Assembly: GCA_964355675.1 (NCBI GenBank)
Contig: CAYHEC010000010.1
Coordinates: 41,160 to 105,159 of the forward strand
Reading direction: 5' to 3'
DNA: 64,000 bases
Source: an uncultured Caldithrix sp.
GTDB taxonomy: Bacteria > Electryoneota > AABM5-125-24 > Hatepunaeales > Hatepunaeaceae
In this document: positions 1 to 64,000 of the stretch, piece by piece
How the letters are laid out: each line of letters opens with the position of its first letter
How positions within the stretch are numbered: the first letter of the stretch is position 1
Translations under genes and position numbers: made by a program
The notes under the pieces: model-generated
What the model was told of the DNA's origin: nothing
What the model saw: only the letters and a program-made list of their open reading frames with translations
Database searches by the model: none

Positions 1-102
1 CAGAAGGCTTCCCTTTTGGGATAGGCATTGTCCGATTATTTCGAGACAATATTCGCAACCGTTTGGGGTACGCACGATTTCTGGAGCGGTAAAGATTGTC
101 AT

Positions 103-1554
103 TTAAGGAATAACATCCACGCGCTGTAATAGAATGTAATCTTTGTTCCATCCGCGTTCTAATTCGTTTTCGCTAACAGTAAGTGTCGGGGGACCATATA
201 CCGATGCTCTTGCCACAGGCTTATACAGGTGCGATAAAATTGTATCATTCAGTACTTCGCGATATTCAGTACCTACATTGAGATATGCCCAATGGGGGTG
301 GAGATTCCTAAGTATATCTGCGTTTGAATCATACCTATAATAATCCTTCCAGACTAACCCATGTCTGTCAAGAAGTATCGCCTTGCTGATAAAACCGAAT
401 ACGCCGACGTCAGACACACATACTGTGTCTGATGGGTGCACAAATGTTCGAGATATTTCTTGCACTTGTGGTATGAGATACTCAGTTTCCCCGGATTTTC
501 CGTCGCGGACGACTCTGTGGGTCCAATAGAGAATTGGTAAGAGCAGTACTATGGACAGAGCCGCAATTTTCCAAGTTCTCGCAAAATATTTCTCAATAAA
601 ATAGGCTATGCCAAACGCGATAACAGCCGATCTAACAAAAAAAAGAGGCAATCCATACCAAACCCATAATGGAGGTCTCATTACGATGTAAAATAATAGA
701 TAGACCAGCGACCAGATGGTTATAAAAGTAAATTCTCTGCTGAGACGAATCACGACCGGGAGAAATCCAATCATTGCCAATGTCATTACAATCCATGGCC
801 AAGAATTTTTTCCACCAGCCCAAAAAAAGAAAGCGAGTACTTGGTTGATTGTCAGTTTATTCTCAATGGACTTTGCGGCGACAGATTGCGGTATAACGCT
901 ACCGTAAATCCAGTAGATAAAGATTGCAGGGACAATTACTACAAGCGACGCCGCGACAATTTTGGGAATTCGGTTACTTTCTTTATGAAGAAGCAGATAA
1001 ATTCCTAATATTCCTGTTAAAAGAAATCCCTCAGGGCGCACCCAAATAGCCATACTGCTAATTATCAGTGCATTACCGATGCGTCCAGACGAAGCATAGA
1101 ATAAAGCTACAATCGTGATAACAAGAAAAAGGGGACTTTCCATTCCACCAATCACGTCTCTTGTGTAAACTCTATCCGCTAAAATAATCGCGCAGAATAT
1201 AACCCACCCACTGATCATATCCATTCGTTTGGCAATCAACCAAACAAAGAAGAGTAGCGTCAATTCTGATAGAAGAGCCAAGAGTAATGCAGCTGTTTCG
1301 ATAGGAACATGGAAGAATACAGGAACGGCTAAGAGCAACGCGTACAACGGCGAGGTTGTACCCAGCAAAGATTGGCCTATATTGAAGGTAAGACCATGTC
1401 CATCCACAAAATTCGAAGTGTGTCTAAACGTGATATATGCGTCATCAAAAAATGGAGTGACATATATTGCAAGCATTCTACTGCTTAGATAGACCAATAA
1501 GGTTGTCGCACACAATATATTGTTATTAAGAGATTTAATTGAATTAATGTTCAT
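103..1554 (-). CDS. Polytopic integral membrane protein, candidate GT-C-type (ArnT/PMT-like) glycosyltransferase
   Basis: 483-aa ORF, hydrophobic throughout with many predicted TM helices; acidic 'DDAYITFRH' motif near the N-terminus as in GT-C enzymes; lies in a glycan locus. Confidence 0.4.
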   Translation of the reverse strand: MNINSIKSLNNNILCATTLLVYLSSRMLAIYVTPFFDDAYITFRHTSNFVDGHGLTFNIGQSLLGTTSPLYALLLAVPVFFHVPIETAALLLALLSELTLLFFVWLIAKRMDMISGWVIFCAIILADRVYTRDVIGGMESPLFLVITIVALFYASSGRIGNALIISSMAIWVRPEGFLLTGILGIYLLLHKESNRIPKIVAASLVVIVPAIFIYWIYGSVIPQSVAAKSIENKLTINQVLAFFFWAGGKNSWPWIVMTLAMIGFLPVVIRLSREFTFITIWSLVYLLFYIVMRPPLWVWYGLPLFFVRSAVIAFGIAYFIEKYFARTWKIAALSIVLLLPILYWTHRVVRDGKSGETEYLIPQVQEISRTFVHPSDTVCVSDVGVFGFISKAILLDRHGLVWKDYYRYDSNADILRNLHPHWAYLNVGTEYREVLNDTILSHLYKPVARASVYGPPTLTVSENELERGWNKDYILLQRVDVIP

Positions 1555-1778
1555 TATTCTTCATTTTAAGTTGGGATTCCTTGTTCCTCGTTTTCTCTAA
1601 AGTCCTTAGAGGAGTTGATTGAATATTCGAATGGACGGTTGGTGAGGTGATGTCAGGTTATGGCTTAGAGTCGCTTCGACGATTGAAGAGCGGGCGTTTC
1701 GCTCCGATGCGAGGTTTAAAAAGCTCATTTGCGAACACTTCCGAATGAGCAATTTCGGTTTGGTAAAATTTCGGCCCA

Positions 1779-3422
1779 TTACTCGGTTAGTGCAACCTCA
1801 CTGTGTATGGCCGTAAACGGACCAAGAATAGTGAAATTTTCTTTCTGTTTGTTGTACATCATCCGCAAGTCAGACGAATATCCAAAAATACATATTGAAT
1901 TTTCAAAAGCATTATGCAAGGTAGAGTCATTGTCGATTGAGTTCAGATTTTTAACCTTCAGAACTGTGATGTTGGTTTGATTATTGTAAAATATCTGTCG
2001 ATTCTGTGTATAATGATTAGTTGTTAAATAGCCCATTCTATTTAGACATAAAGCCACACTTCCTCCAACGCCGGCACGAATAGCCATAATCGGATAGCCT
2101 TTTTCAATTCCGGTTTGGACAGCAGTCTCAATTTCCAAGTTCTGCTTCTTGACGAAATCTCGCCAATCACCACCGAATAGTGTGTAGAAATGTCCCCATA
2201 ACGGTCTGGGACCTTCAGACGTCGGTAATGCGCTCCCACTTTTTAATCCTAGCCGTATATACATTTCGGTTATAGAAACGGTATCCGCCCTTCTGACCTC
2301 AAAACCAGGTCCCCAAAGGGTTCTGGGTATATTAACCTGTAATCCGACGAACCAAGGGAGTACAAGCAGGAGCAGGAAGCCTGTTCGCCAAAGTAATTTG
2401 GATCGATCTCTATACCAGATCGTTCTGAAGCCAAAGTATGCAACCGCTATCCATAGAGGCCAGGCAGGTAAGAAAAACTTAGGCTCAGATGCGAAAGGAA
2501 GGGCGACAATTGTCGCTATGCACCACAGATATGCAGTTGGTCGGGAAGTTTGAAAAACTTGTATAATTCCAAACAAGAAAAGAAGAACAAATGCTGGAGT
2601 CAGAAATGAGGGGTATGATCTAAAGAAACCTTCAATTCGTTCCTGCAATCCAGGACCTATCGATTGGGATGAGTAAGTAAAAGCCAACCCTCCTTTGGCG
2701 ATATCATAAAGATCTGTTGGCCCGTAGCCTGATATTGCAAGAAAAAGAAATGTTGAGCAAAGTAATGCTATCATCCAATATGAAATGAACGCGAGGCTTC
2801 GCCGCCATTTGGCAAGTCCCATAATAAGTTGCATATCGAAGGCGATGACAGCGGCGTAAACGATCATGCTCCACCTGAATGATACCCCAAGACCAAACAT
2901 CAATGTCGCTAACGTCAACATCGTAATCTTTCTGCCATTCAGAACAACAGGATAATCGCTCTTTGCTGAATATTCTTCAAGTAATATCGACCTGAAGATA
3001 ATATGTGACCAAAGGATGAATGCCATCGAAACTATTGAAGGGTCATAAATAAGGCCTAAATATATAATTTCTGGAACAGAAAGCAGTAATACCATCGAGA
3101 ATACCAAACCATCTCTTTTTGTTGCCAAGCCGCTGATCGAAAGTGACAGCATCACGAGAAGCGTAGTAAAAAAGACTGCTGAGATCGCAGACAATCCAAC
3201 AGCCCATTTCCATAAAATTTCAGCTCTTGCGGGAAGGAATGACAGGATGTACTCAAACATGCTGTGATATTGAATCTGAAGCATCAGATCAGGATTTCGA
3301 CCGGACGTCTGAAATGCAATAGTAGTAGCGTCATCGCCTTCCACCACGCCAAGGGTTAGACTGCAACTATAGATAACTGCGAAAACTATTGCAATTAATA
3401 GAAATATACGCCAGGTTGACAT
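1779..3422 (-). CDS. Polytopic membrane protein, function unknown (possible GT-C-like glycan assembly protein)
   Basis: 547-aa ORF, N-terminal two thirds strongly hydrophobic with multiple TM segments, C-terminal ~150 aa soluble; no recognisable catalytic motif. Confidence 0.3.
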   Translation of the reverse strand: MSTWRIFLLIAIVFAVIYSCSLTLGVVEGDDATTIAFQTSGRNPDLMLQIQYHSMFEYILSFLPARAEILWKWAVGLSAISAVFFTTLLVMLSLSISGLATKRDGLVFSMVLLLSVPEIIYLGLIYDPSIVSMAFILWSHIIFRSILLEEYSAKSDYPVVLNGRKITMLTLATLMFGLGVSFRWSMIVYAAVIAFDMQLIMGLAKWRRSLAFISYWMIALLCSTFLFLAISGYGPTDLYDIAKGGLAFTYSSQSIGPGLQERIEGFFRSYPSFLTPAFVLLFLFGIIQVFQTSRPTAYLWCIATIVALPFASEPKFFLPAWPLWIAVAYFGFRTIWYRDRSKLLWRTGFLLLLVLPWFVGLQVNIPRTLWGPGFEVRRADTVSITEMYIRLGLKSGSALPTSEGPRPLWGHFYTLFGGDWRDFVKKQNLEIETAVQTGIEKGYPIMAIRAGVGGSVALCLNRMGYLTTNHYTQNRQIFYNNQTNITVLKVKNLNSIDNDSTLHNAFENSICIFGYSSDLRMMYNKQKENFTILGPFTAIHSEVALTE

Positions 3423-3731
3423 TAGAGTTTTTCTCTGATCGGTTTCAATAAAGTAGGTTTTCGGTTAATAGAAATATTTGGTGAAGCAGTGGTTATGGGA
3501 GGAATGGGCAAAATGGTGCACATTTGACTGTTTGTGAAGAGGGCTGAAATGAATGTATTTATCAACAGGGGATTTATATGAATTTGGATACACAAGCGAT
3601 CCACCTCTTTCATACCCGTAAGAAAACGAGCTGAAATTCAAGTTTAAGACCATTGTATAACCACACGGAGAGAATCACCCGTGCTGCCACCTCAACCTCT
3701 TCCTGACCCATTAATGGTTTAATGATAGGGA

Positions 3732-4712
3732 TCATGTCTTCACTTCTACCGTTTGTTCAGCTTTCCACCAATCCACAAGTTGTCGTAAGCCATCATGCAA
3801 CGAAACTTGAGCTTGAAAGCCAAGCAATTCCATAGCTTTGACGGTACCTGCCAATCTTCTGGTTACGGAATTGGTAAGGCGAGTCTCGCGATGCTCAACG
3901 GTAAGTCCCTTTGCTCCCATAACGGAGAGAAGTTCATTGGCAAGTTGAAGCAGGCTCGTCTCGGTTCCAGATGCAACATTAAAGACCTGGTCAGTGGCAT
4001 TCGATTTTGCCGCAAGGATATTGGAACGAGCAATGTCGTCGATATAAATGAAATCCATTGTTTGGAGCCCGTCACCGAAGATAAGCGGCGGCTGACCGGC
4101 GACGATCCGTTCCATCCAGCGGATTAAGACTTCGGTATATTTTCCATAAATGTCCATGCGGGGGCCATAGACGTTAAAGTAGCGAAGCGCAACATAATCA
4201 AGCCCATACATCGCGTGGAAGCTCCGCAACATTCCCTCGAGATAGACTTTAGCGGCTCCATAAATGGTGTCATTGGCGTATGGGTGATGATCTTCGAGAG
4301 TGGGAAATGCTTCCGCCAAGCCGTAAATGGAAGCGGAGGAGGCGGCGACGACTTTACGAACTTTAGCGTTCACAGCCGCTTCGAGTACGTTGTAAGTTCC
4401 TGTGGCGAGAACGTCATGGGCAAGCTGGGGTTGTTCGGCGCACTGAGTGATACGAATCGCCGCTTGATGAAAGAGAGTGTCGATCCCGGTGCAGATTTTC
4501 GCGAGAAGCTCTATGTCGCGAATATCTCCTTCGACAATGGTTACGTTGCCATTAGCGATTGCCCAAGACAGATTCTCCATTCGGCCACGTGTAAAGTTGT
4601 CGATGATGACAATTTCTGCCGCACCTTCTTTAACCAACAGGTCGGCGATATGCGATCCAACGAGACCAGCGCCGCCGGTGATTAAGTGGCGTTTGCCTAA
4701 AAGATTACTCAA
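3732..4712 (-). CDS. NAD-dependent nucleotide-sugar epimerase/dehydratase (extended SDR)
   Basis: N-terminal Rossmann motif 'ITGGAGLVGSH'; catalytic YxxxK 'YGAAK'; about 325 aa as in UDP-sugar 4-epimerase-like enzymes. Confidence 0.8.
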   Translation of the reverse strand: MSNLLGKRHLITGGAGLVGSHIADLLVKEGAAEIVIIDNFTRGRMENLSWAIANGNVTIVEGDIRDIELLAKICTGIDTLFHQAAIRITQCAEQPQLAHDVLATGTYNVLEAAVNAKVRKVVAASSASIYGLAEAFPTLEDHHPYANDTIYGAAKVYLEGMLRSFHAMYGLDYVALRYFNVYGPRMDIYGKYTEVLIRWMERIVAGQPPLIFGDGLQTMDFIYIDDIARSNILAAKSNATDQVFNVASGTETSLLQLANELLSVMGAKGLTVEHRETRLTNSVTRRLAGTVKAMELLGFQAQVSLHDGLRQLVDWWKAEQTVEVKT

Positions 4713-5668
4713 GTTTCCTCACGATTTATTTTGGATTCTTCCATTCCTACTTCCTCTTCGATTATGTATCTCGGCCGACCACGAGACTCATCGAGCGCAC
4801 GCCAAAGATATTCCCCCAAGACGCCCATCATCAGCATCTGCAAGCCTCCAATTACTAGCACCACGACCATCAGGGATGTCCAACCCTGCACCGGATTTCC
4901 TCCGGCAATAGCGTTATATATGATGAACGATGCATAAATAAATCCGATGAGGGCTAAAACAGCACCGACGATGGACATAAGACGGATAGGCAAAAAGCTG
5001 AAAGATATAACTGAATCGACGACAAGCTTGATCTTTTTGCTGACGCTCCACCCTGAACTGCCGTGAAGTCGAGCTTGTTTATCATATTGAATGCTGTCTT
5101 GACGGAAGCCCATCCAAGTGAGCAAAGGAATGAGGCTTATGTTTAGTTCCTTGAATCGACCAATCGAATCCACAACTTTCCGGTCGAGGAGAAAGAAATC
5201 TGCACCGGTGGGTGGTAAGCCTTTAACGCCGACGAATTTCCGCATGATCAAGTAGTATAATCTTGAAAACGCGCGAGTTGACATTGATTCGCCTTCGCGT
5301 TTTGCTCGCACTGCCCAGACAATTTGTGCTCCGCCATGCCATTTTTCTAAAAGTAATGGAATTGTTTCTGGGGGGTCTTGAAGATCTGCCGCGAGGACAA
5401 CAGCGCAATCACCTGTGGCATAGGTGAGTCCGCACATAATGGCACTAAAAGAGCCTATATTTCTCGAGAGTCTTATGCCCTTCAGTTTGAAATTATTTTT
5501 TGCAAGAGCTCGAACAATCTCGAAAGTCGCATCCGGCGAATGGTCATCAACAATGATCCATTCCCATTCGACATCCAAAGTTGACATTACGGTAAAAAGT
5601 CGTTGAGAAAGTACATTTAAATTATTGCTTTCGCGATAAGTGGGAACAATAATAGAAAGCTTGTCCAT
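4709..5668 (-). CDS. GT2 polyprenyl-phosphate sugar transferase (ArnC/GtrB/Dpm1-like)
   Basis: N-terminal 'LSIIVPTYRE...IIVDDHSPDAT' GT2 signature; two C-terminal TM helices typical of ArnC/GtrB family. Confidence 0.8.
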   Translation of the reverse strand: MDKLSIIVPTYRESNNLNVLSQRLFTVMSTLDVEWEWIIVDDHSPDATFEIVRALAKNNFKLKGIRLSRNIGSFSAIMCGLTYATGDCAVVLAADLQDPPETIPLLLEKWHGGAQIVWAVRAKREGESMSTRAFSRLYYLIMRKFVGVKGLPPTGADFFLLDRKVVDSIGRFKELNISLIPLLTWMGFRQDSIQYDKQARLHGSSGWSVSKKIKLVVDSVISFSFLPIRLMSIVGAVLALIGFIYASFIIYNAIAGGNPVQGWTSLMVVVLVIGGLQMLMMGVLGEYLWRALDESRGRPRYIIEEEVGMEESKINREET

Positions 5669-5674
5669 ACTACC

Positions 5675-6607
5675 TTACCAACCTTTAGAATGAGCTTCAG
5701 CGACTCTCTTGATTCCTTCACGTAAATTTACGCTGGGCATATAGTCAAGTAGATGTGTAGTCCTTTCAATCAACCCGATATGATTAGATCGAGGAGGATC
5801 TGGTAAATGATCAATAATAGGATCATTGAAAGTCACTTCTCCAATTAGATTCAATAGCTGTTTCAAAGATACCGATTCTAAACCAGCAAAATGAAACACA
5901 CCCTTTTCAGACGAATCGACCGTAGCAACAACCCCACGAGCCAAATCTTCAACCCAGACGGGATTCAGCATGAGGCCACTCTCGCCCTCGATTGTGACCT
6001 TCTTATGCTCCAATACATTGTGGATCAGCCGATTTACAAGGAACTGATCACCAAAAGGACCAAATGGATGAAAAAATCGTAGAACTGCAACCGAGAGTTC
6101 CTCGATGTAGGATTTTGCCAATATTTCTGAACAGGCTTTAGCGGCACCATAGAAACTCAAAGGTCGATACTCAACACTATCTTCGTATAAGGGATTCTTG
6201 CTCTCACCAATTGCGTCGCCTGAGGAGGCTATCGCCACTCGCTTGATTCCATTTTTCCAAGCCTGATCCAAAAGACGAAACGGCGCCGCGACACCCAATT
6301 CGAACATCGCTTTAACATTTCCGGGGAACTCTTTTAAGTCGGTTGGATTTGCCAAATGGATGATTGCATCAATTTCTTGCCAGTGAACTTCTGGGAGTGG
6401 TTCGCGCAAAGTATCCCATACAACCCATTTGAGGGAATTTGATATATGCAAATTCTCAAGTGGAATGTGGGTTGTAGCTGTTATACAGAAATTCTGCCGA
6501 AGCAATTCCAAGATCACTGCCCGACCAATGAATCCCGATCCTCCGGTGACCAGTACGTGTGGATTCCCGATCTGAAAAACGGAATCCGTGGCTACTCGCC
6601 GATTCAC
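5675..6607 (-). CDS. NAD-dependent epimerase/dehydratase family protein (SDR)
   Basis: 'VLVTGGSGFIGRA' Rossmann motif and 'YGAAKACSE' YxxxK motif. Confidence 0.7.
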   Translation of the reverse strand: MNRRVATDSVFQIGNPHVLVTGGSGFIGRAVILELLRQNFCITATTHIPLENLHISNSLKWVVWDTLREPLPEVHWQEIDAIIHLANPTDLKEFPGNVKAMFELGVAAPFRLLDQAWKNGIKRVAIASSGDAIGESKNPLYEDSVEYRPLSFYGAAKACSEILAKSYIEELSVAVLRFFHPFGPFGDQFLVNRLIHNVLEHKKVTIEGESGLMLNPVWVEDLARGVVATVDSSEKGVFHFAGLESVSLKQLLNLIGEVTFNDPIIDHLPDPPRSNHIGLIERTTHLLDYMPSVNLREGIKRVAEAHSKGW

Positions 6608-6728
6608 TTGAGTAATCGAAAATTGAGTTTACCGACTCTATGATAGATGACGGTGCCGAAATATTTTGCCGTTCGATAGCCTCGAATTGTTATGCCGAGG
6701 AAGAGTGTACCTATTGTTGGAGGCAATT

Positions 6729-7826
6729 CTATAGCGATCTCAAAAGGATTTGAATCACTTCATTAATCATCTCGCCGGTCAGTTCCGGGAACATTGGCAA
6801 CGACAGTTCCTCATCGCCAAGCTGTTCAGCGACCGGAAAATCACCTCGTTTGTAGCCAAGTTCGGCGAAGCAGCCGAGGAGGTGTATCGGAATCGGGTAG
6901 TGAATTCCAACTCCAACGCCCGCTTCCTGCAACTTCTTCAGTACACCATCCCGGTTCTTCACCCGGACTGCATAAACGTGGTTGACATGGCGGGCATAGT
7001 CCATCTCTTTGGGAGCAATAACTCCGGGGACGGCGTTCAATAATTCACAGTAAAGCTTGCCAGCCTTCCGGCGTCCTTCCGTCCATGATTCAATGTGGGC
7101 CATCTTGACGCCCAGCACTGCGCCCTGAATGCCTTCCATCCGGTAGTTATAGCCCTTCAGGTCGTGATAGTATTTCTTCTCGGCTCCCCAGTCGCGCAGA
7201 ATTTTGACGGTCTTGGCGAATTCTTCGTTGTTGGTAGTGACCGCACCGCCTTCGCCATACGCGCCAAGATTCTTGCCGGGGTAGAAGCTGAAACCGGCGA
7301 TGTCACCCATCGACCCGCAGCGCCGGCCTTTGTATTCAGCGCCGTGAGCTTGAGCGGCGTCTTCGATGACGATCAGGTTGTGTCGTTTGGCGATTTCGAG
7401 GATCGGGTCCATATCCGCTGACTGGCCGTAGAGGTGAACTGGCATGATAGCCTTGGTTCGAGGTGTAATGGCGGCTTCGATTTTGGCTGGATCGATAGTA
7501 TAACTTTCCGGATGAATGTCAACGCAGACGGGTTTGGCGCCGGTGTAATCCACTGCCATGGCCGTTGCTACGAAGGTCATTGCCGGGATAATAACTTCAT
7601 CGCCGCGCTTGATCCCAGCGGCAAGCAACGCCAGATGAAGAGCGCTGGTTCCGGAATTAACCGCCATGGCATGTTTACAGCCGGCGTAGGGTGCGAACTT
7701 GGCCTCGAAATCAGCTACGGCGGGTCCAAGGACAAATGAGGCGTTTTCAAGAACTTTGCCGATTGCGGCGTCGATCTCGGGTTTGATACTGCGATATTGA
7801 GCTTTCAGGTCCACAAAGGGTATCAT
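6729..7826 (-). CDS. DegT/DnrJ/EryC1/StrS-family PLP-dependent sugar aminotransferase (WbpE/ArnB-like)
   Basis: 'MIPFVDLKAQY' start, 'AVNSGTSALHLAL' and 'GDEVIIPAMTFVATA' motifs typical of the DegT family; canonical ATG at 7826. Confidence 0.9.
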   Translation of the reverse strand: MIPFVDLKAQYRSIKPEIDAAIGKVLENASFVLGPAVADFEAKFAPYAGCKHAMAVNSGTSALHLALLAAGIKRGDEVIIPAMTFVATAMAVDYTGAKPVCVDIHPESYTIDPAKIEAAITPRTKAIMPVHLYGQSADMDPILEIAKRHNLIVIEDAAQAHGAEYKGRRCGSMGDIAGFSFYPGKNLGAYGEGGAVTTNNEEFAKTVKILRDWGAEKKYYHDLKGYNYRMEGIQGAVLGVKMAHIESWTEGRRKAGKLYCELLNAVPGVIAPKEMDYARHVNHVYAVRVKNRDGVLKKLQEAGVGVGIHYPIPIHLLGCFAELGYKRGDFPVAEQLGDEELSLPMFPELTGEMINEVIQILLRSL

Positions 7827-7837
7827 TCGATAATCTC

Positions 7838-8851
7838 CTAATTGTTTAATTCGATAAGGCTGCCGCGCTGGCTCATAGACTCAGTGGCGGCTTCGAGAAT
7901 GCGGACAATTCGTAATCCGGAATCGGCATTGGTGATCGGTTTCTCGCCAGTTTGAATGCAGTGTAGAAAGTGTTTTGCCATCAAGCCTAATGCTTCACTG
8001 CCGTCCAGTTTAGGACACCACATATCACCAGAACGATAGCCGACTCTCATTTCATAGATATTCTTGGGATCATTGTCGAATGTAATCCCTTTATCATATA
8101 TTTTGATTTTTTCAGTTGGTTCGATGTCATCATAGAGGATCATCTTCTGACTGCCACCGATCAATGTCTGCCGCAGCTTTACGGGTGAGAGCCAATTCAC
8201 GTGGATGTGTGCGATGATCGGCTGTTCAAAAAAAAGTGTAAGATAGGCGACATTCTCCGGCTTGCCCGGGACATGCTTGATACCGGTCGCTGATACCGAA
8301 ACCGGCTTCTCTGTGAAGATAAAGTCGAGGATCGAAAGATCATGGACTGCCAGATCCCAGAGGACGTTCACATCATGTTGAAAAAGCCCAAGATTAACTC
8401 GGACAGAATCATAATAATAAATGTCGCCTAATTGACCGCTTGAAACCAGCTCCTGAATTTTCCTTACCGCGCCGGTAAAAGGAAAAGTGTGATCGACCAT
8501 GAGGATCAGATTGCGTCGAGACGCTTCTTCAATCAGTAGTTTTGCTTTCTTCGAAGAGTCTGATAGTGGTTTTTCGACCAGAACGTGCTTGCCTGCCAAG
8601 AGCGCCGCCATTGCCAGATCGAAGTGGGTAGATACAGGCGTTGCGATAGCAACCGCATCGACTTCTTTGCTGGTGAGTAACTCGTTGAAATTAGTAGTAG
8701 TTTTAATTGATGGATATCGATTTTTTACCTGAGCGAGTCGTGATTCGATCATGTCAGAAACCCAGGTGACCTGCGCTCCGGCCGACTCCATAAAATTGCG
8801 GACCAAATTAGGTCCCCAGTAACCGTAGCCGATGACTCCTATACGGAGCAT
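7838..8851 (-). CDS. Gfo/Idh/MocA-family NAD(P)-dependent sugar oxidoreductase (WbpB-like)
   Basis: N-terminal 'LRIGVIGYGYWGPN' Rossmann motif and 'EKP' motif characteristic of Gfo/Idh/MocA. Confidence 0.85.
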   Translation of the reverse strand: MLRIGVIGYGYWGPNLVRNFMESAGAQVTWVSDMIESRLAQVKNRYPSIKTTTNFNELLTSKEVDAVAIATPVSTHFDLAMAALLAGKHVLVEKPLSDSSKKAKLLIEEASRRNLILMVDHTFPFTGAVRKIQELVSSGQLGDIYYYDSVRVNLGLFQHDVNVLWDLAVHDLSILDFIFTEKPVSVSATGIKHVPGKPENVAYLTLFFEQPIIAHIHVNWLSPVKLRQTLIGGSQKMILYDDIEPTEKIKIYDKGITFDNDPKNIYEMRVGYRSGDMWCPKLDGSEALGLMAKHFLHCIQTGEKPITNADSGLRIVRILEAATESMSQRGSLIELNN

Positions 8852-8870
8852 AATTGTAATTCCTTCCTTT

Positions 8871-9266
8871 TTATGCGCGTGCGATGATAATTATTCCAGC
8901 CAATATGACGAGAATTCCGGTAGCTTTGATCATATTGAAAGACTCATGAAATAATGGTACTGCCCCGGCTGTTACCAAGACAAAAGTCATTCCAACAAGA
9001 ATCGGGTAACTGGTGCTGATCTCAGCAATGGATAAAACTTTAAACCAGACTAGAGAAGCGATTCCATAGCAAATTATCCCTAAAACGAACACAGGTTGTA
9101 AAGCAAGCCGGAGCGCCATTTCCCAGGCTCCCCCAGAGAGTGTAAAGCCGCCGACCTTCAGCAGACCGTAGCGCATGGTCAAGTTTGCGGCCACGGTCAA
9201 TAAGGCGCTTATTACAATCAGGACGAATATCTGAAGAGTCAACCTATTTCGCCCGGTTTCGAACAT
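8871..9266 (-). CDS. Small 4-TM membrane protein, EamA/SMR-like (ArnE/ArnF-like flippase subunit candidate)
   Basis: Track ORF 8871..9344 overlaps the upstream gene by 100 nt; an internal Met (9266) gives a ~130-aa hydrophobic protein; family assignment is by architecture only. Confidence 0.45.
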   Translation of the reverse strand: MFETGRNRLTLQIFVLIVISALLTVAANLTMRYGLLKVGGFTLSGGAWEMALRLALQPVFVLGIICYGIASLVWFKVLSIAEISTSYPILVGMTFVLVTAGAVPLFHESFNMIKATGILVILAGIIIIARA

Positions 9267-9777
9267 CCCCGCGCAAGCGCGCCGGGACGCCAGCGACAAC
9301 TGCATGAGCTTCGACACTTTTTGTGACGACGGCTCCTGCGCCAATCATTGCATTCTCTCCAATAGTAATGCCTGCCAGAATTACTGCTCCAGAGCCAATC
9401 GAAGCGCCTCTTTTAATTCTTGTGGGAATTACAACCCAGTCAGCCTCAGTCTGAAGTTGTCCCTCGGAAGTAGCGCGTGGAAAAAGATCGTTGATGAACA
9501 TAACTCCGTGTCCAACAAAGACATCATCTTCAATAGTTACTCCTTCGCAGACAAACGTGTGTGAGGATATCTTGCAACGGGCTCCGATAAAGGCGTTTTT
9601 TTGAATCTCGACAAAAGCACCAATTTTGGTTTCATCACCAATTTGGCATCCATATAGATTAACCAGCTCGGGTTGAAATATGCGAACGTCCTTTCCGAGT
9701 ATGACGTTGTTACTTACGGGCATAGATTGACTCCATTGGTTTATAATAAAGTGGTGCACATCTTGTGATGCGCTCAA
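9244..9777 (-). CDS. Hexapeptide-repeat (left-handed beta-helix) sugar N-acetyltransferase (WbpD/WlbB-like)
   Basis: Repeated [LIV]-G-x-x-x-x hexapeptides ('IGAGAVVTKSV', 'IGSGAVILAGITIGENAMIGAGAVV'); ~175 aa; adjacent to DegT and Gfo/Idh/MocA genes. Confidence 0.85.
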   Translation of the reverse strand: MSASQDVHHFIINQWSQSMPVSNNVILGKDVRIFQPELVNLYGCQIGDETKIGAFVEIQKNAFIGARCKISSHTFVCEGVTIEDDVFVGHGVMFINDLFPRATSEGQLQTEADWVVIPTRIKRGASIGSGAVILAGITIGENAMIGAGAVVTKSVEAHAVVAGVPARLRGDVRNRAK

Positions 9778-9784
9778 GAAAACA

Positions 9785-11002
9785 CTACGGATTTGAATAA
9801 GGATGCATTAATTCGATCAGCTGTTTTGTGGTAACTTCTACATTGAAATCGGTCATAACACGACGCCTGCCAGCCTCGCCGATTTGCTGTCTAAGTTCTT
9901 GGTTCTGAATCAACGATTCAATCGCGTCAGCCAATGCCTGGCTATCACGAGGAGGCACGAGTATTCCAGCTTCATCGTGTAACAATTCTAGTATTCCACC
10001 AGTTGTAGTCGAGATTACTGGTATGCCATAAGACATTGCTTCCATAAGCGCGACAGGTATTCCTTCATGCACGCCGAAATCTAATTCAATACTTGGGAGA
10101 ATTACTATATCTACGGAATTGCTCGAATAGCGATTCAGTAACTCTGCATGTTCAAGATGCCCCACAAATTCAACACAACCTCCTATTCCAAGGGTAGTCG
10201 TTAAGGCACGAAGCTCAGCCTCCAAGAATCCAAATCCAGCGAGGATCAATCTACAAAAAACATTTCGTTTGATTAATATAGCCAGAGCGTTAAATAAGTA
10301 AATATGACCTTTGACGGGATACAAATGTGCTGGACAAAATAAAATAATCTCTTCATTTAAATCAAGCAACTTTTGCTTAGATGTTGGGGGAATCCTTATT
10401 CCCATATGAATTACTTTGCAGGATTCGGGCATTTTTTCACGTTGAAGGGATTGACAGAGGTGCAATCCACTTAATGAAATAAACCGAGCAAAGACTGAAC
10501 TCTTCAGCTTCTTATTAAACATATTATTATCAACGATGTCCCACCGGTGTGCAGTGAAACTCCATGGTATTCCTGTCAGATTACTGGCAATCATTGCCAT
10601 GGTTGAAGTTGCAGAAGCCCATTGCGCATGAATATGGTTCACTTTATTTTGAATAGCTACTTGAGACAACCACAGCGCCTTAGGGAAAACCAACATGTTC
10701 TTCGTAAGATGAGTTAAAGAATTACTCTTTCGAATGATTAATAAAAATAGTGAAATTACGTTTATTGGATGTTTCAACAGAACTATAATAGAACTTAATA
10801 ATATCTGAAGCGAGAAGAGTGGTTGAAAAATACAGAATTCTTGTAGTTTCGTTGCACGGTCTTGGACCACCCGACGACTGTCTGGAGATCGTGGAATTAT
10901 CAGTAGGTCTATGTCTTGATTGATAAGTTCCAGCATTTCATCAAGAAAGAACTCCTCTCCCGACCCAAGCGGTGTTCGAACTGTAAGATAAATTAATCTC
11001 AT
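9785..11002 (-). CDS. GT4-family (GT-B fold) glycosyltransferase
   Basis: C-terminal 'EGIPVALMEAMSYGIPVISTTTGGILEL' motif (E-x7-E type) typical of GT4. Confidence 0.85.
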   Translation of the reverse strand: MRLIYLTVRTPLGSGEEFFLDEMLELINQDIDLLIIPRSPDSRRVVQDRATKLQEFCIFQPLFSLQILLSSIIVLLKHPINVISLFLLIIRKSNSLTHLTKNMLVFPKALWLSQVAIQNKVNHIHAQWASATSTMAMIASNLTGIPWSFTAHRWDIVDNNMFNKKLKSSVFARFISLSGLHLCQSLQREKMPESCKVIHMGIRIPPTSKQKLLDLNEEIILFCPAHLYPVKGHIYLFNALAILIKRNVFCRLILAGFGFLEAELRALTTTLGIGGCVEFVGHLEHAELLNRYSSNSVDIVILPSIELDFGVHEGIPVALMEAMSYGIPVISTTTGGILELLHDEAGILVPPRDSQALADAIESLIQNQELRQQIGEAGRRRVMTDFNVEVTTKQLIELMHPYSNP

Positions 11003-11071
11003 AATTCAATTGAATTTAATAATAACAAAAGAGGATTATCAATAAATATATTCTTGAACATAGGTTGAAAG

Positions 11072-12160
11072 TTAGGAAGCATTGGTCAGTAATTTTTGAT
11101 AGTAATCAAATAACTGATCTATAGTAATCGAGTAGTCGTATTCAGCCAAAACCTTATCCCGACCTCGTTTGCCAAAATCCAGGACAAGTTGTGGATTATG
11201 TATCAATTGAATTAGAAGCTCAACAAGACCGTGAACATCACCCGGCGAAAATAAAAAACCTGTAACACCATGCTCAACAAGAAGTGGTATATCGCCAACA
11301 GAAGTTGCAACGACCGCTCTGCCGACAGCCATGGCTTCCATCACGGCGTTGGGCATCCCTTCATCTAAAGATGGATGGACTAAAACAGACGACTTAGCTA
11401 TTTCATGGTGAATATCAAGTGAAATACCTTTCAGTTGTATTACATCAGCGGAATTGTGTTGCTCGATTAGGTCGGATAGGTTGCCGCGCTCAGGTCCATC
11501 TCCAAACATTTCCAAGGATACGGATTCCCCCAATTCCCTCAATGTAAGAACAGCTTGGATCAATGTTGACCAATTTTTGTTCACAAGCAACGATCCAACT
11601 CCTATAATACGAAATGGATCTGTATTTGGCACAGTGTATTCAGGAAGATCTGATTTGCTTAATCCATTTGGAAGAAAGTGAACATGTCGAGGTCGATAAC
11701 GGTGATCAATACAATTTGCTTCGTTTGCTACCGCCATGCTATTGTATGTCATATGCATGGGCCACTTAGCCGAGATTATTCCCTTGAAGGAGCCGGTGCA
11801 TGTTATGGAATGTGCAATACTTCCGCGGATCGAACCCACCGGTAAGGTGGAATTGCCTAAAGAAGCTAATTGAGCAATAAAATTTGTAAAAAACGACCAT
11901 GAGTGTAAAATATGGGGTTGATACGATTCGATTAATTCTCTAAGCCATAGAATTTTACGCCATGAAGGCCAAGCATAATTTGGTAGAAAGAGTGGAATTT
12001 TCGATTCATTTAATCTGCTTTGATAGACAGTATCAGGCGTAGAATTCCAAACAGCTACAGCAATTTGGTGTTTATTGCGATCTATATTATTAACTAATTC
12101 ATATAATTGACGTTCCGAGCCGCCATAACTCATCTGACCGATAAGATAAAGTACTCTCAT
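11072..12160 (-). CDS. GT4-family glycosyltransferase
   Basis: 'MRVLYLIGQMSYGGSERQ' N-terminus and C-terminal 'DEGMPNAVMEAMAVGRAVVATSVGDIPLLV' GT4 motif. Confidence 0.8.
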   Translation of the reverse strand: MRVLYLIGQMSYGGSERQLYELVNNIDRNKHQIAVAVWNSTPDTVYQSRLNESKIPLFLPNYAWPSWRKILWLRELIESYQPHILHSWSFFTNFIAQLASLGNSTLPVGSIRGSIAHSITCTGSFKGIISAKWPMHMTYNSMAVANEANCIDHRYRPRHVHFLPNGLSKSDLPEYTVPNTDPFRIIGVGSLLVNKNWSTLIQAVLTLRELGESVSLEMFGDGPERGNLSDLIEQHNSADVIQLKGISLDIHHEIAKSSVLVHPSLDEGMPNAVMEAMAVGRAVVATSVGDIPLLVEHGVTGFLFSPGDVHGLVELLIQLIHNPQLVLDFGKRGRDKVLAEYDYSITIDQLFDYYQKLLTNAS

Positions 12161-12190
12161 GGGGATTGGAATGTCATAAATTATTAACTT

Positions 12191-13702
12191 TTAAGCGACA
12201 ATAGTTTGTTTCTTATTAATCAATTTGGTAAATGAGTGTACTGGATTCCCTTTGAGATCAATACGTGCAGTCTTCGAGTATTTGACGGATAGCGCATACG
12301 ATTGAACCATATTATAACAAGCTATTGACGAGCCCATACTGAACCAGAGTAGTTTATCATAGCTGCCTTGTGTAGTCAAATTACCTAATAACAATATCAT
12401 GAAAATACTCTGCCATGCTCCGTTAATTGCGTTTAGATGCTTAAATCGGGTTTTATTGGCCACATAAAATAAATAGCCAGCACTCCCGAACATCAGCAAA
12501 TACAGTGCTAATCCAACCGAGCCGGTCTCTGCTAAAATAGAGATATAGCCATTATGTGCAACCAAGCGCAAGTGGCCCTGGTCGAGGGTAGTGGCGGCAT
12601 ATTTTGGTAATAGTGTTTGATAATTTCCAATTCCAACTCCGGCAATAGGGTTGTCCTTCCACATATTGATAGCAGCTTTCCATAGCTCAAATCTCAATCC
12701 TACCGTGTCAGTTTTATTCACAATCGAAGGGATCAGTTTCTCTTGCAAAAAATTCAAATATGCTGGCGGTATAATTACTGCCACAGTGATCAGCAGAATG
12801 GCAATCTTACTTAATACTGGTAAATGTAATATATTTCTATATATATATATATTCAATAGAATTGCTATTAGGAGTAGTAGTATACCGGTTCTCGAACCAG
12901 TGTAAACGGTTCCCATCACCAAAATTAATGCTGCAATCAGATAATGTATATTTTGGGTTCGTTTTGGTTGATTAACCCATAAGTAAATAACCATAATTAG
13001 CGCCACCACAAAATATCGGGCAGACGAGTTCGCTGCACTCATCAATCCGCCTGATCTGATAAACACATCCGTTGAGATTTCGCCAACGAGAATTGCTGCT
13101 ATGGCGGAAATACAGCACGATATTGTAAACCAAATAAATACGAATCGGTTTGAATCAATTGAATTTAGCATGCCTTTTACCATCCAAGCCATTGCGAGCA
13201 ATTGTAAGAAAGTAAGAGTCCAAATTCTACCACCTGTTGGTAACAAAGCTTCAAAATAGGTAATAGTGATCCAAACGGTAAGTAATAACCCATATAGCAA
13301 AGGATAACTATTAGTAAATTTTTTACTCGATTGCGGTAAGATAGTGGGTGATTTAACTATAATAAAAGAGATAATAGTTAAAAAGCCAATAATTAAGTAC
13401 AGTGATGATAAATATGGTATATCAGGAAGAAGATTCTCAATCGGTAATAATATCATTATAAATGCAAGTCCGATAAGTGGTTTTTTAGTAATAATTATTA
13501 TACTTGTTATTGTAAATATAGTCAATCCAATAATTGGGGCAAAGCTAAAAATTGATTTAAAAGACGAAATACCTACTGCTAATCCAGCCGAGAGCAATAA
13601 CGCAATCACCCTTCTGTTGTTCGAGACAGGTCTTGAGGTATCACGACGAATAGCATAAGGATTACGAGGAGCTACTCGTTGTTTTGCTATATTATACTGC
13701 AT
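12191..13702 (-). CDS. O-antigen ligase / polymerase family membrane protein (Wzy_C domain)
   Basis: About 12 TM segments; conserved 'HNGYISILAETGSVGLALYLLMF' motif of the O-antigen ligase/Wzy family; very AT-rich coding sequence. Confidence 0.75.
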   Translation of the reverse strand: MQYNIAKQRVAPRNPYAIRRDTSRPVSNNRRVIALLLSAGLAVGISSFKSIFSFAPIIGLTIFTITSIIIITKKPLIGLAFIMILLPIENLLPDIPYLSSLYLIIGFLTIISFIIVKSPTILPQSSKKFTNSYPLLYGLLLTVWITITYFEALLPTGGRIWTLTFLQLLAMAWMVKGMLNSIDSNRFVFIWFTISCCISAIAAILVGEISTDVFIRSGGLMSAANSSARYFVVALIMVIYLWVNQPKRTQNIHYLIAALILVMGTVYTGSRTGILLLLIAILLNIYIYRNILHLPVLSKIAILLITVAVIIPPAYLNFLQEKLIPSIVNKTDTVGLRFELWKAAINMWKDNPIAGVGIGNYQTLLPKYAATTLDQGHLRLVAHNGYISILAETGSVGLALYLLMFGSAGYLFYVANKTRFKHLNAINGAWQSIFMILLLGNLTTQGSYDKLLWFSMGSSIACYNMVQSYALSVKYSKTARIDLKGNPVHSFTKLINKKQTIVA

Positions 13703-13804
13703 AATTCTTGCATAATTAATCTGGTCACTTTATAGGGGTCTTTTAGGGCGGACAGGAATGTCCGTTCTCCAAGTGAAGTTAAAATATTCTGCCTCCCTTA
13801 ATAA

Positions 13805-14791
13805 TCATGGGTGATTTGGGATGCTTTTCCATCTCATGATGCCATTATATAATCCAAATAGTCCGCCGGTAAATCTCGCCCAACCCGCTACCTGAAAAGG
13901 TCTTCTGATAATATCCCAATAAATAGCGCGAATTAATTCAAGAGATGCAACTCGATACCACTCGCTACGGTAGCTTTTCAAATCGGTTGCCAGCCAGCGC
14001 ATAATATGAGCCCTGCCCCAAGTTTCGTTTACACCTTGCCTCCAACCATTAAGAGCATAAGATTTTGTTGATTTAATAATAGATGGATGGATCGCTAAAG
14101 GCTCATTTAGAAGAAAAAGTTTACCATATCTTCCTGCGGAGAAACTGATAATTGCATCTTCGCCGGTCACTTTAAATTTGAGATCAATAGCAATCAAATT
14201 ATTCAATGATCCGATTTTCTTAATAATGTTTGAGGGGTATGACATCCCACGGCCACTTAATCTATCGACCTCAATCATGTCACAATTATGATCGATATTT
14301 TTAAATAGTAATGACTGTCCGCCAGGAGTCACAATTGGTTTATCACTGATTTCAAATCCCAAATATTTGAGAGTCCAATTATTAGGAATTTCTGTTTCAT
14401 AGTCATACTCCTCGATCTTTACAGTCAAGCCTATTCCCGCAATATTTGTTCCATTTTCATAAAGTAATTCGTACGATTTGACCAATTTATCAATAGTATG
14501 ATCATTGAGTCGAATATCGTCGTCGATAAATAGTACAACGTCGCTAACTGAGTGCTTAAACGCCCATAAACGCTGGTAAGGTAATGATGAGCATTCAGAT
14601 TTTACATATCTAATCGTTAAAGAAGGATTTTCTGCGGCAAACTTATTAATCAGGTCTTCTGTCTCAGTACCAGCAGAGGAATCGCTTACGATTACCTCGT
14701 CCGGTAGTCTTGTTTGCGAGGCAATTGACTGAAGAGTAGGGGTGATTAGAAACGCTCGCTCATGGGTTGCGATACACACACTAATCGTCAT
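13805..14791 (-). CDS. GT2-family glycosyltransferase
   Basis: 'ISVCIATHER...VIVSDSS' and 'DDD' GT-A motifs near the N-terminus. Confidence 0.7.
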   Translation of the reverse strand: MTISVCIATHERAFLITPTLQSIASQTRLPDEVIVSDSSAGTETEDLINKFAAENPSLTIRYVKSECSSLPYQRLWAFKHSVSDVVLFIDDDIRLNDHTIDKLVKSYELLYENGTNIAGIGLTVKIEEYDYETEIPNNWTLKYLGFEISDKPIVTPGGQSLLFKNIDHNCDMIEVDRLSGRGMSYPSNIIKKIGSLNNLIAIDLKFKVTGEDAIISFSAGRYGKLFLLNEPLAIHPSIIKSTKSYALNGWRQGVNETWGRAHIMRWLATDLKSYRSEWYRVASLELIRAIYWDIIRRPFQVAGWARFTGGLFGLYNGIMRWKSIPNHP

Positions 14792-16056
14792 TTTGTAACC
14801 TTGTCATTTTGTATTGATTTATAAAATCTTTGGAAGCTATTAGGCGTGATTCTTTTTCTACTTTTACTCTTCCCAAGCCCGAACTGCTGGACACAATCAC
14901 TGTAATGTTGCTCCACTTGGTCAAGAATTTTAGAAACCGAAAATTGTGATTCGGCTTTTAACCTGCCTGCAAGTCCAAGTCTGGCGGCAAGTTCCTTATC
15001 ATTAAGAAGCTTGATAATTGCCTCGGCAATCTCATCAGGACTTTCAGGGCTAATTAAGAGACCATCCCTCCCATCATCAATTAACTCCTCTCCACTGGTG
15101 CTTCGAGAATAAATTGTTGGGCACTCACAAGTCATCGCCTCGAGCGCCGCCAGACTGAAAGCTTCTGCGAACGAGGGAAGAATTACAACTCCGGCCTGAG
15201 GCAGAACCTCTGATATCAATTGGGAGCGATCAACTGCGCCGTGCATAAAGACGTTGTTACTTTCAGTAGCGCCATATTGCCTCATCAGCATCTCACTCAT
15301 CTTTTCTCCTGATGGTAAGATGGTATCTTTACCAAAAACATGCAATTCGGCTTCGGGCGATTCAATCCTAACTTTAGCCCAGGCAATAACAAGAGATATT
15401 ATACCTTTCTTCTCGGTCATCGTCCCAAAGAAAACGACTTTCAGTGGATCTCTAACAATTGTTGACTTCTTCATAATTATTTCGGCTGGATTGTAAATGA
15501 CATGAATATAACGCTTGTCAAGTTCATAGATTTTATTGAATATTTTGGCTGTATATGCACTGACCGCAATCCTATAGTCTGCGCGATAAAAGGAAGAATA
15601 ATCCAAGAGCGCGGTGATTCGATCTAACTCTCGATTCAATATCGCAGCAAAATACGTGGAAGAGCCGTTACAACGCATAATTACCGGAATTGGTAAGTCG
15701 CCCCAAAATGCACACCAACCACCGTAATCTGGAACTTCGATGAGATCGATTTCGCCTGACAGCGCCCAATCACAAATTTGATGGAATAATTTCCAACGCA
15801 TTCCGATCCAACTAAATCGCATCGAAGGAGCACGTAACCGAAATACTTGTACGCCCTGATCGTTTTCCGAATCAGGAGCTGGGTAAGACTTTGGATAGAC
15901 TCCCACGACACGAACCTGATGGCCACGTCGTGCAAGTTCTCTGGCGAAAAGCTGGACCATCGTGCCTATACCACCATGTGGACCAGGAGGGTATTCGGAA
16001 CAGATAAAACAAATTTTCATTATTTTATTGTTACTCAAAAGACTGATCGATGACAT
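14788..16056 (-). CDS. GT4-family glycosyltransferase
   Basis: 'MKICFICSEYPPGPHGGIGT' N-terminus and C-terminal 'EAFSLAALEAMTCECPTIYS' motif; true start probably the internal Met. Confidence 0.8.
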   Translation of the reverse strand: MSSISLLSNNKIMKICFICSEYPPGPHGGIGTMVQLFARELARRGHQVRVVGVYPKSYPAPDSENDQGVQVFRLRAPSMRFSWIGMRWKLFHQICDWALSGEIDLIEVPDYGGWCAFWGDLPIPVIMRCNGSSTYFAAILNRELDRITALLDYSSFYRADYRIAVSAYTAKIFNKIYELDKRYIHVIYNPAEIIMKKSTIVRDPLKVVFFGTMTEKKGIISLVIAWAKVRIESPEAELHVFGKDTILPSGEKMSEMLMRQYGATESNNVFMHGAVDRSQLISEVLPQAGVVILPSFAEAFSLAALEAMTCECPTIYSRSTSGEELIDDGRDGLLISPESPDEIAEAIIKLLNDKELAARLGLAGRLKAESQFSVSKILDQVEQHYSDCVQQFGLGKSKSRKRITPNSFQRFYKSIQNDKVTK

Positions 16057-17422
16057 TGACTATCCGCTTGCCTGCTTCTCCATCAACTTGCCCACAAATT
16101 AAATCTCGAACGGCAACTCGTTCTTGACGTCTCTTTCCAGGCAGTAATATTGCTTCCTCAACAAATTCGATCAACTCAGAAATGTCATTGGCAGTTGGAG
16201 CGGCTCCGGAAGCATTTATAGGTTCATAATGATGACAATGACAAATATTGTTATAGAAATCATGCTCCTTGGACTCCCTATCAACGTGAAAACCAATATT
16301 TACAAAGGGACGATCCAAAACAGCACAATCGAGCGCTATTGAGGAAGTCATGCTGAATACAACGGTAGCATACCTGATACTATTCGTAAGTAAAGCCATT
16401 TCATATAATCCAGGTGAAGCCCAGATGTTTTGGAGAGATTGACTACTTGCCCAAGGTAAGGACAACGTTACTTCTGGATAGGTCTGAATCAGATTTTGCC
16501 ATCTTGCGAAATTGTCAAACGGGTGGAGACGTAATACCCACTTTATGTCTTTACCATTTTGTATTTTACGAGTATTTTCGATAATAAAGGCTAAATTCTC
16601 TGATTCACGTGGTGTTAAGCTTTGATGATTGGCACAATACAGGAAATATTCCTGGTTTGAGACTAAACCTAATTCACTAAGTGTGTGTTGCAAATCCCAT
16701 TGAAATTTTGGTAAAATATGATAATCAAATTGAGGTGTTCCGGTTATCGTTATTTTACTCTTTGATATATTATAGAATTCAATTAGCTCTTTGGTCATCA
16801 ATTCACTCCATGTCATGTAATGATCAAATTTCGACCAAGGTCGATAACCTGCACTGGTCAGATTGTCAAAAGATAAAATGTGGGTAACAGTTGGTATGCC
16901 GATTTTTTGAAGGGCGCGGAAAGTCAGCCATTCGGATATTGTGCGAAAATTTGTTGAGAATGCAAGTGATAGCTTCAATTTTTCAAGATCCCTAAGCATA
17001 CTTTTAGAAATTAAGGTATTAAATATCTTCTCTTCGAAATTCTTTATTAGTAAATAACCTTTTTCAAAATCAGCGATAGGCGACGCAAGTTTATAATAAT
17101 GTTGACTTAATCTATCATGCAATGATTTGGTATTTAACTGAAATTTATTTTTGACCAAACTGTCGCCAGTATTGATTTGATGGCGATTAAAAAATGATTT
17201 AGTAAGGGAATCCAAAGCTAATCTATGCAGTCTTTTTGACGGATAATCCTGCAATAACCATATCTCAGCTTGTTTCCCCATTGAATTTCGAAAGCTCTCC
17301 TCTGCTTGTGGCGGGATCCCCCAGATAACTTCATATTTTGATTTCAATGAATCAGCAATGCCAGAATTGATAACATTTCTATAAGAAAACGAACTCGGAA
17401 TACTTACCAATATTCTATTCAA
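16031..17422 (-). CDS. Hypothetical GT-B-like transferase (TagF/KpsS/polysialyltransferase-like architecture), candidate nonulosonic-acid transferase
   Basis: 463 aa; C-terminal 'LRLHPFDN ... ALLTNSIRYATVVFSMTSSIALDCAVLDRPFVNIGF' resembles the HP / donor-binding region of TagF- and KpsS-like enzymes; weak call. Confidence 0.3.
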   Translation of the reverse strand: MNRILVSIPSSFSYRNVINSGIADSLKSKYEVIWGIPPQAEESFRNSMGKQAEIWLLQDYPSKRLHRLALDSLTKSFFNRHQINTGDSLVKNKFQLNTKSLHDRLSQHYYKLASPIADFEKGYLLIKNFEEKIFNTLISKSMLRDLEKLKLSLAFSTNFRTISEWLTFRALQKIGIPTVTHILSFDNLTSAGYRPWSKFDHYMTWSELMTKELIEFYNISKSKITITGTPQFDYHILPKFQWDLQHTLSELGLVSNQEYFLYCANHQSLTPRESENLAFIIENTRKIQNGKDIKWVLRLHPFDNFARWQNLIQTYPEVTLSLPWASSQSLQNIWASPGLYEMALLTNSIRYATVVFSMTSSIALDCAVLDRPFVNIGFHVDRESKEHDFYNNICHCHHYEPINASGAAPTANDISELIEFVEEAILLPGKRRQERVAVRDLICGQVDGEAGKRIVNVIDQSFE

Positions 17423-17437
17423 GAAACGATCTCATTA

Positions 17438-19279
17438 TCAAAATTGTTTGTTTATAAACTGTCTGTGCCACAGCTCGACATTGATCCATTGCCAAATAAA
17501 AAAGGCATTGCTGTTATCACCTTTGCAATAACCATCAAATAGTCGCTTCACTTCAGAAACTTTAAAGTACCCTCTGTTTGCAAATTCTGAACTATTAATC
17601 AATTCGATAACCCAAGATCGCAATGGACCTAAAAACCACTCACGCTGTGGAGAGACTACTGCCCGTTTGCCCGACCAACAGAGTTGCCGAGGCAATTTTT
17701 CAGTCATCGTCCTGCGCAAAAGATATTTACCTAAACCATTCTTGATTCGTAAATGACCTGGTAAGCGAAACAAATACTCTACGATTCGATGATCTAAATA
17801 GGGTTCGCGCAATTCGCGGCTAAATGCCATCGATAACCGATCATTCATGCGCAAAACTCTTGGCAATTTTGTCCAACGCAGGTCACGAAATAATATTCTT
17901 CTTAACGAATCAGGGTATGAGCTATCGAAATTTGGCGCCACCATGCCGTGATCGGCTATATCATTACTTACTCCTTCTGGACGAAGGTGGTTTGTACCGT
18001 CTTGATACACATTTATCCAGCCACCATTGCTGAGGATGGATTTTGCCTGAGATAATTCAGTTTTCCAACTTTTACCCAAGCCACGAAGATTGGCATGAAG
18101 CTCCGCCCATATACGATTATGTATTAAATCTGCAAGATAATAGGGTCTCATATAATTATAGCCTGCCAGCATTTCATCGACTCCCTGTCCTTCGAGCAGT
18201 ACCGTAACTCCCATCTCTTTTGCTAATTTATGTTGATAATGATAGGCTATCGTCGAAACCCCACCGAACGGAGCTTCCTGATGCCACATAACCTCATCGG
18301 CAAGCTTTATCACATCGACTGGGGCGAGCCTTTGGTAATTCCTTTTCCAATTTGAATGAGTTATAATACTATCGGCAAATCCCTTTTCGTCATATTGTGG
18401 ATCATCATATCCGGCTGTAAATGTTTGTATTTCGCCATCTTTATCAATAATATCATCGACCGTAACAAGCAGACTTGCCGAATCCAGTCCTCCACTTAGA
18501 TTAACACCTACCGGGACATCACTTCGCAGGCGCAAACGAACCGAATCATTCAATAACCTACGAAATTCTTTCACGACCTCGTCCTCAGGAGCATTTACAA
18601 TATCTAAGGTTAAATCAGCCAAGTCCCAATATCGACAAATAGTGATTTCGCCATCGTTAACTGTCAGCGTACATCCGGGAGGGAGTACCTTTATCCCAGC
18701 GAAAAAGGTGTCGTCTGAATGATCAAAATAGCCATGTACAAGGTAATCTGCCCAAATTCGATGGTTTGGTTCGGCTTTGAAACCAGAGGCCAGAATTGCC
18801 TTGATTTCTGAGGCAAATAGGAACAAATTACTGTTAACTACATAGTGAAATGGCTTGATTCCAAGACGATCACGCGCGCAAAACAAGCAGTTTTTACGCG
18901 GGTCCCAAATTGCAAATGCAAACATGCCGATAAAGTGGTCAACACATTTTTCACCCCATCGATCGTAAGCGGCTAATACTACTTCTGTATCAGTTGCGCT
19001 TCGATAGGGGTAATCAAATAGTTCTTGTTTTAATTCAATATAATTATATATTTCACCATTCAGTACGATCCATCTTCCACTACGCGAATCTTCCATTGGT
19101 TGACTTCCAGAGGTCGAAAGATCGATGATGCTGAGTCGATTGTGACCCAAGCCAACCCGTCCGTCGTCAGAAATCCATGTTCCGTCTGAATCAGGACCGC
19201 GATGATGTTGAACTTTGACCATCGCCAACAAGTCCGGGAGCCGCCAACCCTTGCCGATTATCCCTGAGATGCCACACAT
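17438..19279 (-). CDS. Asparagine synthetase B-like glutamine amidotransferase (WbpS-like sugar amidotransferase)
   Basis: N-terminal nucleophile 'MCGISG' (class II GATase) plus PP-loop 'LSGGLDSAS'; 613 aa. Confidence 0.9.
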   Translation of the reverse strand: MCGISGIIGKGWRLPDLLAMVKVQHHRGPDSDGTWISDDGRVGLGHNRLSIIDLSTSGSQPMEDSRSGRWIVLNGEIYNYIELKQELFDYPYRSATDTEVVLAAYDRWGEKCVDHFIGMFAFAIWDPRKNCLFCARDRLGIKPFHYVVNSNLFLFASEIKAILASGFKAEPNHRIWADYLVHGYFDHSDDTFFAGIKVLPPGCTLTVNDGEITICRYWDLADLTLDIVNAPEDEVVKEFRRLLNDSVRLRLRSDVPVGVNLSGGLDSASLLVTVDDIIDKDGEIQTFTAGYDDPQYDEKGFADSIITHSNWKRNYQRLAPVDVIKLADEVMWHQEAPFGGVSTIAYHYQHKLAKEMGVTVLLEGQGVDEMLAGYNYMRPYYLADLIHNRIWAELHANLRGLGKSWKTELSQAKSILSNGGWINVYQDGTNHLRPEGVSNDIADHGMVAPNFDSSYPDSLRRILFRDLRWTKLPRVLRMNDRLSMAFSRELREPYLDHRIVEYLFRLPGHLRIKNGLGKYLLRRTMTEKLPRQLCWSGKRAVVSPQREWFLGPLRSWVIELINSSEFANRGYFKVSEVKRLFDGYCKGDNSNAFFIWQWINVELWHRQFINKQF

Positions 19280-19998
19280 TATTTATCTATTCCCAATTTT
19301 TTACGCATTAGGACTTCAACCATTGCCATATCGTTTTCGTCATCGACGCCTACAGAGCGTTCGGGAGGCATTATATAAGGAATAATCTTGTGACCCCAGA
19401 TTGAATTTTCTTCCAGTAGAACATCGCGCCGCGTAAGATAAATTGCACCATTCCGCATATACGCTGGGGGAGAGTAATCTTGTCTTCTTGTGCCCTCTTT
19501 TTCCTCAATACAAAATGGCTGAAGGTATCCTTCTTCGATCTTCTTCATTAACATAGGGTGAACCGAAAATACCTGGACTACGCTAATCACAGAGTCGCCA
19601 TTACCTTGTACACCAAGTTTTATGGCTTCCTCAATATCTTGCACTGTTCGGAAAGGTTCTGTTGGCTGTAAAAGGCATATCCAGTCAAGTCTTTGATTAT
19701 CACGCTGTTCAATGAAATGGGCTGAATGCTGGAGAACGGGTATCATGGGAACTTTATCATGGGACAGCTCTGGTGGCCTAATAAATGGAACAGTTGCCCC
19801 TGCTTCCCTCGATATTTGTGCTATCTCCTGATCATCAGTAGAAACAACAATATCGCAGAAAAGGTGCTTTGCGGCAAGAGCGGTTTCTATGGTATAAACG
19901 ATCATCGGTTTACCGCATACCTCGCGCACATTCTTCCGGTGAACGCCTTTTGATCCACCTCGTGCAGGGATAACTGCCAATATTCTTGGGTCTGCCAT
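19279..19998 (-). CDS. Acylneuraminate cytidylyltransferase family (CMP-nonulosonic acid synthetase, NeuA/LegF/PseF-like)
   Basis: 'ILAVIPARGGSKGVHRKN' signature; canonical ATG at 19998 overlapping the upstream stop (TAATG). Confidence 0.85.
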   Translation of the reverse strand: MADPRILAVIPARGGSKGVHRKNVREVCGKPMIVYTIETALAAKHLFCDIVVSTDDQEIAQISREAGATVPFIRPPELSHDKVPMIPVLQHSAHFIEQRDNQRLDWICLLQPTEPFRTVQDIEEAIKLGVQGNGDSVISVVQVFSVHPMLMKKIEEGYLQPFCIEEKEGTRRQDYSPPAYMRNGAIYLTRRDVLLEENSIWGHKIIPYIMPPERSVGVDDENDMAMVEVLMRKKLGIDK

Positions 19999-21149
19999 TA
20001 GTAGGTAAGTTTTTTGTCGATTTTTAATTCGATTGTAGATAGAATATCAGCGATTCGGTCTCCGGCACAGCCATCGCCGTATAGACTATCTGATGGGTAA
20101 TGTCCATGTGCAAGCTGGTGGGCAATTGCTTCTGTAATCTCTTGATGATCGTATCCGACATCCAACACATTCGAAGCGCGATCCCGACCACCCTGCCGAC
20201 TACCAATATTTACCACAGGAACTCCCAAGAAGGAAGATTCCCGTATTCCAACGCTTGAATTGCCAATTAGACAACGAGCTTGAGTGAGTAGATTCAGAAA
20301 ATCTTCAGGTGGTAAATTCTTATAAAAATATATATTACGAATATCATTTTGCTCGCGGAATAATCTCATCCCTTTAGAGATATGGTCAGAACCTGCGTCA
20401 ACATTGGGCCAGAACCAGAAAGTCGGCAGGTCAAGAGTTTTGACAGCCTTAAGGGTTTCGGTAATTTGAAAGAGCCCCTCATCGACTTCGGTCGTCACCG
20501 GATGTTGCATTACAATCAAATATCCGTTTTCAAGATTGAATGTGTGCCCAACTCCGCCATATTTGACCAAAGGGTTAAAATGCGAAATTGGATTCTTCTT
20601 GACTCGATCAGCCAAATCTATGGATGGACAACCGGTAATGAAAATCGTAGTAGGATCTTCCCCCATTTTTTCCACACGAACTTTGGCTTGAGAGTTAGAA
20701 ACGAAGTGAAAATTTGAGAGTTTGGTTACAGCATGCCGGACTTTCTCATCGATAGAGCCTGTTACTTCCCCGCCTTGAACGTGAGCAACGGTGATATTCA
20801 AATAGGATGCGGCTATAGCCGTTGCGATTGTCTCGTATCGATCTGCAACAGTTACAACAATATCAGGCTTGAGATTATCGAAAATCGTAGCAAGCTCAAC
20901 AACGCCTAATCCGGTTGATTTGGCGGCGGTGACAAGATTCTCACCCTCCAAAACCATATAGACAACGGCGTCGGGTGTAAAGCCATCACTCCGAATAACA
21001 TCGATGACAGGTCCATAACGCTCCAGGAGCGCCGAGGCGCCTACCACCAATTGTAATTTTAAATCCGGATGCAACTGCACAGCCTCCAGAACAGTCTTAA
21101 TACGAGAATAGCTTGGGCGCGCGGTTACAACGATACAGATATTTCGGAT
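19998..21149 (-). CDS. UDP-N-acetylglucosamine 2-epimerase, NeuC/WecB family; 5' end extended beyond the track ORF, candidate ATC start
   Basis: 'HVQGGEVTGSIDEKVRHAVTKLS' core motif; in-frame upstream codons encode 'RNICIVVTARPSYSRIKTVLEAV', which is the conserved NeuC/WecB N-terminus, with no ATG/GTG/TTG between the in-frame TAA TAA (21162-21167) and the GTG at 21080. Confidence 0.8.
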   Translation of the reverse strand: MRNICIVVTARPSYSRIKTVLEAVQLHPDLKLQLVVGASALLERYGPVIDVIRSDGFTPDAVVYMVLEGENLVTAAKSTGLGVVELATIFDNLKPDIVVTVADRYETIATAIAASYLNITVAHVQGGEVTGSIDEKVRHAVTKLSNFHFVSNSQAKVRVEKMGEDPTTIFITGCPSIDLADRVKKNPISHFNPLVKYGGVGHTFNLENGYLIVMQHPVTTEVDEGLFQITETLKAVKTLDLPTFWFWPNVDAGSDHISKGMRLFREQNDIRNIYFYKNLPPEDFLNLLTQARCLIGNSSVGIRESSFLGVPVVNIGSRQGGRDRASNVLDVGYDHQEITEAIAHQLAHGHYPSDSLYGDGCAGDRIADILSTIELKIDKKLTY

Positions 21150-22111
21150 AGTAAAATACCTTTATTAAAATTTGATGTTGAAATAAAAGACATTAGCTTT
21201 TCAGCCATAAATCGCTCTGTCGCATGCATCGACTGCCATGTTGCGCCACCGAGATGAGGTGTGATTAACAAATTCTCATTGGTTCTTGCATAATCGATCA
21301 GTATGTTCGAAGTATCAGTATTTGTTCTTTCCTCTGACAATACATCGAGTGCGGCGCCGGCTAAATGACCAGATTTCAGATGCTCAAGAAGTGCCGGATC
21401 ATCAATAATTGCTCCCCGCGAAGTATTTATCAATAATGATCCTTTGGGTAGCCAATCGAATTCTTCGGAACCGACCATCCCGGATGTATCTGCATTTAAA
21501 GGGACATGGATCGAAAGGACATCACAATTCTGAAAAAGCTCCTTCATGGTGTTATAGCGAACAAGACTGGGATGATTAAAATCCTCAATATCAAAATATC
21601 CAACCGACATCTTGAAAGCTTGCCCGAAACTTGCGACTTGTTTCCCCACTCGACCAAGACCAAGGATGCCAAGCCGTTTTCCAGCTAATTCAATTCCTTT
21701 AAAACGATCGCGATCCCACTGACCTTCACAAACAGAATTGAAGGCTTGAGGTATATTTCTCGCAAGTGAAAGTAATAGCGCCCAGGTATGCTCGGCAGTG
21801 GCGCGAATTGAAGAAAGAAACTCGTACTCACCACGAAGACTTAATACGGTAATCCCCAATTGCTTAGCAGAGTCCATGTCGATATGATCGACTCCGGTCG
21901 TTGGTGTGACTATCACTTTTAGTCTATGCCCTGAAGACATAAGTTCTTTATCAATATTGTGTTTCAGTCGTGTAATTAACACTTCGATAGACGGGATTTC
22001 GGTCAATAGCTCTTGTCTGGTCAGCTCTCCTTCACAATATTCACCCAACTTCTTATAAATATTCTGCGCTTCTGATGAGTAGTCAGACGGTTCAAGATTC
22101 CATATTCGCAC
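21125..22111 (-). CDS. D-isomer-specific 2-hydroxyacid dehydrogenase family (NAD-binding)
   Basis: 'GKRLGILGLGRVGKQVA' Rossmann motif and 'NTSRGAIID' / 'AALDV' catalytic region typical of D-2-hydroxyacid dehydrogenases. Confidence 0.8.
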   Translation of the reverse strand: MRIWNLEPSDYSSEAQNIYKKLGEYCEGELTRQELLTEIPSIEVLITRLKHNIDKELMSSGHRLKVIVTPTTGVDHIDMDSAKQLGITVLSLRGEYEFLSSIRATAEHTWALLLSLARNIPQAFNSVCEGQWDRDRFKGIELAGKRLGILGLGRVGKQVASFGQAFKMSVGYFDIEDFNHPSLVRYNTMKELFQNCDVLSIHVPLNADTSGMVGSEEFDWLPKGSLLINTSRGAIIDDPALLEHLKSGHLAGAALDVLSEERTNTDTSNILIDYARTNENLLITPHLGGATWQSMHATERFMAEKLMSFISTSNFNKGILLSEISVSL

Positions 22112-23118
22112 TATGCGAAGTCCTCTTCAGTTACCGGTCTGTTTTCGAGAACATCGTTCTTCAGTCTGCGTCCAATAATGGTTTCCAATTTGTCGAATCG
22201 CAAGCCTGCTCCGGCTTTCTTTAGAGTAACATCGTTCCTGGCTAAAACGCTCCCGGCTTTAAGATCATGAGAAGCAACCAGACTTTTTGCGAATATACTC
22301 CGAGTGGTTGAAAGCTCTTCGGCTATGGTATTTTTGGTCACGGGATTATTCTGGACCGTTTCGATAAACCTCACACCTGCCACCAAGTCTTTCAATTCCG
22401 AGGTAGTTATCGATGAGGAAACATCGGGGCCAAACATTTCTCGAGATAGGGTCACATGCACTTCAATTAGATCGACGCCGAGCATCGCAGAAGCAATCCC
22501 GGGATAGATTGTACCGCTGTGGTCGGAAAGCCCAACTTTACAACCGTAACGATTTTTATACAGCGGTATCAAATTCAATCCGACCTTTTCGGGAGGCGTA
22601 GGATACATCGATGTGCATTGTAATAAAGTAAGTTCATTCCCAAGAGTCTTGATGTACGATACAATTTCGTCTAATTCGGAAAGAGAACTCATTCCAGTAG
22701 AAATCCAAATTGGTAAAGCGGTGTCTGCCATCAATTGAAGTAGTGGCTTATTGGTGACTTCACCTGAGCCAACTTTCCATGCGGCGACACCGATTTTCGA
22801 GAGCATCTCGGCGGCTTCCATGGAAAAGGGAGAGCTTAAGAACAGCAAATTTTGTTCAACAGCATGTGCATTTAGCCCAAGCCACTGCTCCTGAGTGAAT
22901 TCCATTCGGCGCCAGTAATCATATCTGGTAGAGTCCTGATAACTGAATTTGACCCGCCATGGTTCGCTGGGAGTGCTTTCTGCCGCGGCAATATGCGTTT
23001 GAAACTTTATGCCATCAGCCCCGGTCCGTGCGACCGCATCGATGAAGGCATGGGCTTGGCCAAGACTGCCATCGTGGGTTTGGGAAACTTCGGCGATGAT
23101 CAGGATACTGTTTTTCAT
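22111..23118 (-). CDS. N-acetylneuraminate synthase family (NeuB/LegI/PseI-like nonulosonic acid synthase) with C-terminal SAF domain
   Basis: 'ILIIAEVSQTHDGSL' TIM-barrel start, 'GLSDHSG' metal-binding motif, C-terminal SAF/antifreeze-like domain. Confidence 0.9.
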   Translation of the reverse strand: MKNSILIIAEVSQTHDGSLGQAHAFIDAVARTGADGIKFQTHIAAAESTPSEPWRVKFSYQDSTRYDYWRRMEFTQEQWLGLNAHAVEQNLLFLSSPFSMEAAEMLSKIGVAAWKVGSGEVTNKPLLQLMADTALPIWISTGMSSLSELDEIVSYIKTLGNELTLLQCTSMYPTPPEKVGLNLIPLYKNRYGCKVGLSDHSGTIYPGIASAMLGVDLIEVHVTLSREMFGPDVSSSITTSELKDLVAGVRFIETVQNNPVTKNTIAEELSTTRSIFAKSLVASHDLKAGSVLARNDVTLKKAGAGLRFDKLETIIGRRLKNDVLENRPVTEEDFA

Positions 23119-23124
23119 CGAATA

Positions 23125-24180
23125 TTAATTTAAGCTATCTCTCAAATAACTTTCGAGTGTTTTCTCTATGTCCGGTCGATGCCGTATATTATAGTAATGG
23201 CGCATTTTCAATATCTTCAACTGAAGCGTACTCAAACTACTCAGGATCCGGTAGTGGGTCACAATATCGGCTGAAGCGCCGCTTTGTGCCATGTGGTTTA
23301 TTGCCAATTCAGCAGTCTGGCGAGAGTTCGCTAACAATTCCCATAATGCGATTTTTGCCCAGAACTGTTGACGTTCCCATGAATACTCGGGATTGAGGAT
23401 TTTCCTGATTAGCCACCTGAGCCTTGCTTTCCCTCTTACTTCCTTTATATTCGATACCCATTCCCCAGTTATCGGCTCTTTCTTATAATAGTCAGGAAAG
23501 TACTTTGCCCTTACTCGATTTCCTTCAATCTGTGTAGAGGTCATACTATTTGCTGATAAAGAAACAAGATATAAAGGCTCAGCTATTTCATAACCATTTG
23601 CAACTTGCAATATTCTTATCCAGAGCGGTACATCACCCATAGTAAAATCTGTATCATAACCACCGACGCTCAAAGCTACTTTCCGGTCGAAAATCACTGT
23701 AGCATCACCAAATCGGCGTCTTTTGAAAAATTGTCCAGTTAACATTTCGACACTAAGTTTTCTGGATTTAAATCTATTCTGAAAGACCTCTTCAAAAATA
23801 TGATTAAAAGGGGTTAAATACATAAAGCCAGTACCGACCATTTTATATTCGGGATTTTCTTTTAAGAATGACATTTGTTTTTCGATTCGGAGTGGGAAAC
23901 TAATATCATCAGCATCCATTCGTGCAATCCACTCCGTTGTAGCATTATCCAAACCCCATTGTAAAGCTCCCTGAAATCCAACGGGACCCAATTCAAATAC
24001 TTTTACACGGTGATCTGTTAAGAAAGTGCGGGCAATTTCGGCAGTGTTATCCGATGATCCGTTCTCTAAAACCCATAATTCAAAATCAGAGAAGGTCTGA
24101 TTAAGAATACTCCGAATCGCTGGGCGTATCGTGGATTCGGCATTATGGGCAGGAAGGAAAACTGTTAATGCAGAATTAAT
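23125..24180 (-). CDS. GT2-family glycosyltransferase; conserved N-terminus lies upstream of the track ORF, candidate ATT start
   Basis: Track ORF starts at TTG 23991 inside the domain ('RMDADD' follows); in-frame upstream codons encode 'LTVFLPAHNAESTIRPAIRSILNQTFSDFELWVLENGSSDNTAEI' (GT2 N-terminal motif) back to TAA at 24241-24243, with no ATG/GTG/TTG. Confidence 0.65.
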   Translation of the reverse strand: MNSALTVFLPAHNAESTIRPAIRSILNQTFSDFELWVLENGSSDNTAEIARTFLTDHRVKVFELGPVGFQGALQWGLDNATTEWIARMDADDISFPLRIEKQMSFLKENPEYKMVGTGFMYLTPFNHIFEEVFQNRFKSRKLSVEMLTGQFFKRRRFGDATVIFDRKVALSVGGYDTDFTMGDVPLWIRILQVANGYEIAEPLYLVSLSANSMTSTQIEGNRVRAKYFPDYYKKEPITGEWVSNIKEVRGKARLRWLIRKILNPEYSWERQQFWAKIALWELLANSRQTAELAINHMAQSGASADIVTHYRILSSLSTLQLKILKMRHYYNIRHRPDIEKTLESYLRDSLN

Positions 24181-24250
24181 TTCTAATTCTCTGACCGAAC
24201 GAGGTTCAAATTGAATATTCGAAGAACTGAATATGAAGCCTTAAAATCAA

Positions 24251-25306
24251 TTAATTTCCAAAGACACGAAGCGCTAAACGCTTACAAAAAAGTAAAGTTG
24301 AACGCGGCCATCCAGCAAGCAGAAAATAATACCAACTACTATTAGAATTTGGACTTATTTGGCGAAGCGCCGTTCTCGGATGACAAATTATTGAACGGAT
24401 AAAGTACAAACGAAACTCTGACAATTTGTGAATACTAAGTTTATCTCGCGCACATGCCATATATGCCGCAGCTTTGAACGACTTAATTTCAAAATCCTTA
24501 ATGCCCCATTTTTGCTTATCATTTTCCAATAATTGAGCGATTTTTAAAGTATCTCGTCCGAAGCCAACAACTGATGATGTTTTTGATGCCTGATGGAGTC
24601 GAAATAACGATAAAATCCGTGGTATAAATACGAAGCGCAAATCAGATAATTCTGTTATTAACCAATAATATAAATCCGCAGTCATGTCCATATCTTCGTT
24701 CAAGAATCCGACAGACTCGAAAGTCTGCCGCGTTATGAAAGTTGAAGGTTGGGCAATAGAATTGCCGCCGCGCTTGAGCGCATCAACAATGGGAGTATCT
24801 CGGCCAGAGAGTCCTACTGAGCGTCCCGTTTGGTCTATTATGACCGCTTGCCCATGAATTAAGCCAACATCAGGATTTTCTGCCCAGCAGGTGGCTACAA
24901 GGCGCATCGCCCCCAAACTGTATTGATCATCACTGTTTAGCCAGCCGATAAGATTGCCTGTCGAGATATTCCATCCTCTATTGACAGCAGGCAATTGTCC
25001 ATTGTCTTTCTCACTCACCCACTGGGTTAACCAAGGTTCGTATTTTCTGATAATATCGACGCTGTCGTCGTTGCTACCTCCATCCATAACAAAATACTCA
25101 AGATCTGGATATCCTTGTAATAAGACGGATCGAATCGTTTCTTCGATAAATTCGCCCTGATTATAGGATGGAGTACTGACACTGATTCTTGGCCAGTTAC
25201 GTCCATCAGGCATCGTGTCAGGTAACTGAGCGCTTTCCTCGTTCCATGGCCAGCCGTTTTTTCCCGTGGGCGGGGATGGCAACTCACTCAATGTAGGGCA
25301 ACGCAA
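24251..25306 (-). CDS. GT2-family glycosyltransferase
   Basis: 'ISVSTPSYNQGEFIEETIRSVLLQGYPDLEYFVMDGGSND' GT-A signature; true start probably internal Met. Confidence 0.75.
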   Translation of the reverse strand: MRCPTLSELPSPPTGKNGWPWNEESAQLPDTMPDGRNWPRISVSTPSYNQGEFIEETIRSVLLQGYPDLEYFVMDGGSNDDSVDIIRKYEPWLTQWVSEKDNGQLPAVNRGWNISTGNLIGWLNSDDQYSLGAMRLVATCWAENPDVGLIHGQAVIIDQTGRSVGLSGRDTPIVDALKRGGNSIAQPSTFITRQTFESVGFLNEDMDMTADLYYWLITELSDLRFVFIPRILSLFRLHQASKTSSVVGFGRDTLKIAQLLENDKQKWGIKDFEIKSFKAAAYMACARDKLSIHKLSEFRLYFIRSIICHPRTALRQISPNSNSSWYYFLLAGWPRSTLLFCKRLALRVFGN

Positions 25307-25389
25307 TTCTAATTTCCCCTGAACAAAATATTCCAGCTAATTCGGCAAGAAATCATAATAGTGCCCTAAGCTTAGCGAAACATAACACG

Positions 25390-26409
25390 TCATCTCCCAC
25401 GGTAAATGTTTTCGCTTTTTCCGTGTAGCTCCAAATCAAGAATCGCGATATCAGCATCAACCATCAGTTTGACCAGTTGATCAAATCGTATTTTTGGTTC
25501 CCAACCAAAATCTCGCTTTGCTTTCGACGCATCGCCGCATAGCAAATCAACTTCTGTCGGGCGAAAATAATTTGAGTCCACTTCCACGTAGTCCTTCCAA
25601 TCTAAATCGACATGGGAAAATGCCGCGTCCAAGAACTCCCTGATCGTGTGGGTTTCTCCGGTTGCACATATATAGTCGCCCGGATTATCTTGTTGCAGCA
25701 TCATCCACATCGCTTCGACATACTCAGGCGTATAACCCCAATCCCTTTTGGCGTCGAGATTGCCTAAATATAATTTTTTATCAAGTCCAGCCATGATTCG
25801 AGCCAGAGCTCGAGTGATTTTTCGCGTTACAAACGTTGGACCTCGTCGAGGAGACTCGTGGTTGAATAAAATGCCATTGCTGGCAAATATTCCGTATGCT
25901 TCGCGGTAATTCACCGTCATCCAATAGGCGTAAACTTTGGCAATTCCGTAGGGACTGCGTGGATAAAATGGGGTCGTTTCCTTCTGAGGAGTCTCGACCA
26001 CCTTACCAAACATCTCCGAGCTTGAGGCTTGATAAAAACGACATTTTAGGTTTGTCTCACGAATTGCTTCGAGTAGTCGGATAGTTCCCAGAGCGGTGAT
26101 ATCTCCAGTGTATTCAGGGATTTCAAAGCTAACCTTGACATGGCTTTGAGCGCCTAAATGATAGATTTCATCGGGTGAAAAGCGATACAAAAGTTTGATG
26201 AGACTGGTGGAATCGCTTAAATCAGCATAGTGGAGGAATAACTTGACGCCATTGATATGCGGGTCCCGGTAGAGATGATCGATGCGCTGAGTATTGAAGG
26301 TGCTGGCTCGACGGATGATTCCATGAACTTCATATCCCTTGTTGAGGAGGAACTCCGCGAGGTACGATCCGTCCTGTCCAGTGATTCCGGTGATTAAGGC
26401 TGTTTTCAT
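25390..26409 (-). CDS. gmd: GDP-mannose 4,6-dehydratase
   Basis: '[34 protein letters not shown]' is the classic Gmd N-terminus; 339 aa. Confidence 0.95.
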
Positions 26410-26410
26410 A

Positions 26411-27604
26411 TTAAGGCAATGGCTGAGTTTGTGGTTTGTGGTGCAATCCAGAATTTATAATTGCTTGTTTTAACTCTCTCGCAATCATGTCTGGATCGAT
26501 TTCTTGGATACAGCGCGTTGTATCATATTTGCATTTCCAACTGCAGTTGTAACAATCCATTTTATGATTAGCTACCCTATTTATTTTTGGATTACCCCAT
26601 GGGTAGAATCGCCCAAAGTGGCCGCCACCCATTATCCCAACAGTAGGTTTACGCAATGCAACACCGGCATGGAGACCGGCAGATTCGACGCTTAAAACAG
26701 CATCCGAGGATTCTATGGCGCTGATGAATTCCCTTGTTGATGTTTTGCCGCAATGACTAGCGGCAGACTTAACATTAGCACAGGAATCAAGATACTTCAA
26801 TATCTGTTCTCCTATTATTCTGTCCTCTGGAGCCCCTAAGATATTGATGCTGAAGCGAAATTCGCTCAGCTTTTCGAGCACGAGTCTGTACTTCTCTGCA
26901 GGGTAAACTCTTGTTTGAACTGCGGCGCCCGGACAAAGGGTAAGCTTAATGCAATCAGGCTTGGCAGTAATTCTTTCCGTTGCCCATTCCTTATCTGAAC
27001 CATTGAGCCAGAATTCAGGCCAAATGTCAATCGGCTCAACTTGCATGCCCAGCATGTTGAGAAACCTTGCTGTCACCACTAATTCATGAATAAGTTCTTC
27101 ATCTTTTGTCAACTTCAATTGGGTCGAATAATACGGGGCGGCAAACTCATCCTCATGTAATGATTGATTGCAATAATCGCCTGAAATTCCGTATTTGAGC
27201 GGTGATCTAATCGACTTGAGCAACGAATGATGACCGTTTATCTTTCCGGTTGGCGAGCGAACTGGTAAAATAAGTAAATCGCATTTATATTTTCTGTTGA
27301 TACTTCTTCTGATCAGCATTCTCAAAGTATCGCTACGATAGAGCCTCCAAACTCCTTTGGAATTCTGAAACGGCAGAGTCAATAAATCTTCCCATAGAAT
27401 TATCTTATCGACGTATGGACACAATTCAATTAAATTGCGAATTCGTTCTTTAACACATATTGTGATTTCTGCATTTGGATAGAAATTCCGAATGTGCCGT
27501 AATGCACCAGAGAAAAGAATTACGTCGCCAAGGTTATCAGGACGTAATATTAAAATTCGTTTAATTATATGACTATACGATGTTAAATTGGGATTCACAT
27601 GCAT
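26411..27604 (-). CDS. GT9-family glycosyltransferase (heptosyltransferase-like)
   Basis: '[23 protein letters not shown]' N-terminal motif typical of GT9 (RfaF/RfaC-like). Confidence 0.65.
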
Positions 27605-27611
27605 TAATTAA

Positions 27612-29699
27612 TTATCTAAATAGTAGCGAATCTATTTTTTGCGGTATCCTCCGGATACGCTTATATAATTTTCCATGTCTAATAGAACCATATGATAAAC
27701 CAAACCCTATATATTTCTGCGCAGGCACGCCGATCTTGTTGGATATTTTAGCATAATTTAAAATTGCCGTCGCGTGTTCTGCTAAACCTACCGACCACTT
27801 TCCGCCATCCCATTTAAGGTCTGTGCGGCAACCTTTTTGTTCAAATGCATTTGCCAGCTTGGGTTCGCGATTAATGTAGTACGAGATAACATATTCGAAA
27901 CTTTCCGGGTTCAGCCAAATATTGGGAGGTACATTACTCAAATCATTTAGTTCCTTGGCTAATTTCTCAGTAATTTGCCAATCTGATATAAACCGATAAT
28001 AACTCCTGCCTTTATTGTTATCGAGAATGTCGCGCTTTTTCTGCAAAGGTATTGTGCTTAAAATCGACTCATTTACAGTCGCAACCAATTGCAAGGCGGA
28101 AATAATTGATGTCTTAGTTAATTCCTCCAGTATGCGGTATTTGTTTTCGTCCATCGTAAACCATTCTTGCCTCAAGTTATCCACGAGAGCCGACGAATGT
28201 TCATGTTTATTTTCTACCGAAATACCAGACCGTTCAGCAAGTGAATAAGTGTATTTAAGACTATTTAACATACAAAGAAGGACTCGAATCCGGACGGGAC
28301 TACTATACGCAATCCAAATTATGTCATGCGGTATTTTTACTAATAAGTAATCTACCAACATACCGAAAAAGGCGCCTTGCGAAACTGACGACGATGAAAC
28401 ATCGCCTAAGTCTATTCCAGAAAGAAGCCTATAATTAAATATAGGAAATAGCTTTGGGAGTATTCCAATAGCACCTTCCGTGCAGACGTATGGTGGATGC
28501 GTCATGAGTAATCGAACCCATTGAGGAAAGTTTTCAGGCTTGTAATTTTGCCAGGTCAATTTCACATCGTCTGGGTACACAATCAAATAATCAAGGTCGG
28601 AAATGCCAGGTGCACCAACTTGTCCAATTTGATATATTGCAATCGGTTTTGGGGCAAGTGAGTTCCAGAATTTCGTTACAAGTTCAGTCGTTTCTTGATA
28701 ACGTTGGTCTTGAATTTGAAGAGGTAGATCAGTTACCGGGCGAGAGAAAACACGTGGACCAGGTTCCTTGGGAGCGACATCTCGTATTTTTGTTTGCATG
28801 CTATGGAGTAATGCAAGTACACGTCGCGGGAAATCTTCTCCTAAAACATTTTGAACATCGATGACTTGCTTACTATTTCGAGAATTCCGTCTTGCAATCT
28901 TTTGTAATAACGATGGACGATGAATTTGGAGCGCAAACCAAACTAATATCCGTGATGGCTTATGTCGCGGCCCAAGAGTTGCCCTTAAATTTGTCGCTAA
29001 TACTATTGGTTCCCATTCTTCTTTCGTGAAGTATTTTTCTGCGATAGGGAATGTGTCCCTTTTGTATCTAAATTCTCCTGTCATACGTTGGAGAAATAAG
29101 GCTGGTAAAATCATCAGATTCCCCAAGCAGTGTTCCACATCGTAATAATCTCTCATCATAAATGGTTTCGAACTCCAAGCATTGAAGTAACCAGAAAACA
29201 TTACAAGCATGGAATCTGTAATTTCGTTGGAAGGTACGACCATCACTTCGATTGGATCATTGGATTCAAAAAGATCAACGCCATAATTAAAGAGTATCAG
29301 TGGAAATTTCGCTTCTGGATAAGAGGACAACTCGCTTTGCATTAGATAATAGGGTTCATGATGCATAAAAGGATCGAAGGCATAAGTTAAGGCAAGAATC
29401 TCGCTACGAAGCTTATTATACTTACTCTGCATTCGCGTATCTGTTAAAGTCGAATCCTTCACAATAAACGTCAAATCTAAGTCGCTAAATCCTTCAACAT
29501 CATCAAGTGTCGCGACACTTCCATGAATAATCGCCCGTAAAAACAGATCTTTGTTTTGGTTTGCCAATTTATGCAACTTCCATACGGGCCAATATTTTGA
29601 CTGGCTGCCACCTCTGTCAAGCCATGATTGATAATTTGTGCCAGATGGAACTTGATGGATCATAATCTGTTTATCAGACTTATTCAACTTGCTTGCCAT
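27612..29699 (-). CDS. Uncharacterised protein with two Pol-beta-like nucleotidyltransferase-fold motifs
   Basis: 695 aa; 'HGSVATLDDVEGFSDLDLTFIV' and 'IGQVGAPGISDLDYLIVYPDD' both fit the G[GS]-x(9-13)-D-h-D-h nucleotidyltransferase signature; no closer family recognised. Confidence 0.4.
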   Translation of the reverse strand: MASKLNKSDKQIMIHQVPSGTNYQSWLDRGGSQSKYWPVWKLHKLANQNKDLFLRAIIHGSVATLDDVEGFSDLDLTFIVKDSTLTDTRMQSKYNKLRSEILALTYAFDPFMHHEPYYLMQSELSSYPEAKFPLILFNYGVDLFESNDPIEVMVVPSNEITDSMLVMFSGYFNAWSSKPFMMRDYYDVEHCLGNLMILPALFLQRMTGEFRYKRDTFPIAEKYFTKEEWEPIVLATNLRATLGPRHKPSRILVWFALQIHRPSLLQKIARRNSRNSKQVIDVQNVLGEDFPRRVLALLHSMQTKIRDVAPKEPGPRVFSRPVTDLPLQIQDQRYQETTELVTKFWNSLAPKPIAIYQIGQVGAPGISDLDYLIVYPDDVKLTWQNYKPENFPQWVRLLMTHPPYVCTEGAIGILPKLFPIFNYRLLSGIDLGDVSSSSVSQGAFFGMLVDYLLVKIPHDIIWIAYSSPVRIRVLLCMLNSLKYTYSLAERSGISVENKHEHSSALVDNLRQEWFTMDENKYRILEELTKTSIISALQLVATVNESILSTIPLQKKRDILDNNKGRSYYRFISDWQITEKLAKELNDLSNVPPNIWLNPESFEYVISYYINREPKLANAFEQKGCRTDLKWDGGKWSVGLAEHATAILNYAKISNKIGVPAQKYIGFGLSYGSIRHGKLYKRIRRIPQKIDSLLFR

Positions 29700-30921
29700 A
29701 TTTTAAAATGAGCCACATCTTAATTATGAACTTTTCAATAATGAGTGGGAAGTAAGTCAAAACAATAAAGCGCAAAGCCACACTTTCAGGCATATATCGA
29801 CGTGCCTGACGCAGTTCGTCTCTGGCAAGGGTTTGATAGCCAGCGAGTCTTAATGCATTACCCCACTTCAAATGGAATTTAGACGCACTCACCTTAGCTT
29901 CTTGAAGCTCACTCTCTGGAAGTTGAACAGGTTGACGACCTCGAACGGGGTTTCTTTCTAATTGCTCAAAGATCGAATTCAATCGAATTAGCCAGGTGTG
30001 ATCTTTCAGACATCTTTCTCTGCCGCGTCTGGCAATTTGCTCTCTTTCTTCGTCATGCGATAGATAGTATTCGATCTTTCGGCGAGCCTCATCTGGATCT
30101 CTGAAGCAAACTACTTCCTGATCCAACACAAAACAATCTTCCAATCCGTCGGTGTATTCGGTAAGCAAAAATCCACCGCACATACAAACCTCAAAGACAC
30201 GTGCTTTGAGTGTCTTGATATTTTTGTTATGCACATCTTTTGCAAAATCCAGGTTAATTTTGCTGACATTAAAAACCCTGACCATCTCATCAAAAGGCAG
30301 GAAGCGATTCCAACCTCCGCCAAACTTTTCGATCTTCAGATCCGTCGTTTCTATGGCTGTCATAAACGCCTCGCGGTCAGCTATCTTGGTCCCAACAAAG
30401 GAAACATCATATTCATAGGTAACATTAATCTTCTTAAATAATTCTGGAGATGCGGCGGGGGGAACATAAAAATAGGGGATTTTCAACGACTGGTATTTTT
30501 CTATCACTGATGGTGCTACGGTAACACAATAATCCAGATGAGGGATATAGAGCTTGGTAAAACTATCAAAAGCGGAGTGATCGTCCCAAAACCAACAAAT
30601 TACGATGCAACCTTGCGACCTTATAAAATCAAAAGTCTCTTCCATAACTTCAAATCCCCAGCGTTGGGCGAGCCACAAGACGTATTTAGGTCGCTCCCTT
30701 TTAACCAAATCAATAATTTCTTGGTTGGTTTTCTTCATCCCAACATCGAAATATCTTTTGAACCAATCGTAGCGAACAAATTTTGAAAATACTTGAGGTA
30801 GCGCTTCTGAAAAAGGTCGGTCCTTATCAAAACGCACCAACCCTATAATGCCGTTTTTTCCGGCTAAAGGGTGCTGGCTATAATCGCTGTTGGTCAGCAA
30901 TAATATCTTAGCGTCGATCAT
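29680..30921 (-). CDS. CgeB-like glycosyltransferase (Glyco_trans_1_2 / DUF3880-type)
   Basis: 'KARVFEVCMCGGFLLTEYTDGLEDCF' matches the CgeB-family C-terminal motif. Confidence 0.55.
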   Translation of the reverse strand: MIDAKILLLTNSDYSQHPLAGKNGIIGLVRFDKDRPFSEALPQVFSKFVRYDWFKRYFDVGMKKTNQEIIDLVKRERPKYVLWLAQRWGFEVMEETFDFIRSQGCIVICWFWDDHSAFDSFTKLYIPHLDYCVTVAPSVIEKYQSLKIPYFYVPPAASPELFKKINVTYEYDVSFVGTKIADREAFMTAIETTDLKIEKFGGGWNRFLPFDEMVRVFNVSKINLDFAKDVHNKNIKTLKARVFEVCMCGGFLLTEYTDGLEDCFVLDQEVVCFRDPDEARRKIEYYLSHDEEREQIARRGRERCLKDHTWLIRLNSIFEQLERNPVRGRQPVQLPESELQEAKVSASKFHLKWGNALRLAGYQTLARDELRQARRYMPESVALRFIVLTYFPLIIEKFIIKMWLILKYGKQVE

Positions 30922-30969
30922 ACGGCGTCGCCTTTAACAGGGATTTCAGGTCGTGCTGGTTCTGTGTCC

Positions 30970-32124
30970 TTAGAAGAAATTATCCATAATGCCTTCAAGT
31001 ATGGTAAGCCTCCCATCGTTGACGGACTGATTGTTGCCTATATAGAAGGCGTTGGTGTGTAGGAAATCTGCGTTTTTAAATCCTTCGGCGTTATAGTGTT
31101 TCTTCAGGAAAGGTTGGCGCAGGAGGTTTCCGGCAACGAGTGGGCGGGACTCGATGCCAGCATCGGCAATAATCTTCTGAAACCTTTTCTTTTGTTCACA
31201 GTCCTTAAACAGAAATTGAAGAACAAAAGAGGATATCCCTTCGGATTCCGCTACAATAAGGGCGTCGCTATATTTCTTACATATCTCAACAAAACGGCTA
31301 TAGTTGCGATTCCTTATTTCAATGAATTGGTCTAATTTGTCAAGTTGTGTTAGACCCAAAACCGCGTGGAGTTCAGTGTTTCGAACATTGAACCCGTCGG
31401 TAAGAAATAGAAATTGAAAATCAATGTACGGATACTTAGTTTTGATGTCGTCATGGTATTCAATCGGCAGTTCGCGAGCCAGTCCATGCGACCTTTTCAA
31501 CAACAACAACCGGTATAATTCTTCGTTGTTGGTGCAGACCATGCCGCCTTCGACTGTAGTCATGTGGTGACCCCAGTAAAAGCTGAAGGTGCTGCCTATT
31601 CCGAAGTTCCCAACCTTTACCTTGTCAATAGTGGCTCCATTTGCTTCACAGCAATCCTCCATGATCAAAATGCCACGATCGCCGATGATTTTCTTGATGC
31701 GGGAAATGTTAGCTGGAAACCCGATCAGGTGAGTAATAAATATCGCTTTTGTTCTGTCGGTGATGCATTTCTGAAGCTGATCGTAATCAAAGGAGAAATC
31801 CTGAAGATTGACGTCAACAAAGACAGGTTTCAACCCGCTCTGCATTACCGGGGTAACATTGGTTGTCCATGTAACGGCGGGTACGACAACTTCATCGCCA
31901 TCATTCAAGCCATACATCTCCTTCAAAGCATTGATTAATACCAGATTGGCTGAACTGCCCGAATTGACAAACACGCTATACTTACATCCCTGCCATTTGG
32001 AATAGCGGTTCTCAAATTCTTTTACTTTTGAAAATTGAGTAAATCTGGTTGTTTCCCTGATAAAGGAGACAAGAGTGCTAAGGTCATCTTGACTCAATAT
32101 ATCTTCTTGTAGTTTCCAGAGCAA
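30970..32124 (-). CDS. DegT-family PLP/PMP-dependent sugar 3-dehydratase (ColD / E1-like)
   Basis: DegT-family motifs 'VNSGSSANLVL', 'GDEVVVPAVTWTTN'; the usual Schiff-base Lys is replaced by His in 'GSTFSFYWGHHMTTVEGG', the hallmark of ColD/E1 3-dehydratases. Confidence 0.75.
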   Translation of the reverse strand: MLWKLQEDILSQDDLSTLVSFIRETTRFTQFSKVKEFENRYSKWQGCKYSVFVNSGSSANLVLINALKEMYGLNDGDEVVVPAVTWTTNVTPVMQSGLKPVFVDVNLQDFSFDYDQLQKCITDRTKAIFITHLIGFPANISRIKKIIGDRGILIMEDCCEANGATIDKVKVGNFGIGSTFSFYWGHHMTTVEGGMVCTNNEELYRLLLLKRSHGLARELPIEYHDDIKTKYPYIDFQFLFLTDGFNVRNTELHAVLGLTQLDKLDQFIEIRNRNYSRFVEICKKYSDALIVAESEGISSFVLQFLFKDCEQKKRFQKIIADAGIESRPLVAGNLLRQPFLKKHYNAEGFKNADFLHTNAFYIGNNQSVNDGRLTILEGIMDNFF

Positions 32125-32186
32125 TTTATAAATTCCCCATGGTTGTTTTGCCCGATTTGATCAGTATTCCAGTTTGAAAGTCCATT

Positions 32187-33137
32187 TCAAACCCTGATAT
32201 ATGGGTAATTGGCTACAAACCAATTAATGGTATTTTCAATTCCTTGTTCTATCTTAGTGTATTCGAAATTAGGAAGATATTTCGCCAATTTGGAAGTGTC
32301 GGCAGGTTTGCGGTATTGTCCATCAGACTTGGATGTATCCCAAATCACCTTACCCATAAATCCGATTTTTTCGACTATAGTTTCAATCAGATATTTTATC
32401 GTTACTTCTTCTCCAGTGGAGAAATTAATTGGGGTTTCTTCTTCGTAATATTTCAGTGCCCAAACGGCCAATTTGGCGGCGTCATCAGATAACAAAAACT
32501 CCCTTAATGGCGTCCCGCTCCCCCAGACAATAAAGTCCGTATTATTCTTTTTGGCTAAATAACACTTGTGAATTAGTGATGGAATAGCATGTCCATCTTC
32601 CAGATTCCAGTTATCATTTGGCCCGTACATGTTTGTTGGTATGGCAGTAATGAAATTGCAACCCCATTCGTTCCGGTATGCCCGACTCTGCACATCTAAC
32701 ATCCTTTTTGCATAGGAGTATCCATAATTAGACGGGTGGGGTTGACCGTCATGGATCGCCTCTTCTTTTAACGGGAAGGCAATATTATCGGGATAAACAC
32801 ATGTCGATAGAAAAGACATTAATTTATTTACCTTGATTAGGCGAGAGCATTCTAATACATTAGTATTTATCAATATATTGCTTCTATAGAATTCACCGAG
32901 ATGTGCCATATTTCCGCCCAATCCACCGACTCGAGCCGCCAAATGAATCACGCCTTCGGGATGGATATCCTTAATTATTTTTAAGGTTTCATCAAATTTC
33001 GTAAGGTCGGCATCCTTATGTGTGATAAATACAAAATTCGGGAGATTTAACCTCTGGATGGCGTGACCAACCAATCCATCTCCACCGGTCACTAAAATTC
33101 TACTCATTGATTGCTCCCTGATTGAGATTCCACTCAA
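32187..33137 (-). CDS. GDP-L-fucose synthase-like 3,5-epimerase/4-reductase (Fcl / ColC family)
   Basis: 'RILVTGGDGLVGHAI', 'LAARVGG', 'PTNMYGPNDNW', 'VWGSGTPLREFL' closely match the Fcl family. Confidence 0.8.
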   Translation of the reverse strand: MSGISIREQSMSRILVTGGDGLVGHAIQRLNLPNFVFITHKDADLTKFDETLKIIKDIHPEGVIHLAARVGGLGGNMAHLGEFYRSNILINTNVLECSRLIKVNKLMSFLSTCVYPDNIAFPLKEEAIHDGQPHPSNYGYSYAKRMLDVQSRAYRNEWGCNFITAIPTNMYGPNDNWNLEDGHAIPSLIHKCYLAKKNNTDFIVWGSGTPLREFLLSDDAAKLAVWALKYYEEETPINFSTGEEVTIKYLIETIVEKIGFMGKVIWDTSKSDGQYRKPADTSKLAKYLPNFEYTKIEQGIENTINWFVANYPYIRV

Positions 33138-34116
33138 TCGTTCGTTGTAAACCGTCTTTAAAAGAAATAAACTGCTTTATTTTAAATTCATTACACACTT
33201 TGCTTACGTCAAGCTTTACGATGCCCGGGGCATCCTTCATCATCTTTCCCGTGCCAGCTTCGCACGTTGCTCCATATACTTCAGCAATTAACTGGGCCAT
33301 TTCGTAAATAGATACGGTTTCTGTTGCCCCGACGTTATATAGTAACTCTTTTCCTTCAAGCATTATCTTGAACATCATAAATAGTGCGTCTGAAATATAA
33401 CAATACGAACGAAGATCTTTTCCTTCATCCATTAGTTTGATGTGCTTATCAATAAAGGCTTTTTTCATAAAGTTGCCCATCGCCCGTTCATCATGGATTG
33501 AAAGACCAGGTCCATAGACTAAGGCTACGCGTGCGATCTTGGCATCTACACCAAACTTTCGATTATAGATAAAGCACAGCGCTTCCCCGACTTTTTTAGA
33601 CTCAATATAAGAGGCTCTGCCACTTGAAGTCAGGGAATTTCCTGGATATGATTCCTTCGTCGGTATTTCATTCGGAGGCGGGTTTCCATAAACTTCACTG
33701 GTGCTAAGGAGAAGAAATTTTGCGTTATTTGCCTTGCTGATATCTAATAGGTCTTTGGTAGCGTTTACATTCAGTGAGATAGTTTTTAGTTCATCCCCCA
33801 AGAACATTTTTGGCCCGCTATAACAGGCGGAATGAATTACGAAATCAACAGGATGTGAAAATGAGAAGGGTTGTGAAAGGTCATGAGTGATATAATTAAA
33901 TCTATCATCCTTCCATACCGGAGGATTCTTACTGACACAATGTGCCATAATATTCGCATTATAATATTCATTAGCAGTACTTAACAAGTTCACTATGTAA
34001 TTTCCAATAAGTCCGTTACTGCCTGTTACGAGAAAACGTTTATCGAACAGTGCTTCGAAGTTGCCAAAATTCGTTAGCAGGTTTCGGCAATCTTCTCTAA
34101 TCAAGGTTGAATTCAT
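33100..34116 (-). CDS. NAD-dependent epimerase/dehydratase (UDP-glucuronate decarboxylase-like SDR)
   Basis: 'FLVTGSNGLIGNYI' Rossmann motif and 'YIESKKVGE' YxxxK motif; start taken at internal Met 34116, giving an ATGA stop/start overlap with the upstream gene. Confidence 0.7.
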   Translation of the reverse strand: MNSTLIREDCRNLLTNFGNFEALFDKRFLVTGSNGLIGNYIVNLLSTANEYYNANIMAHCVSKNPPVWKDDRFNYITHDLSQPFSFSHPVDFVIHSACYSGPKMFLGDELKTISLNVNATKDLLDISKANNAKFLLLSTSEVYGNPPPNEIPTKESYPGNSLTSSGRASYIESKKVGEALCFIYNRKFGVDAKIARVALVYGPGLSIHDERAMGNFMKKAFIDKHIKLMDEGKDLRSYCYISDALFMMFKIMLEGKELLYNVGATETVSIYEMAQLIAEVYGATCEAGTGKMMKDAPGIVKLDVSKVCNEFKIKQFISFKDGLQRTIEWNLNQGAINE

Positions 34117-35006
34117 ATTAGCCGTTCGATTTTGTTTTTTATTCCTGGCGCATCCAAGCCCAAGGCAGAACAATGCTGCTCATAGCTTCCATAGTTTGTC
34201 AGGAATTTGTCTTCTATCCCCAAACGAAACTGCCGGACATTTTCAAGACCTTCAAGCGCTCTGGACACTTCATCACCAAGTCCCCCGATAATGTTATGTT
34301 CTTCGATGGTTAGCACCTTGCCAGTTTTAATAGCGCTTTGCCTTATAAGCTCAATGTCCAGTGGTTTGATCGTATGAATGTAAATAATTTCTGCATCCAT
34401 TAATTTCGCTACTGTGATAACATCTTTAAGTTGAGGCCCCGTAACAATGATCGAAAGAGATTTACCTTCTTTAATCTTAATGCCTTCGCCAACCTTTATC
34501 TGGATCGAATCAAATTGAACGCCATGTTTTACCGCGGGTAATCTAAAATAGGTTGGATTGCAATTATTGTAAGTTTGTTTAAAAAGTTCATCGAACTCAA
34601 GCTCGGAGGTTGGATATACAATTTGCATCCCAGACAAGGGTTTTAAAATGGCAAAATCCTCATAACAGTGATGAGTACATCCGAGCGAAGCGTAATCAAA
34701 TGCTGAACCGACGCTAATTATGCTGGCGCCTAACTTTTGATAGCAAAGATCTACTTTGATTTGTTCATAACATCTTTCGAGAATGAAAGGCGCAATGCTG
34801 TGCACTACAGGATACATGCCAGTTGCCGATAAACCAGCCGCCATGCTGATAATTGTTTGCTCGCAAATTCCCAAGTTGTAAAATCGTTCGGGATGTTTAT
34901 TTTGAAAATTCCGTAATAGAAATACACTGATATCGCCCATCAATACGACTAATTTTTCGTCAAAATCGCCGACAGCTTCAATTGTCCGAGAAAATTGATT
35001 TCTCAC
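34113..35006 (-). CDS. Transketolase, C-terminal (pyrimidine-binding) subunit of a split transketolase
   Basis: Pyrimidine-binding and C-terminal regions recognisable; ~300-aa size typical of split TktB-type subunits. Confidence 0.8.
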   Translation of the reverse strand: MRNQFSRTIEAVGDFDEKLVVLMGDISVFLLRNFQNKHPERFYNLGICEQTIISMAAGLSATGMYPVVHSIAPFILERCYEQIKVDLCYQKLGASIISVGSAFDYASLGCTHHCYEDFAILKPLSGMQIVYPTSELEFDELFKQTYNNCNPTYFRLPAVKHGVQFDSIQIKVGEGIKIKEGKSLSIIVTGPQLKDVITVAKLMDAEIIYIHTIKPLDIELIRQSAIKTGKVLTIEEHNIIGGLGDEVSRALEGLENVRQFRLGIEDKFLTNYGSYEQHCSALGLDAPGIKNKIERLI

Positions 35007-35827
35007 TCCAATTCCTTCAGGATGACCTTTAATTCTTCCTCAGTTGGGCTCCTGTGGTGCCAAGTGAAGCCGTTGTTTTCCAAAGTCTTCGATCCTTTCC
35101 CTTTTACCGTGCGAGCGATTACCATTGAAGGTCTATCCGTTTTACAGTTTGAAATAGTTCTAAAGGTTTGTTTCAGCTCATTGATATCATGGCCGTTGAC
35201 ATCATAGACTTTCCAGCCAAACGCTGACCATTTTTCGACCGGGTTAGTAATTGGCAAGCACCTGCTGGTTGATTCATTCAAATCTAAAATTCCAATAAAA
35301 TTATTCAATTTACAATTTGCGGCAACCATAGCGGTTTCCCAGATAGTTCCTTCGTTACACTCTCCATCACCGATCAGAGAATAAACATAATTGGGTTTAC
35401 ATTTTATTTTCATGCTTAACGCGATACCGGCAGCGAATGGAAAACCGTGTCCGAGGGATCCAGTGGAAGCCTCGACTCCCGGAACTTTGTTTCTATCGGG
35501 GTGTCCGCCGAGTGGGCTGTCATATTTACCGAAAGTGATAAGATCATTCTCGGAAATATATCCTGCCTTTTGTAATACCGCATACAAAGCAACGGAAGCA
35601 TGACCTTTACTGAGAATAAAATAATCTCTATCCTCCCAATCCGGGTTTTCCGGGTGATATTTCAGCACATCCTTATAGAGAACAGTCAGTATATCCACGA
35701 TCGAGAAAGAGCTGGGGATATGACCTTCTTTTGCTTCAAAACACAATTTCAGAATTGATTTTCTGATTTCGATTGGATTTATCATTTTAGAGCAATATTT
35801 GGAAAACCGTGAGCGTTTACGGACCAT
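35003..35827 (-). CDS. Transketolase, N-terminal TPP-binding subunit
   Basis: 'GHASVALYAVL' and TPP-binding 'GDGECNEG' motif; overlaps partner subunit by 4 nt. Confidence 0.85.
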   Translation of the reverse strand: MVRKRSRFSKYCSKMINPIEIRKSILKLCFEAKEGHIPSSFSIVDILTVLYKDVLKYHPENPDWEDRDYFILSKGHASVALYAVLQKAGYISENDLITFGKYDSPLGGHPDRNKVPGVEASTGSLGHGFPFAAGIALSMKIKCKPNYVYSLIGDGECNEGTIWETAMVAANCKLNNFIGILDLNESTSRCLPITNPVEKWSAFGWKVYDVNGHDINELKQTFRTISNCKTDRPSMVIARTVKGKGSKTLENNGFTWHHRSPTEEELKVILKELE

Positions 35828-35839
35828 CTCTTGAAATAC

Positions 35840-36657
35840 TTAAGATAATTTGCTTTTAAATCTTTCCATTTCAATAAATATTGAATCTCTACCATTATCA
35901 TAAACCATTAAATAATTTAAGCTTGATAAGTAATTATTGATATTATGATAGTTATAATGGACCGTCTCCACAATCAGAAGACTTGGACGGTATTTTCCCC
36001 AATCATTACTCTTCAATACTTCTAATTCATATCCTTCAACATCTATTGACATAAAATCAATAGTGTCAGATGGTTTCAAGTATTTTTCTAAAATATTAGA
36101 TAAAGGTGCCACTTCGACTTCTATTGTTTTTATGGCGGAAGCTTTATGCCAGATAAATGATTTTCTGCCATTTTATTATTGAAAGAAGATCCGTTACTAA
36201 ATCCTTCTATCATATAAAAATCAGCTTTGCCCAACATTGGACCAATGCCAATGTTCAGATTAATATCTTCTGGCCTAGCCTCAACTAGTTTATTAAAAGG
36301 ACTTAATTGTGGTTCAATGTTAATTCCTCGCCAGCCTTTTAAGTAGAACCTAGTAGCATGAGAAGGAAACTCGTTGGGATCATTGGCTCCTATCTCAACA
36401 TAATACCCATGACTCTTAAAATCTAGGAGAAAATCTATCAACAGATCCTCATGATCATAACCATCATAAGATCCGAAAACCTTATGTATGAATTTTTTGC
36501 CTCTCCCAGAAAAGTCATTATAGTTCGGATCATTGCATTCCTCAGCGTTTTTTGCCAGAATGTTTTTTGCCAGAATAGACTTTATTTTCCTCAAGATTCT
36601 GACAATTAGAGGTGGTATAAAATCTAATAGTGTAATGTGTTTGTTAAAGATCTTCAT
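35840..36657 (-). pseudogene. FkbM-family methyltransferase interrupted by a frameshift (two ORFs 36130..36657 and 35840..36112)
   Basis: Upstream ORF carries 'YYVEIGANDPNEF' (SAM-binding), downstream ORF carries 'IDFMSIDVEGYELEVL' (FkbM C-terminal motif); the two are in different frames, junction near the A5 run around 36127-36131. Confidence 0.55.
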
Positions 36658-36792
36658 GAAAGGTAGTTCCTTGTTGTTTCATGTGAGTATGTGAAAAGGT
36701 TATCTGTTATTTTGTTGCTTCGATTGTCCGTGTCAAAAGCAATATTGTATTTCATGACTCTATGTCATTAAATTTTATGTTGTTCAAAATGA

Positions 36793-38067
36793 TTATTTTA
36801 AACTTAAGCTCCAATTTGTCCCACCCAGAACACAGCTAAAATGCCTCGCTACTGCGCCATAGCGTGCCATTGTGGAACCGGTTTCTATGATGTTAAAACT
36901 TGAAACATTTTTACGTGTATCAATGCTTAGCTTGTTTGGATTGTGTGCAGAAATATAAACAGTATACATGTCAGGGACAAGAAAGTTCTCCCTTATCCGA
37001 ATGGTTGCTTGATACAAACCGGGCTTAAGTTCCACAAACGCCTTATTATTTCCATCAGATAAACTACTAAATAATACATTAACATCATTAGAATTAGATA
37101 ACATAAAAGTGATTTCAGTATCTGTAGTGTGGCGCAATACTCTGAATTCAAGTCCAATCATAAACGGATTCAGAACATCTATATCCGCGCTCAGATTACC
37201 TTGATGGTCAGTTATCCAAACTTTTGTAAAGGATACGTTGGCGTCCAATTGAGGAACCAACGTAACAACTTTAGTTGTTTCTACTCTTTTATCAGTTATA
37301 TACTGGCTTATAATATCAGATACTACTCCAGTACCAGATATTCTGCCATTATCAAGTAATATCGCTTGAGTACACAATGACCGTACCGCTCCCATATTAT
37401 GACTCACAAACAGCACCGTCCGACCCTCGTGCGCGACTTCTCCCATTTTCCCAAGGCATTTTTTCTGAAACTCAACATCGCCAACGGCGAGTACTTCGTC
37501 AATAACAAGTATCTCCGGGTCCAGATGCGCCGCCACCGCGAATGCCAGGCGCACCTTCATGCCCGACGAATACCGCTTGACAGGAGTATCGATAAATTGC
37601 TCAACGCCGGAAAAGTCAACAATCTCATCGAACTTTCTGGTCACTTCAGCTTTTGTCATTCCAAGGATCGCGCCATTCAGAAATACATTCTCCCTACCCG
37701 TCAATTCCGGGTGAAATCCAGTCCCGACCTCAAGCAAAGCCCCGATTCGTCCTTTTATCTTGATCTCACCTGAGGTTGGCGCAGTTATATGTGAGATGAT
37801 TTTTAATAATGTTGACTTACCAGAACCATTCTTGCCGATAATGCCGAGTACCTCACCTTGATTAACTTCAAAGTTTATATCGCGCAACGCCCAGATGTAT
37901 TCGCCGCTCTTGTTGCCATGATCCATCTCGCCGATTTTTAGCAGTGGGTCAGGTTTGCCTCTCGCTCTCGCCCACCAGCGACTAAGGTCTCCTGACAATG
38001 TACCTCCCCCGATAAGTCCCAATTTATAGAACTTAGAGAGGTTTTCGACCTTGATAACGACACTCAT
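36793..38067 (-). CDS. ABC transporter ATP-binding protein for glycan export (Wzt/TagH/KpsT-like) with C-terminal extra domain
   Basis: Walker A 'GKNGSGKST', signature 'YSSGMKVRLAFA', Walker B 'ILVIDEV'; ~180-aa C-terminal extension as in Wzt carbohydrate-binding domains. Confidence 0.9.
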   Translation of the reverse strand: MSVVIKVENLSKFYKLGLIGGGTLSGDLSRWWARARGKPDPLLKIGEMDHGNKSGEYIWALRDINFEVNQGEVLGIIGKNGSGKSTLLKIISHITAPTSGEIKIKGRIGALLEVGTGFHPELTGRENVFLNGAILGMTKAEVTRKFDEIVDFSGVEQFIDTPVKRYSSGMKVRLAFAVAAHLDPEILVIDEVLAVGDVEFQKKCLGKMGEVAHEGRTVLFVSHNMGAVRSLCTQAILLDNGRISGTGVVSDIISQYITDKRVETTKVVTLVPQLDANVSFTKVWITDHQGNLSADIDVLNPFMIGLEFRVLRHTTDTEITFMLSNSNDVNVLFSSLSDGNNKAFVELKPGLYQATIRIRENFLVPDMYTVYISAHNPNKLSIDTRKNVSSFNIIETGSTMARYGAVARHFSCVLGGTNWSLSLK

Positions 38068-38107
38068 TGCGCGCTCAACAGGTCGATGATTGCAGTTACT
38101 ATGCCGC

Positions 38108-38959
38108 TCAAATTGTGTCCTCGAAAGTCCGTTCGACGCGGTTAAACAACGAGATTCCGATCAGAAGGATAGTGATAGACATCACAGCGCTATAGGAAAG
38201 ATAAATTAAATCAGCTTTACCGGCTCCTAAGAAGGCATAACGGAAAGTCTCGATCACTGGCGCCATCGGGTTGGCAACAACAATCCACTTGTATCGTTCG
38301 GGAATGCTCGACACCGGATAAATCACTGGCGTCGCATACATGAACAGGTGAATTCCAAAAGTCACCAAAAATCTTAAATCGCGGTAACGAATCGTCAACG
38401 AGGAGACGATTATGCCTAAGCCCAATCCGAGACTACCCATGATGATCAGAAGAACGGGAGTAAGTAAAATCCAAATATTCGGAGATACGCTGGCTCCGTT
38501 GATCAGAAAATAGATGAGAAAACCAATGAAAAAAAGGAACTGAATTCCGAAGGCTATAATATTAGAAATTACAATACTTACAGGCATTACGAGCCGTGGG
38601 AAATATACTTTGCCGAAGATGGCGGAATTTGCAAGAAATGTTTCCGCTGATTTGGTGATAACATTTGAGAAGTATGTCCAGGCGACCGTGCCAGACATAT
38701 AGAAAAGGAAGGGCGGCAGTCCATCAGTGGATAACTTCGCAACCTTGCCGAATATAATAGTGAACACTACGGACGTCAACAACGGCTGAATTATGTGCCA
38801 GAGCGGGCCGAGAATTGTCTGTTTGTACTGCGCCACAAAGTCGCGCCGCACAAATAGCGATACCAAATCTCTGTAGCGCCACAATTCTTTAAGACGAAGA
38901 TCAAACCACTTGCCCCGTGGCTGAATTACCGTCGTCCACTCAGTCTGGGTTTCCATCAT
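38108..38959 (-). CDS. ABC-2 type permease for glycan export (Wzm/TagG/KpsM-like)
   Basis: 283 aa, six hydrophobic segments, 'RDFVAQYKQTILGPLWHIIQP' N-terminal motif typical of ABC-2 permeases; adjacent to the ATPase. Confidence 0.85.
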   Translation of the reverse strand: MMETQTEWTTVIQPRGKWFDLRLKELWRYRDLVSLFVRRDFVAQYKQTILGPLWHIIQPLLTSVVFTIIFGKVAKLSTDGLPPFLFYMSGTVAWTYFSNVITKSAETFLANSAIFGKVYFPRLVMPVSIVISNIIAFGIQFLFFIGFLIYFLINGASVSPNIWILLTPVLLIIMGSLGLGLGIIVSSLTIRYRDLRFLVTFGIHLFMYATPVIYPVSSIPERYKWIVVANPMAPVIETFRYAFLGAGKADLIYLSYSAVMSITILLIGISLFNRVERTFEDTI

Positions 38960-39088
38960 TTAGTTAATGTCGTGATTATGTCGTTTTCGAGATCCGAACC
39001 AATTTCATCGATTTTGTTCGCCCGGAAAACAGGCATCGTTATCTCGTGATTAGAACGCAAATTATGATTTCCTCCGATGCTATGCAAA

Positions 39089-39970
39089 TTAGTTTTCCAC
39101 ATCATAAGTACTCAGTATATTTTCTAATTCTGATAGAAGTTGTCGTAATGAATCGAGAGAGTCATAACGAAGACTTATGCGGTTTTTAAAGATGTGGACA
39201 GAATCATTAGCTTTGGCGAATTGTTTTAGTTCGGGCAGGACATCCCATTTCTCGTTTGGGTTCCTCTTTTGTTTGCGACGGATAATTTCGTCATCGATCA
39301 ATTGCTTGAATTGCTCCAAGTCAAGGCTGGCGCCTCTCAAGATCAGCTTTGCCCTAAGGCGCTCAATAGGAATCTTCGATAATGCCAGCGCTTTCTTCAA
39401 TGAAAGGGTCTTGTCGGCGATTGCCTTTTTCAGGTCCGCTGGTAGAAGCAAGAGTGATAAGCGATCATTCACAAAAGACGCAGACTTACCGATTTTGGTG
39501 GCAATATCCCGGTAGGTTAATCCAAGTTGTTCGATTAATTGCTTGATGGCTCTGGCTTCCTCCATCGGTTCCAAGTCAGAGCGTTGCAAGTTCTCTATCA
39601 GGGAATATAGAAGGAAATCTTCTTGTGACAGATCTAACACAATACAAGGAACAGCTGTCAATTCTGCGCGCTTGGCCGCTTCCAATCTACGGTGACCAGC
39701 AATCAGAATATAGTGCTTGCGACCTTTGCGAATAACCAGCAAAGGCTCAAGGACCCCAACGTCTTTTATTGAGGCGGTGAGCTCATCAAGCGAGCGTTGG
39801 TCGTTCTCAACCCGTAGTGGAAATGAATTGGGGTAAAGAAATCCAATCGGCATCAGTTGGGCGTTCTGAAGAGGTTCAGGTTTGTTCGATGGAAGAGTTT
39901 GACCGAACGCTTCATGAAGTTCAGGCGCCTGCAGACCTATTGCAGGATTGTTATCAGGGTCGTAAGGCAA
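39089..39970 (-). CDS. ParB/Spo0J-family protein (ParB N-terminal CTP-binding domain + HTH), orphan
   Basis: 'LEPLLVIRKGRKHYILIAGHRRLEAAKRA' (GxRR box) and HTH-like 'LTYRDIATKIGKSASFVNDRLSLL'; no ParA gene in the window. Confidence 0.8.
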   Translation of the reverse strand: MPYDPDNNPAIGLQAPELHEAFGQTLPSNKPEPLQNAQLMPIGFLYPNSFPLRVENDQRSLDELTASIKDVGVLEPLLVIRKGRKHYILIAGHRRLEAAKRAELTAVPCIVLDLSQEDFLLYSLIENLQRSDLEPMEEARAIKQLIEQLGLTYRDIATKIGKSASFVNDRLSLLLLPADLKKAIADKTLSLKKALALSKIPIERLRAKLILRGASLDLEQFKQLIDDEIIRRKQKRNPNEKWDVLPELKQFAKANDSVHIFKNRISLRYDSLDSLRQLLSELENILSTYDVEN

Positions 39971-40302
39971 CGTTTTTGATCAGTCCGAAAGTCGATTGTG
40001 AAATCCAACTGTTTCATTGCTACAAATATCACATACTTATCGTTTGAATAAATATGTATCACAATGATGCAGTTTTCAAAAGTGCGAACACTCAAAGTAA
40101 CTATTTTCATTGTTAAAGTCAAGATTAGCATGGAAATTGTAAGATGTGGCGTCTTTTTTGATTGGTCTATCCTTGATAGATGTCTGTTGAAAAAGTCCTC
40201 GCAAGACCAAGCGGACGCGGATGTCCGCTTGAACACATCCGAGTGAATATCGATGATTTAAAGAACCGATACTAACGAAGTCGAAATTTTGTGCCTTACT
40301 AA

Positions 40303-40331
40303 TTGACATGTACTTGACATTAAGGAATATA
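40303..40331 (+). promoter_or_regulatory. Candidate sigma70-like promoter upstream of the giant gene
   Basis: TTGACA (40303-40308), 17-nt spacer, AATATA (40326-40331); about 90 nt upstream of the ATG at 40419; consensus of this lineage unknown. Confidence 0.2.
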
Positions 40332-40418
40332 GAGACTAACTTGAATATGCCGTCACAAAGTAGCCATAAACCAATTCTATTATAAGTTTTACGAAACAGT
40401 CACCATAAGGTCAAACTA

Positions 40419-43400
40419 ATGAAAACGATCACTGGAATGCTACTCGCAGTAGTTCTTGTTTTGGTGGTGCCGCAGTTCGGTTTCGCCAGAATAATCAACG
40501 TCCCCGAAGAAAATCAGACTATTCAGGCGGCTATTAATACTGCAGAAGCAGGAGATACCGTTCTGGTTCAGCCGGGAATATACGGTGAAAATATTCTTTT
40601 TAACGGAATCGATATTGTCGTTGGCAGTCTGCTCCTGACGACCGGCGATCATGCTTATATCGACTCGACAATTATTGATGGAAACGCCAGCGCATCGGTT
40701 GTTAGAATCCGTACTGGTGAAACTGATGCTACTGTATTAACAGGCTTTACGATTATTAACGGCAGAGCAAATTATGGCGGCGGAGTTTATATTAACGCCG
40801 CCAGCCCGACACTCGATCATCTCATTATAACTCGAAATCACGCGATCAGAGACGGCGGCGGGATTTACTGCACGCATAACGCCAATCCCATTTTTAAACA
40901 TTTGACCGTGTCAGCCGATACTGCCGAACGGAGTAACGGCGGTCTGTTTACCTTTGATAATTCTTCAGCCACTATAATCAACTCCATCTTCAGGAGTAAC
41001 ATCCCTATCGGAACTCCTGCAGGACAAACGATTACCTTTTCCAACATTCAAAATGGTTACGCCGGACAGGGCAATATAAACAGTAATCCCCTCTTCGTCG
41101 ATCCGGGAAATGGTAACTTCCATCTGCAAGAAAATTCGCCGTGTATCGACGCTGGCGATCCGAATTCGCCTCCCGATCAAGATGAGTCTCGCGCTGATAT
41201 AGGGGCTTTTTATTTTGACCAGACTCCCTATCCGCGTATAGTTGCCTCGCATGACTCATTGGACTTCGGAGGCGTTCTTCCCGGTGCAGAACTTGCCAGA
41301 ATAATTACAATTATTAATCAAGGCGACGCCGACCTAATCGTTCAGCATCCCACGACCGACGGCGAACCTTTCCATGCCGATCCGGAGGATTGGGAGTCCG
41401 TTACTCTCGAACCGTTAGATACGCTCGAAGCCGAAGTTTTTTTCGCTCCAACCGAAATCGGGGATTTCGTGGGGCATTTCATCATCGAATCAAATGACCC
41501 TGATAACGAGACTCTTGATATAATACTCATCGGAAGTGGTGCTGTCCCGATCATAGCCGTAGCTTCTGATTCGCTTGATTTTGGTGTTGTTTTAATTGAT
41601 AATAGCTCCGAACTGCCTCTCGTCGTGAGCAATAATGGGGGAGCCGATCTGACAATAAGCGACGCCAGCGTTCAAGGAGATAACTACTCGATTGATTTTG
41701 GTGGTGAGTTTACCGTTCATCCCGATGAATCTGCTGAGATAATTGTCACATTTTCCCCGTCAGAAGCAGGCGGCTTCGATGGGGAAGTCACGATCACTTC
41801 TGATGATCCAGAGAATGCCGAAATGACTGTGGCCCTGGTCGGAGTCGGCAGAGAGCGAACCATCACAGAATTAGGGGCAATCGATACGCCGGGACAAGCG
41901 CTGGGAGTTGCTATCGTTGGATCTCTTGCACTCTTGTCCGACGGTCAGGGCGGTCTTCGAATAATCGATTATTCCGATCCTGCTAATCCTGCCGAAATTA
42001 GCTCCATCGAAACGCCGGGCAACGCCAGAGATATTGTTGTAGTAAATGGTTTAGCTTTTATCGCTGATGAGGAAAGCGGGCTGAGGATGATTGATTTCTC
42101 CGATCCCGAGCATCCTGCCGAAGTCTGGACGTTCGACACGCCCGGTCGGGCTTATGGAGTTGCGGTTGTTGGTTCGTTTGCTTATGTAGCCGATTACGAG
42201 GGAGGGCTCCGTATCGTAGATATTTCTGACCCCGAATCTCCCCATGAAGTAGGGGCATCCGAAACGAACGGCAATGCTCGAGCGGTAGCCATACTCGGTG
42301 ATTATGCGTACATAGCCGCGGAAGAGGGTGGCTTGGAAATAATCGATATTTCTGATCCGGAAAGTCCCCACCGAATTGGTTCTGTCGAAACTCCGGGGAG
42401 TGCCTATGGAATTATAGCTCGGGGAGGTTATGTTTATGTGGCCGATGGAGATAATGGTCTTTGTGTGATCGATGTTTCCACACCTGCTAACCCATCAGTA
42501 ATTACCAGCTACAACACGCCGGGGATTGCGTCCAACGTCACATCGACAGGTGAATTGATCTACGTTGCTGATTCGACCACTGGTATTCAAGTGATTAATA
42601 TAGCTGATCTTGAAAATATTGAAACGGTTGGTACATTCAACACGCATGCCGAAGCTTGTGATATTGCCATTCTTGGCGACTACTGTTTCGTCGCCGATGG
42701 AGAAAGCGGACTTCATGTATTGGACGTCTCGGAGATTGCTCAATACCCGGTTGTTTCCGTCACCCCAGAGGCGCTGAGGTTTCAGCGTACCGTTACCGGC
42801 TATAGTTCAGATATCACGTTGACAATCCATAATCGCGGTAATTGTACGTTGAATATTTTCGCGGTAGCGGTCGAGGGAAATTACTTCGAAAGTGAAATCG
42901 CAAATCCGGTGGCGATTGAGCCAATGGAGAGCTATGATTTGGCAGTTACTTTCACTCCGGAAGAAGCCGGCGATTTTGCTGGAACGCTAACAATTATTTC
43001 GGATGATCCATACCAACCTCACAAGCAAATCTCGTTGTCGGGAAGCGGGCTGGTCTTTGATCTTATCGAAGAGACCGGTTCACTCTTAGAGTTTTTCGCC
43101 GGAACTGAAGATGGATGCGCGTATGACAACTGGGTAAGCCATATCTCCGAGGGGGTTGCCCGAGACGGTTACAACGAATACTGTCCTCCGGAACTTGACC
43201 GGCAGACGAACGGCTTCGGCTCATTTACGATAATCGATAGTCTCGAAAATCCGGACGAAATAACCGCGAGTTGGTATGAGATATTTTCCAGCCTGTATCA
43301 TGGGGACATCGAAACCGCACGCGTAACCCTTGCTCTATCAAGTTTCAGCGATAAGTATCAGATAGTTCGTCTCGAAGATGGTGAGAAGAACTATGTAATC

Positions 43401-46400
43401 TTGAGAGAAAACCTGAATAATGAATACTTTGATGACAATGGTACTCAGGACGCCGCCGATGACGTTCGCGGGTCGTTCGACTTGGGATGGGGGTTGTTTG
43501 TCTTCGATCTTGACCCTTTCACGCCGGATGTTATCATCGAAGTACCTCACCCGGAAGACGATTTTCTTGCTCCTCCATCTGGGATCGATGCATTTTTTAC
43601 GATTGGCGCGAGAGCGCTCTTCGTAGCAGGAGCCGGTCGTGAAGTCAGCTGGACCGGTGAGGGAAACTATACAAATCTGAAGTCATTTTCAGATCCTACA
43701 CGCATTGAGGGTAGTGCTTTCAATCAAGCACATAAAGCGGGGGTGGACTTGATTGATCAGGAATTTGTCATCCAGATTCACAGTTACGACAGCGAATCGC
43801 ATCCCACTTTGATGCCCGCCGAACTTTCCACACGGCTCGACTACTATCCTAATCGCCCAGTTCTGGATTTTGAGAATCACTTCGATATCGTAAGTCTCAC
43901 GCCGGAGATTCCGGTTCCCGCCAATTCAACTGGACATGAAAACCACGATTCGCTACGGGTCGATGATTTCTATGCTGTCTGGTATGATATCGACGTCTTA
44001 GGTACTTATCGCTATCACAATCGCTTGGATATATCGAACGACGTGGTGATGTTCGCATCGAGCATGAATGAACAGATGCTTTACTCGATGGCTGGCCATG
44101 ATACTCTGCGGGACGATGAAAAATGGCTTCATGTCGAACAGGACGAATTTCCAAATGTCATTACTGAGGATATTCTAAACTATTATAGCGCTGGCGGAGC
44201 TATGACCTACCATAATTTCAGCCCAGCAGTTCAGTTTTACCGCCCGGTGTACACGGCGGTAAGAAACTATTACCATCATAGAACCCTGCATAACGTTCCT
44301 GATGATTATCAGACAATCCAGGCCGCTGTTGACGCTTCAGTCAGTGGAGACACAGTGCTGGTTCAGCCCGGGACTTACGTTGAAACCGTCAACTTCAAGG
44401 GCAAAGACATCACGGTGGGAAGCCTCTTCCTGAACACCGGAGACCAAGCCTACATAGAATCAACTATCATAGATGGCAACCGCAACGGCAGTGTGGTGAG
44501 ATTTGACAGTGGTGAGACCAATAATGCCTTGTTGACCGGATTCACTATTCGAAACGGTTCCGGTTCCATCGATGCTGAAAATGACATCAGCGGCGGGGGG
44601 ATACATTGCCACAACGCATCGCCCCGTCTGAATTATCTCAAAATTGTTAACAATAATGCCTGGTATGCCGCGGGTATTTATTGCGAATTAGGTTCCGATG
44701 CGATTATCGATCATTGTCTGATTACTAACAACGTCGCCGCTATTGCTGGTGGTGGTATGGATTGCTATGCCGCCAGCCCCACCATGAGCAACTGTACCAT
44801 TGCGGATAATCAGGCAATCAGGGGAGGCGGGCTCTACCTATTCGATGGCTGTAATCTGACTATTACGAACAGTATCTTCTGGAATAACGCTCCGCAAGAA
44901 CTTCTTTATTCACTTAGCGGAGTTCCCGATACGGTTATATTTCAGTACACTGACATTATGGGTGGTGAGCGTCGAGTCAACACTCACCGTAACGGCGCTG
45001 TCATCTGGGGAGAAGGCAACATCGATCAGGATCCCCGATTTGTTGCCCCTGAGGAGGGTGACTACTCTCTAAGCGAAGGAAGCCCCTGCCAAGACGCCGG
45101 AAATCCTGGCGATACACGTGATCCCGATGACACGTGGATCGATATGGGAGCGCTCTATTCTCCTTATGAGCGAGACAATCAGCCGCGCATGGTTGTTAAT
45201 TCTAATAGATTTGGCTTCGGAACTGTCGAAGTCGGGCAGAACCTTCACTTGATATTGCAGATTCACAACACGGGCTATGCCGCTCTTACGGTTTCAGAGA
45301 TGAGGCTATCAGGAGATCATCCCGACGACTTCAGCGCAGACTTCGGACAGGAGTTAACGGTCGATCCCGGTCAGATTCGCAACGTCACATTGACATTTGC
45401 CCCCGGCGATGCAGGTCGTCGAGAAGCCAATATGGTCGCCACAAGTAATGATCCGGTGCAGGCAGAGACTCAAATGGCACTTGGTGGATTCGGATTAATC
45501 CGTGGAGATCGTCATTTATGGATTGTTCCGGATGACCTTGAAAGAATTCAGGAAGCTATTGATATATCAGTCGATGGCGATACTATTCTCGTTAGATCGG
45601 GTGTTTACCAGGAGAATATCGATTTTTCGGGCAAAGCGCTTGTAGTAGGTAGCTTCTTCCTGACCGATCGTGACCCGGAATTGATCACAAATACCGTTAT
45701 CCGAGGCGACAACAGCGGCGGAGTGGTTTCTTTCATCAGCGGAGAGGATACGAACTCTGTATTATCAGGATTCACAATAACGGGTGGGCAAGATGGAGTT
45801 TACAGCGCGTCTTCAAATCCAACTATAAGTTATTGTGTTATAAATAGTAACGCGGCAGTGAACACCGGCGGCGCGGGATTGTACTGCCGCGGTGGCGCTT
45901 CGCCAAGCCTTCTTAACTGTACTTTGGTTGATAATTCAGCTCGATGGGGCGGTGGTATGTACATTCGAGAAGGAAGTGGCGTCACCTTGACCAACTGTAT
46001 TGTTTGGGCAAATGATCCAAACACAGTTTACTCATCGGGTAACGGCGTAAGAAATCGACTTTCGGTGGATCACTCGAATATTGAGGGTGATCGACAGGGG
46101 GTTGTTACCAACAATAATTGTCAGGTCACCTGGGGCGAAGGCAATATCAACACAGATCCTCTGTTTGTTGATTTGGGTAATGGAGACTTCCGTCTGGGAG
46201 CCAACAGTCCCTGCGTCGATGCAGGCAATGCCAATTCGCCGCTCGATGCCGACAGCACCCGCGCCGATCTTGGCGCTCTTTACTATGACCATCGGACGCC
46301 TCGTATCGCTGTGGAGCCTGCCGAGCTCGATTTTGAACTGACAAGAATAGGCGAATTGTCAGAGAAAGAGATAGTTATCTTTAACAGGGGTGTTGCTGAC

Positions 46401-48908
46401 CTGACCGTTACAAATCTCCCCATAGAAGGCGAATACTTCTCTTGCGATTTCAGGCAGGAACTCGTGATCCACCCGGATGACTCTACCGTTGTCACTGTAG
46501 CCTTCATACCTGAGGTGCAAGGCGATTTCGAAGCTGTTCTGACGATTTTGTCCGATGACCCTAACAATTGGGCGATTCCTGTTCGTCTTCATGGTGTTAG
46601 TGGGAGCCAACCACCGGAAATCATCAGCGAGATAGGAGATCTGTCCTACCCAGAAGACTCTGGTCCCTGGACAATCGCCGATCTCGATACGGTCTTCAAT
46701 GATCCGGAGGGAGATAACCTGACTTTCAGCGCTATAGCGCCTGACCCGTTGACGGTGTTAATTGGGAACGAAGATCATGTCTTGGTTCTTGAAGCGCCCG
46801 CCAACTTTAACACCGAAGGACTCGAAATTCAAGTTACCGCATCGGATAGTATTGGCGGAAGACGGGTGATGATAATAAGGACTTTACGCGGAACCGCTAA
46901 TCAAATGGTACGGCTTACAGATTTAGGCTCAGTACAGCCGAAAGATGTCGGCAGTACCAATGAAGGAATTAATTCCTCATCGACCCCATTCAAAATTCAC
47001 CAGATCAGTCGCGATGGATCAGCAGAGGATATATTTACGCTTGTTATAGAACCAATCAACGATGAACCAGTGTGGGTGAATTACCCGCAAGAGATCATCC
47101 GAGTCGAGAGTGGTGGCGTTATCGAGTTTGTAGTAGTAACGGAAGACGTCGATGGTGATCGGTTGAATTTGAGGATGATTGGCAACGATCTCCCGGATGA
47201 AGTCCAGTTTGTCGTAACTGAAAATGGCCGAGGTCGCTTAAATTGGCAAACCACAATTGAAACGGTTGGTCATTTTGAAGTAGTCCTGTCGGTTTCTGAC
47301 GGTGCGGTTTCGTCGGAGATCACTGTAAACGTGATTGTCATCCACCCGCCTCAGCACTTCACGGAATTTGACCAGACAGAGCAAAGCCACAATTTGCATG
47401 TAACAGGCGTCTCAATCAACGGTGACCCGGTCTCTGCTGGCTGGGAAGTCGGCGTCTTTACGCCTGCCGGTGTTTTGGCAGGTGGGGACGCTTGGACGGA
47501 AGTTGAGATGGATCTGCCAGTCTGGGGCGCTGATGACAACCATCAGGATTATTTCCACGAAGGCGAGACAATGAGTCTCAAGTTGTGGGACTACCAAGCT
47601 GATGCGGAGTGGGATGGTGGGGCAGTGGTCGAAGAAGGTGAAATGAATTGGGTGAATAACGGCAATACCGTTCTTACTGTCGAAAGCAACAGCCTAAAAA
47701 CATTGGAAGTAGCCATGCGTCTGGGCTGGAAACTGATTTCGGTCAACGTGATCCCATCCGATCAGGATTTCTGGGCTGGCGACCCCGGTCCTGAAATTGT
47801 TCCGATGATGTCCCAGCTCCGCCGTCCGAACAACGGAGCACATCATCTAATTCTGATGAAGGATGAGCGTGGGCGGTTCTATATACCGGAACGTGGTTTC
47901 GGCAATATGTCTTATTGGAATCTCGCAGAGAGCTATCAGGTTCGTATCGACTCCGCTATGTCGGCATTCTGGACAGGAACGCCGATCAATCCACAAGCCG
48001 ATGTTCCGATTACCCGTGGTTGGAATTATATTGCTTACTTTCCGGATTATCAACTTTCTGCGTACAGCAGAGATGGTTGCTATGTGTTATCGCCGATCAT
48101 CGATCACGTTCTCCTAGCCAAGGACGGCCTTGGTAACTTTATGATCCCGTCACGCGGATTCTTCAGCAATATGCCGCCATGGCGGGAAGGACAGGGCTAC
48201 CAGATCAATGTCGATCAAGATGTTGTCCTGAATTACCCACAAGCACAGAATCAGGCCGCGGCATTGTCAGTCGATCCTGAGTCTGTCAAGGGTCGTTGGG
48301 CCGATGTACCTTCGACCGGTGCAAACATGAGCGTGTTGGTCACCAAGGTATCGGGCGTCGATCTTTCGACTTCCGACCAGGTTGCCGCGTTCAGCCCGTC
48401 CGGTCTTATGGTTGGCGTAGGCCGAGTAATCGATGGACAGATTGGTATTGCAGTCTGGGGCGACGACGCCTCAACCCAAGCGGTGGACGGCCTGAAAGAC
48501 GGCGAAGCGTTCACGCTGAAGTTGTGGAATGCCGCTGAAGACGTAGTTGTCGATCTTAGTTCGCGGGTTATCGAAGGCGACCGCCTTGTCTATTTGACAG
48601 ACGGTTTCACGGTAATCGACGCGTCTGTAACGACAGCACTTCCGACCGAGTTCTATCTCAGTCAGAACTACCCGAACCCGTTCAATGCAGTGACTCGTGT
48701 AGCCTTCGGCTTGCCGGAAGCATCACGTGTGACGGTTCGCGTGTTCGATCTGTCTGGACGTGAAGTATCGACGTTGGTGAGTGGTGAGCTTCAGGCTGGC
48801 CATCACAGTGTCGTGTTGGATGGCGAATCGATGGTATCGGGCGTTTACATCGTCAAGATGGAAGCGACGAACTTCAGCGCCGTTCGTAAAGTAATGCTCG
48901 TGAAGTAA
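40419..48908 (+). CDS. Giant secreted multidomain surface protein: signal peptide, three parallel beta-helix (Pmp/pectin-lyase-like) modules, Ig-like domains, LVIVD beta-propeller, T9SS C-terminal sorting domain
   Basis: 2829-aa uninterrupted ORF; signal peptide 'MKTITGMLLAVVLVLVVPQFGFA'; module 'VP..QTIQAA...GDTVLVQPG.Y.E...F.G.DI.VGS' occurs three times; GGG[IV]Y / F..N repeats; C-terminal 'NYPNPFNAVTRVAFGLPEASRVTVRVFDLSGREV...SGVYIVKMEATNFSAVRKVMLVK'. Confidence 0.85.
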   Translation: MKTITGMLLAVVLVLVVPQFGFARIINVPEENQTIQAAINTAEAGDTVLVQPGIYGENILFNGIDIVVGSLLLTTGDHAYIDSTIIDGNASASVVRIRTGETDATVLTGFTIINGRANYGGGVYINAASPTLDHLIITRNHAIRDGGGIYCTHNANPIFKHLTVSADTAERSNGGLFTFDNSSATIINSIFRSNIPIGTPAGQTITFSNIQNGYAGQGNINSNPLFVDPGNGNFHLQENSPCIDAGDPNSPPDQDESRADIGAFYFDQTPYPRIVASHDSLDFGGVLPGAELARIITIINQGDADLIVQHPTTDGEPFHADPEDWESVTLEPLDTLEAEVFFAPTEIGDFVGHFIIESNDPDNETLDIILIGSGAVPIIAVASDSLDFGVVLIDNSSELPLVVSNNGGADLTISDASVQGDNYSIDFGGEFTVHPDESAEIIVTFSPSEAGGFDGEVTITSDDPENAEMTVALVGVGRERTITELGAIDTPGQALGVAIVGSLALLSDGQGGLRIIDYSDPANPAEISSIETPGNARDIVVVNGLAFIADEESGLRMIDFSDPEHPAEVWTFDTPGRAYGVAVVGSFAYVADYEGGLRIVDISDPESPHEVGASETNGNARAVAILGDYAYIAAEEGGLEIIDISDPESPHRIGSVETPGSAYGIIARGGYVYVADGDNGLCVIDVSTPANPSVITSYNTPGIASNVTSTGELIYVADSTTGIQVINIADLENIETVGTFNTHAEACDIAILGDYCFVADGESGLHVLDVSEIAQYPVVSVTPEALRFQRTVTGYSSDITLTIHNRGNCTLNIFAVAVEGNYFESEIANPVAIEPMESYDLAVTFTPEEAGDFAGTLTIISDDPYQPHKQISLSGSGLVFDLIEETGSLLEFFAGTEDGCAYDNWVSHISEGVARDGYNEYCPPELDRQTNGFGSFTIIDSLENPDEITASWYEIFSSLYHGDIETARVTLALSSFSDKYQIVRLEDGEKNYVILRENLNNEYFDDNGTQDAADDVRGSFDLGWGLFVFDLDPFTPDVIIEVPHPEDDFLAPPSGIDAFFTIGARALFVAGAGREVSWTGEGNYTNLKSFSDPTRIEGSAFNQAHKAGVDLIDQEFVIQIHSYDSESHPTLMPAELSTRLDYYPNRPVLDFENHFDIVSLTPEIPVPANSTGHENHDSLRVDDFYAVWYDIDVLGTYRYHNRLDISNDVVMFASSMNEQMLYSMAGHDTLRDDEKWLHVEQDEFPNVITEDILNYYSAGGAMTYHNFSPAVQFYRPVYTAVRNYYHHRTLHNVPDDYQTIQAAVDASVSGDTVLVQPGTYVETVNFKGKDITVGSLFLNTGDQAYIESTIIDGNRNGSVVRFDSGETNNALLTGFTIRNGSGSIDAENDISGGGIHCHNASPRLNYLKIVNNNAWYAAGIYCELGSDAIIDHCLITNNVAAIAGGGMDCYAASPTMSNCTIADNQAIRGGGLYLFDGCNLTITNSIFWNNAPQELLYSLSGVPDTVIFQYTDIMGGERRVNTHRNGAVIWGEGNIDQDPRFVAPEEGDYSLSEGSPCQDAGNPGDTRDPDDTWIDMGALYSPYERDNQPRMVVNSNRFGFGTVEVGQNLHLILQIHNTGYAALTVSEMRLSGDHPDDFSADFGQELTVDPGQIRNVTLTFAPGDAGRREANMVATSNDPVQAETQMALGGFGLIRGDRHLWIVPDDLERIQEAIDISVDGDTILVRSGVYQENIDFSGKALVVGSFFLTDRDPELITNTVIRGDNSGGVVSFISGEDTNSVLSGFTITGGQDGVYSASSNPTISYCVINSNAAVNTGGAGLYCRGGASPSLLNCTLVDNSARWGGGMYIREGSGVTLTNCIVWANDPNTVYSSGNGVRNRLSVDHSNIEGDRQGVVTNNNCQVTWGEGNINTDPLFVDLGNGDFRLGANSPCVDAGNANSPLDADSTRADLGALYYDHRTPRIAVEPAELDFELTRIGELSEKEIVIFNRGVADLTVTNLPIEGEYFSCDFRQELVIHPDDSTVVTVAFIPEVQGDFEAVLTILSDDPNNWAIPVRLHGVSGSQPPEIISEIGDLSYPEDSGPWTIADLDTVFNDPEGDNLTFSAIAPDPLTVLIGNEDHVLVLEAPANFNTEGLEIQVTASDSIGGRRVMIIRTLRGTANQMVRLTDLGSVQPKDVGSTNEGINSSSTPFKIHQISRDGSAEDIFTLVIEPINDEPVWVNYPQEIIRVESGGVIEFVVVTEDVDGDRLNLRMIGNDLPDEVQFVVTENGRGRLNWQTTIETVGHFEVVLSVSDGAVSSEITVNVIVIHPPQHFTEFDQTEQSHNLHVTGVSINGDPVSAGWEVGVFTPAGVLAGGDAWTEVEMDLPVWGADDNHQDYFHEGETMSLKLWDYQADAEWDGGAVVEEGEMNWVNNGNTVLTVESNSLKTLEVAMRLGWKLISVNVIPSDQDFWAGDPGPEIVPMMSQLRRPNNGAHHLILMKDERGRFYIPERGFGNMSYWNLAESYQVRIDSAMSAFWTGTPINPQADVPITRGWNYIAYFPDYQLSAYSRDGCYVLSPIIDHVLLAKDGLGNFMIPSRGFFSNMPPWREGQGYQINVDQDVVLNYPQAQNQAAALSVDPESVKGRWADVPSTGANMSVLVTKVSGVDLSTSDQVAAFSPSGLMVGVGRVIDGQIGIAVWGDDASTQAVDGLKDGEAFTLKLWNAAEDVVVDLSSRVIEGDRLVYLTDGFTVIDASVTTALPTEFYLSQNYPNPFNAVTRVAFGLPEASRVTVRVFDLSGREVSTLVSGELQAGHHSVVLDGESMVSGVYIVKMEATNFSAVRKVMLVK
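41880..42735 (+). repeat. Seven tandem LVIVD-type repeats (beta-propeller) within the giant protein
   Basis: Recurring ~40-aa unit 'TPG.A.GVA..G..AY.AD...GL.I.D.SDP..P' seen seven times. Confidence 0.7.
48651..48905 (+). other. T9SS (Por secretion system) C-terminal sorting domain of the giant protein
   Basis: Final ~85 aa begin 'FYLSQNYPNPFNAVT' and end 'KVMLVK', matching the conserved type-A CTD pattern. Confidence 0.8.
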
Positions 48909-48929
48909 AGAAGTAGTAGCTCAAGCAGT

Positions 48930-48951
48930 GGGGCGGATTGCAATCCGCCCC
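48930..48951. terminator. GC-rich hairpin between convergent genes (candidate bidirectional terminator)
   Basis: GGGGCGGAT-TGCA-ATCCGCCCC, 9-bp perfect stem with 4-nt loop, 22 nt after the giant gene stop; no clean U-tract. Confidence 0.4.
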
Positions 48952-48988
48952 TACGGCAATTCAATATTCTATCGAATTCAACTTAATA

Positions 48989-50485
48989 TTAGAAATTATG
49001 GGAAATCATTAGCTGGTGAAATCCGCCTCCATAGGGAGCGCTGGCTCCTCGAGTCGTTGGCGCAGGCGACGCCGCGGGTAAACTGCGACGCCAGGTTTTT
49101 ACCGGGATTAATTGTGTGAATTGGTAGCTGACCCCTAATCCAATTAGAGTAGTGGAAATCTCAAGCTGTGGAATGCATCCCAAAATTCGGCGAACCGGAA
49201 GTTCGGAGTGTTGCAAATCATCTTGACCGAAGATCAGGAATTCAGGTCGCCAATGTTCGAGCGTAGCTTTTGGCCGAACATCGAACAGATGCGTTCCGAA
49301 CGACCATCTGAAAATATCGTTGCCTGCTTCAGATTTAAATCTGCTGAAGTGGGCTAAATAAAGTCTCCAAAGCGTCCCTTCAGAAGAGGTAATGAAGTAT
49401 CGCCTCATGCCGAGTAAATCAATAAATCCACTGGTGAAGGGCCAGAACTCTATGTGTCCCCGGCTTGCCGCGTCCCATTGAAAATACTCCAGTTCACCCT
49501 TCATCGACCGCGACGCCAATTTAGATAACTCACTATCAAACCCGGCAAAAATAGTTCGGACGTCAGTATCGAAACGGGTGATCTTGGCAAAGGATGACCC
49601 TCCCTCCAGTCCGCGAGCCTGAAGGCGCGACACATGCCCGCGACTCCCGACCCAAAACAAGTGACCTTCCTTCCCATATTCGATTGCCGCCCGATAATTT
49701 TTCACGATTCCAGTCGGTTCAAAGTTTGGAATAGGGGACATTTTATCAGGTGATCGAAGGCTACTCTGACTATATGAGGCGACGGCTTTAAAACCTCTCA
49801 GCTTGGGTGTGCGCAGAGAAATGCCATAAGTATCGTAGGATAGTGGTAGCTCGACTGCGGCGTTCTCTTCCTGCCAATCTCCTGACAGCCTCCATAAATC
49901 ACTCTGCCGCCGCCACCTGAATGTTACCCCACCGTCGCGATATGCCAACAACCTGCCGGCAATATCGAAACCAGCCGGATTGCTATAATTGTTGACGTCG
50001 GACTTTAACGTGACGTCTGCTTCCGCTCGGACAGCTAACTTCGACGTGGCAACACTGCCAGCAATCCCAAGCTTGGCTCCTTCAATATCGATGTGAATGA
50101 TTTGCTGAGCGAGACGTTGTTGGAGTTTCATCGACGTTCGGCTTGCAGAAGTTCCGACTTCGAGAGTCCAATCTGCCATCCCTTTTCTGCTGACAAACGC
50201 CTTCCCAAGAACCCTTCTGCCGAAGGATGCGCTCGGCCTCTCGATAGCGCCTTGACGGTAATAATCTGAATAGGTCGAAAAGAGAGAGAACCCTCCGGTC
50301 AGCCGCGAGCGGCCAACCGGAGGGTCTGTGACATTTGAATTGGGAAGACGATGCAACTCTGCCTCTGTCATCCATACGGATTCGTGTGTGGTCAGCAGGT
50401 AGTCGATGAAGGGATCAATCGTCAATGCTGACAAATTGCTCGCGGTCAAAAGCACCGCACCAAGCGCAATAATCAGCAGTGGCAA
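48989..50485 (-). CDS. Secreted protein, probable outer-membrane beta-barrel, function unknown
   Basis: N-terminal signal-peptide-like 'MPLLIIALGAVLLTASNLSA'; alternating amphipathic strands with many aromatic residues; no catalytic motif. Confidence 0.4.
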   Translation of the reverse strand: MPLLIIALGAVLLTASNLSALTIDPFIDYLLTTHESVWMTEAELHRLPNSNVTDPPVGRSRLTGGFSLFSTYSDYYRQGAIERPSASFGRRVLGKAFVSRKGMADWTLEVGTSASRTSMKLQQRLAQQIIHIDIEGAKLGIAGSVATSKLAVRAEADVTLKSDVNNYSNPAGFDIAGRLLAYRDGGVTFRWRRQSDLWRLSGDWQEENAAVELPLSYDTYGISLRTPKLRGFKAVASYSQSSLRSPDKMSPIPNFEPTGIVKNYRAAIEYGKEGHLFWVGSRGHVSRLQARGLEGGSSFAKITRFDTDVRTIFAGFDSELSKLASRSMKGELEYFQWDAASRGHIEFWPFTSGFIDLLGMRRYFITSSEGTLWRLYLAHFSRFKSEAGNDIFRWSFGTHLFDVRPKATLEHWRPEFLIFGQDDLQHSELPVRRILGCIPQLEISTTLIGLGVSYQFTQLIPVKTWRRSLPAASPAPTTRGASAPYGGGFHQLMISHNF

Positions 50486-50498
50486 TGCCTTAAACAGA

Positions 50499-52118
50499 TC
50501 AGTTTCCCATGCCGAAATCTTTCTGCCAATCTTCCTCAGTAAAACCCATAATCCGCTTCAAACGGCTGTCGGTCATACCGGGCAGAAGTCCACCTACCGT
50601 CGGGTTGGGAAAAATCCACTCAGCATAGCTATTAGCCTGCCAGGTGATATGCGGCGAATACCTCCACTTGGTTGACTCATTATATTGGCAACTTATGTTA
50701 GCCATCACATTTTGAACGCCAGCATCCAACCACCAGCCGTTAAAACTAATACGGATATAGGCATTGGATTTAGAGCTGTATTGCGCCACCCAACGGTCGA
50801 ATTCTATATCCCATGCCGGTGCGGGGAATGATTTTTCCTCACGGTATTCCTGCAATTGACCATTGTCATAATAAGCATAGCGACTCCAATAGTAAACGCC
50901 CGATGTGGGAATTTCTACTCCTGCCACTACCTGAGAGTCGATATAGTGATACTCCGTCTCTGACTCCACCGTGTCGAGGGTGACGCTGTAAGCGGGTAAC
51001 AGGGACTTCAAATCATTGACCGGGTGGTTGAACATTGCCGAAAGAGCGATAGCAAGGTCTTCGTCACCATCGCCAAAATCAACCTTGAATGTCTCTTGTC
51101 CCGTCAGAGCGCGCCGTACACGCGGGATGTAGGCTTTCAGAGAGTCAAGATCGGCGTCGTTATCGTGGTCCAATTTAATCAGGTCATTGTCTTGATCATC
51201 GGTTTCGCTCTCAAGGAAAGCGACGCCGCTTTCTACACTGTTCGCCGCGTCGAGCCAGGCTTGCCCGGCGGCTCCCATACGGATTGCCCCACTGGAGCGA
51301 AGCGCCATAAACGGCGAACCTTGGGTCAGCGCGACCCGCATTGCATTGCCGGTCCAGTCGCCCATATCATAGCTGTAGGCACAAAACTGGTTCAACAGCG
51401 CGAGCTGTACATCGACAGCAGTGATGGCGGCATAGATCTCGGTCAGGTCGAGCTCCAATGCATCTTCGTTGGGATCGCCCTGCATGCGTGGGGTAATCAT
51501 GAACTTGAAGTCAGGATGAGAAGTGATTTTTTTCAGCCTCGCAACGGCCCACTCAAGACGCGGAATCAGTTCGCTTGCCAGCAGATCCTGAAACTCCCCG
51601 ATGGTCGGATCACCCGCGGCGGCCGCTCGACTCATATTGGTTTCCATTCTCAGTACAGCAGAGATGGGCAGAACCGTCTCGGTAAGCCGGAGCGATAGTC
51701 CTGGGCCTGGTCTGGGAGCTCCCGCCATACCCGGTACTTCGAAGAAGGCGCCGCTATCCATAAAAGTCTTGGCGCGATCGAAGAAATCTTGAAAATCATG
51801 ATCCTGACTGATCATAATGATTTCCAGCACCCCTGCTCCAAAGTTGGCGGCTGGATTGGAGTCATCTGCTTCGAGGGCTTTCATATAAGCACTGTAAGGA
51901 CCGGTCAAGTCAACATCATCAGGCTTTTCCGGATTCTGGCCGTTGATTAGATCCATAAGGACGGCTTCAAGCTGAGTGTTGCCAGTCCCGACCCATGCAT
52001 TTGCGGCGGTGGTATCAGTCGGCGTTGAGACAGTTGGATTATCTTCGCCGCATCCAATAGTTAAAGCCATCCCGACGAAGAATACGATTGCGATTGATAA
52101 ACGAGTTATTGCAGACAT
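50499..52118 (-). CDS. Lipoprotein, function unknown
   Basis: Internal Met at 52118 gives 'MSAITRLSIAIVFFVGMALTIGCGEDNP' with lipobox L-T-I-G-C; track ORF extends 52 codons further upstream. Confidence 0.5.
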   Translation of the reverse strand: MSAITRLSIAIVFFVGMALTIGCGEDNPTVSTPTDTTAANAWVGTGNTQLEAVLMDLINGQNPEKPDDVDLTGPYSAYMKALEADDSNPAANFGAGVLEIIMISQDHDFQDFFDRAKTFMDSGAFFEVPGMAGAPRPGPGLSLRLTETVLPISAVLRMETNMSRAAAAGDPTIGEFQDLLASELIPRLEWAVARLKKITSHPDFKFMITPRMQGDPNEDALELDLTEIYAAITAVDVQLALLNQFCAYSYDMGDWTGNAMRVALTQGSPFMALRSSGAIRMGAAGQAWLDAANSVESGVAFLESETDDQDNDLIKLDHDNDADLDSLKAYIPRVRRALTGQETFKVDFGDGDEDLAIALSAMFNHPVNDLKSLLPAYSVTLDTVESETEYHYIDSQVVAGVEIPTSGVYYWSRYAYYDNGQLQEYREEKSFPAPAWDIEFDRWVAQYSSKSNAYIRISFNGWWLDAGVQNVMANISCQYNESTKWRYSPHITWQANSYAEWIFPNPTVGGLLPGMTDSRLKRIMGFTEEDWQKDFGMGN

Positions 52119-52326
52119 TGTTACCTCATGTAATAATTTGCACAAGATTGAGGTGTTTCTGTGATTGGATGTGCGACCAATTTCACAAGATTGCCTATAA
52201 AGGCCACCTCCGACGTTTAATATAAATACAATAGTTGAGGAACTCAAGTTGAAATCAAAAGAATCTAAAAACAAGTTAGTTAAGTGGCGCGATTTATAGT
52301 AATGATCAGGTCAAATTAGTGTAGTA

Positions 52327-52359
52327 CTAGGCGAGCGGCTTGAAAAGTCGCTCGCCTAG
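52327..52359. terminator. Strong palindromic hairpin downstream of the minus-strand glycosyltransferase gene ending at 52379
   Basis: CTAGGCGAGCG-(GCTTGAAAAGT)-CGCTCGCCTAG, perfect 11-bp stem; no adjacent U-tract on either strand. Confidence 0.35.
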
Positions 52360-52378
52360 AGACCGAAACAATACAAAC

Positions 52379-54610
52379 TCATTTAATTAATTCTACGTAA
52401 AGATTTATAATCTTCGACGCATCCTCTTCAATTCCCTTTACTGGTTTTATATTCTGACGAAAGGTATCGATAATCTTCTGATTATCTAATACATACGTCA
52501 TCTTCTCAGCAAGATCTTCCATGTTCCCTGCTTCGAAGAGCAATCCATTCGAGCCATCCTCGATTAATTCAGGCAAGCCTCCTACGTTCGACGCGATTAT
52601 TGGAACACCGGCATGAAGCGCTTCGCGAGCCGTGGTCGGGTAGGTTTCAAAGCGAGAGGGAATAATGAGAACGTCATATTTCGACAGTATTTCAGGCAGA
52701 TCTTCCGGGCCGTATGAACCGCGGTAACGGACTTCGTGGTTATCGGAGAGTGATCTGAAATTGTCTTCGAGGATCTCCGGATTACGAATTTTACCGTAAA
52801 TATCAAGACTTGCCTTTGATGGATCGACCTTCGAAAAGGCCTGCAAGAGAATGTCCAATCCTTTAACAGGGGCAATGTTCCCGATAAACAAAAAACGAAC
52901 TCTATCGCTACCCTTATGGAAGATCTGGGGCTGGAAGAGGTTCATTCCAAGCGTGGAATGAATTGTTGCAGGATTTTCAAAACCATTTGCGCGTAAACGA
53001 TTAATCAGATCGAGGGAAGGAACCAACACTTTATGGAATTTCTGGTAAATTTCGCGATGTCGTCGAAGCCGGTGTGACATATATGCTTCGACATTTTCAT
53101 ACTTCTCGGCCGATGGGTTAAGCTGGCGATTCATGTAACATGTTGCACAATTCATTATAGAGGATGGTTCTTTCACACAATTATCAACACCTTCAAATTG
53201 CATGTGAATCTGGTCGCAGATCAGAAATGTATCGTGCAGGGTCAACACAAGAGGAATGCCTTTGGCGGCCACGGCATCGACGGCGGAGGTTGTCCAAAAC
53301 AACAAGTGCTGGAAATGAACGAGGTCAAAGTGATTGGCATCCAGCCACAACGAAAGCAACTGCCCCACATCAGGATAATCGACGTTATGACTTAATCTAT
53401 GCTTGGGCGGTAAGTTTAAGCCAACGGTAGTAACATTGTCATAAGTTCCCTTAGTTGCGTTTCCCACCGGTCTTGATGAATCGAATTCCGGATAGAGAAT
53501 TGTCACCTCTACACCTTTTTTCGAGATCGTACGGGCAAGATTAAGTGTGTAGAGTTCCGTTCCCGCAACTGATCGTACCAGAAAATCGTGAACTATAAAT
53601 AACACCTTGGGAAGACTATCGACGGTGCGAGAAGGCTTCACCCCACTCTCCATTGGCTCCATAATTAATTTGTTCTCGATTTCCAAGATCAATTGACTTA
53701 ATTGTTTATCGGGGTTAATTTTAAAGCAAATATTGAGATACTTCAATCCCCCTCTAAGATCACCCAAGCTGATCAACCTTATTGCAACAGTTATCAAAGC
53801 CTTTGCCTCTGAGCTTTGATTGCTGTTCCGATCCCAATCAATTTCGGGCGTTAATTCTCGTAGAGGATGACGCGCCAGTAATCCATTGACAACCAGAGCT
53901 TGGAAAGAAGTGACAACTTTTTCTTCGTTAGGGGACAGAATATCCTTGTTTCCGCGACACTTGACGACGGGGCGGGGGAGCAGTTTACAACGAATGAGTG
54001 AGGCAATGCGACTGCACCATTCATAATTGTGAGAGTGACGGAATGACTCGTCGTAATAACCGTAGGTGGCGTAACACGCTCGTTTAACCAGAGATCCAGA
54101 AAGGGGAAGGGGATCTTCAAGAAGAAACTTGGCAAGCAGTCCGGGGGAATCTGTGTACCAGTCTTTATAATTTATTTTATTAATAACATTAAGGTTGACA
54201 TCCGTTACAAACAAATTCCCATAGTAGAGCGATGCATCGGGGAATTCTGTGATTTTATCTGAGTAGCTCTGGAGTACGCCCTTTAACAACACATCACCCG
54301 AATCGAGCCAAAGAATGTATTCCCCTTTCGACTCGATAATTCCTCTGTTGCGTGCGGCTGGGGCGCAAAAATAATTCTGACGGAAGTAGCTCAGCCTTGG
54401 ATTAGAAAATCGATTGAACATTTCCGCGGTCTCATCCGTCGAACCATCATCGACAATAACCACTTCAACGGCAGGATAATCCTGCATTAGCGCGCTGTCG
54501 ATAGTTTCGGCGAGGATTTTGGCTCGATTGTGAGTCACAATGACAATGCTGATCAAAGGAGCAATCTTATGCTCCCTGATTGGTAGAGGATTTTCTTTAA
54601 ATGGGTCCAT
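52379..54610 (-). CDS. Bifunctional glycosyltransferase (N-terminal GT2 + C-terminal GT4 domain)
   Basis: N-terminal 'ISIVIVTHNRAKIL...VVIVDDGSTDET' (GT2); C-terminal 'IPSRFETYPTTAREALHAGVPIIASNVGGLPELI' (GT4 E-x7-E). Confidence 0.8.
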   Translation of the reverse strand: MDPFKENPLPIREHKIAPLISIVIVTHNRAKILAETIDSALMQDYPAVEVVIVDDGSTDETAEMFNRFSNPRLSYFRQNYFCAPAARNRGIIESKGEYILWLDSGDVLLKGVLQSYSDKITEFPDASLYYGNLFVTDVNLNVINKINYKDWYTDSPGLLAKFLLEDPLPLSGSLVKRACYATYGYYDESFRHSHNYEWCSRIASLIRCKLLPRPVVKCRGNKDILSPNEEKVVTSFQALVVNGLLARHPLRELTPEIDWDRNSNQSSEAKALITVAIRLISLGDLRGGLKYLNICFKINPDKQLSQLILEIENKLIMEPMESGVKPSRTVDSLPKVLFIVHDFLVRSVAGTELYTLNLARTISKKGVEVTILYPEFDSSRPVGNATKGTYDNVTTVGLNLPPKHRLSHNVDYPDVGQLLSLWLDANHFDLVHFQHLLFWTTSAVDAVAAKGIPLVLTLHDTFLICDQIHMQFEGVDNCVKEPSSIMNCATCYMNRQLNPSAEKYENVEAYMSHRLRRHREIYQKFHKVLVPSLDLINRLRANGFENPATIHSTLGMNLFQPQIFHKGSDRVRFLFIGNIAPVKGLDILLQAFSKVDPSKASLDIYGKIRNPEILEDNFRSLSDNHEVRYRGSYGPEDLPEILSKYDVLIIPSRFETYPTTAREALHAGVPIIASNVGGLPELIEDGSNGLLFEAGNMEDLAEKMTYVLDNQKIIDTFRQNIKPVKGIEEDASKIINLYVELIK

Positions 54611-56046
54611 TATTGGAGATTTTGACCCGAGAGAATTTCAATGCGTGGATTCATCTGAGCTTCCAGACTAAATATCCTTCGAAATGCCAGTTGCCCCTGC
54701 CGACTTAATAAAACGAGTTTGTCTGGATTGATCCGGTAGTCGTCAACAACGTCAGCAATATCTCCCGGCTCGCGTGATATTATGCGAATCTCTTCACCAT
54801 CAATCAAAGCTGAATTGAGAGAGAGTTCATCAGTACAAAACAATGCTACGCCACAAAGCCCTGCTTCGATGCAGGCTCCGGTCGGGAACCCATCAAATGC
54901 TCCGGGGCTCAACACAAATGGCACGTTGGGCGATAAGATAGCATCCATCCGGTTGTAAAATTCAGAGAAGAAATCGGTCTTTTGTGTTCCATAAAAGCGA
55001 ATCCGTTCAGCGAAGTCACTTACCTCGATATCGCTTGAGTCGAACGATCCGACAACATGGAAGCTGTAGTTACGACTCCTTTTAAGCAACTCCCTTGCGG
55101 TTTGTATGAAAACGTCATATCCCTTGTCGATGCCCTGTTCCATGTATTTATTTGCCACGAAGCAGACGTCGAATGTTTTTTTATTCGTCCCGTAATGTTT
55201 CCGCTCCGTTGGAAATGCCGATAGCTGGTTCGAGGGTAAGACACCGCCGTAAATGAACTCGATTATTTCTGGATCGCAGTACCCTTTCGATAAAAGGTAA
55301 TCACGGGTTACTCTCTGCGTTGTGATGATTTTTTTTAAGTACTTGGATGAACAGACTCGTTTCAGTTTCTCATCAGAAATATCTTGATCGAGTGCGAATC
55401 CTCCACCCGGATATAGGGTAAAGATAAAAGGAATGCCACTTCGCTCAATATCTGCAAGGAAATAATCCGCGTTATTCAAAAATATCATATAGACAAGCTC
55501 TCCCGCCAAATTTGATCCTTGCCTGTATTTGACAACGCGATTCCGGTATTGGGGGTAGTATCCAAGGTACTCCTCACGCACTTCCTCGAAAGTGCGTGAT
55601 TCGTTGATGGCTGGAAAGGTAGAGGCTGTAGATTGGACTTCCGCATCAGGGAATTCGTCAAGGAATGCATTGAATTCGGCAACGCGGAATGCAGATAACA
55701 GGTGCGGAAAGATGTCATCCAGAATTATGAGAGATTTATGGGGCTTACCGCTGATACTATTGGCACGAGGCGAGAAGTCCGAATCTTTCTTAAGAAACTC
55801 TTCAATTTTCTTTGACAGCTCCGTCAGTCTGGCAATCACGCGGGCATTTTCGACAAACCCGGGGGGAAGAGCATTAGCCAGATTCATCGACCGCTCCAAT
55901 AGTGGCGCAACAATGTCGATCTCTCCAGCCTCAATAAGGCGATCAGCCGCGTCGCATATCAAGAGAATCTTTTGGATGCTGTCCTGAATCATCGAATGAT
56001 CATATAAATCAATCTGTATTTCGAGACATTGACTTTGCTTCGGCAA
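54610..56046 (-). CDS. GT-B fold (GT4-like) glycosyltransferase
   Basis: C-terminal 'FDGFPTGACIEAGLCGVALFCTD' donor-binding-like motif; 5' end overlaps upstream gene so true start probably internal. Confidence 0.55.
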   Translation of the reverse strand: MPKQSQCLEIQIDLYDHSMIQDSIQKILLICDAADRLIEAGEIDIVAPLLERSMNLANALPPGFVENARVIARLTELSKKIEEFLKKDSDFSPRANSISGKPHKSLIILDDIFPHLLSAFRVAEFNAFLDEFPDAEVQSTASTFPAINESRTFEEVREEYLGYYPQYRNRVVKYRQGSNLAGELVYMIFLNNADYFLADIERSGIPFIFTLYPGGGFALDQDISDEKLKRVCSSKYLKKIITTQRVTRDYLLSKGYCDPEIIEFIYGGVLPSNQLSAFPTERKHYGTNKKTFDVCFVANKYMEQGIDKGYDVFIQTARELLKRSRNYSFHVVGSFDSSDIEVSDFAERIRFYGTQKTDFFSEFYNRMDAILSPNVPFVLSPGAFDGFPTGACIEAGLCGVALFCTDELSLNSALIDGEEIRIISREPGDIADVVDDYRINPDKLVLLSRQGQLAFRRIFSLEAQMNPRIEILSGQNLQ

Positions 56047-57238
56047 TAATCGAGCGAAGGGTGGTGCAAATCCGGAATATCTCGGTTTCGCCCATCGATG
56101 TGCCAGTTGGGAGGGAGATGACCCTTTCGGTCAATTTCTCCGTCACTGTCAGGAGGAGGCCGGCGTTGGGGAAATAGGAGCGATACGGTTCCATCTTGTG
56201 GCAACCCGGGTGAAAGTATCGTCTGCAGAGGATGTTCAGATCGTGCATCTTACGAACGATTTCATCACGCGAAACGCCAGTTATCTGTTCATCGATGTCC
56301 AGGATGATGTATTGGTAATTATTGCTTTCGTGCGCGGGATGTTCGACAAGATGTATCCCGGGAATTTCCGAGAGAGCGGTACGATAAAGATCGTAGTTAC
56401 ACTTGTTTACGTCGATGAATTCGTCTATGCTTTCGAGGTTTGTAAGTCCCATTATGGCAGAAATTTCGGACATTTTGCCATTAGTGCCGATGTAGATAAC
56501 ATTGTCGTAACCACTGAATCCGAAATTCTGCATTAGTCTGGTTTTCTCAGCAACTTCGTCGCTATTGGTCAATACTGCTCCTCCTTCGAAGGAGTTGAGA
56601 AATTTTGTGGCGTGGAAGCTAAGCACCTCTGCATCTCCAAAACGACCGATCATTCTGCCTTTGTAGGTACAACTGAGTGCATGTGCCGCATCGTAGATCA
56701 CTTTCAAGTTGTGTTCTTGGGCAATTTCGGCTATTTCATCGACCGGGCAGGCATGTCCCCAGATATGAACGCCGATAATGCCGGTTGTTCGCGGCGTTAT
56801 GAGCCTGCGAATCTGCGCAGGATCGATGGTATGAGTAATCGGATCAATATCGCAGAAGACCGGTGTAATTTCCTGCCATTGCAGTGCGTGCGCAGTTGCA
56901 ACAAAAGTGAATGACGGGACGATCACCTCGCCTTTCATCTCCAGTGCCCTGATTATAATCTCGAGCGCAATAGTGCCATTGCACATGGCAATGCAATGCT
57001 TTACCTGACAATATTCTGCCAGACGTGCTTCGAACTCACGCAGGAACGGCCCTCGATTGGTCAACCACCGGTTGTCGAGCATTTCATTGATGCGTTCGAA
57101 CAACCGTTTTCTATCGCCAATGTTAGGTTTGCCAACGTGTAGTGGTTCAAGATGCGCATCACTCTGATAGGAAGAAACCAGGTCGGTAGTGAATGTCTTG
57201 GTTGTATTTGCTGGAAGAGAGAAATTCCTTGCAACCAT
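56009..57238 (-). CDS. DegT/DnrJ/EryC1/StrS-family PLP-dependent sugar aminotransferase
   Basis: 'CNGTIALEIIIRAL', 'GEVIVPSFTFVATA' and lysine-containing 'SFHATKFLNSFEGG' motif. Confidence 0.9.
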   Translation of the reverse strand: MVARNFSLPANTTKTFTTDLVSSYQSDAHLEPLHVGKPNIGDRKRLFERINEMLDNRWLTNRGPFLREFEARLAEYCQVKHCIAMCNGTIALEIIIRALEMKGEVIVPSFTFVATAHALQWQEITPVFCDIDPITHTIDPAQIRRLITPRTTGIIGVHIWGHACPVDEIAEIAQEHNLKVIYDAAHALSCTYKGRMIGRFGDAEVLSFHATKFLNSFEGGAVLTNSDEVAEKTRLMQNFGFSGYDNVIYIGTNGKMSEISAIMGLTNLESIDEFIDVNKCNYDLYRTALSEIPGIHLVEHPAHESNNYQYIILDIDEQITGVSRDEIVRKMHDLNILCRRYFHPGCHKMEPYRSYFPNAGLLLTVTEKLTERVISLPTGTSMGETEIFRICTTLRSIIAEAKSMSRNTD

Positions 57239-57405
57239 AGGATCGCCTCGGATTATTAAGGTTTGATGTTAAAAAAAATCGAACGAATGCAATACTGTAT
57301 TTAGGGAAAATTTGGAATAATAATGTCATCTGTAAATACTAAAATAGGTGTCTCTATGCGAGGACGAGTTCTTCGAATTATTCTGAATTTGCGCCGACAT
57401 GTCCA

Positions 57406-57433
57406 CGCGGACGCCCTCGTCCGCGCTTTTTTT
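57406..57433 (+). terminator. Intrinsic-terminator-like hairpin with T7 tract on the plus strand
   Basis: CGCGGACG-CCCT-CGTCCGCG (8-bp stem) followed by C + TTTTTTT (57427-57433); a second interrupted hairpin + T5 at 57448-57479; both flanking genes are minus-strand. Confidence 0.45.
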
Positions 57434-57502
57434 GTGCTCGAATGTTCGGCGGCCGTAGGCGTCCGCCTGGACACTTTTTGGCATAAAGTTCGTCTGTGAA
57501 TA

Positions 57503-60259
57503 CTAACATCTGTGCTTCATTGTGAAGACGTTCTGCGGCAGGAAATCATCCCGTTTTGCTTGCTTCAACTTTTTTAACTTTTGCATGAGGGTATTCGTAT
57601 CCTCGGAAGGAACAAGTTCATAACTTCTGGCTATCACCTCGAGCGCCGCCGTTACATCATTCGATTGTAAAAATTGTTCTGCCGCTAAAAGTAAGGCAGA
57701 AGCTTTGGCTTCTTTTTCAGGTAGAGTCTTCCACTGAATTTCCGGGAAAACATCCATCAGCGAATGAGCGCCTAACAATATTTTTAATACCCGAACCCGC
57801 GATGCTGTATCCAGTTGATTGCTTTCGGACCCAGGCTTGTCGTTGAGAATTTTGCAAATCGGAAACCCAATGTGTTTGATTTTCAACGATCCGATATTTT
57901 GCGCCCAGAACTTGTGATCGAATTGAAAAGTTCCTGTGTCTTCACCCCTCTTCAGTTCGCTAAGGCGACGTCTTCTTATCATCAAACCGGAGGACGGCAA
58001 GCAATCCCCTGATCTTAGTTTGGCGACGAGGAGCCTTTCACGATTATACCAATCCTCGTACCTTTTAGCCGATTTGACTCGCATGTTTTCATCTACAAGC
58101 ATAGAATCGCCGTACAGCACGTCGGCCGTGGGGATGATAGAATGTGCCTTTACCAAATTGTCTATCGCGTGAGGAAGCAGAACGCTGTCTCGATCAAGCC
58201 AGACGAGAAATTCCCCCTTTACCTCCGAAGTACCTGATCGAAAAATTGTGTCGAAGGCATCTTCGGTTACACTCTGCACGCGGTTATCCAAAACATAGGC
58301 ATCGCCCGATTGATCTACCAGAAAAACATCGAAGAAGGGATAATTTTGTGACAGAACACTATGCAGAGATTGCTCAAATAATGCTGATTCACGATTCGCG
58401 AACAATACTACCGTAATGTGCGGAGTAGGATCGATCTCATCGATTGTCCCGGCAATAGGAGCTGAATCGAAGACGATCTGTTTAAATTGATTAATCTCGG
58501 AATCGAGATTGAAGCGCTCCTCGACGAAATTTCTATATTCAATCGGTTGATGGTCATCTGAAAGAATCAGTTGGGCGGCCTCTTCAGGAGTGTCGAAGAT
58601 ATATTTGGTGTCGAACGACTCGCCTTGATTACCCAAATAATTATGAATAATGGGCTTCAGCCCAAGAGCCATGCCTTCGATAATTTCAAAGTGGTTGTTT
58701 TCGACTATACTGGTCGAAAGGATAAAATCCTTGTCACTCAACCACTCAATCATATTTTCGACCTGACCGTCGTAAGTAAAGTTCTGCTCGATTTTCAATT
58801 TCTTAATAACATCGATTATATAGCGATGCAGGGTTAAGTCTCTTATTCGACCGGCCATAAACAGATGATAGGACGGATCATTTTTCACAATCTGATTAAG
58901 TATCAAAGGCATTAGGGCTGGATTCATTTCACTATGGAAGTCGGACAAATAGGCAATTCGCTTTTCGCAACCCCTCTCGATCATATTAAATTCTCTTAAA
59001 TCAATGCCGTACGGAATTACATGAACTTGAGTATTTTGATCGATGTTACCTTGCAGTAATTGTTCGAAAAGTGCCCTGATCGATTTGCTCACGAAAATGA
59101 GATGGTCGATATTTTGCCAGTTGATCTGGCTTGGGGCTGGGGAGAATACTTCGGTGTTATGGAGCCGGCAAATCATTTTGCACACTTTGGGCATTCTTGA
59201 TGCCGGGATTACCGGGCCATTAGCCCATTCGAACCAGGAGACGTCGCTCCATTTCATCTGTTCGTGAAGCGTTTGCAAGGACAAATCAGTCGATTCAATA
59301 ACACGTACTTCACAGCCATCTAATCTCAATAAAGATGTGAATTCATTGATATATTTAAAATTATTATTGTCACCTGCAAAAAAAGCAAATTTGAAGGAGC
59401 TTGAAGCTCGAAGCACAGATTTTGGCGCGGAATTAACAATGGAGCGTGGTTGGAGCGTGGTTTTTGAGTTTGGGTCAGCAGATTTTAGTTTTGAAATCTC
59501 GGCCTGTCTCGATTCAATATTCGGAAGTATAATTTTGGAATACTTTCCCTTAAAATGGTCATTTACCTTAACATACATATCGATATCAACTTCACATTGT
59601 CGAATTCGCGAAAGAGACGTCCACATACCCGCGGTGTGGATTCGGTAATTTGCCATTATTTCATTAATATATCCGATTTTACCATGCTCTGCGTTCATAA
59701 TGTGGAGCGGCCAGTCACCCATCAATGTGGTTAAATACCATTCTGGAAAATCTTTTATTAATCCATTTCGGAACATTACCGAACATGTGGGGATGAAATT
59801 TCCGTGAAGAAGATCCTCAAGAGTTGAGATCGGTTTCTGGTTTCTTTGACAGTACTCCCAAGGCTGTTTACTGCCATCTTCGTAAAAACAGATGATGTTG
59901 TGAAATGAAATTGCTAATTCAGGATTTGCATCAAGCATATCCACTTGCTTCTGAAGCTTGTCCGGCGATATCCAGTAATCATCTCCCTCCAACATGGCGA
60001 TATACTCGCCTTGGCATGAGGCGAGAACTGATAAAAAATTCTTCGATGCGCCGAGATTCTTCTGTCGTAAAATGGGTCTGATCTTTTCGGGATTCTTGAT
60101 CGCCAATTCACGAATGATTTCCTGGGTTCGATCAGTCGAACAGTCATCACCAATAACAATTTCGTAGTCGAAATCTGTTAGTTGGAAAAGAGCGCTCTTC
60201 ACGGCCTGCGCGATAAACTTCTCATGATTGTAGGTTAGCATGATGATGCTAACTTTCAT
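57503..60259 (-). CDS. Large multidomain glycosyltransferase (GT2 - GT-B - GT2), WbdA-like polymerising transferase candidate
   Basis: N-terminal 'VSIIMLTYNHEKFI...IVIGDDCSTDRT' (GT2); second GT2-like 'ITVVLFANRESALFEQSLHSVLSQNY...DVFLVDQSGD' near residue 620; intervening GT-B-like region; 918 aa. Confidence 0.75.
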   Translation of the reverse strand: MKVSIIMLTYNHEKFIAQAVKSALFQLTDFDYEIVIGDDCSTDRTQEIIRELAIKNPEKIRPILRQKNLGASKNFLSVLASCQGEYIAMLEGDDYWISPDKLQKQVDMLDANPELAISFHNIICFYEDGSKQPWEYCQRNQKPISTLEDLLHGNFIPTCSVMFRNGLIKDFPEWYLTTLMGDWPLHIMNAEHGKIGYINEIMANYRIHTAGMWTSLSRIRQCEVDIDMYVKVNDHFKGKYSKIILPNIESRQAEISKLKSADPNSKTTLQPRSIVNSAPKSVLRASSSFKFAFFAGDNNNFKYINEFTSLLRLDGCEVRVIESTDLSLQTLHEQMKWSDVSWFEWANGPVIPASRMPKVCKMICRLHNTEVFSPAPSQINWQNIDHLIFVSKSIRALFEQLLQGNIDQNTQVHVIPYGIDLREFNMIERGCEKRIAYLSDFHSEMNPALMPLILNQIVKNDPSYHLFMAGRIRDLTLHRYIIDVIKKLKIEQNFTYDGQVENMIEWLSDKDFILSTSIVENNHFEIIEGMALGLKPIIHNYLGNQGESFDTKYIFDTPEEAAQLILSDDHQPIEYRNFVEERFNLDSEINQFKQIVFDSAPIAGTIDEIDPTPHITVVLFANRESALFEQSLHSVLSQNYPFFDVFLVDQSGDAYVLDNRVQSVTEDAFDTIFRSGTSEVKGEFLVWLDRDSVLLPHAIDNLVKAHSIIPTADVLYGDSMLVDENMRVKSAKRYEDWYNRERLLVAKLRSGDCLPSSGLMIRRRRLSELKRGEDTGTFQFDHKFWAQNIGSLKIKHIGFPICKILNDKPGSESNQLDTASRVRVLKILLGAHSLMDVFPEIQWKTLPEKEAKASALLLAAEQFLQSNDVTAALEVIARSYELVPSEDTNTLMQKLKKLKQAKRDDFLPQNVFTMKHRC

Positions 60260-60752
60260 CTTATGTTCCTTGCGTTGATGGATAGGATGGACAGAGTAGT
60301 CCAGAGACCGAGCTTTAGCTTGGATTGAGCAAACCCAATGCCATAGGAATTAATGGAAAGATAGGTGGAGGAGTTGAAATTCGAGAGGCAGTTATTGCTG
60401 AAAGGGATTCCCAACAGAGACAAATGGGAAAATATTGCCGATGTGTTTATACTATTGAGTCGGTTGAAAAACTCCCCGTCTTACCGAGTAAAATGTTCAA
60501 CCTCCTGACTTTTTCAGCAGACTCATAATGTCATTCTTCAATTTAGATTGATACTGCATAGAGATCAATCCGCTGTATTGCGGCAGATTGTGTCTTAACC
60601 CAAAACAAAATGCTTATTGGCACGAAGCGGTTTGACGACCGCTTCGGCCTCTAAGCGAAATGGGCGTATAGAGAGATACATCTTGATGAGCCCAACCTAC
60701 TGATATTCGTGGGCAGATATACATGAGTTTTTCTGAACAACTCACGGCACGA

Positions 60753-61415
60753 TCAGCCATCGCTCATATGCCACCCCTTCTCCATGGCCTTCACAGCCTT
60801 CCCAGGGCAACCAACAACAGTCGTGTTAGGCTCCACTGGATTGATTATGGTGCTACCAGCCCCAATGCGCGACCACTCGCCGATAGGGAGTTTCTCGAGT
60901 ATATTTGCTCCTGTTCCGATGAATGCTCCCTCATTGATACTCACATTTCCCGAAATGTGACATCCAGGTGAGACGGTAACAAAATCCGCGATTGTTGAAT
61001 CGTGCCCGATGGTACAGTCCAAATTGACATGAACATGCTTCCCGATCGTTATGTTCGTCGTGAGAATGCACCCGGCAGTGATGATACTTCCCTCACCAAT
61101 TACCACGCGACGAGTCACTATCGCCCGCGGATGCACGATGGAGCAGTACTTTGCCCCAAGAGTCTCCAACCGCTTGATCATACGATATCTGAGGTCAGGT
61201 GTACCTATCGCGCACGTCAACTCAACCCTGTTGACGTTTTTGGCGATCCACCTTGTATCTCCGAGGATTGGCAGTCCATTTATCAGTGTTCCCGGCGTTC
61301 CATATTGTCCATCAACTATGAACCCGATGCACTCCACCGAATTATCTCTCTCTTGGATGGCTTCGACAACATCAAGGACCTCGCGCGCGAAGCCGCCAGC
61401 GCCAATGATTGCAAT
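60753..61415 (-). CDS. NeuD/PglD-family sugar N-acyltransferase (hexapeptide repeat); N-terminus upstream of track ORF, candidate ATT start
   Basis: Hexapeptide repeats 'IGEGSIITAGCIL', 'IGTGANILEKLPIGEWSRIGAGSTI'; in-frame upstream codons encode 'KQIAIIGAGGFAREVLDVVEAIQ' (NeuD/PglD N-terminal motif) with no ATG/GTG/TTG back to TAG at 61515-61517. Confidence 0.7.
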   Translation of the reverse strand: MAIIGAGGFAREVLDVVEAIQERDNSVECIGFIVDGQYGTPGTLINGLPILGDTRWIAKNVNRVELTCAIGTPDLRYRMIKRLETLGAKYCSIVHPRAIVTRRVVIGEGSIITAGCILTTNITIGKHVHVNLDCTIGHDSTIADFVTVSPGCHISGNVSINEGAFIGTGANILEKLPIGEWSRIGAGSTIINPVEPNTTVVGCPGKAVKAMEKGWHMSDG

Positions 61416-62134
61416 TTGTTTTGGTTTGTTCGTTTTTAATCCATTTGTTTGGTAAACTTCGCAAGTCTGGCATGTTACGCTACATGCTGATTTCTCTGTC
61501 GCAAGGGAAAACTAAAACTCGTTTTTTCATATCAGTAATAATTTGCCATTTAGGTTTTTATTTGCTACTGTCTCGAAGATTATTTTTCGCAAGCTGAATC
61601 TGTTGACAGCAAAATAAGATACACCTGTATTTAGAAAAATCGATTTATAATCAGGTTTTTCGATTTACGAAATTTATTTAGGGTCTGCTGAAAAAGTCTA
61701 GCGACATTCAGGGAGTTGCCCTCGTCTGCTATTCCAGCGTACTTGACCAAACGGCTGACAAGGACATCCGAATGAACTCCATGTGCCGTCACGCGACAGC
61801 TTGGCCCGCCCAGCTATGCTGTGCGGGCTACTCGCCACGATTTTTATCATTTGGAATTTGGGCAATAGCCCCTCTTAGTCTTGCAATAGCATTGCTGATT
61901 CACTATCCTTGACATTGGTGAGGATGAATATTATCTTTGCAGTTTATATGAAGGTTGCGTGATTCTTGGCGACCTGGCAGAATAAGCATCCCGCTTACTT
62001 TCGCAATTGCCGTAAAACAATCTCAGTTAAGACCTGCCAAGAATAGGGTACGGCTTAAATGTAAGAGGAGTTTCCCAACTTATGGAGTTGCAGAAGGAAA
62101 GTAGAAGCCTCGAATCGGTTGAAGCACATTAGGC

Positions 62135-63340
62135 GTGAGAAAGCCGTTCGGGTTGCCATATCTGAAAATCAAAGGAATCCTATTCGATGAGCATCGCATC
62201 TATATGAGCGAATTTCTAACGAGTCTTCCACAAAAAGGGAGATTCACTGTCCGACTGCTTCTCTTCTGCTTGCTTTTTCTACTGATCTCTGAGATGGGGA
62301 TTCGTGTCTTTATCCCTACTTCAGATCCCCTCGCTTCAATCGCAGACAGTCACTATCTGATCAAACGCTATGATCCATCACAATACCACGAGGGAAGGTG
62401 GGTCTCAGGAAACCTTGCGCAGATCATTGGTCGATGGCGAGTCAACAACCTCGGCTACTTGTCTGAAATCGACTTTTCCCCCGATTCAATCCGCGTCAAA
62501 CCGGCGATTGGGTTGATCGGTGATTCCCATGTCGAGGCGTTTCAAGTTGATTTTAACAGACAGATGTCAGCGTTCCTTCAGAGTGAATTCGGCGATTCAA
62601 TTCTGGTTTATCGATATGGTAGATCGGGGTGGGCGTTTTCCCAATATCTCCACCAGACTCGCGTCGCGATGGCGGAAGTCTCATTAGATGCAATAATTTA
62701 TCTTTGTGCTCCAGAAGATATTTGGAATAGCGATTATTCAATAAATCACACACCATTTAATGTTCTGTTGAAGATAACCCCGACCGGAATTCAAGAAACC
62801 ACGCCAGTGATCGAGCAGAGATCGACGCTTGAACTGAGATTAATGCATAGTGCTATTCTACGGTACTTGGTATGGAACCGCAAATTCGACTTCGCCACTG
62901 GGTTGCATAGAAAGTCGGTAAAACTGATCCAAAATTCGGCCCCCCCTACAAATCATTCAAGTTATGACGACGAACAGAAGATGCGCATGATTACCGACTA
63001 CATCGTCGGATCACTTCGGCGAGAATTTCTCGGCACGCCGATTCTGTTCGTTATTAAACCTGAAAATGATCGTGCTCCTGAAGAGGAGGCAATTCTCCGG
63101 ATGATTGTGAGAGCGGCGGCTACGAATAACTGCGGGTACCTCGATTTGACAAGCGCTTTTAAGACTGCCAGTGAACAAGGCATTAAAGTTCGATTCGAAG
63201 GAGATTCTCATTTTACGGAGGCAGGGCATCAAGTTGCGGCAAAGGCGATCAAAGATTATCTCAGTTCATGGGAAGAATTCAGATCCAACTTCCGTCTCTC
63301 GCCAGACCCACTGTTTGATCGGCAAGAGTCTGCCCGATGA
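62135..63340 (+). CDS. SGNH/GDSL-type hydrolase-like protein (AlgX/AlgJ/PatB-like O-acetyltransferase partner)
   Basis: N-terminal signal anchor, 'GLIGDSHVEAF' GDS(H) block, C-terminal 'GDSHFTEAGH'; directly precedes an MBOAT gene with ATGA overlap. Confidence 0.55.
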   Translation: MRKPFGLPYLKIKGILFDEHRIYMSEFLTSLPQKGRFTVRLLLFCLLFLLISEMGIRVFIPTSDPLASIADSHYLIKRYDPSQYHEGRWVSGNLAQIIGRWRVNNLGYLSEIDFSPDSIRVKPAIGLIGDSHVEAFQVDFNRQMSAFLQSEFGDSILVYRYGRSGWAFSQYLHQTRVAMAEVSLDAIIYLCAPEDIWNSDYSINHTPFNVLLKITPTGIQETTPVIEQRSTLELRLMHSAILRYLVWNRKFDFATGLHRKSVKLIQNSAPPTNHSSYDDEQKMRMITDYIVGSLRREFLGTPILFVIKPENDRAPEEEAILRMIVRAAATNNCGYLDLTSAFKTASEQGIKVRFEGDSHFTEAGHQVAAKAIKDYLSSWEEFRSNFRLSPDPLFDRQESAR

Positions 63341-64000
63341 ACTTCACATCCACAATATTCTATCTGTTTTTCCCATTGGTGTTGGCGGCTTATTATCTGA
63401 TGGGAGTCGAAAAGCGTTTGCAGAACGGCATATTACTTATAGCGAGCGCAGTTTTCTATTGCTGGTTTGATTGGCGTATCTACGGATTGCTCATCGTGAG
63501 CGCTACGCTCGATTTTCTTATTGCGCGGATGATCTCCATACAATCCAGTCAGACTCAAAAGCGTGGATGGTTTATTGTCAGCATATTGGTTAACTTGCTT
63601 CCTTTGATATTTCTAAAGTATGCAACACTTTTGTTAGGGTCTTTAACCAGCGTAGCAGTCGCCATCGGCTTCAAGGACGGTTACAGGCTTGCTCCATTGA
63701 TGATACCTCTCGGGATCAGTTACTTCACCTTCGTGAAAATCAGCTACATGTCGGACATCTATCGAGGTAATCGTTCTCCTGAACGGAACTACCTTGATTT
63801 CATTGCCTTTATAACGTTCTTTCCAACCATCATTGCCGGCCCTATCGAACGATCCAAAACTCTACTCGATCAGTTGAAGGTGAAACGACTATTCGACGAT
63901 CAAAGGATGAGAACCGGATTGCGAATGATTTTATGCGGGTTTTTCAAGAAGTTGGTGATTGCAGATAATCTGGAACCGGTTATAAGCCGGGTATTCGCAA
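63337..64000 (+). CDS. MBOAT-family membrane-bound O-acyltransferase (AlgI/DltB/PatA-like), 3' end beyond window
   Basis: ATG at 63337; translation contains 'GISYFTF' and 'FFPTIIAGPIER' conserved MBOAT motifs; ORF runs to the window end and is therefore absent from the track. Confidence 0.85.
   Translation, partial: MNFTSTIFYLFFPLVLAAYYLMGVEKRLQNGILLIASAVFYCWFDWRIYGLLIVSATLDFLIARMISIQSSQTQKRGWFIVSILVNLLPLIFLKYATLLLGSLTSVAVAIGFKDGYRLAPLMIPLGISYFTFVKISYMSDIYRGNRSPERNYLDFIAFITFFPTIIAGPIERSKTLLDQLKVKRLFDDQRMRTGLRMILCGFFKKLVIADNLEPVISRVFA

Follow-up and report, generated by a model that had tools for sequence, protein, structure and literature searches.

Glutamine-dependent amidotransferases resembling asparagine synthetase B (AsnB) have been described in bacterial glycan loci, where WbpS, WbqG and PGN_1234 are regarded as makers of sugar carboxamides; on the basis of knockouts, enzymes of this type are believed to use glutamine to turn the carboxylate of a sugar into a primary amide (PMC7468200, PMC6025236). 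WbpS, WbqG and P. gingivalis PGN_1234 have been placed in the TIGR03108 family (PMC7468200). Among nonulosonic acids (NulOs), acetamidino forms such as Pse5Am7Ac, Leg5Am7Ac and Pse5Am7Gra are known (PMC5420450), and an AsnB homologue of Tannerella, Tanf_01265, has been speculated to form the acetamidino group (PMC6120980). Here we describe an AsnB-like gene in a 64,000-nucleotide stretch of contig CAYHEC010000010.1 from an uncultured Caldithrix sp. (hereafter, the window), and conclude that it very probably encodes an amidotransferase of a NulO pathway.

The gene occupies positions 17438–19279 on the minus strand, as an unbroken reading frame that runs from an ATG at 19279 to 17438 and encodes a protein of 613 amino acids with the N-terminus MCGISG. 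Its product joins a class II (Ntn) glutaminase domain (18680–19279, approximately residues 1–200; Pfam GATase_6 and GATase_7, the latter matching residues 46–164 at E = 1e-41) to a synthetase (ATP pyrophosphatase) domain (17462–18568), which spans residues 238–606 and covers the whole Pfam Asn_synthase profile (PF00733, positions 1–354 of 354, E = 9e-73). The broad 'equivalog' model TIGR01536 is passed with 415 bits against a cutoff of 267. When aligned with E. coli K-12 AsnB, the glutaminase residues Cys2, Arg48 and Asp97 correspond to Cys1, Arg49 and Asp98, Asn74 and Glu76 bear the same numbers in both proteins, S262GGLDS267 (codons at 18479–18496, minus strand) coincides with the PP-loop that binds the alpha and beta phosphates of ATP, and Lys538 corresponds to Lys449. 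All of these residues were invariant in an alignment of 168 relatives. The AlphaFold (AF2) model, of good overall confidence (pLDDT 83.6, pTM 0.88), found its closest solved folds by Foldseek in TsnB9, E. coli AsnB (1CT9), human ASNS (6GQ3) and beta-lactam synthetase, with target-normalised TM scores of 0.73–0.78 for the first three. The product is therefore confirmed as a real and intact AsnB-family glutamine amidotransferase with an AsnB-like two-domain fold, in keeping with the Cys2 nucleophile and PP-loop noted in the preliminary description.

Several other specialised roles of AsnB-like proteins were considered and set aside. An ammonia-free lactam or amide-ligase role was excluded, since the glutaminase nucleophile and the glutamine site are invariant. 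A lasso-peptide or beta-lactam-type AsnB-like cyclase was rejected on a score of 339 bits against the NF033535 cutoff of 525, the intact Cys2 and glutamine site, and the absence of partner genes. An XrtA/PEP-CTERM amidotransferase was likewise rejected, with the protein under the TIGR03108 cutoff and exosortase absent among the window ORFs scanned.

The immediate neighbours, all on the minus strand, bear out the earlier placement of the gene inside a glycan locus, beside homologues of the NulO genes neuA, neuC and neuB. Directly upstream lies a CMP-nonulosonate synthetase gene (NeuA/PseF-like cytidylyltransferase, 19279–19998; Pfam CTP_transf_3, with 163 bits on TIGR03584, which is under the cutoff), the TAA stop of which overlaps the amidotransferase ATG (TAATG). 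Further upstream are a hydrolysing UDP-GlcNAc 2-epimerase of the NeuC type (19998–21080; 346 bits on TIGR03568, cutoff 236), a PGDH-like D-2-hydroxyacid dehydrogenase (21125–22111), recognised by profile matches and by its co-occurrence as a conserved module member, and a NeuB-type nonulosonic acid synthase with NeuB and SAF domains by profile matches (22111–23118). The nearest solved relative of the window NeuC is the epimerase domain of human GNE (216 bits), followed by LegG (182 bits), while that of the window NeuB is the Neu5Ac synthase of N. meningitidis (160 bits), followed by PseI (129 bits). Matches of this family and of these neighbouring genes exceed chance by far. Directly downstream, a TagB/Glyphos_transf-like gene (16031–17422; Pfam Glyphos_transf, 43 bits) encodes a putative CMP-nonulosonate glycosyltransferase with a weak match to NF046086 (BFO_1060-family); its counterparts in other loci score 28–88 bits on the same model, one of them reaching 333 bits on TIGR04396. 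BFO_1060 and Tanf_01245 are required for Pse/Leg transfer, according to knockouts (PMC5420450).

We then compared the window with the loci of relatives retrieved by a scan of public genomes (species representatives) with the window protein. All of these relatives were at most 40% identical to it, and a metagenome scan with the clade alignment returned only four further close loci, with patterns generic to the wider family. In a neighbour-joining (NJ) tree of AsnB-like relatives, the NulO-linked sequences formed one clade, and only two of its members had no visible NulO genes, both on contigs of 3–5 kb. When the count was limited to relatives with 8 kb or more of context, homologues of NeuB and NeuA were present in 17 of 18 clade loci versus none of the 105 AsnB-like loci outside the clade (Fisher p = 6e-20, which overstates independence, as the loci share descent). 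The catalytic motif of UDP-sugar 6-dehydrogenases occurred in one of the 18 clade loci versus 23 of the 105 others.

A module of NeuB, PGDH-like dehydrogenase, NeuC, NeuA and AsnB-like genes was found in 15 independent loci, window included, with source titles naming Bacteroidota, Saccharibacteria, Alphaproteobacteria and Gemmatimonadota. Gene-call tables showed the same NulO module in every close relative examined, and it was kept despite a reshuffled gene order in four loci (L091, L093, L007, L174). NeuA lay no more than 5 nt upstream of the amidotransferase in 8 of 21 distinct clade loci, and no more than 70 nt upstream in two more. Minimal modules (L008, L009, L174, L176) were devoid of dehydratase, aminotransferase and uronic-acid genes, so that the sole evident acid there is the NulO. 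The dehydrogenase, for which we found no coherent role and which has no place in the C-1 carboxamide scheme set out below, was missing from clade loci L006, L008, L009, L097, L004 and L089. Overall, the window protein is a member of a distinct, monophyletic and previously undescribed subgroup of AsnB-like proteins that is near-exclusively linked to NulO modules. Literature searches for AsnB with neuA/neuB, or for a 2-hydroxyacid dehydrogenase with neuB/neuC, returned nothing relevant, although this does not prove absence.

Members of the clade share a signature in the synthetase domain (Asn260, Gly340, Thr343, Tyr346, Glu363, Gln365, Tyr376, Arg465, Lys471, Pro473, Arg474 and Arg477), the positions of which map onto substrate-contacting segments of AsnB. 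The window protein has all of the signature residues tested (Asn260, Gly340, Tyr346, Gln365, Tyr376, Lys471, Pro473, Arg474 and Arg477). Compared with E. coli AsnB, Gln365 replaces Glu348, Arg474 replaces Asp384 and Asn260 replaces Leu232, while Arg465 and Lys471 are gains of the clade; in AsnB, Glu348 is part of the conserved SGEGSDE motif, and Asp384 lies in the aspartate site. Both Gln365 and Arg474 are fixed in the clade, but a Gln at the Glu348 position is also seen in 42 of 151 non-clade relatives and is not diagnostic alone. L172, L173 and L177 contain tandem AsnB paralogues that do not have the signature. In the AlphaFold model, the signature loop 472–487 belongs to the low-confidence part.

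The best reading of these observations is that the enzyme would carry out glutamine-dependent amidation of a (CMP-)nonulosonic acid, with a C-1 carboxamide as the favoured product and a 5-N-acetimidoyl group as its main rival; we infer the NulO as substrate, the atom amidated and the stage of the reaction. According to this scheme, NeuC, NeuB and NeuA would build and CMP-activate a Neu5Ac-like sugar. The amidotransferase would cleave glutamine at Cys2 and channel the ammonia to the synthetase site, where the PP-loop site would adenylate a sugar oxygen and ammonia would displace AMP. The C-1 carboxylate of the NulO would thereby become a carboxamide, either on the CMP-sugar or on a lipid-linked glycan, and the downstream TagB-like transferase would put the modified sugar onto the glycan.

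The C-1 carboxamide is preferred because carboxylate amidation is the canonical reaction of the AsnB family, and carboxylate activation is the rule in every characterised or solved PF00733 enzyme that we found. Taken as a whole, the statement that this is a NulO-pathway amidotransferase with a NulO C-1 carboxamide as its product is offered tentatively, as plausible though short of probable. CMP-sialate synthetases and sialyltransferases usually require a free carboxylate, so that amidation would have to come after activation or transfer. Searches of solved structures by sequence and by fold gave no sugar amidotransferase of the AsnB family, and the substrate is therefore not readable from a homologous complex. 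Literature searches on nonulosonic acid amidation likewise gave no natural NulO C-1 carboxamide, and we know of no description of either a C-1 carboxamide or a 5-N-acetimidoyl group for a Neu-type sugar. There is a substantial, nearly even chance that the five-gene module makes an undescribed sialic-acid derivative, either a C-1 carboxamide of Neu5Ac, which would be neutral, or 5-N-acetimidoyl neuraminic acid, which would be zwitterionic; the dehydrogenase might alter the product further.

The foremost rival, which we regard as rather unlikely, holds that the enzyme adenylates the 5-N-acetyl carbonyl oxygen of the (CMP-)NulO and that ammonia turns the group into an N-acetimidoyl, giving a zwitterionic 'Neu5Am'-type sugar. 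The genomic link to NulO modules speaks for this reaction exactly as it does for the carboxamide, and among modifications that add nitrogen to NulOs the acetamidino group is known best. Adenylation of amide or ureido oxygens is within the reach of the PP-loop superfamily, as argininosuccinate synthetase, GMP synthetase and QueC illustrate, and the loss of the Glu348 equivalent could suit a non-carboxylate substrate. In addition, SAM methyltransferase genes directly upstream of the clade amidotransferase in L086, L089 and L174 recall the N-methylacetimidoyl legionaminic acid that occurs in Campylobacter. The same role has already been proposed for Tanf_01265 (PMC6120980), but that proposal is a speculation, and the Tannerella glycan also has a uronamide.

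At the same time, acetamidino groups are known on 5,7-diamino NulOs, whereas the clade modules are of the Neu type, as judged from the window NeuC (GNE ahead of LegG) and NeuB (SiaC ahead of PseI), and the minimal modules have no Leg/Pse dehydratase and aminotransferase genes. To our knowledge, no PF00733 enzyme makes an amidine, and the solved or characterised relatives all use carboxylates. WbuX, PseA and WbpG, which are known or proposed to form acetamidino groups, belong to another family, for which the window protein had no model match among NCBIfam hits at E ≤ 0.01, its architecture being that of AsnB. The preliminary description had connected an acetamidino group with WbpS-type enzymes; the group itself stays among the possible products, but the connection must be dropped, as this chemistry has been proposed instead for the unrelated WbuX/PseA/WbpG type.

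We consider it improbable that the enzyme acts on a non-sugar acid, that is, on the carboxylate of a substituent or aglycone supplied by the PGDH-like dehydrogenase (e.g. D-malyl, 2-hydroxyglutaryl or glycerate-derived) and carried by the NulO or a neighbouring sugar. This would give a partner to the dehydrogenase, which is found together with the amidotransferase in the 15 independent module loci, and in malate and 2-hydroxyglutarate a hydroxyl takes the place of the amino group of aspartate and glutamate, the natural substrates of AsnB-type enzymes. Malyl and 2-hydroxyglutaryl amide substituents are indeed known in bacterial glycans, including beside NulOs, as in a Flavobacteriaceae O-antigen (PMC3210612). 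Nevertheless, the clade loci that have no dehydrogenase indicate that the amidotransferase is independent of it, and a ligase or acyltransferase to attach such an acid is not conserved in the module.

The preliminary description had suggested uronamide formation of the WbpS type as one possibility. We see little likelihood of such a uronamide synthase, which would amidate a hexuronic acid elsewhere in the glycan. A candidate substrate would be 2,3-diacetamido-glucuronic acid, made by WbpB-, WbpE- and WbpD-like enzymes encoded at 6729–9777, 8–10 kb downstream of the amidotransferase with the same operon orientation. Genetics supports uronamide formation by AsnB homologues in P. gingivalis, where the amidotransferase gene adjoins wbpE, and in H. 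pullorum. However, no UDP-sugar 6-dehydrogenase (WbpA/WbpO/WecC type) was found in the 64-kb window by Pfam on ORFs of at least 150 aa and a catalytic-motif scan, and the best match of the window GFO enzyme is UDP-GlcNAc 3-dehydrogenase, not the uronate-specific one. The window protein scores 381 bits on TIGR03108 (eps_aminotran_1), far under the cutoff of 817 and lower than the Wbp-linked relatives L136 and L057 (569–581 bits, full length). Close relatives have the NulO genes but not the Wbp genes, in line with a clade tied to NeuB, NeuC and NeuA, and in L172, L173 and L177, which have a uronic-acid context (C5-epimerase), an adjacent second AsnB paralogue has no signature.

An ordinary asparagine synthetase lying in a glycan locus by chance is very hard to reconcile with the data, even though TIGR01536 is passed and several sources label relatives 'asparagine synthase (glutamine-hydrolysing)': the E. 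coli-type AsnB model NF006949 is not reached (238 bits, cutoff 499), other residues stand in the places of Glu348 and Asp384, translation of the gene is coupled to that of neuA, and the clade is near-exclusively tied to NulO modules. Sugar amidotransferases with genetic characterisation, such as PGN_1234, were likewise annotated as asparagine synthases (PMC7468200), so that the name alone cannot separate the functions. In agreement with the earlier view of the gene, the window enzyme is almost certainly a glycan-modifying paralogue and not a housekeeping asparagine synthetase.

Sialic-acid-like sugars work largely through their negative charge, for example in host mimicry, in recognition by phages and lectins, and in cation binding in the biofilm matrix. 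If the proposed amidation is true, the charge of a Neu-type sugar would be removed (carboxamide) or balanced (amidine), amounting to an uncatalogued surface chemistry and to a class of substrates new to amidotransferases of the AsnB family, in a module that is carried by uncultured and cultured bacteria of at least four phyla by source titles. Relative to Neu5Ac, either modification would change the mass by an identical −0.98 Da, and a C-1 amide would also evade the standard DMB assay for alpha-keto acids. Flavobacterium fluvii DSM 19978 (NZ_FQWB01000003.1, locus L009, gene at 10001–11824) is a cultivable carrier of a clade gene. With the clade signature, genes that automatic annotation now labels 'asparagine synthase' can be renamed and told apart from WbpS-type uronamide synthases, and the present result bears on the origin of the acetamidino group in Tannerella pseudaminic acid.

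Among known systems, the sugar-modifying WbpS, WbqG, PGN_1234 and H. pullorum WbpS share with the window protein a two-domain AsnB architecture and a glycan-locus origin. Enzymes of the WbpS type go with TIGR03108 and with a UDP-HexNAc 6-dehydrogenase or Wbp genes, whereas the window protein goes with NeuB, NeuC and NeuA; it is set apart from WbpS by TIGR03108 score, signature and context, rather than by a pairwise comparison. Tanf_01265, from the protein O-glycosylation cluster of Tannerella forsythia, is an AsnB homologue that, at 605 aa, is about as long as the window protein and, like the window gene, lies within a few genes of a NulO pathway and a TagB-like NulO transferase. Its cluster makes Pse or Leg, unlike the Neu-type window module; WecB and WecC are encoded there too, and ManNAcCONH2 occurs in the glycan, so that Tanf_01265 may be a uronamide synthase. 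PseA, PtmG, WbpG and WbuX are ATP-dependent enzymes of the PP-loop type that add one nitrogen in tailoring NulOs or amino sugars, but they form a separate family that has no fused Ntn glutaminase domain, in contrast to the window protein.

E. coli AsnB (1CT9) and human ASNS have the fold, glutaminase residues, PP-loop and Lys449 equivalent in common with the window protein, which differs from them in its identity of only ~22%, its longer C-terminal region and its location in a glycan instead of a housekeeping operon. The top solved-structure match of the window protein is the hydroxyamidotransferase TsnB9 (7YLZ), both by sequence (185 bits) and by fold (Foldseek E = 6e-33). TsnB9 is an AsnB-like tailoring enzyme whose carboxylate substrate is not an amino acid; it belongs to the natural-product pathway of the trichostatin hydroxamate and is 25% identical to the window protein.

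The amidotransferase gene (17438–19279, minus strand) is a single unbroken open reading frame of 613 codons, whose product begins with MCGISG and carries a class II glutamine amidotransferase region (Pfam GATase_7 and GATase_6, residues 29–164) and a complete Asn_synthase domain (residues 238–606, profile positions 1–354 of 354, E = 9e-73). Using AsnB of E. coli K-12 as the reference for residue mapping (mature E. coli numbering), we aligned the glutaminase residues Cys2, Arg48, and Asp97 with Cys1, Arg49, and Asp98, found Asn74 and Glu76 under the same numbers in both proteins, and located the PP-loop equivalent at S262GGLDS267 and the counterpart of Lys449 at Lys538; judged by sequence, the glutaminase and adenylating sites are both intact. 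An AlphaFold model built on an alignment of 30 relatives was confident (pLDDT 83.6, pTM 0.88), and fold and sequence searches returned TsnB9, E. coli AsnB, human ASNS, beta-lactam synthetase, and carbapenam synthetase as the closest solved folds. The reading frame, Pfam domains, alignment, and model bear out the preliminary description of a complete AsnB-type enzyme with a Cys2 nucleophile and PP-loop, as the neighbouring gene assignments do its placement in a glycan locus beside nonulosonic acid (NulO) genes. Exact copies of the gene were found in metagenome contigs only.

From ~3.7 kb to 39 kb, the window is devoted to glycan biosynthesis, all on the minus strand. In the direction of transcription, a Wzm/Wzt ABC exporter with a Wzt C-terminal domain (36793–38959) is followed by a split transketolase (34113–35827; N-terminal and pyrimidine/C-terminal halves in two ORFs), which hints that a sugar is branched or chain-extended by two carbons, then by SDRs and an aminotransferase, and by glycosyltransferases and Gmd. 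Next come NeuB (22111–23118), a PGDH-like D-2-hydroxyacid dehydrogenase (21125–22111) between neuB and neuC, a NeuC-type hydrolysing 2-epimerase (19998–21080; TIGR03568, 346 bits, cut-off 236), and a NeuA/PseF-like cytidylyltransferase (19279–19998), whose stop codon overlaps the amidotransferase start in TAATG. Directly after the amidotransferase lies a TagB/Glyphos_transf-like gene (16031–17422, 463 aa), followed by GT4 and GT2 genes, a Wzy_C protein (12191–13702), two further GT4s, and a WbpD/WbpB/WbpE-like trio (hexapeptide acetyltransferase, GFO oxidoreductase, and aminotransferase; 6729–9777). The Wzy_C-type polymerase/ligase and the ABC exporter place two different glycan export routes in one operon-like block. 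A GT2 ORF (23125–23991, minus strand), with its match starting at profile positions 65–118, its N-terminal part absent, and a 260-bp gap before the next gene, may be either a gene remnant or a gene with a wrongly called start. Elsewhere, the window encodes a 2829-aa protein (40419–48908, plus strand) that combines LVIVD repeats with numerous ASH/HYDIN-type Ig domains and ends in a type IX secretion sorting domain, which suggests a host of the Bacteroidota/FCB group. A second glycan block (52379–60259, minus strand) encodes GT2-GT4 fusions of 743 and 918 aa together with a further DegT aminotransferase, and is adjoined by two large ORFs without a Pfam match (48989–52274).

The amidotransferase belongs to an AsnB-like clade that shows dedicated linkage to the CMP-NulO pathway. 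Its nearest relatives share 58% identity at most. According to gene-call tables for 14 relatives (51–58% identity), 12 adjoin a set of NeuB, 2-hydroxyacid dehydrogenase, NeuC-type epimerase, cytidylyltransferase, and AsnB-like genes, often ordered as in the window and often with a TagB-like gene next, and the other two (database loci L004/L005 and L089) adjoin a different ulosonic-acid cassette. This alternative cassette (L004/L005, L089, and L087 13377–20520) comprises a cytidylyltransferase, GFO oxidoreductase, SDR, short NeuB without a SAF domain, TagB-like protein of ~490 aa, and HAD or SIS-HAD phosphatase. The window's NeuB, NeuC, NeuA, and dehydrogenase were searched against 170 loci with AsnB-like relatives, and again against 174. 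When loci with 8 kb or more of context were compared, NeuB and NeuA homologues occurred in 17/18 clade loci versus 0/105 others (Fisher p = 6e-20, inflated by shared ancestry), and the dehydrogenase in 12/18 versus 0/105. Against this caveat stand the rearranged gene order in L091, L093, L007, and L174 and the several groups named in source titles (Bacteroidota, Saccharibacteria, Alphaproteobacteria, and Longimicrobiales), with Flavobacterium fluvii DSM 19978 (Bacteroidota) as a cultured carrier. Adding L092, L176, and L177 brought the number of independent loci with the full module, in which the dehydrogenase is conserved with NeuB, NeuC, NeuA, and AsnB, to 15, counting the window. All NulO-linked sequences fell into a single clade of 21 tips in a neighbour-joining tree; two of the tips lack visible NulO genes, which contigs as short as theirs (3.3 and 5.2 kb) would not reveal.

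Twenty-two alignment positions were at least 85% conserved in the clade and shared with at most 15% of 151 AsnB-like relatives outside it, and they fell on three synthetase-site segments of E. coli AsnB. They include Asn260 (E. coli Leu232), Gly340, Thr343, and Tyr346 (323–329 loop), Glu363 (Ser346), Gln365 (Glu348), Tyr376 (Tyr359; Arg/Lys in others), Arg465 (Arg375; neutral in others), Lys471 (His381; Leu in others), Arg474 (Asp384; Glu/Asp in others), and Arg477 (Arg387). Overall, the clade has gained basic residues, which suggests a substrate that would still carry an anionic group when bound, for example a CMP phosphate or carboxylate. The signature recurred in six further clade members and was entirely absent from a second AsnB-like paralogue, outside the clade in the tree, lying directly downstream in L172 (9890–11827), L173 (9927–11975), and L177 (9985–11895). 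The pairing of two unlike paralogues at one locus implies that each has a substrate of its own. The second has an ADH-GFO fusion and a glucuronyl-C5-epimerase-like gene as neighbours and may be a true uronamide synthase.

Since every characterised PF00733 enzyme found activates a carboxylate (PMC7468200 and solved relatives), and all associated cassettes have just one carboxylate in common, C-1 of the ulosonic acid, we tentatively favour glutamine-dependent formation of a C-1 carboxamide on the NulO. Cys2 would hydrolyse glutamine and ammonia would be channelled to the synthetase site, where a NulO oxygen would be adenylated and AMP displaced by ammonia. The CMP-activating enzyme normally requires the free acid, so amidation would follow CMP activation or transfer. 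The gene immediately preceding the amidotransferase in L086 and L089 (9037–9990 in each) and L174 (7050–7994) encodes a UbiE-type SAM methyltransferase of ~315 aa, whose target could be either the newly introduced nitrogen (amide or amidine) or the sugar.

The main rival, 5-N-acetimidoyl formation on the NulO, is possible but doubtful: the group is already known from Pse and Leg, and an acetamidino role was speculated for the AsnB homologue Tanf_01265 (PMC6120980), but the AsnB family offers no enzymological precedent. The best solved match of the PGDH-like dehydrogenase is human PHGDH (166 bits). We know of no role for such an enzyme in any NulO pathway, and our literature search found no paper mentioning one in a NulO module. 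Were it to supply an acidic substituent, this could be the group amidated, an improbable reading to which malyl and 2-hydroxyglutaryl substituents in marine and flavobacterial glycans (PMC3210612) lend some precedent.

The preliminary description had suggested, as for WbpS-type enzymes, a uronamide role or an acetamidino one. WbpS, E. coli O121 WbqG, and P. gingivalis PGN_1234, whose deletion leaves the T9SS linking sugar without its glucuronamide form, are placed in eps_aminotran_1, TIGR03108 (PMC7468200), and H. pullorum wbpS mutants lose HexNAcAN (PMC6025236). On TIGR03108, the window protein scored 381 bits and clade relatives 307–418, mainly over the N-terminal half, versus 569–581 over the full length for two Wbp-linked relatives. 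No UDP-sugar 6-dehydrogenase was detected in the 64 kb (Pfam on all ORFs of at least 150 aa; catalytic-motif scan), and the WbpE/WbpB/WbpD-like trio without it probably yields a 2,3-diacetamido sugar, not a uronic acid. The low score and the absent dehydrogenase argue against the uronamide role, which we regard as quite improbable. Housekeeping asparagine synthesis is hardly credible; the protein passes the general TIGR01536 model (415 bits, cut-off 267) and misses that of E. coli-type AsnB (NF006949; 238 bits, cut-off 499). It exceeded the cut-off of no other specific NCBIfam model, and WbuX/PseA-type acetamidino enzyme, lasso cyclase, and PEP-CTERM amidotransferase were rejected on NCBIfam results.

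By sequence comparison with solved structures, NeuB was closer to meningococcal Neu5Ac synthase (160 bits) than to PseI (129), and NeuC to the human GNE epimerase domain (216) than to LegG (182). With no 4,6-dehydratase or aminotransferase near the minimal modules of L008, L009, L174, and L176, these affinities weakly suggest that the sugar is probably of the neuraminic type.

Sugar-modifying AsnB paralogues are already known, and the window system is not new in kind. Neither a NulO-dedicated AsnB clade with its own signature nor a conserved five-gene module including a PGDH-like dehydrogenase was found in the searchable literature. If true, either predicted product, C-1 carboxamide or 5-N-acetimidoyl, would to our knowledge be a sialic-acid derivative new to description.

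The TagB-like protein, whose TTG start is uncertain owing to a later start in another assembly's gene call, probably transfers the modified sugar. The one consistent NCBIfam match of this protein and its counterparts, at a below-cut-off 28–88 bits, was NF046086, the family of BFO_1060 and Tanf_01245, to which the window protein is remotely related; in Tannerella, knockouts of these two genes no longer transfer the Pse or Leg derivative (PMC5420450). One counterpart passed TIGR04396 at 333 bits.

Follow-up and report, generated by a model that had tools for sequence, protein, structure and literature searches.

Here we examine a gene on the minus strand of the window, by which we mean the whole 64,000-nt stretch of DNA analysed, whose conserved 5' end carries no canonical start codon. 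As proposed here, the coding sequence spans 19998-21149 and runs from ATC 21149 to TAA 20000-19998, a total of 383 codons. Profile matches identify its product as a NeuC/NnaA-type hydrolysing UDP-GlcNAc (or diNAcBac) 2-epimerase: TIGR03568 (NeuC_NnaA) scores 369.8 bits (cut-off 235.9) and is covered from profile position 2 to 365 of 365, and PF02350 is matched with E = 2.5e-69. Such full-length matches to both models are shared with NeuC, SiaA, LegG and the epimerase domain of human GNE; unlike all of these, the window gene has no canonical start codon. Judged from its sequence, it would be a NeuC/LegG-type hydrolysing 2-epimerase of a nonulosonic (sialic-like) acid operon, most likely functional if the mode of initiation that we favour below is correct.

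As in NeuC/LegG systems, the gene shares its operon with a NeuB-family nonulosonic-acid synthase (22111-23118, minus strand; PF03102 plus a SAF domain, with TIGR03569 at 287 bits, below cut-off) and a CMP-nonulosonate cytidylyltransferase-like gene (19279-19998, minus strand; PF02348, with TIGR03584 at 163 bits, below cut-off). Both of these begin with ATG, as does the flanking AsnB gene, and the NeuC stop codon overlaps the following gene's ATG (TAATG). Unlike the textbook Neu or Leg pathways, the operon has a 2-hydroxyacid dehydrogenase gene interposed: directly upstream of NeuC lies a D-2-hydroxyacid dehydrogenase-family gene (21125-22111, minus strand; PF02826, PF00389). A protein that clusters at 90% with the nearby AsnB differs from it by a single residue, placing the two in the same population.

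The NeuC frame is open from 21161 to 19998 and is closed four codons 5' of ATC 21149 by an in-frame TAA TAA (21162-21167, minus strand). Read on the minus strand from 21167, the codons are TAA TAA AGG TAT TTT ACT ATC (21149-47) CGA AAT ATC (21140-38) TGT ATC (21134-32), followed by GTT GTA ACC GCG CGC CCA AGC TAT TCT CGT ATT AAG ACT GTT CTG GAG GCT GTG (21080-78) CAG TTG (21074-72), and 21167-21072 translates as two stops followed by RYFTIRNICIVVTARPSYSRIKTVLEAV-V-Q-L. The first-pass annotation had described a conserved N-terminus lying 5' of any ATG, GTG or TTG and bounded by the tandem stops, and the minus-strand reading agrees: none of the three occurs in the 27 codons that separate TAA TAA from GTG 21080. 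The first canonical in-frame starts (21072-21080, minus strand) are GTG 21080-78, at codon index 27, and TTG 21074-72; the latter is the choice of the gene callers and yields a product of 358 aa (P0001). The candidate near-cognate codon ATC (21147-21149, minus strand) would give fMet-R-N-I-C-I-V-V-T, and two further in-frame ATC codons, 21140-38 and 21134-32 (21132-21140, minus strand), are possible re-initiation sites from which strand beta1 would be shortened. Throughout the 383 codons the frame is intact, with no frameshift or internal stop.

Comparison with homologues and structures indicates that the segment 5' of GTG 21080 belongs to the protein. A methionine stands exactly at the ATC 21149 position in 48 of the 119 nearest NeuC homologues, where it is the modal Met position, and the same codon aligns with residue 1 of LegG (PDB 5zlr), so the first-pass annotation had placed the expected Met correctly; profile position 2 of TIGR03568 falls on the Asn that follows ATC-CGA. 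The motif [TS]AR[PA]SY lies inside the first 33 residues in 119/119 of these homologues, and none begins 3' of TARPSY. A length of exactly 383 aa is found in 44 of the top 120 homologues. Structurally, the 27 codons 5' of GTG 21080 encode strand beta1 together with the UDP-binding Arg and Ser: the N-terminal segment aligns with residues 11-35 of human GNE (4zht), among them Arg19 and Ser23, which bind UDP (PMC4793188), and their equivalents are the Arg codon CGC 21119-17 and the Ser codon TCT 21107-05 (21105-21119, minus strand). Alignment to both 4zht and 5zlr sets TARPSYS against CNRADYS and shows DR, GGE, ID(E/D)..RH and QHP to be conserved; as in GNE, the equivalents of Arg19, Ser23, Asp112-Arg113, GGE, Asp143 and His220 are all retained. 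The window protein keeps 110/110 invariant homologue columns, including 9/9 that lie 5' of GTG 21080, and 182/185 columns conserved at 95% or more, which equals the homologues' own retention; its identity to the homologues is 75% over residues 2-24 vs 71% over the remainder. By these alignments the N-terminal segment is shown to be conserved and indispensable, and GTG 21080 is excluded as the functional start, because beta1 and the GNE Arg19/Ser23 equivalents would be lost with it, much as the earlier reading, in which this codon deletes the first strand, had proposed.

Less straightforward is where the ATC came from. In a search of 5.8 billion proteins, the closest homologue other than the protein itself (100%) is 73-74% identical, and a scan of genome contigs gave 80 loci, the best of them 73% identical; among genomes related to the host, none has this gene. 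In these closest homologues, 73-74% identical, Ile occupies the ATC 21149 position, behind a leader of 5-7 residues that carries the ATG, and the leader Met of those with 387/388 aa aligns with the second TAA of the window. At the codon level, the homologue at locus L002 reads ATC CGA AAG ATC TGC where the window reads ATC CGA AAT ATC TGT. Since the closest homologues have Ile preceded by a leader, ATC 21149 may be an ancestral Ile codon that was taken over as a start and not a mutated ATG. The claim that this codon is the only plausible initiator therefore stands in part: it is the best in-frame candidate by Met position and by context, and the closest homologues have Ile there.

The context was scored with a TIR PWM trained on 25 ATG genes of the window and compared with 1413 internal ATH codons; discrimination is weak (leave-one-out mean -0.9 vs background -3.4), so the scores serve as supporting evidence only. 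ATC 21149 scores 4.2, in the top 1.6% of the internal ATH codons, and the alternatives ATC 21140 and 21134 are unremarkable at -1.9 and -2.9; GTG 21080 and TTG 21074, at -10.8 and -8.9, lie at the bottom of the distribution and are the worst of the candidates. Position and context thus point to AUC 21149, rather than AUC 21140 or 21134, as the codon that would be used. A strong or extended Shine-Dalgarno (SD) sequence was not found at ATC 21149, only an AGG 9 nt upstream; the ATG genes of the window have A/T-rich upstream regions that are likewise generally without SD. In SD-blind Bacteroidia, 'Kozak-like' TIRs with A at -3, -6, -12 and -13 are determinants of initiation (PMC6847099); that work describes how additional AUGs close to the start are selected against, and does not mention non-AUG, AUU or GUG starts. 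The window resembles these SD-independent Bacteroidia in that its genes are without SD and ATC 21149 is preceded by A at -3, -12 and -13, although the host may not be one of the Bacteroidia. It is probably an uncultured member of the FCB group, with metagenomes as the sole source of its sequence, given the lack of SD sites and the T9SS cargo proteins encoded in the examined region. Searches for RNA structure and Rfam families around all three candidate starts gave nothing significant, and a scan for promoters and terminators gave nothing informative.

The upstream dehydrogenase offers a possible source of ribosomes. Its stop, TAA 21127-25, lies in another frame 22 nt downstream of ATC 21149, so that the gene overlaps the proposed NeuC coding sequence by 25 nt; the same stop lies 13 and 7 nt downstream of ATC 21140 and 21134, and no canonical restart codon is present there. 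In 11 related genomes, too, NeuC is preceded by the 2-Hacid_dh gene, and in 8/11 of these syntenic pairs its stop overlaps or abuts the NeuC start (ATGA, GTGA, TGATG, or ATG..TAA). Translational coupling by termination-reinitiation at an overlapping stop and start is known from M13 genes V-VII (PMC2268962). The relatives' pairs, joined by ATGA, GTGA or TGATG, resemble that arrangement, and the window resembles coupled pairs in having the dehydrogenase stop inside the 5' end of NeuC; unlike M13-type coupling, its putative restart codon is AUC, located 22 (or 13, 7) nt upstream of the stop, and not an overlapping AUG or GUG. We infer that coupling contributes to NeuC initiation. This conserved coupling to the upstream gene, which bears on the mechanism, was absent from the first-pass annotation.

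Two other genes of the window had been said to show the same pattern, and in both the family profile starts 5' of the first canonical codon. One is a GT2 glycosyltransferase (23125-24180, minus strand, with candidate start ATT 24180-78) in an ORF that is open from 24240. In this ORF (23125-24240) the first canonical start, TTG 23991, is at index 83, but position 1 of the Pfam GT2 profile is at index 25; the Mets of homologues align with codon indices 17-20, and all 19 columns conserved at 95% or more 5' of TTG 23991 are kept. The context of ATT 24180 is poor by the PWM, and three changes (R->S, P->A and W->Y) fall in a motif conserved at 90% or more. The other is a NeuD/PglD-family sugar N-acetyltransferase (60753-61433, minus strand, with candidate starts ACG 61433-31 and ATT 61415-13). 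In its ORF (60753-61511) the first canonical start, GTG 61337, is at index 58, but position 2 of TIGR03570 (201.7 bits, cut-off 160.8) is at index 32, on ATT 61415. In the closest homologue, at 73% identity, the ATG stands opposite ACG 61433, so that for this gene the pattern holds and the codon homologous to the relative's Met is ACG, not ATY; both candidates are in the top 1% by the PWM. In all, 3 of about 55 genes are without a canonical start. The remaining TTG- or GTG-first genes of the window are all compatible with their canonical start by Pfam/NCBIfam coordinates, the C-terminal subunit of transketolase being borderline by 2 codons. No further such gene was found in the extension of the region (10 kb left, 5.8 kb right; L087, L093), nor on contigs of ParB relatives (L089, 50% GC; L092, 56% GC), which at no more than 68% identity are too distant.

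How, then, is NeuC made, if at all? We lean, with some reserve, towards a reading in which the near-cognate AUC 21149 yields NeuC at a low level, probably aided by ribosomes from the upstream ORF. The initiator tRNA would read AUC 21149 as fMet, weakly, and ribosomes that translate the 2-hydroxyacid dehydrogenase and terminate 22 nt downstream of the AUC would help NeuC to initiate. The chief challenge comes from a start-loss allele, or young pseudogene, which we consider unlikely if by no means negligible: the NeuC ATG would have been lost recently, by point mutation or remodelling of the junction, translation would be gone, and the other two genes, as members of a dispensable surface-glycan pathway, would have been lost likewise. 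Glycan-pathway genes are often inactivated, and all three affected genes belong to that pathway; the leader Met of the closest homologues aligns with a window TAA, the GT2 protein carries its three motif changes, and no candidate start has a ribosome-binding feature stronger than that of ordinary genes. Against this, the NeuC protein retains every invariant residue without a lesion in 383 codons, which is compatible only with a very recent loss; 0 changes in roughly 250 non-synonymous sites would limit any neutral period to about 1% divergence. The GT2 and NeuD/PglD-like proteins, for their part, keep 51/52 and 11/11 columns conserved at 95% or more, and NeuB, the cytidylyltransferase and AsnB still have ATG. 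Furthermore, three independent hits on starts only, each leaving a near-cognate codon, would be improbable, given how little of the loss-of-function target start codons make up; three such lesions without any frameshift or nonsense mutation fit poorly with random inactivation.

An error of sequencing or consensus, with a true G at 21147 and hence an ATG, appears very unlikely. Coverage is low, about 6.9x by the contig name, which would favour it; yet the DNA at the NeuC start is 100% identical in four assemblies (ENA, Logan; two assemblers, two runs), so an error of a single assembly is excluded, and the start region of the NeuD-like gene is identical in an independent Logan contig. Three errors would each need to have fallen on a start codon, and they would have no common signature, since on the plus strand they would amount to C->G, C->A and A->G. 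Of the suggestion that the pattern reflects non-AUG initiation rather than error, the second half is thereby settled as regards a single assembly, and initiation at AUC itself is the likelier reading by the arguments above. More improbable still is that the real product is the annotated short protein (358 aa) from GTG 21080 or TTG 21074: these are the sole canonical in-frame starts and automatic callers picked TTG 21074, but the product would have beta1 and the Arg19/Ser23 equivalents deleted, 0/119 homologues start there, the 23 upstream codons are more conserved than the remainder, and no other candidate has TIR scores as low. Lastly, the dehydrogenase and NeuC ORFs, taken as open frames, overlap by 37 nt in different frames, and a -1 or +2 slip between 21161 and 21125 could in principle carry ribosomes from one into the other. 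We rejected this fusion as scarcely credible: the overlap contains no X XXY YYZ slippery heptamer and is followed by no significant downstream structure (z = 0.2), and in relatives the two proteins are encoded by separate ORFs whose stop and start overlap. Nor could such a fusion explain the NeuD-like gene, because no upstream ORF is present there on the same strand.

Weak near-cognate initiation, the reading that we prefer, is a known kind of event; the unusual part is to find three cases in about 55 genes. In E. coli, initiation on AUC, AUU, AUA and CUG runs at 1-2% of that on AUG and gives an N-terminal Met (10.1101/063800), and in S. aureus AUU and AUA attain about 10% of the AUG level, non-canonical starts there being accompanied by a strong or extended SD (PMC13009471). 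Known examples comprise infC and pcnB (AUU) of E. coli, and infC, ccpN and citZ (AUA) and cvfC1 (AUU) of S. aureus; AUC is documented less often than AUU or AUA. Like the infC/pcnB type, the window NeuC has a single-base neighbour of AUG at the homologues' Met position and no canonical alternative, and a low protein output would be the expected consequence here too. We infer that the NeuC protein is actually made. Unlike the S. aureus cases, NeuC has no strong SD, a feature that may be irrelevant to a lineage whose initiation is SD-independent. The documented examples show cross-species conservation, whereas the closest relative of the window NeuC is only 73-74% identical, and they amount to about 2-4 per genome vs the 3 in about 55 genes found here.

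About 5% of the genes in the 80 kb examined are without a canonical start, some 30-100 times what has been documented for model bacteria. Perhaps, and we advance this as a doubtful extension of the argument, an SD-independent FCB-group host routinely starts on AUC, AUU or ACG; this would reflect either a lineage-wide relaxation of start-codon discrimination (altered IF3, initiator tRNA or 30S P-site) or a glycan pathway deliberately down-tuned at three steps via weak starts. Some poorly sampled SD-independent lineages would in that event be much more tolerant of near-cognate starts than E. coli or S. aureus, with consequences for metagenome annotation and for the view of start-codon fidelity. 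If the three genes are start-loss alleles instead, they would represent a glycan pathway switched off purely through its start codons. Should the AUC start be true, standard gene calls truncate NeuC by 25 residues, because standard gene callers allow only ATG, GTG and TTG; the public 358-aa record would then be a non-functional artefact, as would those of the two neighbouring genes.

The NeuC reading frame, on the minus strand, is open from 21161 to its stop TAA at 20000-19998 and is closed upstream by TAA TAA (21167-21162). Its 5' codons read AGG TAT TTT ACT ATC(21149) CGA AAT ATC(21140) TGT ATC(21134) GTT GTA ACC GCG and continue CGC CCA AGC TAT TCT CGT ATT AAG ACT GTT CTG GAG GCT GTG(21080) CAG TTG(21074), with the first ATG/GTG/TTG, GTG 21080, at codon 28. 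The first-pass annotation had described this region exactly (frame, tandem stops, ATC and GTG positions), while its interpretation, genuine non-AUG initiation, finds partial support. Translated stop to stop, the frame matches TIGR03568 (NeuC_NnaA) with 369.8 bits over profile positions 2-365 (cut-off 235.9 bits), position 2 being the Asn two codons past ATC 21149, and PF02350 at 2.5e-69. Residue 11 of the human GNE epimerase domain (4zht, E = 8e-67) pairs with this Asn, as does residue 3 of LegG (5zlr) in the structure-homologue alignment, which places the LegG Met at ATC 21149. GNE uses Arg19 both to stack on uracil and to bind the alpha-phosphate, and Ser23 to contact ribose (PMC4793188); their aligned equivalents, CGC 21119-17 and TCT 21107-05 (minus strand), lie upstream of GTG 21080. 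Judged by Pfam/NCBIfam assignments, NeuC and its neighbours, a NeuB-family synthase (22111-23118), a 2-hydroxyacid dehydrogenase (21125-22111) and a cytidylyltransferase (19279-19998), all minus strand, and an AsnB-type amidotransferase (17438-19279), form a nonulosonic-acid operon within a very large glycan-biosynthesis region. The gene encodes an ordinary NeuC-type enzyme; its manner of starting is the unusual feature.

Homologues argue for the N-terminus. Across 80 NeuC loci from a scan of representative genomes, the tblastn match begins at query residue 1 or 2 in all but one (L061, residue 9). The 119 best non-self NeuC proteins all carry [TS]AR[PA]SY within their first 33 residues, and none starts downstream of it; in 48 the motif sits at offset 8, the offset counted from ATC 21149, and 44 are exactly 383 aa long. 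Aligned with these homologues (MAFFT), the window NeuC retains 110/110 invariant columns, 9/9 upstream of GTG 21080, and 98.4% of columns conserved at >=95%, a level equal to that of the homologues themselves when each is left out in turn. Residues 2-24 are 75% identical, the remainder 71%.

Two more genes had been claimed to share this pattern, and both do, with conserved N-termini upstream of their first canonical starts. In the GT2 glycosyltransferase ORF (23125-24240, minus strand) the first canonical start, TTG 23991, is at codon index 83, far downstream of Pfam GT2 position 1 at index 25; Met positions in 119 homologues correspond to index 17-20 (18, n=59; 19, n=27; 20, n=8), index 20 being the candidate start ATT 24180, and 19/19 columns conserved at >=95% are retained upstream of TTG 23991. 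The NeuD/PglD-type acetyltransferase ORF (60753-61511, minus strand) has its first canonical start, GTG 61337, at codon index 58; it exceeds the TIGR03570 cut-off with 201.7 bits, profile position 2 falling at ATT 61415. Its closest homologue (P0365, 73% identical) begins ATG AAA GAG AAG AAA CAG ATC, against ACG AAC AAA CCA AAA CAA ATT in the window, and ACG 61433 is therefore the homologous Met codon. An out-of-frame mini-ORF, ATG GAT TAA (61436-61444, minus strand), stops 2 nt short of ACG 61433 and 20 nt short of ATT 61415; it may act as a start-stop or re-initiation element, or be there by chance. Comparing domain coordinates with canonical starts revealed no fourth start-less gene among the other ~52 genes of the window and 16 kb flanks. 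A split transketolase (34113-35827, minus strand) comprises N-terminal (35003-35827) and C-terminal (34113-35006) parts with a GTGA overlap; Pfam and NCBIfam alignments of the latter reach 2 codons further upstream than its GTG, which makes it a borderline fourth case, though the difference is probably no more than alignment tolerance. In model genomes ~0.05% of annotated genes have non-canonical starts (10.1101/063800), and initiation-site profiling found four such sites in S. aureus (PMC13009471). At a generous 0.15% rate we calculate a Poisson P of ~1e-4 for at least three in 55 genes, a figure to be read with the background under-counted, because gene callers disallow such starts.

The host's style of initiation bears on these candidates. 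Upstream regions of 25 clear ATG genes of the window are A/T-rich without Shine-Dalgarno (SD) motifs; furthermore, a 2829-aa ORF (40419-48908, plus strand) carries a Por_Secre_tail T9SS sorting domain at its end, and so do two proteins encoded just beyond the window (L087:20431-21452 and L093:12742-14910, on its left and right extensions). These T9SS tails, the sole taxonomic clue, point to a host in the FCB group (Bacteroidota and relatives). The 2829-aa ORF also carries LVIVD, ASH/HYDIN-type Ig and DUF1573 repeats. In Bacteroidia, ribosomes rely not on SD but on an A at positions -3, -6, -12 and -13 (PMC6847099); ATC 21149 has three of these, at -3, -12 and -13. With a position weight matrix built from the 25 ATG sites, which discriminates weakly, ATC 21149 obtains 4.2, within the top 1.6% of 1413 internal in-frame ATH codons; ACG 61433 (4.7) and ATT 61415 (6.7) both reach the top 1%, and ATT 24180 scores poorly (-5.0). 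Caller-chosen starts of 44 genes in the window and flanks (ATG 29, TTG 10 or 23%, GTG 5) show non-ATG starts to be common, in a proportion that is high for a lineage lacking SD sites, and some TTG/GTG-called genes may use other start codons too.

Sequencing error is an unlikely explanation. Two ENA assemblies (ERZ4201063, ERZ4201064) and the Logan assemblies of ERR3856787 and ERR3856788 agree at 100% identity over the NeuC start region, and an ERR3856787 Logan contig (L085) is likewise identical around the NeuD-like start; assembly error is excluded, and base-call or consensus error at ~7x coverage is, judging from the assemblies alone, unlikely. That a short product is the real NeuC is likewise unlikely: pipelines did call a 358-aa protein (P0001) from TTG 21074, but it lacks part of the active site because the conserved N-terminal segment lies upstream, and GTG 21080 (-10.8) and TTG 21074 (-8.9) score lowest in the matrix. 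A recent start-loss allele is the serious alternative, favoured by the missing N-terminal leader of NeuC and by substitutions in a conserved GT2 motif; however, all three genes retain their invariant residues completely, and three lesions hitting the start codon alone are improbable. The GT2 changes (W->Y, R->S and P->A at 23440-23570, minus strand, codon index ~215-235) affect GWE...YR..P.S, a C-terminal motif that >=90% of the 119 homologues share, and reflect either functional divergence or early decay.

The first-pass annotation had assumed an ATG that became ATC. This is possible, as L006, L009, L034, L041 and L052 of the scanned loci have ATG CGN AAR here, but ATC 21149 may instead be an inherited Ile codon turned start after leader loss, because several of the closest proteins carry Ile there and the leader Met aligns with the second TAA. 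These proteins read M-x(4-5)-I-R-K-I-C, locus L002 has ATC CGA AAG ATC TGC against ATC CGA AAT ATC TGT in the window, and the Met of 387/388-aa NeuC forms pairs with that TAA.

A 2-hydroxyacid dehydrogenase gene precedes NeuC in 11 related genomes, overlapping or abutting it in 8, with junctions ATGA (L001, L004, L005), TGATG (L002, L003), GTGA (L007, L012) and ATG..TAA (L009, 8-nt overlap), an arrangement classically associated with translational coupling. The window's own dehydrogenase ORF extends 37 nt into the NeuC frame and ends at TAA 21127-25; this stop lies 22, 13 and 7 nt downstream of ATC 21149, 21140 and 21134, respectively. A frameshift fusion of the two proteins is unlikely, since the overlap holds no X XXY YYZ slippery heptamer and related genomes encode them separately. 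The NeuC stop overlaps the ATG of the next gene (TAATG). Structure prediction against shuffled sequence found no significant RNA structure around ATC 21149; the AUC sits within the loop (7 nt) of an A/U-rich hairpin with a 9-bp stem (21135-21161, minus strand; AGGUAUUUU/ACUAUCC/GAAAUAUCU) whose centroid of -5.4 kcal/mol is no better than shuffled (z = 0.2). The most economical model is that ribosomes brought by the dehydrogenase ORF would begin NeuC at AUC 21149, supplemented by de novo 30S binding to the A-rich unstructured site; initiator tRNA would read the AUC, yielding full-length NeuC at a few percent of AUG output. In E. coli, AUC reaches 1-2% of the AUG level, N-terminal Met being confirmed (10.1101/063800), and in S. 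aureus AUU and AUA reach ~10% (PMC13009471). Coupling is not general to all three genes, since the NeuD-like gene is the first of its own transcription unit and the candidate start of GT2 lies 71 nt beyond the preceding stop. Near-cognate initiation is already known and NeuC would be a further instance; what deserves pursuit is that three cases cluster in a lineage poor in SD sites and little sampled.

Other features of the region merit mention. Between a hexapeptide acetyltransferase and a GFO/IDH/MocA oxidoreductase, ~390 nt (8852-9344, minus strand) hold a single ORF, 157 aa from TTG and without family match; one assembly calls it as 82 aa and another leaves it uncalled. A ParB/Noc-like gene (39089-39970, minus strand) has ParB_N and HTH_ParB, lacks the ParB C-terminal domain, has no ParA among its adjacent genes and adjoins a KpsM/Wzm ABC-2 permease; a 57%-identical homologue from another metagenome (contigs L089-L091) also lies beside epimerase, DegT and Bac_transf glycan genes, and the gene may be a ParB-like regulator tied to polysaccharide loci. 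Finally, a selenocysteine synthase gene, SelA, lies ~5 kb beyond the right-hand end of the window (L093:15473-16915), so the organism probably uses selenocysteine.

Follow-up and report, generated by a model that had tools for sequence, protein, structure and literature searches.

The minus strand of the window, i.e., the entire 64-kb stretch of DNA that was analyzed, carries a gene for a GT2 glycosyltransferase whose conserved N-terminal coding region precedes the first canonical start codon in its frame. Because no canonical start precedes the essential first 63 residues of the protein, translation most likely begins at the ATT located at 24180-24178, and we assign a probability of roughly 0.6 to real AUU/AUC initiation, weak as it is in infC and pcnB. 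According to this proposal, the 351-aa GT2 enzyme would be intact, its ATT being decoded by initiator fMet-tRNA. AUU is a poor start codon, reaching ~1-3% of AUG in E. coli, and is sensitive to IF3; low-level synthesis of the GT2 enzyme would therefore be expected, possibly in an IF3-responsive manner. The features of the gene are as follows.

23125..24180, minus strand: proposed full-length coding sequence of the GT2 glycosyltransferase (ATT start, 351 aa, TAA stop at 23127-23125)
24178..24180, minus strand: ATT, candidate near-cognate initiation codon (codon 21 of the extended frame)
23989..23991, minus strand: TTG, first canonical start-type codon in the GT2 frame (codon 84)
23992..24177, minus strand: N-terminal coding stretch without a canonical start (β1-α1-β2-α2-β3 of the GT-A nucleotide-binding subdomain)
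23905..23916, minus strand: D-A-D-D (DxD) motif for metal and nucleotide-sugar binding (invariant columns D109, D111 and D112, alignment A2)
[quoted passage not shown]

The gene sits in a large cluster for surface polysaccharide and nonulosonic acid, where it adjoins NeuB, NeuC, CMP-transferase and GMD genes, and glycosyl transfer is its predicted activity.

A conserved GT-A N-terminus upstream of the first canonical start

The GT2 frame is open on the minus strand from 24240 to its stop at 23127-23125 (371 codons), and is preceded by the in-frame stops TAA 24243-24241 and TGA 24249-24247. The sequence-only reading had stated that the first ATG, GTG or TTG of this frame is the TTG at 23991, with nothing canonical back to TAA 24243-24241, and that the 249 nt upstream of this TTG are open; both statements were borne out, the translation being exactly as quoted there. 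The stretch of 83 codons that separates TAA 24243 from TTG 23991 contains no ATG, GTG, TTG or CTG. In the genes of the window, ATG, GTG and TTG make up 5.6% of internal codons, and a run of 62 coding codons free of all three has a probability of ~0.03, which is unusual, not extreme. The feature that sets the upstream stretch above chance is its homology, not its openness alone.

This homology is seen at the level of profile, alignment and predicted structure. The extended ORF matches PF00535 (GT2) with 96.4 bits (cut-off 23.3) across profile positions 1-118, position 1 falling on extended residue 26, while the TTG-initiated ORF scores 34 bits only, its match beginning at profile position 65, such that profile positions 1-64 fall upstream of TTG 23991. 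The elements encoded there are β1 (TVFLPAHN), α1, β2 (ELWVLENGSSD), α2 and β3 (VKVFE), and the stretch contains 20 columns that are invariant in alignment A2. The Asp of ENGSSD (D64, extended numbering) and the D-A-D-D motif likewise occupy invariant family columns (A2), while all 28 columns upstream of the TTG that are conserved at >=90% in alignment A3 are intact. The AlphaFold model exhibits a GT-A fold (pLDDT 88.5, pTM 0.87), its N-terminal part reaching pLDDT values of 94-98 (E5-11, H18-26, E33-39, H46-51 and E59-63). Foldseek matched this model to WrtF, SpsA, K4CP and 6P61, each with a probability of 1.00, and sequence matches in the PDB (SpsA, K4CP and heparosan synthase) span residues 5-106/129. 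By profile, by its DxD and ENGSxD Asp, and by predicted fold, the protein is thus a member of the GT2/GT-A enzymes. The proposal that a GT2 N-terminus is encoded ahead of TTG 23991 is therefore supported by Pfam, a 59-sequence alignment, AlphaFold and solved GT2 structures.

Public gene calls begin either at TTG 23991 (288 aa, P0121) or at a later TTG (275 aa, P0001), and it could be argued that such a short product is real and functional and that the upstream frame goes untranslated. TTG is indeed a legitimate start codon, and these starts were picked by the gene callers of NCBI, ENA and Logan. However, the short product is devoid of β1-β3 and of the ENGSxD Asp; as β1-β3 lie upstream of the TTG both in the AlphaFold model and in the GT-A matches, it would be unable to form the GT-A sheet. 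Moreover, the upstream frame represents the best-conserved part of the protein, and homologues that are truncated to a comparable degree are fragments only. TTG 23991 itself encodes L84 in extended numbering (residue 64 when counted from the ATT), which is invariant in the ‘ELG’ column of A2, and is most likely an internal Leu codon rather than a start. We accordingly see only a very slight chance that the annotated short form is the functional product.

An artefact or recoding event would also account for the missing canonical start, in the form of either an error masking an ATG or a fusion to the upstream GT2 gene by frameshifting or read-through. The contig is metagenome-assembled, and the upstream gene ends just 70 nt away on the same strand. 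Against this, a 351-nt region shows 100% identity among three assemblies that stem from two runs, the DNA of the GT2 start being the same in the NCBI/ENA contig and in the Logan assemblies of ERR3856787 and ERR3856788. All overlapping contigs (ERR3856787, ERR3856788, ERZ4201063/4 and SRR24858484) are 100% identical to the window, the one from SRR24858484 not extending over the GT2 start. Since independent assemblies from two or more sequencing runs carry identical DNA, the missing canonical start is not an assembly error, and the sequencing correction restoring an ATG, which had been envisaged as a possible refutation, was not encountered in them. As regards recoding, the GT2 homologues stand alone, each with its own Met, and the probability of an artefact or recoding is, in our estimation, close to negligible. 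Fusion or frameshifting with the upstream gene was also considered as a candidate in its own right and rejected: TAA 24253 lies in the other frame and is followed by TGA 24249 and TAA 24243 in the GT2 frame, and no slippery site was seen.

Position and context of the ATT codon

The ATT at 24180 aligns with the Met of homologues P0005 and P0088 (column 21 of A2), and no homologue in A2 begins upstream of column 17. The number of residues preceding the T of TVxxPAHN is 4-9 in 89% of 104 homologues, with a mode of 7, and an ATT start gives 5. Within the 5-codon zone in which homologues start, ATT is the sole near-cognate codon, its neighbors AGA, GAA, TTA and GAA not being near-cognate. The homologue alignment thereby supports the earlier suggestion that this ATT sits where Met is expected, and where it may serve as the start.

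The spacer holds two more AUH codons (AUA, AUC or AUU) in frame, ATA 24234-24232 and ATT 24216-24214, and initiation at one of these would extend the N-terminus by 12-18 residues. Both are situated past the last in-frame stop, and only 17 nt separate the ATA from the stop codon that ends the upstream GT2 gene, which would allow termination and re-initiation, a process that is independent of a Shine-Dalgarno (SD) sequence and declines with distance (PMC2268962). Furthermore, among the three AUH contexts, that of the ATA shows the least structure (MFE -3.7). However, the resulting extension, FIFSSSNIQFEPRSVRELE, is without counterpart in any aligned homologue, and 17 or more residues precede TVxxPAHN in only ~5% of the 104 homologues, as against the modal lead of 7, which makes a start at either codon highly improbable.

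As for an initiation signal upstream of ATT 24180, which the sequence-only reading had proposed to look for, a weak SD-like GAG is present at -11 to -9. The spacer shows no significant RNA structure (z = 0.32). The folding energy at the ATT (-5.3) is typical of starts and internal sites alike and does not discriminate between them. No sigma-70-like promoter was found at the GT2 spacer, the promoter and terminator scan being uninformative, and one weak terminator-like hairpin is located within the upstream GT2 gene. The window contains no Rfam family and no tRNA. The spacer does contain an out-of-frame mini-ORF of eight codons, running from TTG 24209 to TAG 24185-24183 and ending 2 nt before the ATT.

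Three routes by which ribosomes might reach the ATT can thus be envisaged. They may bind de novo, with the weak GAG as a guide, they may re-initiate after translating the upstream GT2 gene, or they may re-initiate after the mini-ORF. Actual use of the AUU, the level of expression and the ribosome route are in each case what we infer.

Two further genes with candidate AUH starts and the question of gene decay

At the expected position, a canonical start is also missing from two other genes of the window.

19998..21149, minus strand: NeuC-like hydrolysing UDP-GlcNAc 2-epimerase (ATC 21149-21147 at the family Met position)
60753..61415, minus strand: NeuD/PglD-like hexapeptide acyltransferase (ATT 61415-61413 at the start of the PglD_N domain)

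In the NeuC-like gene, the first canonical start is GTG 21080, past the conserved TARPSYSRIK motif, and only five codons (AGG TAT TTT ACT ATC) separate TAA TAA from R-N-I-C. A Met immediately before R-K-[IV]-C, i.e., at the position of ATC 21149, is present in 48 of 120 NeuC-like homologues; the product from the ATC would comprise 383 aa, which is the commonest length in the family, and an AAGG is located at -13 to -10 of this codon. The first canonical start of the NeuD/PglD-like gene, GTG 61337, lies 26 codons inside the gene (extended residue 59), while PglD_N profile positions 1-78 match residues 32-115 of the extended ORF. Its upstream context is A-rich (68% A) and unstructured (MFE -1.8), and its DNA is identical in contig L025.

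Genes without a canonical start therefore number three among ~44 in the window (~7%), all of them with an AUH codon at the candidate start, while no frameshifted or nonsense-interrupted gene was seen among ~44-55 genes in a non-exhaustive survey of ORF lists and Pfam scans. That three lesions affect only the start, all being AUH, and that stops and frameshifts are absent fits tolerated hypomorphic starts better than dead genes, and the recurrence of the pattern in the NeuC-like and NeuD-like genes strengthens the functional reading of the GT2 ATT. It suggests that weak starts are tolerated at the polysaccharide locus, or are used there to throttle expression, and the threefold pattern hints that translation is deliberately kept at a low level.

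Loci for surface polysaccharides are frequently variable and dispensable, and the GT2 gene may instead be a recent pseudogene, in which an ancestral ATG was changed to ATT (G to T), useful translation was lost and the ORF is intact by virtue of its youth alone. The NeuC-like and NeuD-like genes would under this scenario have undergone the same decay independently, the polysaccharide locus being dispensable. A single G-to-T change in an ATG looks identical in an expressed and in a newly dead gene, the ribosome-binding context is weak, and AUA, AUC and AUU initiate in E. coli at merely 1-2% (0.02-3%) of the AUG level (bioRxiv 10.1101/063800). In addition, homologues outside the source organism all start canonically, with a called Met or, in a few of the distant full-length GT2 homologues, Val, and the ATT and ATC are therefore derived. 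Nor did closer orthologues emerge in which the ATT might be conserved: a search of 5.8 billion proteins returned, besides the organism's own truncated GT2 calls, only homologues with at most ~59% identity across two thirds of the protein, a scan of GTDB genomes with the adjacent NeuB (in a set that did not include the source genome) reached a best identity of 59%, and an exact-pattern DNA scan of JGI metagenomes for the GT2 start region, with the start codon wildcarded, gave no match.

The state of the gene itself argues against such decay. The GT2 frame is single and colinear with its homologues all the way from β1 to the YRHRPD motif at the C-terminus, and the N-terminal 63 residues keep every conserved family position. 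At conserved columns the protein deviates at 6 of 84 positions, compared to a family mean of 3.3 (sd 3.0), which is within the family range, and an equal or larger number of deviations occurs in 12 of 58 homologues. The gene thus displays no frameshift, no premature stop and no relaxed constraint at conserved columns. Its canonical start is absent, but an ATT is able to initiate with low efficiency. Furthermore, under random decay, stops and indels would be expected to outnumber start losses by far, in the order of 20 nonsense or frameshift lesions per start-codon loss by our reckoning (~1:20 per gene), a proportion that is at odds with three start-only lesions, and the adjacent pathway genes for NeuB, CMP-transferase and GMD are intact. 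We consider a very recent start-codon loss unlikely, although it is the strongest of the rival explanations.

If weak AUH initiation is indeed real, the three genes might further constitute a coordinated translational throttle, in the form of a small regulon responding to IF3 and growth state, or be a symptom of relaxed start discrimination across the lineage; we place little credence in this extension. The ~16 kb flanking the window revealed no convincing genes without a canonical start, and neither did contigs carrying a ParB homologue (Calditrichaeota-like, 49-57% identity; L030, L032 and L034), which represent a small sample of distant genomes. These nearest-relative contigs therefore lend no support to a lineage-wide habit. 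Were the throttle nevertheless to exist, it would act on the synthesis of surface polysaccharide and nonulosonic acid in an SD-poor bacterium of the FCB group, whereas relaxed discrimination would mean that a percent-level fraction of the genes of the lineage is annotated too short.

Significance and comparison with known systems

Non-canonical AUH starts are regarded as exceedingly rare, accounting for at most ~0.05% of annotated bacterial genes, and are best understood for infC. Initiation at such codons is a known phenomenon, of which the GT2 gene would be a further candidate case, annotated too short in public records. The public calls for the GT2 protein (275 and 288 aa) and for the two neighboring enzymes are truncated and miss essential N-terminal elements, and function prediction or cloning based on the truncated GT2, NeuC-like or NeuD-like calls would fail. 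Three AUH starts in one polysaccharide locus would offer a natural test bed for whether weak starts limit biosynthetic enzymes or are linked to IF3, and could reveal how bacteria that make little use of Shine-Dalgarno sequences select their start sites. If, on the other hand, the genes are freshly dead, the locus illustrates that gene decay can set in with the loss of the start codon. A literature search for ATT or ATC starts in glycosyltransferase or polysaccharide genes yielded nothing relevant.

At the protein level, SpsA (1QG8/1H7L), WrtF (9OMH-9OMN), the K4 chondroitin polymerase (2Z86) and a Leptospira GT (6P61) have in common with the GT2 protein the DxD, a Rossmann-like fold of the GT-A type and a nucleotide-binding β-α-β core at the N-terminus. 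The similarity to solved GT-A enzymes is pronounced (Foldseek E = 1e-13 to 1e-15; phmmer E down to 1e-14), yet identity to B. subtilis SpsA, the WrtF fucosyltransferase, E. coli K4CP and 6P61 is just 15-26%. This GT2 family also differs from the solved GT-A enzymes by an extra helical C-terminal domain of ~100 residues, which ends in Y-R-H-R-P-D-[WL]-E.

With regard to the start codon, E. coli infC (encoding IF3) and pcnB possess AUU starts, which limit translation and are IF3-sensitive (PMC7797042, PMC13009471). They resemble the GT2 case in that a conserved gene has a near-cognate AUU as its sole possible initiation codon. However, the AUU of infC is conserved across many bacteria and forms part of an autoregulatory loop, whereas the ATT of the GT2 gene, a biosynthetic gene, is common to no known homologue. 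In Staphylococcus aureus, cvfC1 (AUU) and ccpN (AUA) represent ordinary genes in which non-canonical starts lower the initiation yield (PMC13009471); these starts are conserved between species and accompanied by a strong extended SD, in contrast to the minimal SD-like GAG of the GT2 ATT. Finally, infC of Flavobacterium johnsoniae has an ATA start, was annotated 57 codons short, and had this start proven by mass spectrometry and mutagenesis of a GFP fusion (PMC7797042). It is likewise a conserved ORF that extends far upstream of its annotated canonical start and has an AUH codon at the true start, although it is a verified case encoding IF3, while the GT2 case is computational and concerns a biosynthetic enzyme. 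F. johnsoniae belongs to the FCB group, as probably does the organism from which the window derives, judging by its Por_Secre_tail proteins and Calditrichaeota-like ParB.

The GT2 reading frame upstream of its first canonical start

The minus-strand GT2 frame ends at TAA 23127-23125 and is open back to 24240, beyond which lie in-frame stops at TAA 24243-24241 and TGA 24249-24247; a second GT2 gene precedes it and stops in a different frame at TAA 24253-24251. A stop-to-stop scan of the whole window bore out the sequence-only reading that no ATG, GTG or TTG occurs between TAA 24243-24241 and TTG 23991, the latter being codon 84 and the earliest canonical start of this frame. No other frame in the window has a lead as long as these 83 codons, and inspection of the sequence showed that CTG is also absent upstream of TTG 23991. 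Translation returned the in-frame peptide quoted in that reading without change, and its assignment of this peptide to a GT2 N-terminus holds, as PF00535 (Pfam GT2) scores 96.4 bits on the extended ORF, with profile position 1 at residue 26 (counted from the first open codon, 24240), versus 34 bits on the TTG-initiated ORF, where only profile positions 65-118 are covered.

The best full-length homologues share 40-50% identity with this protein, some reaching 57-59% over two thirds of its length. An alignment of 15 sequences contains 20 invariant columns upstream of TTG 23991, including T26, P30, A31, H32, N33, E54, L55, W56, L58, E59, S62, D64, V81 and F82 (extended numbering), and the TTG codon itself corresponds to an invariant Leu. 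In a 59-sequence alignment, 84 columns show at least 90% conservation; 28 of these fall in the 63 residues ahead of TTG, and all 28 are retained. Across the whole protein six of the 84 deviate, a count equalled or exceeded in 12 of 58 homologues (family mean 3.3, sd 3.0). An AlphaFold model from the same alignment (mean pLDDT 88.5, pTM 0.87; residues 1-130 at 94-98) places β1 (5-11), α1, β2 (33-39), α2 and β3 (59-63) ahead of TTG. Foldseek and phmmer matched solved GT2/GT-A enzymes, i.e., WrtF, SpsA, K4 chondroitin polymerase, heparosan synthase and 6P61, the sequence matches spanning residues 5-106/129. Sequence, motif and modelled fold thus place the protein among the GT2 enzymes, with glycosyl transfer as its predicted activity. 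According to the model, initiation at TTG would remove three of the central-sheet strands together with the ENGSxD aspartate, and such a product could not be a working GT-A enzyme.

The family furthermore shares a helical C-terminal domain of ~100 residues (23125-23430, minus strand, in the window; database homologues P0002-P0120), with a conserved Y-R-H-R-P-D-[WL]-E motif at its end; this domain has neither a Pfam annotation nor a counterpart among the solved GT2 structures matched.

The Logan assemblies of runs ERR3856787 and ERR3856788 both contain the 288-aa TTG product and are 100% identical to the window over 351 nt around the GT2 start. All other fetched contigs of the organism, including ENA ERZ4201063/4 and a Logan contig from SRR24858484, which belongs to a different project, also match the window at 100%, the GT2 start lying outside these additional contigs. 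An assembly error is very unlikely to explain the missing start codon, and the other alternatives of this kind (an artefact, a fusion or a working short product) are highly improbable even when taken together. The public calls of this gene, at 288 aa (P0121) and 275 aa (P0001), are both truncated, and the finding is an annotation correction, the gene being a probable case of initiation at an AUH codon (AUU, AUC or AUA), a kind already known.

A candidate AUU start at 24180

The proposal that ATT 24180 sits where Met is expected is upheld by the alignment, in which it occupies column 21 and homologues carry Met at columns 17-21. In 104 homologues with a TVxxPAHN motif, the lead before its T is 4-9 residues long in 89% (mode 7), and eight have a lead of exactly 5, as ATT 24180 would give. 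The codons at leads of 6-9 residues (GAA, TTA, GAA, AGA) are not near-cognate. The other in-frame AUH codons, ATT 24216 and ATA 24234, might serve instead, but would give leads of 17 and 23 residues, a length reached in only ~5% of the homologues, which makes initiation at either of them improbable. ATT 24180-24178, yielding 351 aa, is therefore the only plausible start for a family-typical N-terminus. On three features of its sequence the gene is a candidate for the infC/pcnB type of AUH class, and AUU would be its initiator.

Ribosome-binding sites are weak across the window: ~40% of clear ATG genes carry an AAGG/AGGA-type element at -15 to -5, the remainder having A/T-rich leaders only. TTG is the first possible start in a high share of window genes. 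The only SD-like element of ATT 24180 is GAG at -11 to -9. Positions 24190-24184 pair with 24178-24172 in a weak A/U-rich hairpin of 7 bp, and ATT 24180 occupies the 3' edge of its loop. Over the full spacer, structure is not significant (z = 0.32). At -5.3 kcal/mol, local folding sets the site apart from neither true starts (-5.5 ± 3.5) nor internal sites (-7.0 ± 3.1). Neither a tRNA nor an Rfam family was found in the 64-kb window. One short frame was read from the sequence immediately upstream:

24183-24209, minus strand: out-of-frame 8-codon mini-ORF (TTG AAC CTC GTT CGG TCA GAG AAT TAG)

This mini-ORF runs from TTG 24209 to TAG 24185-24183 and stops 2 nt before ATT 24180, and the upstream GT2 gene stops 70 nt before it. 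Owing to this proximity, ribosomes might reach ATT 24180 by termination and re-initiation after either frame, a possible though unproven route; re-initiation does not require an SD and falls off with distance (PMC2268962).

Two further genes without a canonical start

Two other genes resemble the GT2 gene in this respect:

19998-21161, minus strand: NeuC-like hydrolysing UDP-GlcNAc 2-epimerase, no canonical start before the conserved TARPSYSRIK motif
60753-61511, minus strand: NeuD/PglD-like hexapeptide acyltransferase, first canonical start 26 codons into the PglD_N domain

In the NeuC-like gene, five codons (AGG TAT TTT ACT ATC) separate TAA TAA (21167-21162) from the conserved R-N-I-C-I-V-V-T-A-R-P-S-Y-S-R-I-K, and GTG 21080, the earliest canonical start, falls past this motif. 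At each of 15 fetched loci the homologue begins 1-5 residues ahead of R-K-[IV]-C, with ATG (13), GTG (1) or TTG (1), and Met immediately precedes R-K-[IV]-C in 48 of the best 120 database homologues, at the position of ATC 21149-21147 in the window. Starting there, the protein has 383 aa, the commonest family length; AAGG lies at -13 to -10, and the frame opened by this ATC shares 25 nt with the end of the dehydrogenase-like gene ahead of it. At 358 aa, the public call (P0245) is a truncated form.

In the NeuD/PglD-like ORF, PglD_N profile position 1 corresponds to extended residue 32, ATT 61415 to residue 33 and GTG 61337, the earliest canonical start, to residue 59; the sequence makes ATT 61415-61413 the likely start. 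A makes up 68% of its leader, which is unstructured; since the gene is first in its operon, coupling to an upstream gene is not an option. A 16-codon uORF (ATG 61530 to TAG 61482-61480, MKKRVLVFPCDREISM) and more out-of-frame mini-ORFs precede it.

These three are among ~44 window genes, or ~55 with flanks. Comparison with Pfam domain boundaries showed that all other window genes with a TTG or GTG first start or a long lead fit canonical starts, and no additional gene without one was found in ~16 kb flanking the window. ATG, GTG and TTG make up 99.95% of annotated starts in well-annotated model bacteria (bioRxiv 10.1101/063800), and three in 55 would be unexpected even if the base rate were ten times higher (Poisson P ~0.003; our calculation).

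The AUH codons of the three genes are derived, since all homologues have canonical starts; the searches turned up no close relative, and contigs of the nearest ones yielded no such genes. These observations count against working weak starts, the alternative being a very recent loss of the GT2 start codon, i.e., a fresh pseudogene. Decay, however, would mostly produce stops and indels: the genetic code implies that, in a 1-kb gene, stop-creating substitutions should outnumber start-destroying ones about 20 times, with indels adding more, yet ORF lists and Pfam scans, which were not exhaustive, revealed no frameshifted or stop-interrupted genes. Because all three lesions affect only the start, and all lead to AUH codons, near-cognates still able to initiate, they accord far better with hypomorphic working starts than with random decay. 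A fresh pseudogene is consequently unlikely, though less so than the other alternatives, while genuine AUU initiation at 24180, to which we assign a probability of roughly 0.6, is supported as the best explanation, in agreement with the sequence-only reading.

The polysaccharide locus and known AUH starts

The window has 44% G+C, and the GT2 gene lies within a polysaccharide locus of >60 kb, which includes:

Wzm/Wzt ABC-transporter genes, a Wzy_C protein and many GT1, GT2, GT4 and GT9 genes
GDP-mannose dehydratase
nonulosonic-acid module: NeuC-like, 2-hydroxyacid dehydrogenase-like, NeuB, CTP_transf_3 cytidylyltransferase and asparagine-synthase-like amidotransferase

A ParB/Spo0J-like gene (39089-39970, minus strand), whose closest named relative is from a Calditrichaeota MAG (49% identity), adjoins polysaccharide-biosynthesis clusters here and in three contigs of distant relatives (L030, L032, L034), which suggests a conserved linkage and not a chromosomal partition locus. 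At 8871-9777 (minus strand), a hexapeptide acetyltransferase (9244-9777) and a 157-aa ORF (8871-9344) overlap by ~100 nt; gene callers differ here, reporting no gene or an 82-aa ORF, and the 157-aa ORF, which has no Pfam match, may be a small new gene or non-coding sequence. A giant 2829-aa ORF (40419-48908, plus strand) has no assigned function, and several large proteins near it carry T9SS Por_Secre_tail C-termini. About 300 nt around the end of the giant gene (48651-48954) are 80% identical to a near-3'-end stretch of another large gene just outside the window; the contig stretches L023 20389-20688 and L027 12742-14910 belong to these observations. A selenocysteine synthase (SelA) gene lies ~4 kb past the right end of the window (L027 15473-16915), which makes selenocysteine recoding of some TGA codons probable in this organism. 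The Por_Secre_tail proteins, the ParB relative and the G+C content point, with low confidence, to an uncultured FCB-group bacterium, perhaps a Calditrichota-like one.

The mechanism proposed for the GT2 gene equals that of E. coli infC and pcnB, whose start codon is AUU (cited in PMC7797042, PMC13009471), and S. aureus cvfC1 and ccpN, with recently described AUU and AUA starts (PMC13009471), are further examples. The signature, conserved codons upstream of the annotated start, is like that of Flavobacterium johnsoniae infC, where annotation had missed 57 conserved codons; the ATA start of that gene is proven (PMC7797042), whereas the GT2 case is computational. What adds interest to the present case is the clustering of three genes without a canonical start in one locus.

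Follow-up and report, generated by a model that had tools for sequence, protein, structure and literature searches.

The closest described system is the colitose pathway of Escherichia coli O55/O111 and Yersinia pseudotuberculosis, which consists of Gmd, ColD (WbdK) and ColC (WbdJ). The hallmark of ColD, a histidine in place of lysine, and its mechanism have been described (PMC8987622; bioRxiv 2021.09.04.459008), characterised ColDs are 62–67% identical to one another, and a published genome survey treats the pathway as widely distributed. GDP-3,6-dideoxyheptoses of Campylobacter jejuni HS:5/HS:11 are made by a 4,6-dehydratase, a ColD-like C3-dehydratase, a C5-epimerase and a C4-reductase. In the yersiniose A pathway, CDP-glucose is converted by E1/E3 to CDP-3,6-dideoxy-4-keto-glucose, to which the ThDP carboligase YerE adds a C2 unit before the reductase YerF acts. 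In Streptomyces, split-gene transketolases are proposed to branch a keto-sugar during miharamycin and amipurimycin biosynthesis by transferring a hydroxyacetyl unit to it, a function inferred from context only. A review from 2025 counts 13 known split-transketolase candidates, all from streptomycete secondary-metabolite clusters.

The window, the whole stretch of 64,000 nucleotides from an uncultured Caldithrix sp., is predicted to encode enzymes for a colitose-type GDP-linked 3,6-dideoxy sugar, by itself an ordinary prediction. The dideoxy-sugar genes belong to a widespread five-gene cassette, which further encodes a split transketolase-like enzyme plus an additional reductase; the final sugar may therefore exceed colitose in complexity. 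On a modest balance of probability, the locus is best read as a GDP-sugar deoxygenation cassette in a long single-strand operon for a Wzm/Wzt-dependent polysaccharide. The predicted features are as follows.

25390..26409, minus strand: Gmd, GDP-mannose 4,6-dehydratase (TIGR01472 equivalog, 535 bits)
26411..27604, minus strand: glycosyltransferase of the GT9 family, lying between Gmd and the cassette (PF01075 at 55 bits)
29680..30921, minus strand: Glyco_trans_1_2/DUF3880 glycosyltransferase-like protein (PF13524 at 114 bits)
30970..32124, minus strand: putative ColD-type PMP-dependent nucleotide-sugar 3-dehydratase of a divergent clade, 384 aa (PF01041, DegT_DnrJ_EryC1, 226 bits)
31543..31584, minus strand: active-site motif SFYWGHHMTTVEGG, by direct translation, inside the ORF 30970-32124
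32187..33107, minus strand: Fcl/FX-family GDP-sugar epimerase/4-reductase, candidate ColC equivalent (330 bits to human FX, 4e5y)
33100..34116, minus strand: extended SDR, UDP-glucuronate decarboxylase-like, putative ketoreductase (PF01370 at 107 bits)
34113..35006, minus strand: split transketolase-like ThDP enzyme, C-terminal subunit with Pyr and C domains (PF02779 and PF02780)
35003..35827, minus strand: split transketolase-like enzyme, N-terminal subunit with PP domain (PF00456 at 146 bits)
36793-38067, minus strand: Wzt, part of the ABC exporter (ABC_tran and Wzt_C annotated on the identical ENA contig)
38108-38959, minus strand: Wzm, part of the ABC exporter (PF01061)

The first enzyme is the same as in the colitose pathway. 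The Gmd protein passed the TIGR01472 equivalog cut-off of 415 bits, scored 487 bits on PF16363 and shared 56% identity with Gmd of E. coli K-12. The Gmd gene begins downstream of the ColD-like gene, 4.56 kb away, close to the distance of about 5 kb given in the original prediction. Neighbourhoods were counted over 26 well-flanked metagenome loci related to the ColD-like gene; Gmd was found within 8 kb of it in ten, often as the direct neighbour. As the presumed source of GDP-4-keto-6-deoxy-D-mannose for the cassette, Gmd is well supported.

Like ColD, the second enzyme is a DegT-family protein. Its best match among solved structures was E. coli O55 ColD (2gms, 253 bits, E 5e-74), against 159 bits for E1. 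The original prediction had placed a histidine at the PLP-lysine position in SFYWGHHMTTVEGG, and alignment with the active sites of ColD and E1 bore this out. The first histidine of the GHH, His186 (codon 31567-31569, minus strand), aligns with the catalytic His188 of E. coli ColD, at the usual position of the Schiff-base lysine. Structures of His188 mutants, 3b8x (N), 2r0t (K) and 3gr9 (S187N/H188K), bear out this assignment. The cysteine insert that holds the Fe-S cluster of E1 was absent in the same comparison. The ORF is accordingly read as a ColD-type His-for-Lys PLP/PMP 3-dehydratase, not as an aminotransferase. The G-H-H was invariant across 27 homologues (64–80% identity) and is therefore not a sequencing accident; the N-terminus and 120 columns were invariant among them as well. 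Residues matching D159, E162, S183, R219, N248 and R331 of ColD, which in ColD serve in cofactor and GDP binding, were identical and invariant in the clade. The position of ColD Ser187 is occupied by glycine; this serine is reportedly not conserved among dehydratases (bioRxiv 2021.09.04.459008).

The protein differs from E. coli O111 ColD in its low identity of only 37%, whereas the C. jejuni dehydratases are 62–67% identical to E. coli ColD. A long branch sets its clade apart from characterised ColD in the tree, and it is classified on sequence as a sister clade of ColD, not an orthologue. This divergence would suit a reading in which the His-containing DegT protein acts on another nucleotide sugar, or in another PLP/PMP reaction, and resembles ColD at the family level only. 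Its relatives are annotated as CDP-sugar E1, and none of the curated NCBIfam models was passed (best RfbH, 241 bits, cut-off 423). Such a reading is very improbable in view of the clear lead of ColD as structural relative, the identical cofactor and GDP contacts, the missing Fe-S cysteines and the adjacency of Gmd in many loci.

In the proposed pathway, Gmd would turn GDP-mannose into GDP-4-keto-6-deoxy-D-mannose, on which the ColD-type enzyme would form a PMP-ketimine at C-4, with His186 as the base expelling the 3-OH. The output would be GDP-4-keto-3,6-dideoxy-D-mannose, PMP being regenerated from glutamate, and the step would work without an iron-sulfur cluster or a reductase partner. Profile searches found no E3-like reductase among the ORFs of the cluster. 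The succession of Gmd and ColD-type 3-deoxygenation is predicted with high confidence. Assignment of the second step to the putative ColD-type enzyme is well supported, and GDP-4-keto-3,6-dideoxyhexose is very likely formed as an intermediate.

Such a pathway had been expected to be unusual outside Proteobacteria, an expectation that fails at the gene level. A homologue search with the ColD-like protein returned 7500 of 8000 scored candidates at E≤1e-20, with 64–100% identity among the 120 matches listed. The clade is very large, with thousands of members, and the source names include Bacteroidetes (Bacteroidota), Verrucomicrobiota, Prosthecobacter, CPR Moranbacteria and other phyla.

As in the colitose clusters, an Fcl-family epimerase/reductase gene lies beside the dehydratase gene, as originally predicted. 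The ORF is open as far back as 33137 (32187-33137, minus strand), but the ATG at 33107 is the likely true start. With this start the gene overlaps the end of the upstream SDR gene, stop codon included, by 8 nt. The S-T-C, YxxxK and DGH motifs align and are kept, leaving the catalytic set intact. The label Fcl/ColC-like held for the Fcl family, but the protein is of the FX type: it scored 330 bits against 4e5y, the human GDP-L-fucose synthase, and 165 bits against E. coli Fcl, and its identity is 49% to human FX but 31% to each of Fcl and ColC from E. coli. On the NCBIfam Fcl model it reached 235 bits, below the cut-off of 500. The partner in most relatives' loci is of the bacterial-Fcl type, again not the ColC type. 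Three distinct proteins of about 700 aa are natural ColD::Fcl fusions, which argue that the Fcl-type enzyme acts on the ColD product, the role of ColC. It would then epimerise C-5 and reduce C-4 to give a GDP-L-colitose-type sugar, an outcome to which we assign an even chance.

The original prediction took in 25390-33137, a span that fits real genes but ends one gene before the co-transcribed SDR and split transketolase. These three genes (33100-35827) lie immediately upstream and are translationally coupled, with overlaps of 4–8 nt between neighbours in the series TKN-TKC-SDR-Fcl; those joining the transketolase C-terminal gene to its two neighbours are 4 nt each. The order TKN-TKC-SDR-Fcl-ColD was repeated across unrelated metagenomes and in Prosthecobacter. 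The predicted GDP-linked 3,6-dideoxyhexose keeps the support of the ColD-type 3-dehydratase, Gmd and the Fcl fusions, but the coupled SDR and transketolase had been overlooked, and with them the pathway need not end in plain colitose.

The SDR has human UXS1 as its best PDB match (127 bits) and carries STSEVYG and YxxxK. It recurred in 24 of the 26 well-flanked loci, mostly directly upstream of ColD, and is the tightest conserved ColD partner; an Fcl-type gene was near ColD in 23 and the split transketolase in 15. Plain GDP-L-colitose could be made by Gmd, the ColD-like and the Fcl-like (ColC) enzyme, with the SDR and split transketolase serving another sugar or a substituent of the same polysaccharide. 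The ColD hallmarks, the fusions and the frequency of the Fcl-family gene agree with this, as do the roughly 40% of loci that lack the transketolase and the occurrence of its subfamily without ColD. It is nevertheless somewhat unlikely, as the SDR accompanies ColD even more constantly than Fcl does, the characterised three-enzyme pathway (E. coli O111-type cluster) has no such SDR, the genes overlap in the window and the transketolase-SDR module is also found next to a His-dehydratase of a second type.

Alternatively, the Fcl-like enzyme may do no more than convert the Gmd product to GDP-fucose. Two sugars would then arise from this product, GDP-L-fucose and, through ColD and the SDR as C-4 ketoreductase without epimerisation, a D-series GDP-3,6-dideoxyhexose. 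This would match the closer relation to human GDP-fucose synthase than to ColC, and three loci in which an Fcl-family gene stands beside Gmd, as the standard fucose pair, with SDR-ColD as a separate adjacent pair. SDR-ColD pairs occurred without Fcl in eight of 38 loci, six of them also without the transketolase. C. jejuni, moreover, obtains several 3,6-dideoxyheptose stereoisomers merely by swapping C-4 reductases. If Fcl and ColD were rivals for one substrate, however, the ColD::Fcl fusions would be difficult to account for, and the role of the transketolase is left unexplained; this reading is distinctly unlikely.

Returning to the favoured deoxygenation cassette, the C-terminal transketolase subunit matched the split transketolase of C. 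hydrogenoformans best (6yaj, 144 bits), and the N-terminal subunit scored 226 bits to 6yak. The ThDP motif GDG...N and the equivalents of human transketolase H37, H77, H110 and H258 are kept in the window and the main cassette clade, and the C-terminal subunit retains the cofactor Glu and the His. In that subunit Ala (RLPA) stands where the E. coli and human transketolases have a phosphate-binding Arg (R520 and R474, respectively), a loss seen throughout the cassette clade and in 120 homologues.

A tentative proposal, drawn from conserved gene context only, is that the split ThDP enzyme and the UXS-like SDR branch the GDP-keto-sugar. Both would act on the 4-keto intermediate, the former placing a two-carbon unit (hydroxyacetyl or acetyl) on C-4 and the latter reducing the carbonyl of the new side chain, to give a 4-C-branched 3,6-dideoxyhexose in addition to or instead of colitose. 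Branching at C-4 chemically rules out later C-4 reduction of the Fcl type, so the two routes would have to run as parallel branches.

This would follow the YerE/YerF logic of yersiniose on a GDP-sugar with a transketolase-type catalyst: a His-type 3-dehydratase yielding a 4-keto sugar, ThDP-dependent C2 branching at C-4 and NAD(P)H reduction of the side chain. The nucleotide would be GDP instead of CDP, and the dehydratase is of the ColD type without Fe-S cluster or E3. As a ThDP enzyme, the cassette has a two-subunit member of the transketolase superfamily, whereas YerE is a single chain of the decarboxylase (DC) superfamily (PMC12247030). The Streptomyces systems share, by gene context, a two-gene transketolase beside keto-sugar-forming enzymes; unlike these, the cassette transketolases come from environmental Gram-negative bacteria, where they lie in loci for surface polysaccharides, and from one Nanoarchaeota-labelled contig. 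With C. jejuni the cassette would share a GDP-linked 4-keto-6-deoxy substrate, a ColD-type PLP C3-dehydratase and SDR C-4 reductases setting the stereochemistry; the C. jejuni route, in contrast, begins with a heptose, has a separate C-5 epimerase and contains no ThDP enzyme.

In the ColD tree, loci with and without the transketolase are intermingled; in the SDR tree they fall apart only partly. The second His-type 3-dehydratase found near a transketolase-SDR module, in the Nanoarchaeota-labelled locus, is unrelated to the first, and in one locus the SDR follows TK-N/TK-C without a ColD-clade gene. Among four more remote members of the transketolase subfamily, three had no His-type dehydratase in their loci, so the role of the transketolase may differ or be broader.

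The cassette also departs from the colitose clusters in its surroundings. Neither manB nor manC is present in the locus, and export is by an ABC transporter where the E. coli colitose cluster has Wzx/Wzy. Wzm and Wzt (36793..38959, minus strand) stand at the operon head, a pair that gives the context, and context only, of an ABC-transporter-dependent polysaccharide; the order Wzm-Wzt-...-TK-SDR-ColD is shared by three related loci. A homologue of the Glyco_trans_1_2/DUF3880 protein lies directly downstream of ColD in nine loci, making the product of 29680..30921 a candidate transferase for the cassette's sugar. A GT9 gene, like that at 26411..27604, comes directly after ColD in the Prosthecobacter locus.

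The open reading frame at 30970-32124 on the minus strand encodes a 384-residue protein of the DegT family (Pfam PF01041, 226 bits over residues 21-368), with the fold-type I scaffold of the DegT/DnrJ/EryC1 sugar aminotransferases. Its best matches among all PDB sequences were the four entries of E. coli O55 ColD (2gms, 253 bits), with E1 (3bcx) as a weaker match at 159 bits. The motif SFYWGHHMTTVEGG was confirmed by translation at 31543-31584, and His186 of the protein aligned with His188 of ColD and with its N and K mutants (3b8x, 2r0t, 3gr9). Since the ColD entries differ solely at residues 187/188, His186, the first histidine of the query, sits at His188, the position of the Schiff-base lysine. 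His186 was invariant in 27 aligned homologues of the ColD-like protein, and the histidine originally noted at the PLP-lysine position was thus confirmed. Residues D157, E160, S181, R217, N246 and R327 were identical to D159, E162, S183, R219, N248 and R331 of ColD, which we take to be the residues contacting the PMP cofactor and GDP, and were likewise unchanged in the 27 homologues. ColD S187 is replaced by Gly185.

Alignment with the active sites of both ColD and E1, the check suggested for this gene, also separated the protein from E1. The E1 segment DCYCAPGCDNTC, which carries the [2Fe-2S] ligands, aligned with a cysteine-free stretch, and a search of the cluster's ORFs gave no reductase partner of the E3 type. 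The lack of a [2Fe-2S] cysteine motif and of an E3-type reductase partner sets ColD apart from E1 and SpnQ. With the RfbH model a score of 241 bits was obtained, below the cut-off of 423, and no NCBIfam model passed. An E1-type, CDP- and Fe-S-dependent dehydratase was rejected because the cysteine insert is missing, and an ordinary aminotransferase because of the change from Lys to His. There is strong sequence evidence for a predicted C-3 dehydratase of GDP-4-keto-6-deoxymannose with glutamate-dependent regeneration of PMP.

The protein is 37% identical to ColD of the E. coli O111-type reference cluster, compared with 62-67% mutual identity among the characterised ColDs of E. coli, Yersinia and Campylobacter (PMC10440746), so likeness at the level of orthologues was not found. 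In the tree, all 80 metagenome relatives formed one clade, separated from E. coli ColD by a long branch. This clade is large: at least 7500 homologues were found at E<=1e-20 (8000 candidates scored). The 120 matches listed were all 64-100% identical to the ColD-like protein, and the source names among them included Bacteroidetes, Verrucomicrobiota, Prosthecobacter and Candidatus Moranbacteria, with one 67%-identical match labelled Bacteroidetes. A scan of genome contigs with the single ColD-like protein gave distant relatives only, at 29-39% identity. The relatives are usually labelled CDP-sugar E1 enzyme in JGI; these labels are probably wrong, because the Fe-S cysteines are missing and the RfbH score is below its cut-off. 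A published survey of monosaccharide pathways describes L-colitose as broadly distributed across phyla, and the annotation of a verrucomicrobial endosymbiont includes ColD and ColC. Given the large multi-phylum clade, this survey and this annotation, the expectation that the pathway would be unusual outside Proteobacteria fails where the genes are concerned. No chemical evidence for colitose in the phyla of this clade was found in the searchable literature.

The region belongs to a polysaccharide operon whose genes are all on the minus strand; it starts with a Wzm/Wzt ABC exporter (38959-36793) and extends beyond 3732. Besides the ColD-like gene, the following genes of this operon were considered.

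Genes accompanying the ColD-like gene in the window
25390-26409, minus strand: Gmd, passing the curated equivalog cut-off, 4.6 kb from the ColD-like gene
32187-33107, minus strand, readable back to 33137: Fcl-family epimerase/reductase with an intact catalytic set
33100-34116, minus strand: extended SDR, closest to human UDP-glucuronate decarboxylase (127 bits)
34113-35006, minus strand: TK-C, C-terminal subunit of a split transketolase-like enzyme
35003-35827, minus strand: TK-N, N-terminal subunit of the split transketolase-like enzyme

The nearby Gmd and the adjoining Fcl-family gene were as originally described. The three genes directly upstream of the Fcl-like gene (SDR, TK-C and TK-N) had been missed, and each overlaps its neighbour by 4-8 nt. 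Further upstream, directly before TK-N, an FkbM-type methyltransferase (Methyltransf_21) is spread over two ORFs in different frames (35840-36112 and 36130-36657, minus strand). This split may reflect a pseudogene, a programmed shift or an error in the assembly; in the loci L095, L101 and L104, the cassette or the transketolase-like genes have intact FkbM genes beside them.

The 27 aligned homologues were used for a metagenome scan, which yielded 80 loci onto which the proteins of the window were mapped. Twenty-six of these were well flanked, by 5 kb or more on the upstream side and 3 kb or more on the downstream side. The SDR was present in 24 of the 26, the Fcl-family gene in 23, both transketolase-like subunits in 15 and Gmd in 10. 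The order TKN-TKC-SDR-Fcl-ColD recurred in many unrelated samples and was also found in NCBI MAGs, one of them from a Prosthecobacter (Verrucomicrobiota). A Glyco_trans_1_2 protein resembling that at 29680-30921 of the window was often located downstream of ColD in the related loci. ColD is thus linked to gmd and an Fcl-family reductase in the window and, at these frequencies, in the related loci; fusions of ColD with Fcl also exist. The set of ColD, Gmd and Fcl is itself unremarkable, a new member of a familiar kind. The divergent ColD clade, with a constant additional SDR and frequently a split transketolase-like enzyme without the phosphate-binding arginine, would represent a variant 3,6-dideoxyhexose pathway. 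No earlier description of this SDR/split-transketolase variant was found in the literature searched, and reports of transketolase genes within O-antigen or polysaccharide clusters were looked for with no relevant result.

In the Fcl-like protein, the motifs LSTCVYP, YSYAKRM and EDGHAIP aligned with those of human FX. They provide the Ser/Tyr/Lys triad of the extended SDRs and the Cys/His epimerisation pair, as in ColC; these roles are presumed from the established GMER literature. The protein is 49% identical to human FX (330 bits), 31% to E. coli Fcl and 31% to E. coli ColC (13514-14437 of the O111-type cluster), and it scored 235 bits against the cut-off of 500 of NF047922, a bacterial equivalog model. 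The partner was of the bacterial Fcl type in 41 of 43 related loci, the FX type occurring only in the window and in the loci L015 and L052; likewise, the partner scored higher against E. coli Fcl than against ColC in 41 of the 43. The FX type at a fixed position in the cassette looks like non-orthologous displacement.

The partner had been described as Fcl/ColC-like, and this was upheld in part. Closer kinship to characterised ColC than to the GDP-fucose synthases was not found, and on sequence a fucose synthase and a colitose synthase are inseparable. The fusions with ColD support the central idea and are the one indirect indication of a predicted activity on GDP-4-keto-3,6-dideoxy-D-mannose. 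In the related loci L036 (from 8001), L044/L045 (L045 from 2134) and L050 (from 8001), a single ORF of 697-701 residues joins the ColD-like protein to the Fcl-family protein. These are three distinct proteins, 67-85% mutually identical, with the junction '...MEDFFGDKMHKSSRIYISGH...'. As Rosetta-stone evidence, the fusions support an Fcl-type enzyme acting with the ColD-type dehydratase, presumably after it. In the same loci the split transketolase-like genes lie on the opposite strand and are of a different subtype.

The closest structure to both TK-N and TK-C was the split transketolase of Carboxydothermus hydrogenoformans. The Pfam domains Transketolase_N, Transket_pyr and Transketolase_C are distributed over the two polypeptides. 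TK-N keeps the GDGE...N motif for ThDP and the donor-binding histidines, four residues equivalent to H37, H77, H110 and H258 of human transketolase, while TK-C keeps the first arginine of the substrate channel, the cofactor-activating glutamate (GICEQ) and a histidine (CTHH). The arginine corresponding to E. coli R520 and human R474, which we take to be the one binding the substrate phosphate in the channel, is lost: RLGR in the C. hydrogenoformans enzyme is RLPA in the window and RL[ST]E in the cassette clade. It was missing from all the commonest motif variants among 120 database homologues, which share the signature LGCTHHCY.

A role as housekeeping transketolase of the pentose phosphate pathway was judged unlikely, because the phosphate-binding arginine is lost across the subfamily and both subunits, at 244 and 138 bits, fail to reach the cut-offs of the NCBIfam transketolase models (488); the recurrence of the cassette and the overlaps of its genes also argue against it. 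In a reverse test, four members of the transketolase subfamily at about 55% identity were all located in loci of nucleotide-sugar type, with SDRs, C-methyltransferases, DegT proteins and radical SAM enzymes. Only one of the four was near a His-type dehydratase, so the family is not exclusive to ColD. This one (L103, a contig labelled Nanoarchaeota) carries, at 7228-9960, TKN-TKC followed by an SDR 41% identical to that of the window and, 4 kb away at 12864-14180, a DegT protein of 438 residues with SFYAAHHIFMGEGG, in which His occupies the lysine position. It has an E1-like length without the Fe-S cysteine insert and belongs to a different clade of His-type dehydratases. Beside the transketolase pair of another locus (L101), a DegT-family protein (5305-6375) has Ser at the position of the Schiff-base lysine (YSLGMVSLISIGYGG) and is neither of the aminotransferase type nor of the His-dehydratase type.

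A pathway can be proposed for these enzymes. Gmd and the ColD-type enzyme would produce GDP-4-keto-3,6-dideoxy-D-mannose, for which the sequence evidence is strong. An Fcl-type enzyme would convert this intermediate to a colitose-type sugar, as suggested by gene context and the fusions. On the basis of the conserved gene context, the transketolase/SDR pair may divert it to a 4-C-branched 3,6-dideoxyhexose. By analogy, and as a tentative and rather doubtful proposal, the split transketolase and the UXS-like SDR could be a widespread module placing a two-carbon branch (hydroxyacetyl or acetyl) on C-4 of GDP-4-keto-3,6-dideoxyhexose and, by extension, of other nucleotide keto-sugars. The surface glycans of Bacteroidota, Verrucomicrobiota, CPR-type bacteria and DPANN archaea would then include a class of dideoxy sugars, GDP-linked and 4-C-branched.

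Several observations weaken the branching reading. The transketolase-like genes are missing from about 40% of the loci, loci with and without them are mixed in the ColD tree, and the subfamily also occurs outside ColD loci. The SDR tree separates the two kinds of loci only in part. Branching at C-4 and Fcl-type reduction at C-4 are impossible on one molecule, so parallel branches must be assumed.

Branching of this kind is known for YerE, a ThDP enzyme acting on the E1/E3 product CDP-3,6-dideoxy-4-keto-glucose, to which it transfers a C2 unit taken from pyruvate; the added branch is reduced by YerF to give yersiniose A (PMC9306805). The transketolase pair of the window may work in the same way, by analogy. 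YerE is a single-chain enzyme of the decarboxylase (DC) superfamily (PMC12247030), whereas the pair consists of two polypeptides with transketolase domains and falls outside the YerE family. [quoted passage not shown] The tiny genome of Ca. Organicella extenuata, a verrucomicrobial endosymbiont, reportedly keeps ColD, ColC and a transketolase among very few glycan genes (PMC8204192). These may be the same cassette, misread as pentose-phosphate or heptose metabolism.

What makes the locus interesting is the cassette, not the original prediction. 3,6-Dideoxyhexoses are strongly antigenic surface sugars, and to our knowledge their biosynthesis is known almost wholly from a few enteric pathogens. 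The window places ColD-type chemistry in a very large environmental clade that has conserved partner genes of its own. If the branching by transketolase and SDR is true, it would be the first transketolase-type sugar branching outside the secondary metabolism of Streptomyces, a functional analogue of YerE/YerF and a new way of making branched sugars with a tertiary alcohol. Automatic annotations like 'CDP-sugar E1' and 'transketolase' would then be corrected in many cases, and biocatalysis would gain a ThDP family accepting ketone acceptors; ThDP enzymes accepting ketones are listed as an open need in the 2025 review (PMC12247030). If the module does otherwise, the locus is one more predicted colitose or fucose cluster.

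Other genes of the window were recorded as well. No Rfam match was obtained in the window, and no rRNA, tRNA-type marker or housekeeping gene was present. A metagenome contig in ENA (ERZ4201064) matches the window. The only clues to an origin in the FCB group or Bacteroidota were the 67%-identical match labelled Bacteroidetes and the T9SS Por_Secre_tail domain of the neighbouring 2829-residue protein described below. Between the GT1_2-like and GT9 genes, an ORF of 695 residues (27612-29699, minus strand) contains the nucleotidyltransferase-like motif GSVATLDDVEGFSDLDL; it gave no Pfam or NCBIfam match, and no homologue covering more than 50% of the query was found in any of the 80 related loci. 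A 288-residue ORF (23125-23991, minus strand), after which some 260 nt up to 24251 are non-coding, aligns with the GT2 profile over positions 65-118 only, in its C-terminal part, and may represent a glycosyltransferase gene that has been truncated. A set of nonulosonic-acid type (17438-23118, minus strand) comprises NeuB, a NeuC-like 2-epimerase, a CMP-transferase-like cytidylyltransferase and AsnB, with an unusual D-2-hydroxyacid dehydrogenase (21125-22111) between NeuB and the epimerase. That a glycerate or hydroxypyruvate dehydrogenase of this family could supply a transketolase donor is pure speculation. Two further DegT-family genes (56009-57238 and 6729-7826, both on the minus strand), one of them encoding a DesI-like protein (TIGR04427, 505 bits, below the cut-off of 650), show that the window encodes several other modified sugars in addition to the one considered here. 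On the plus strand, 40419-48908 encodes a protein of 2829 residues with HYDIN/VesB-like Ig, LVIVD and Por_Secre_tail (T9SS sorting) domains.
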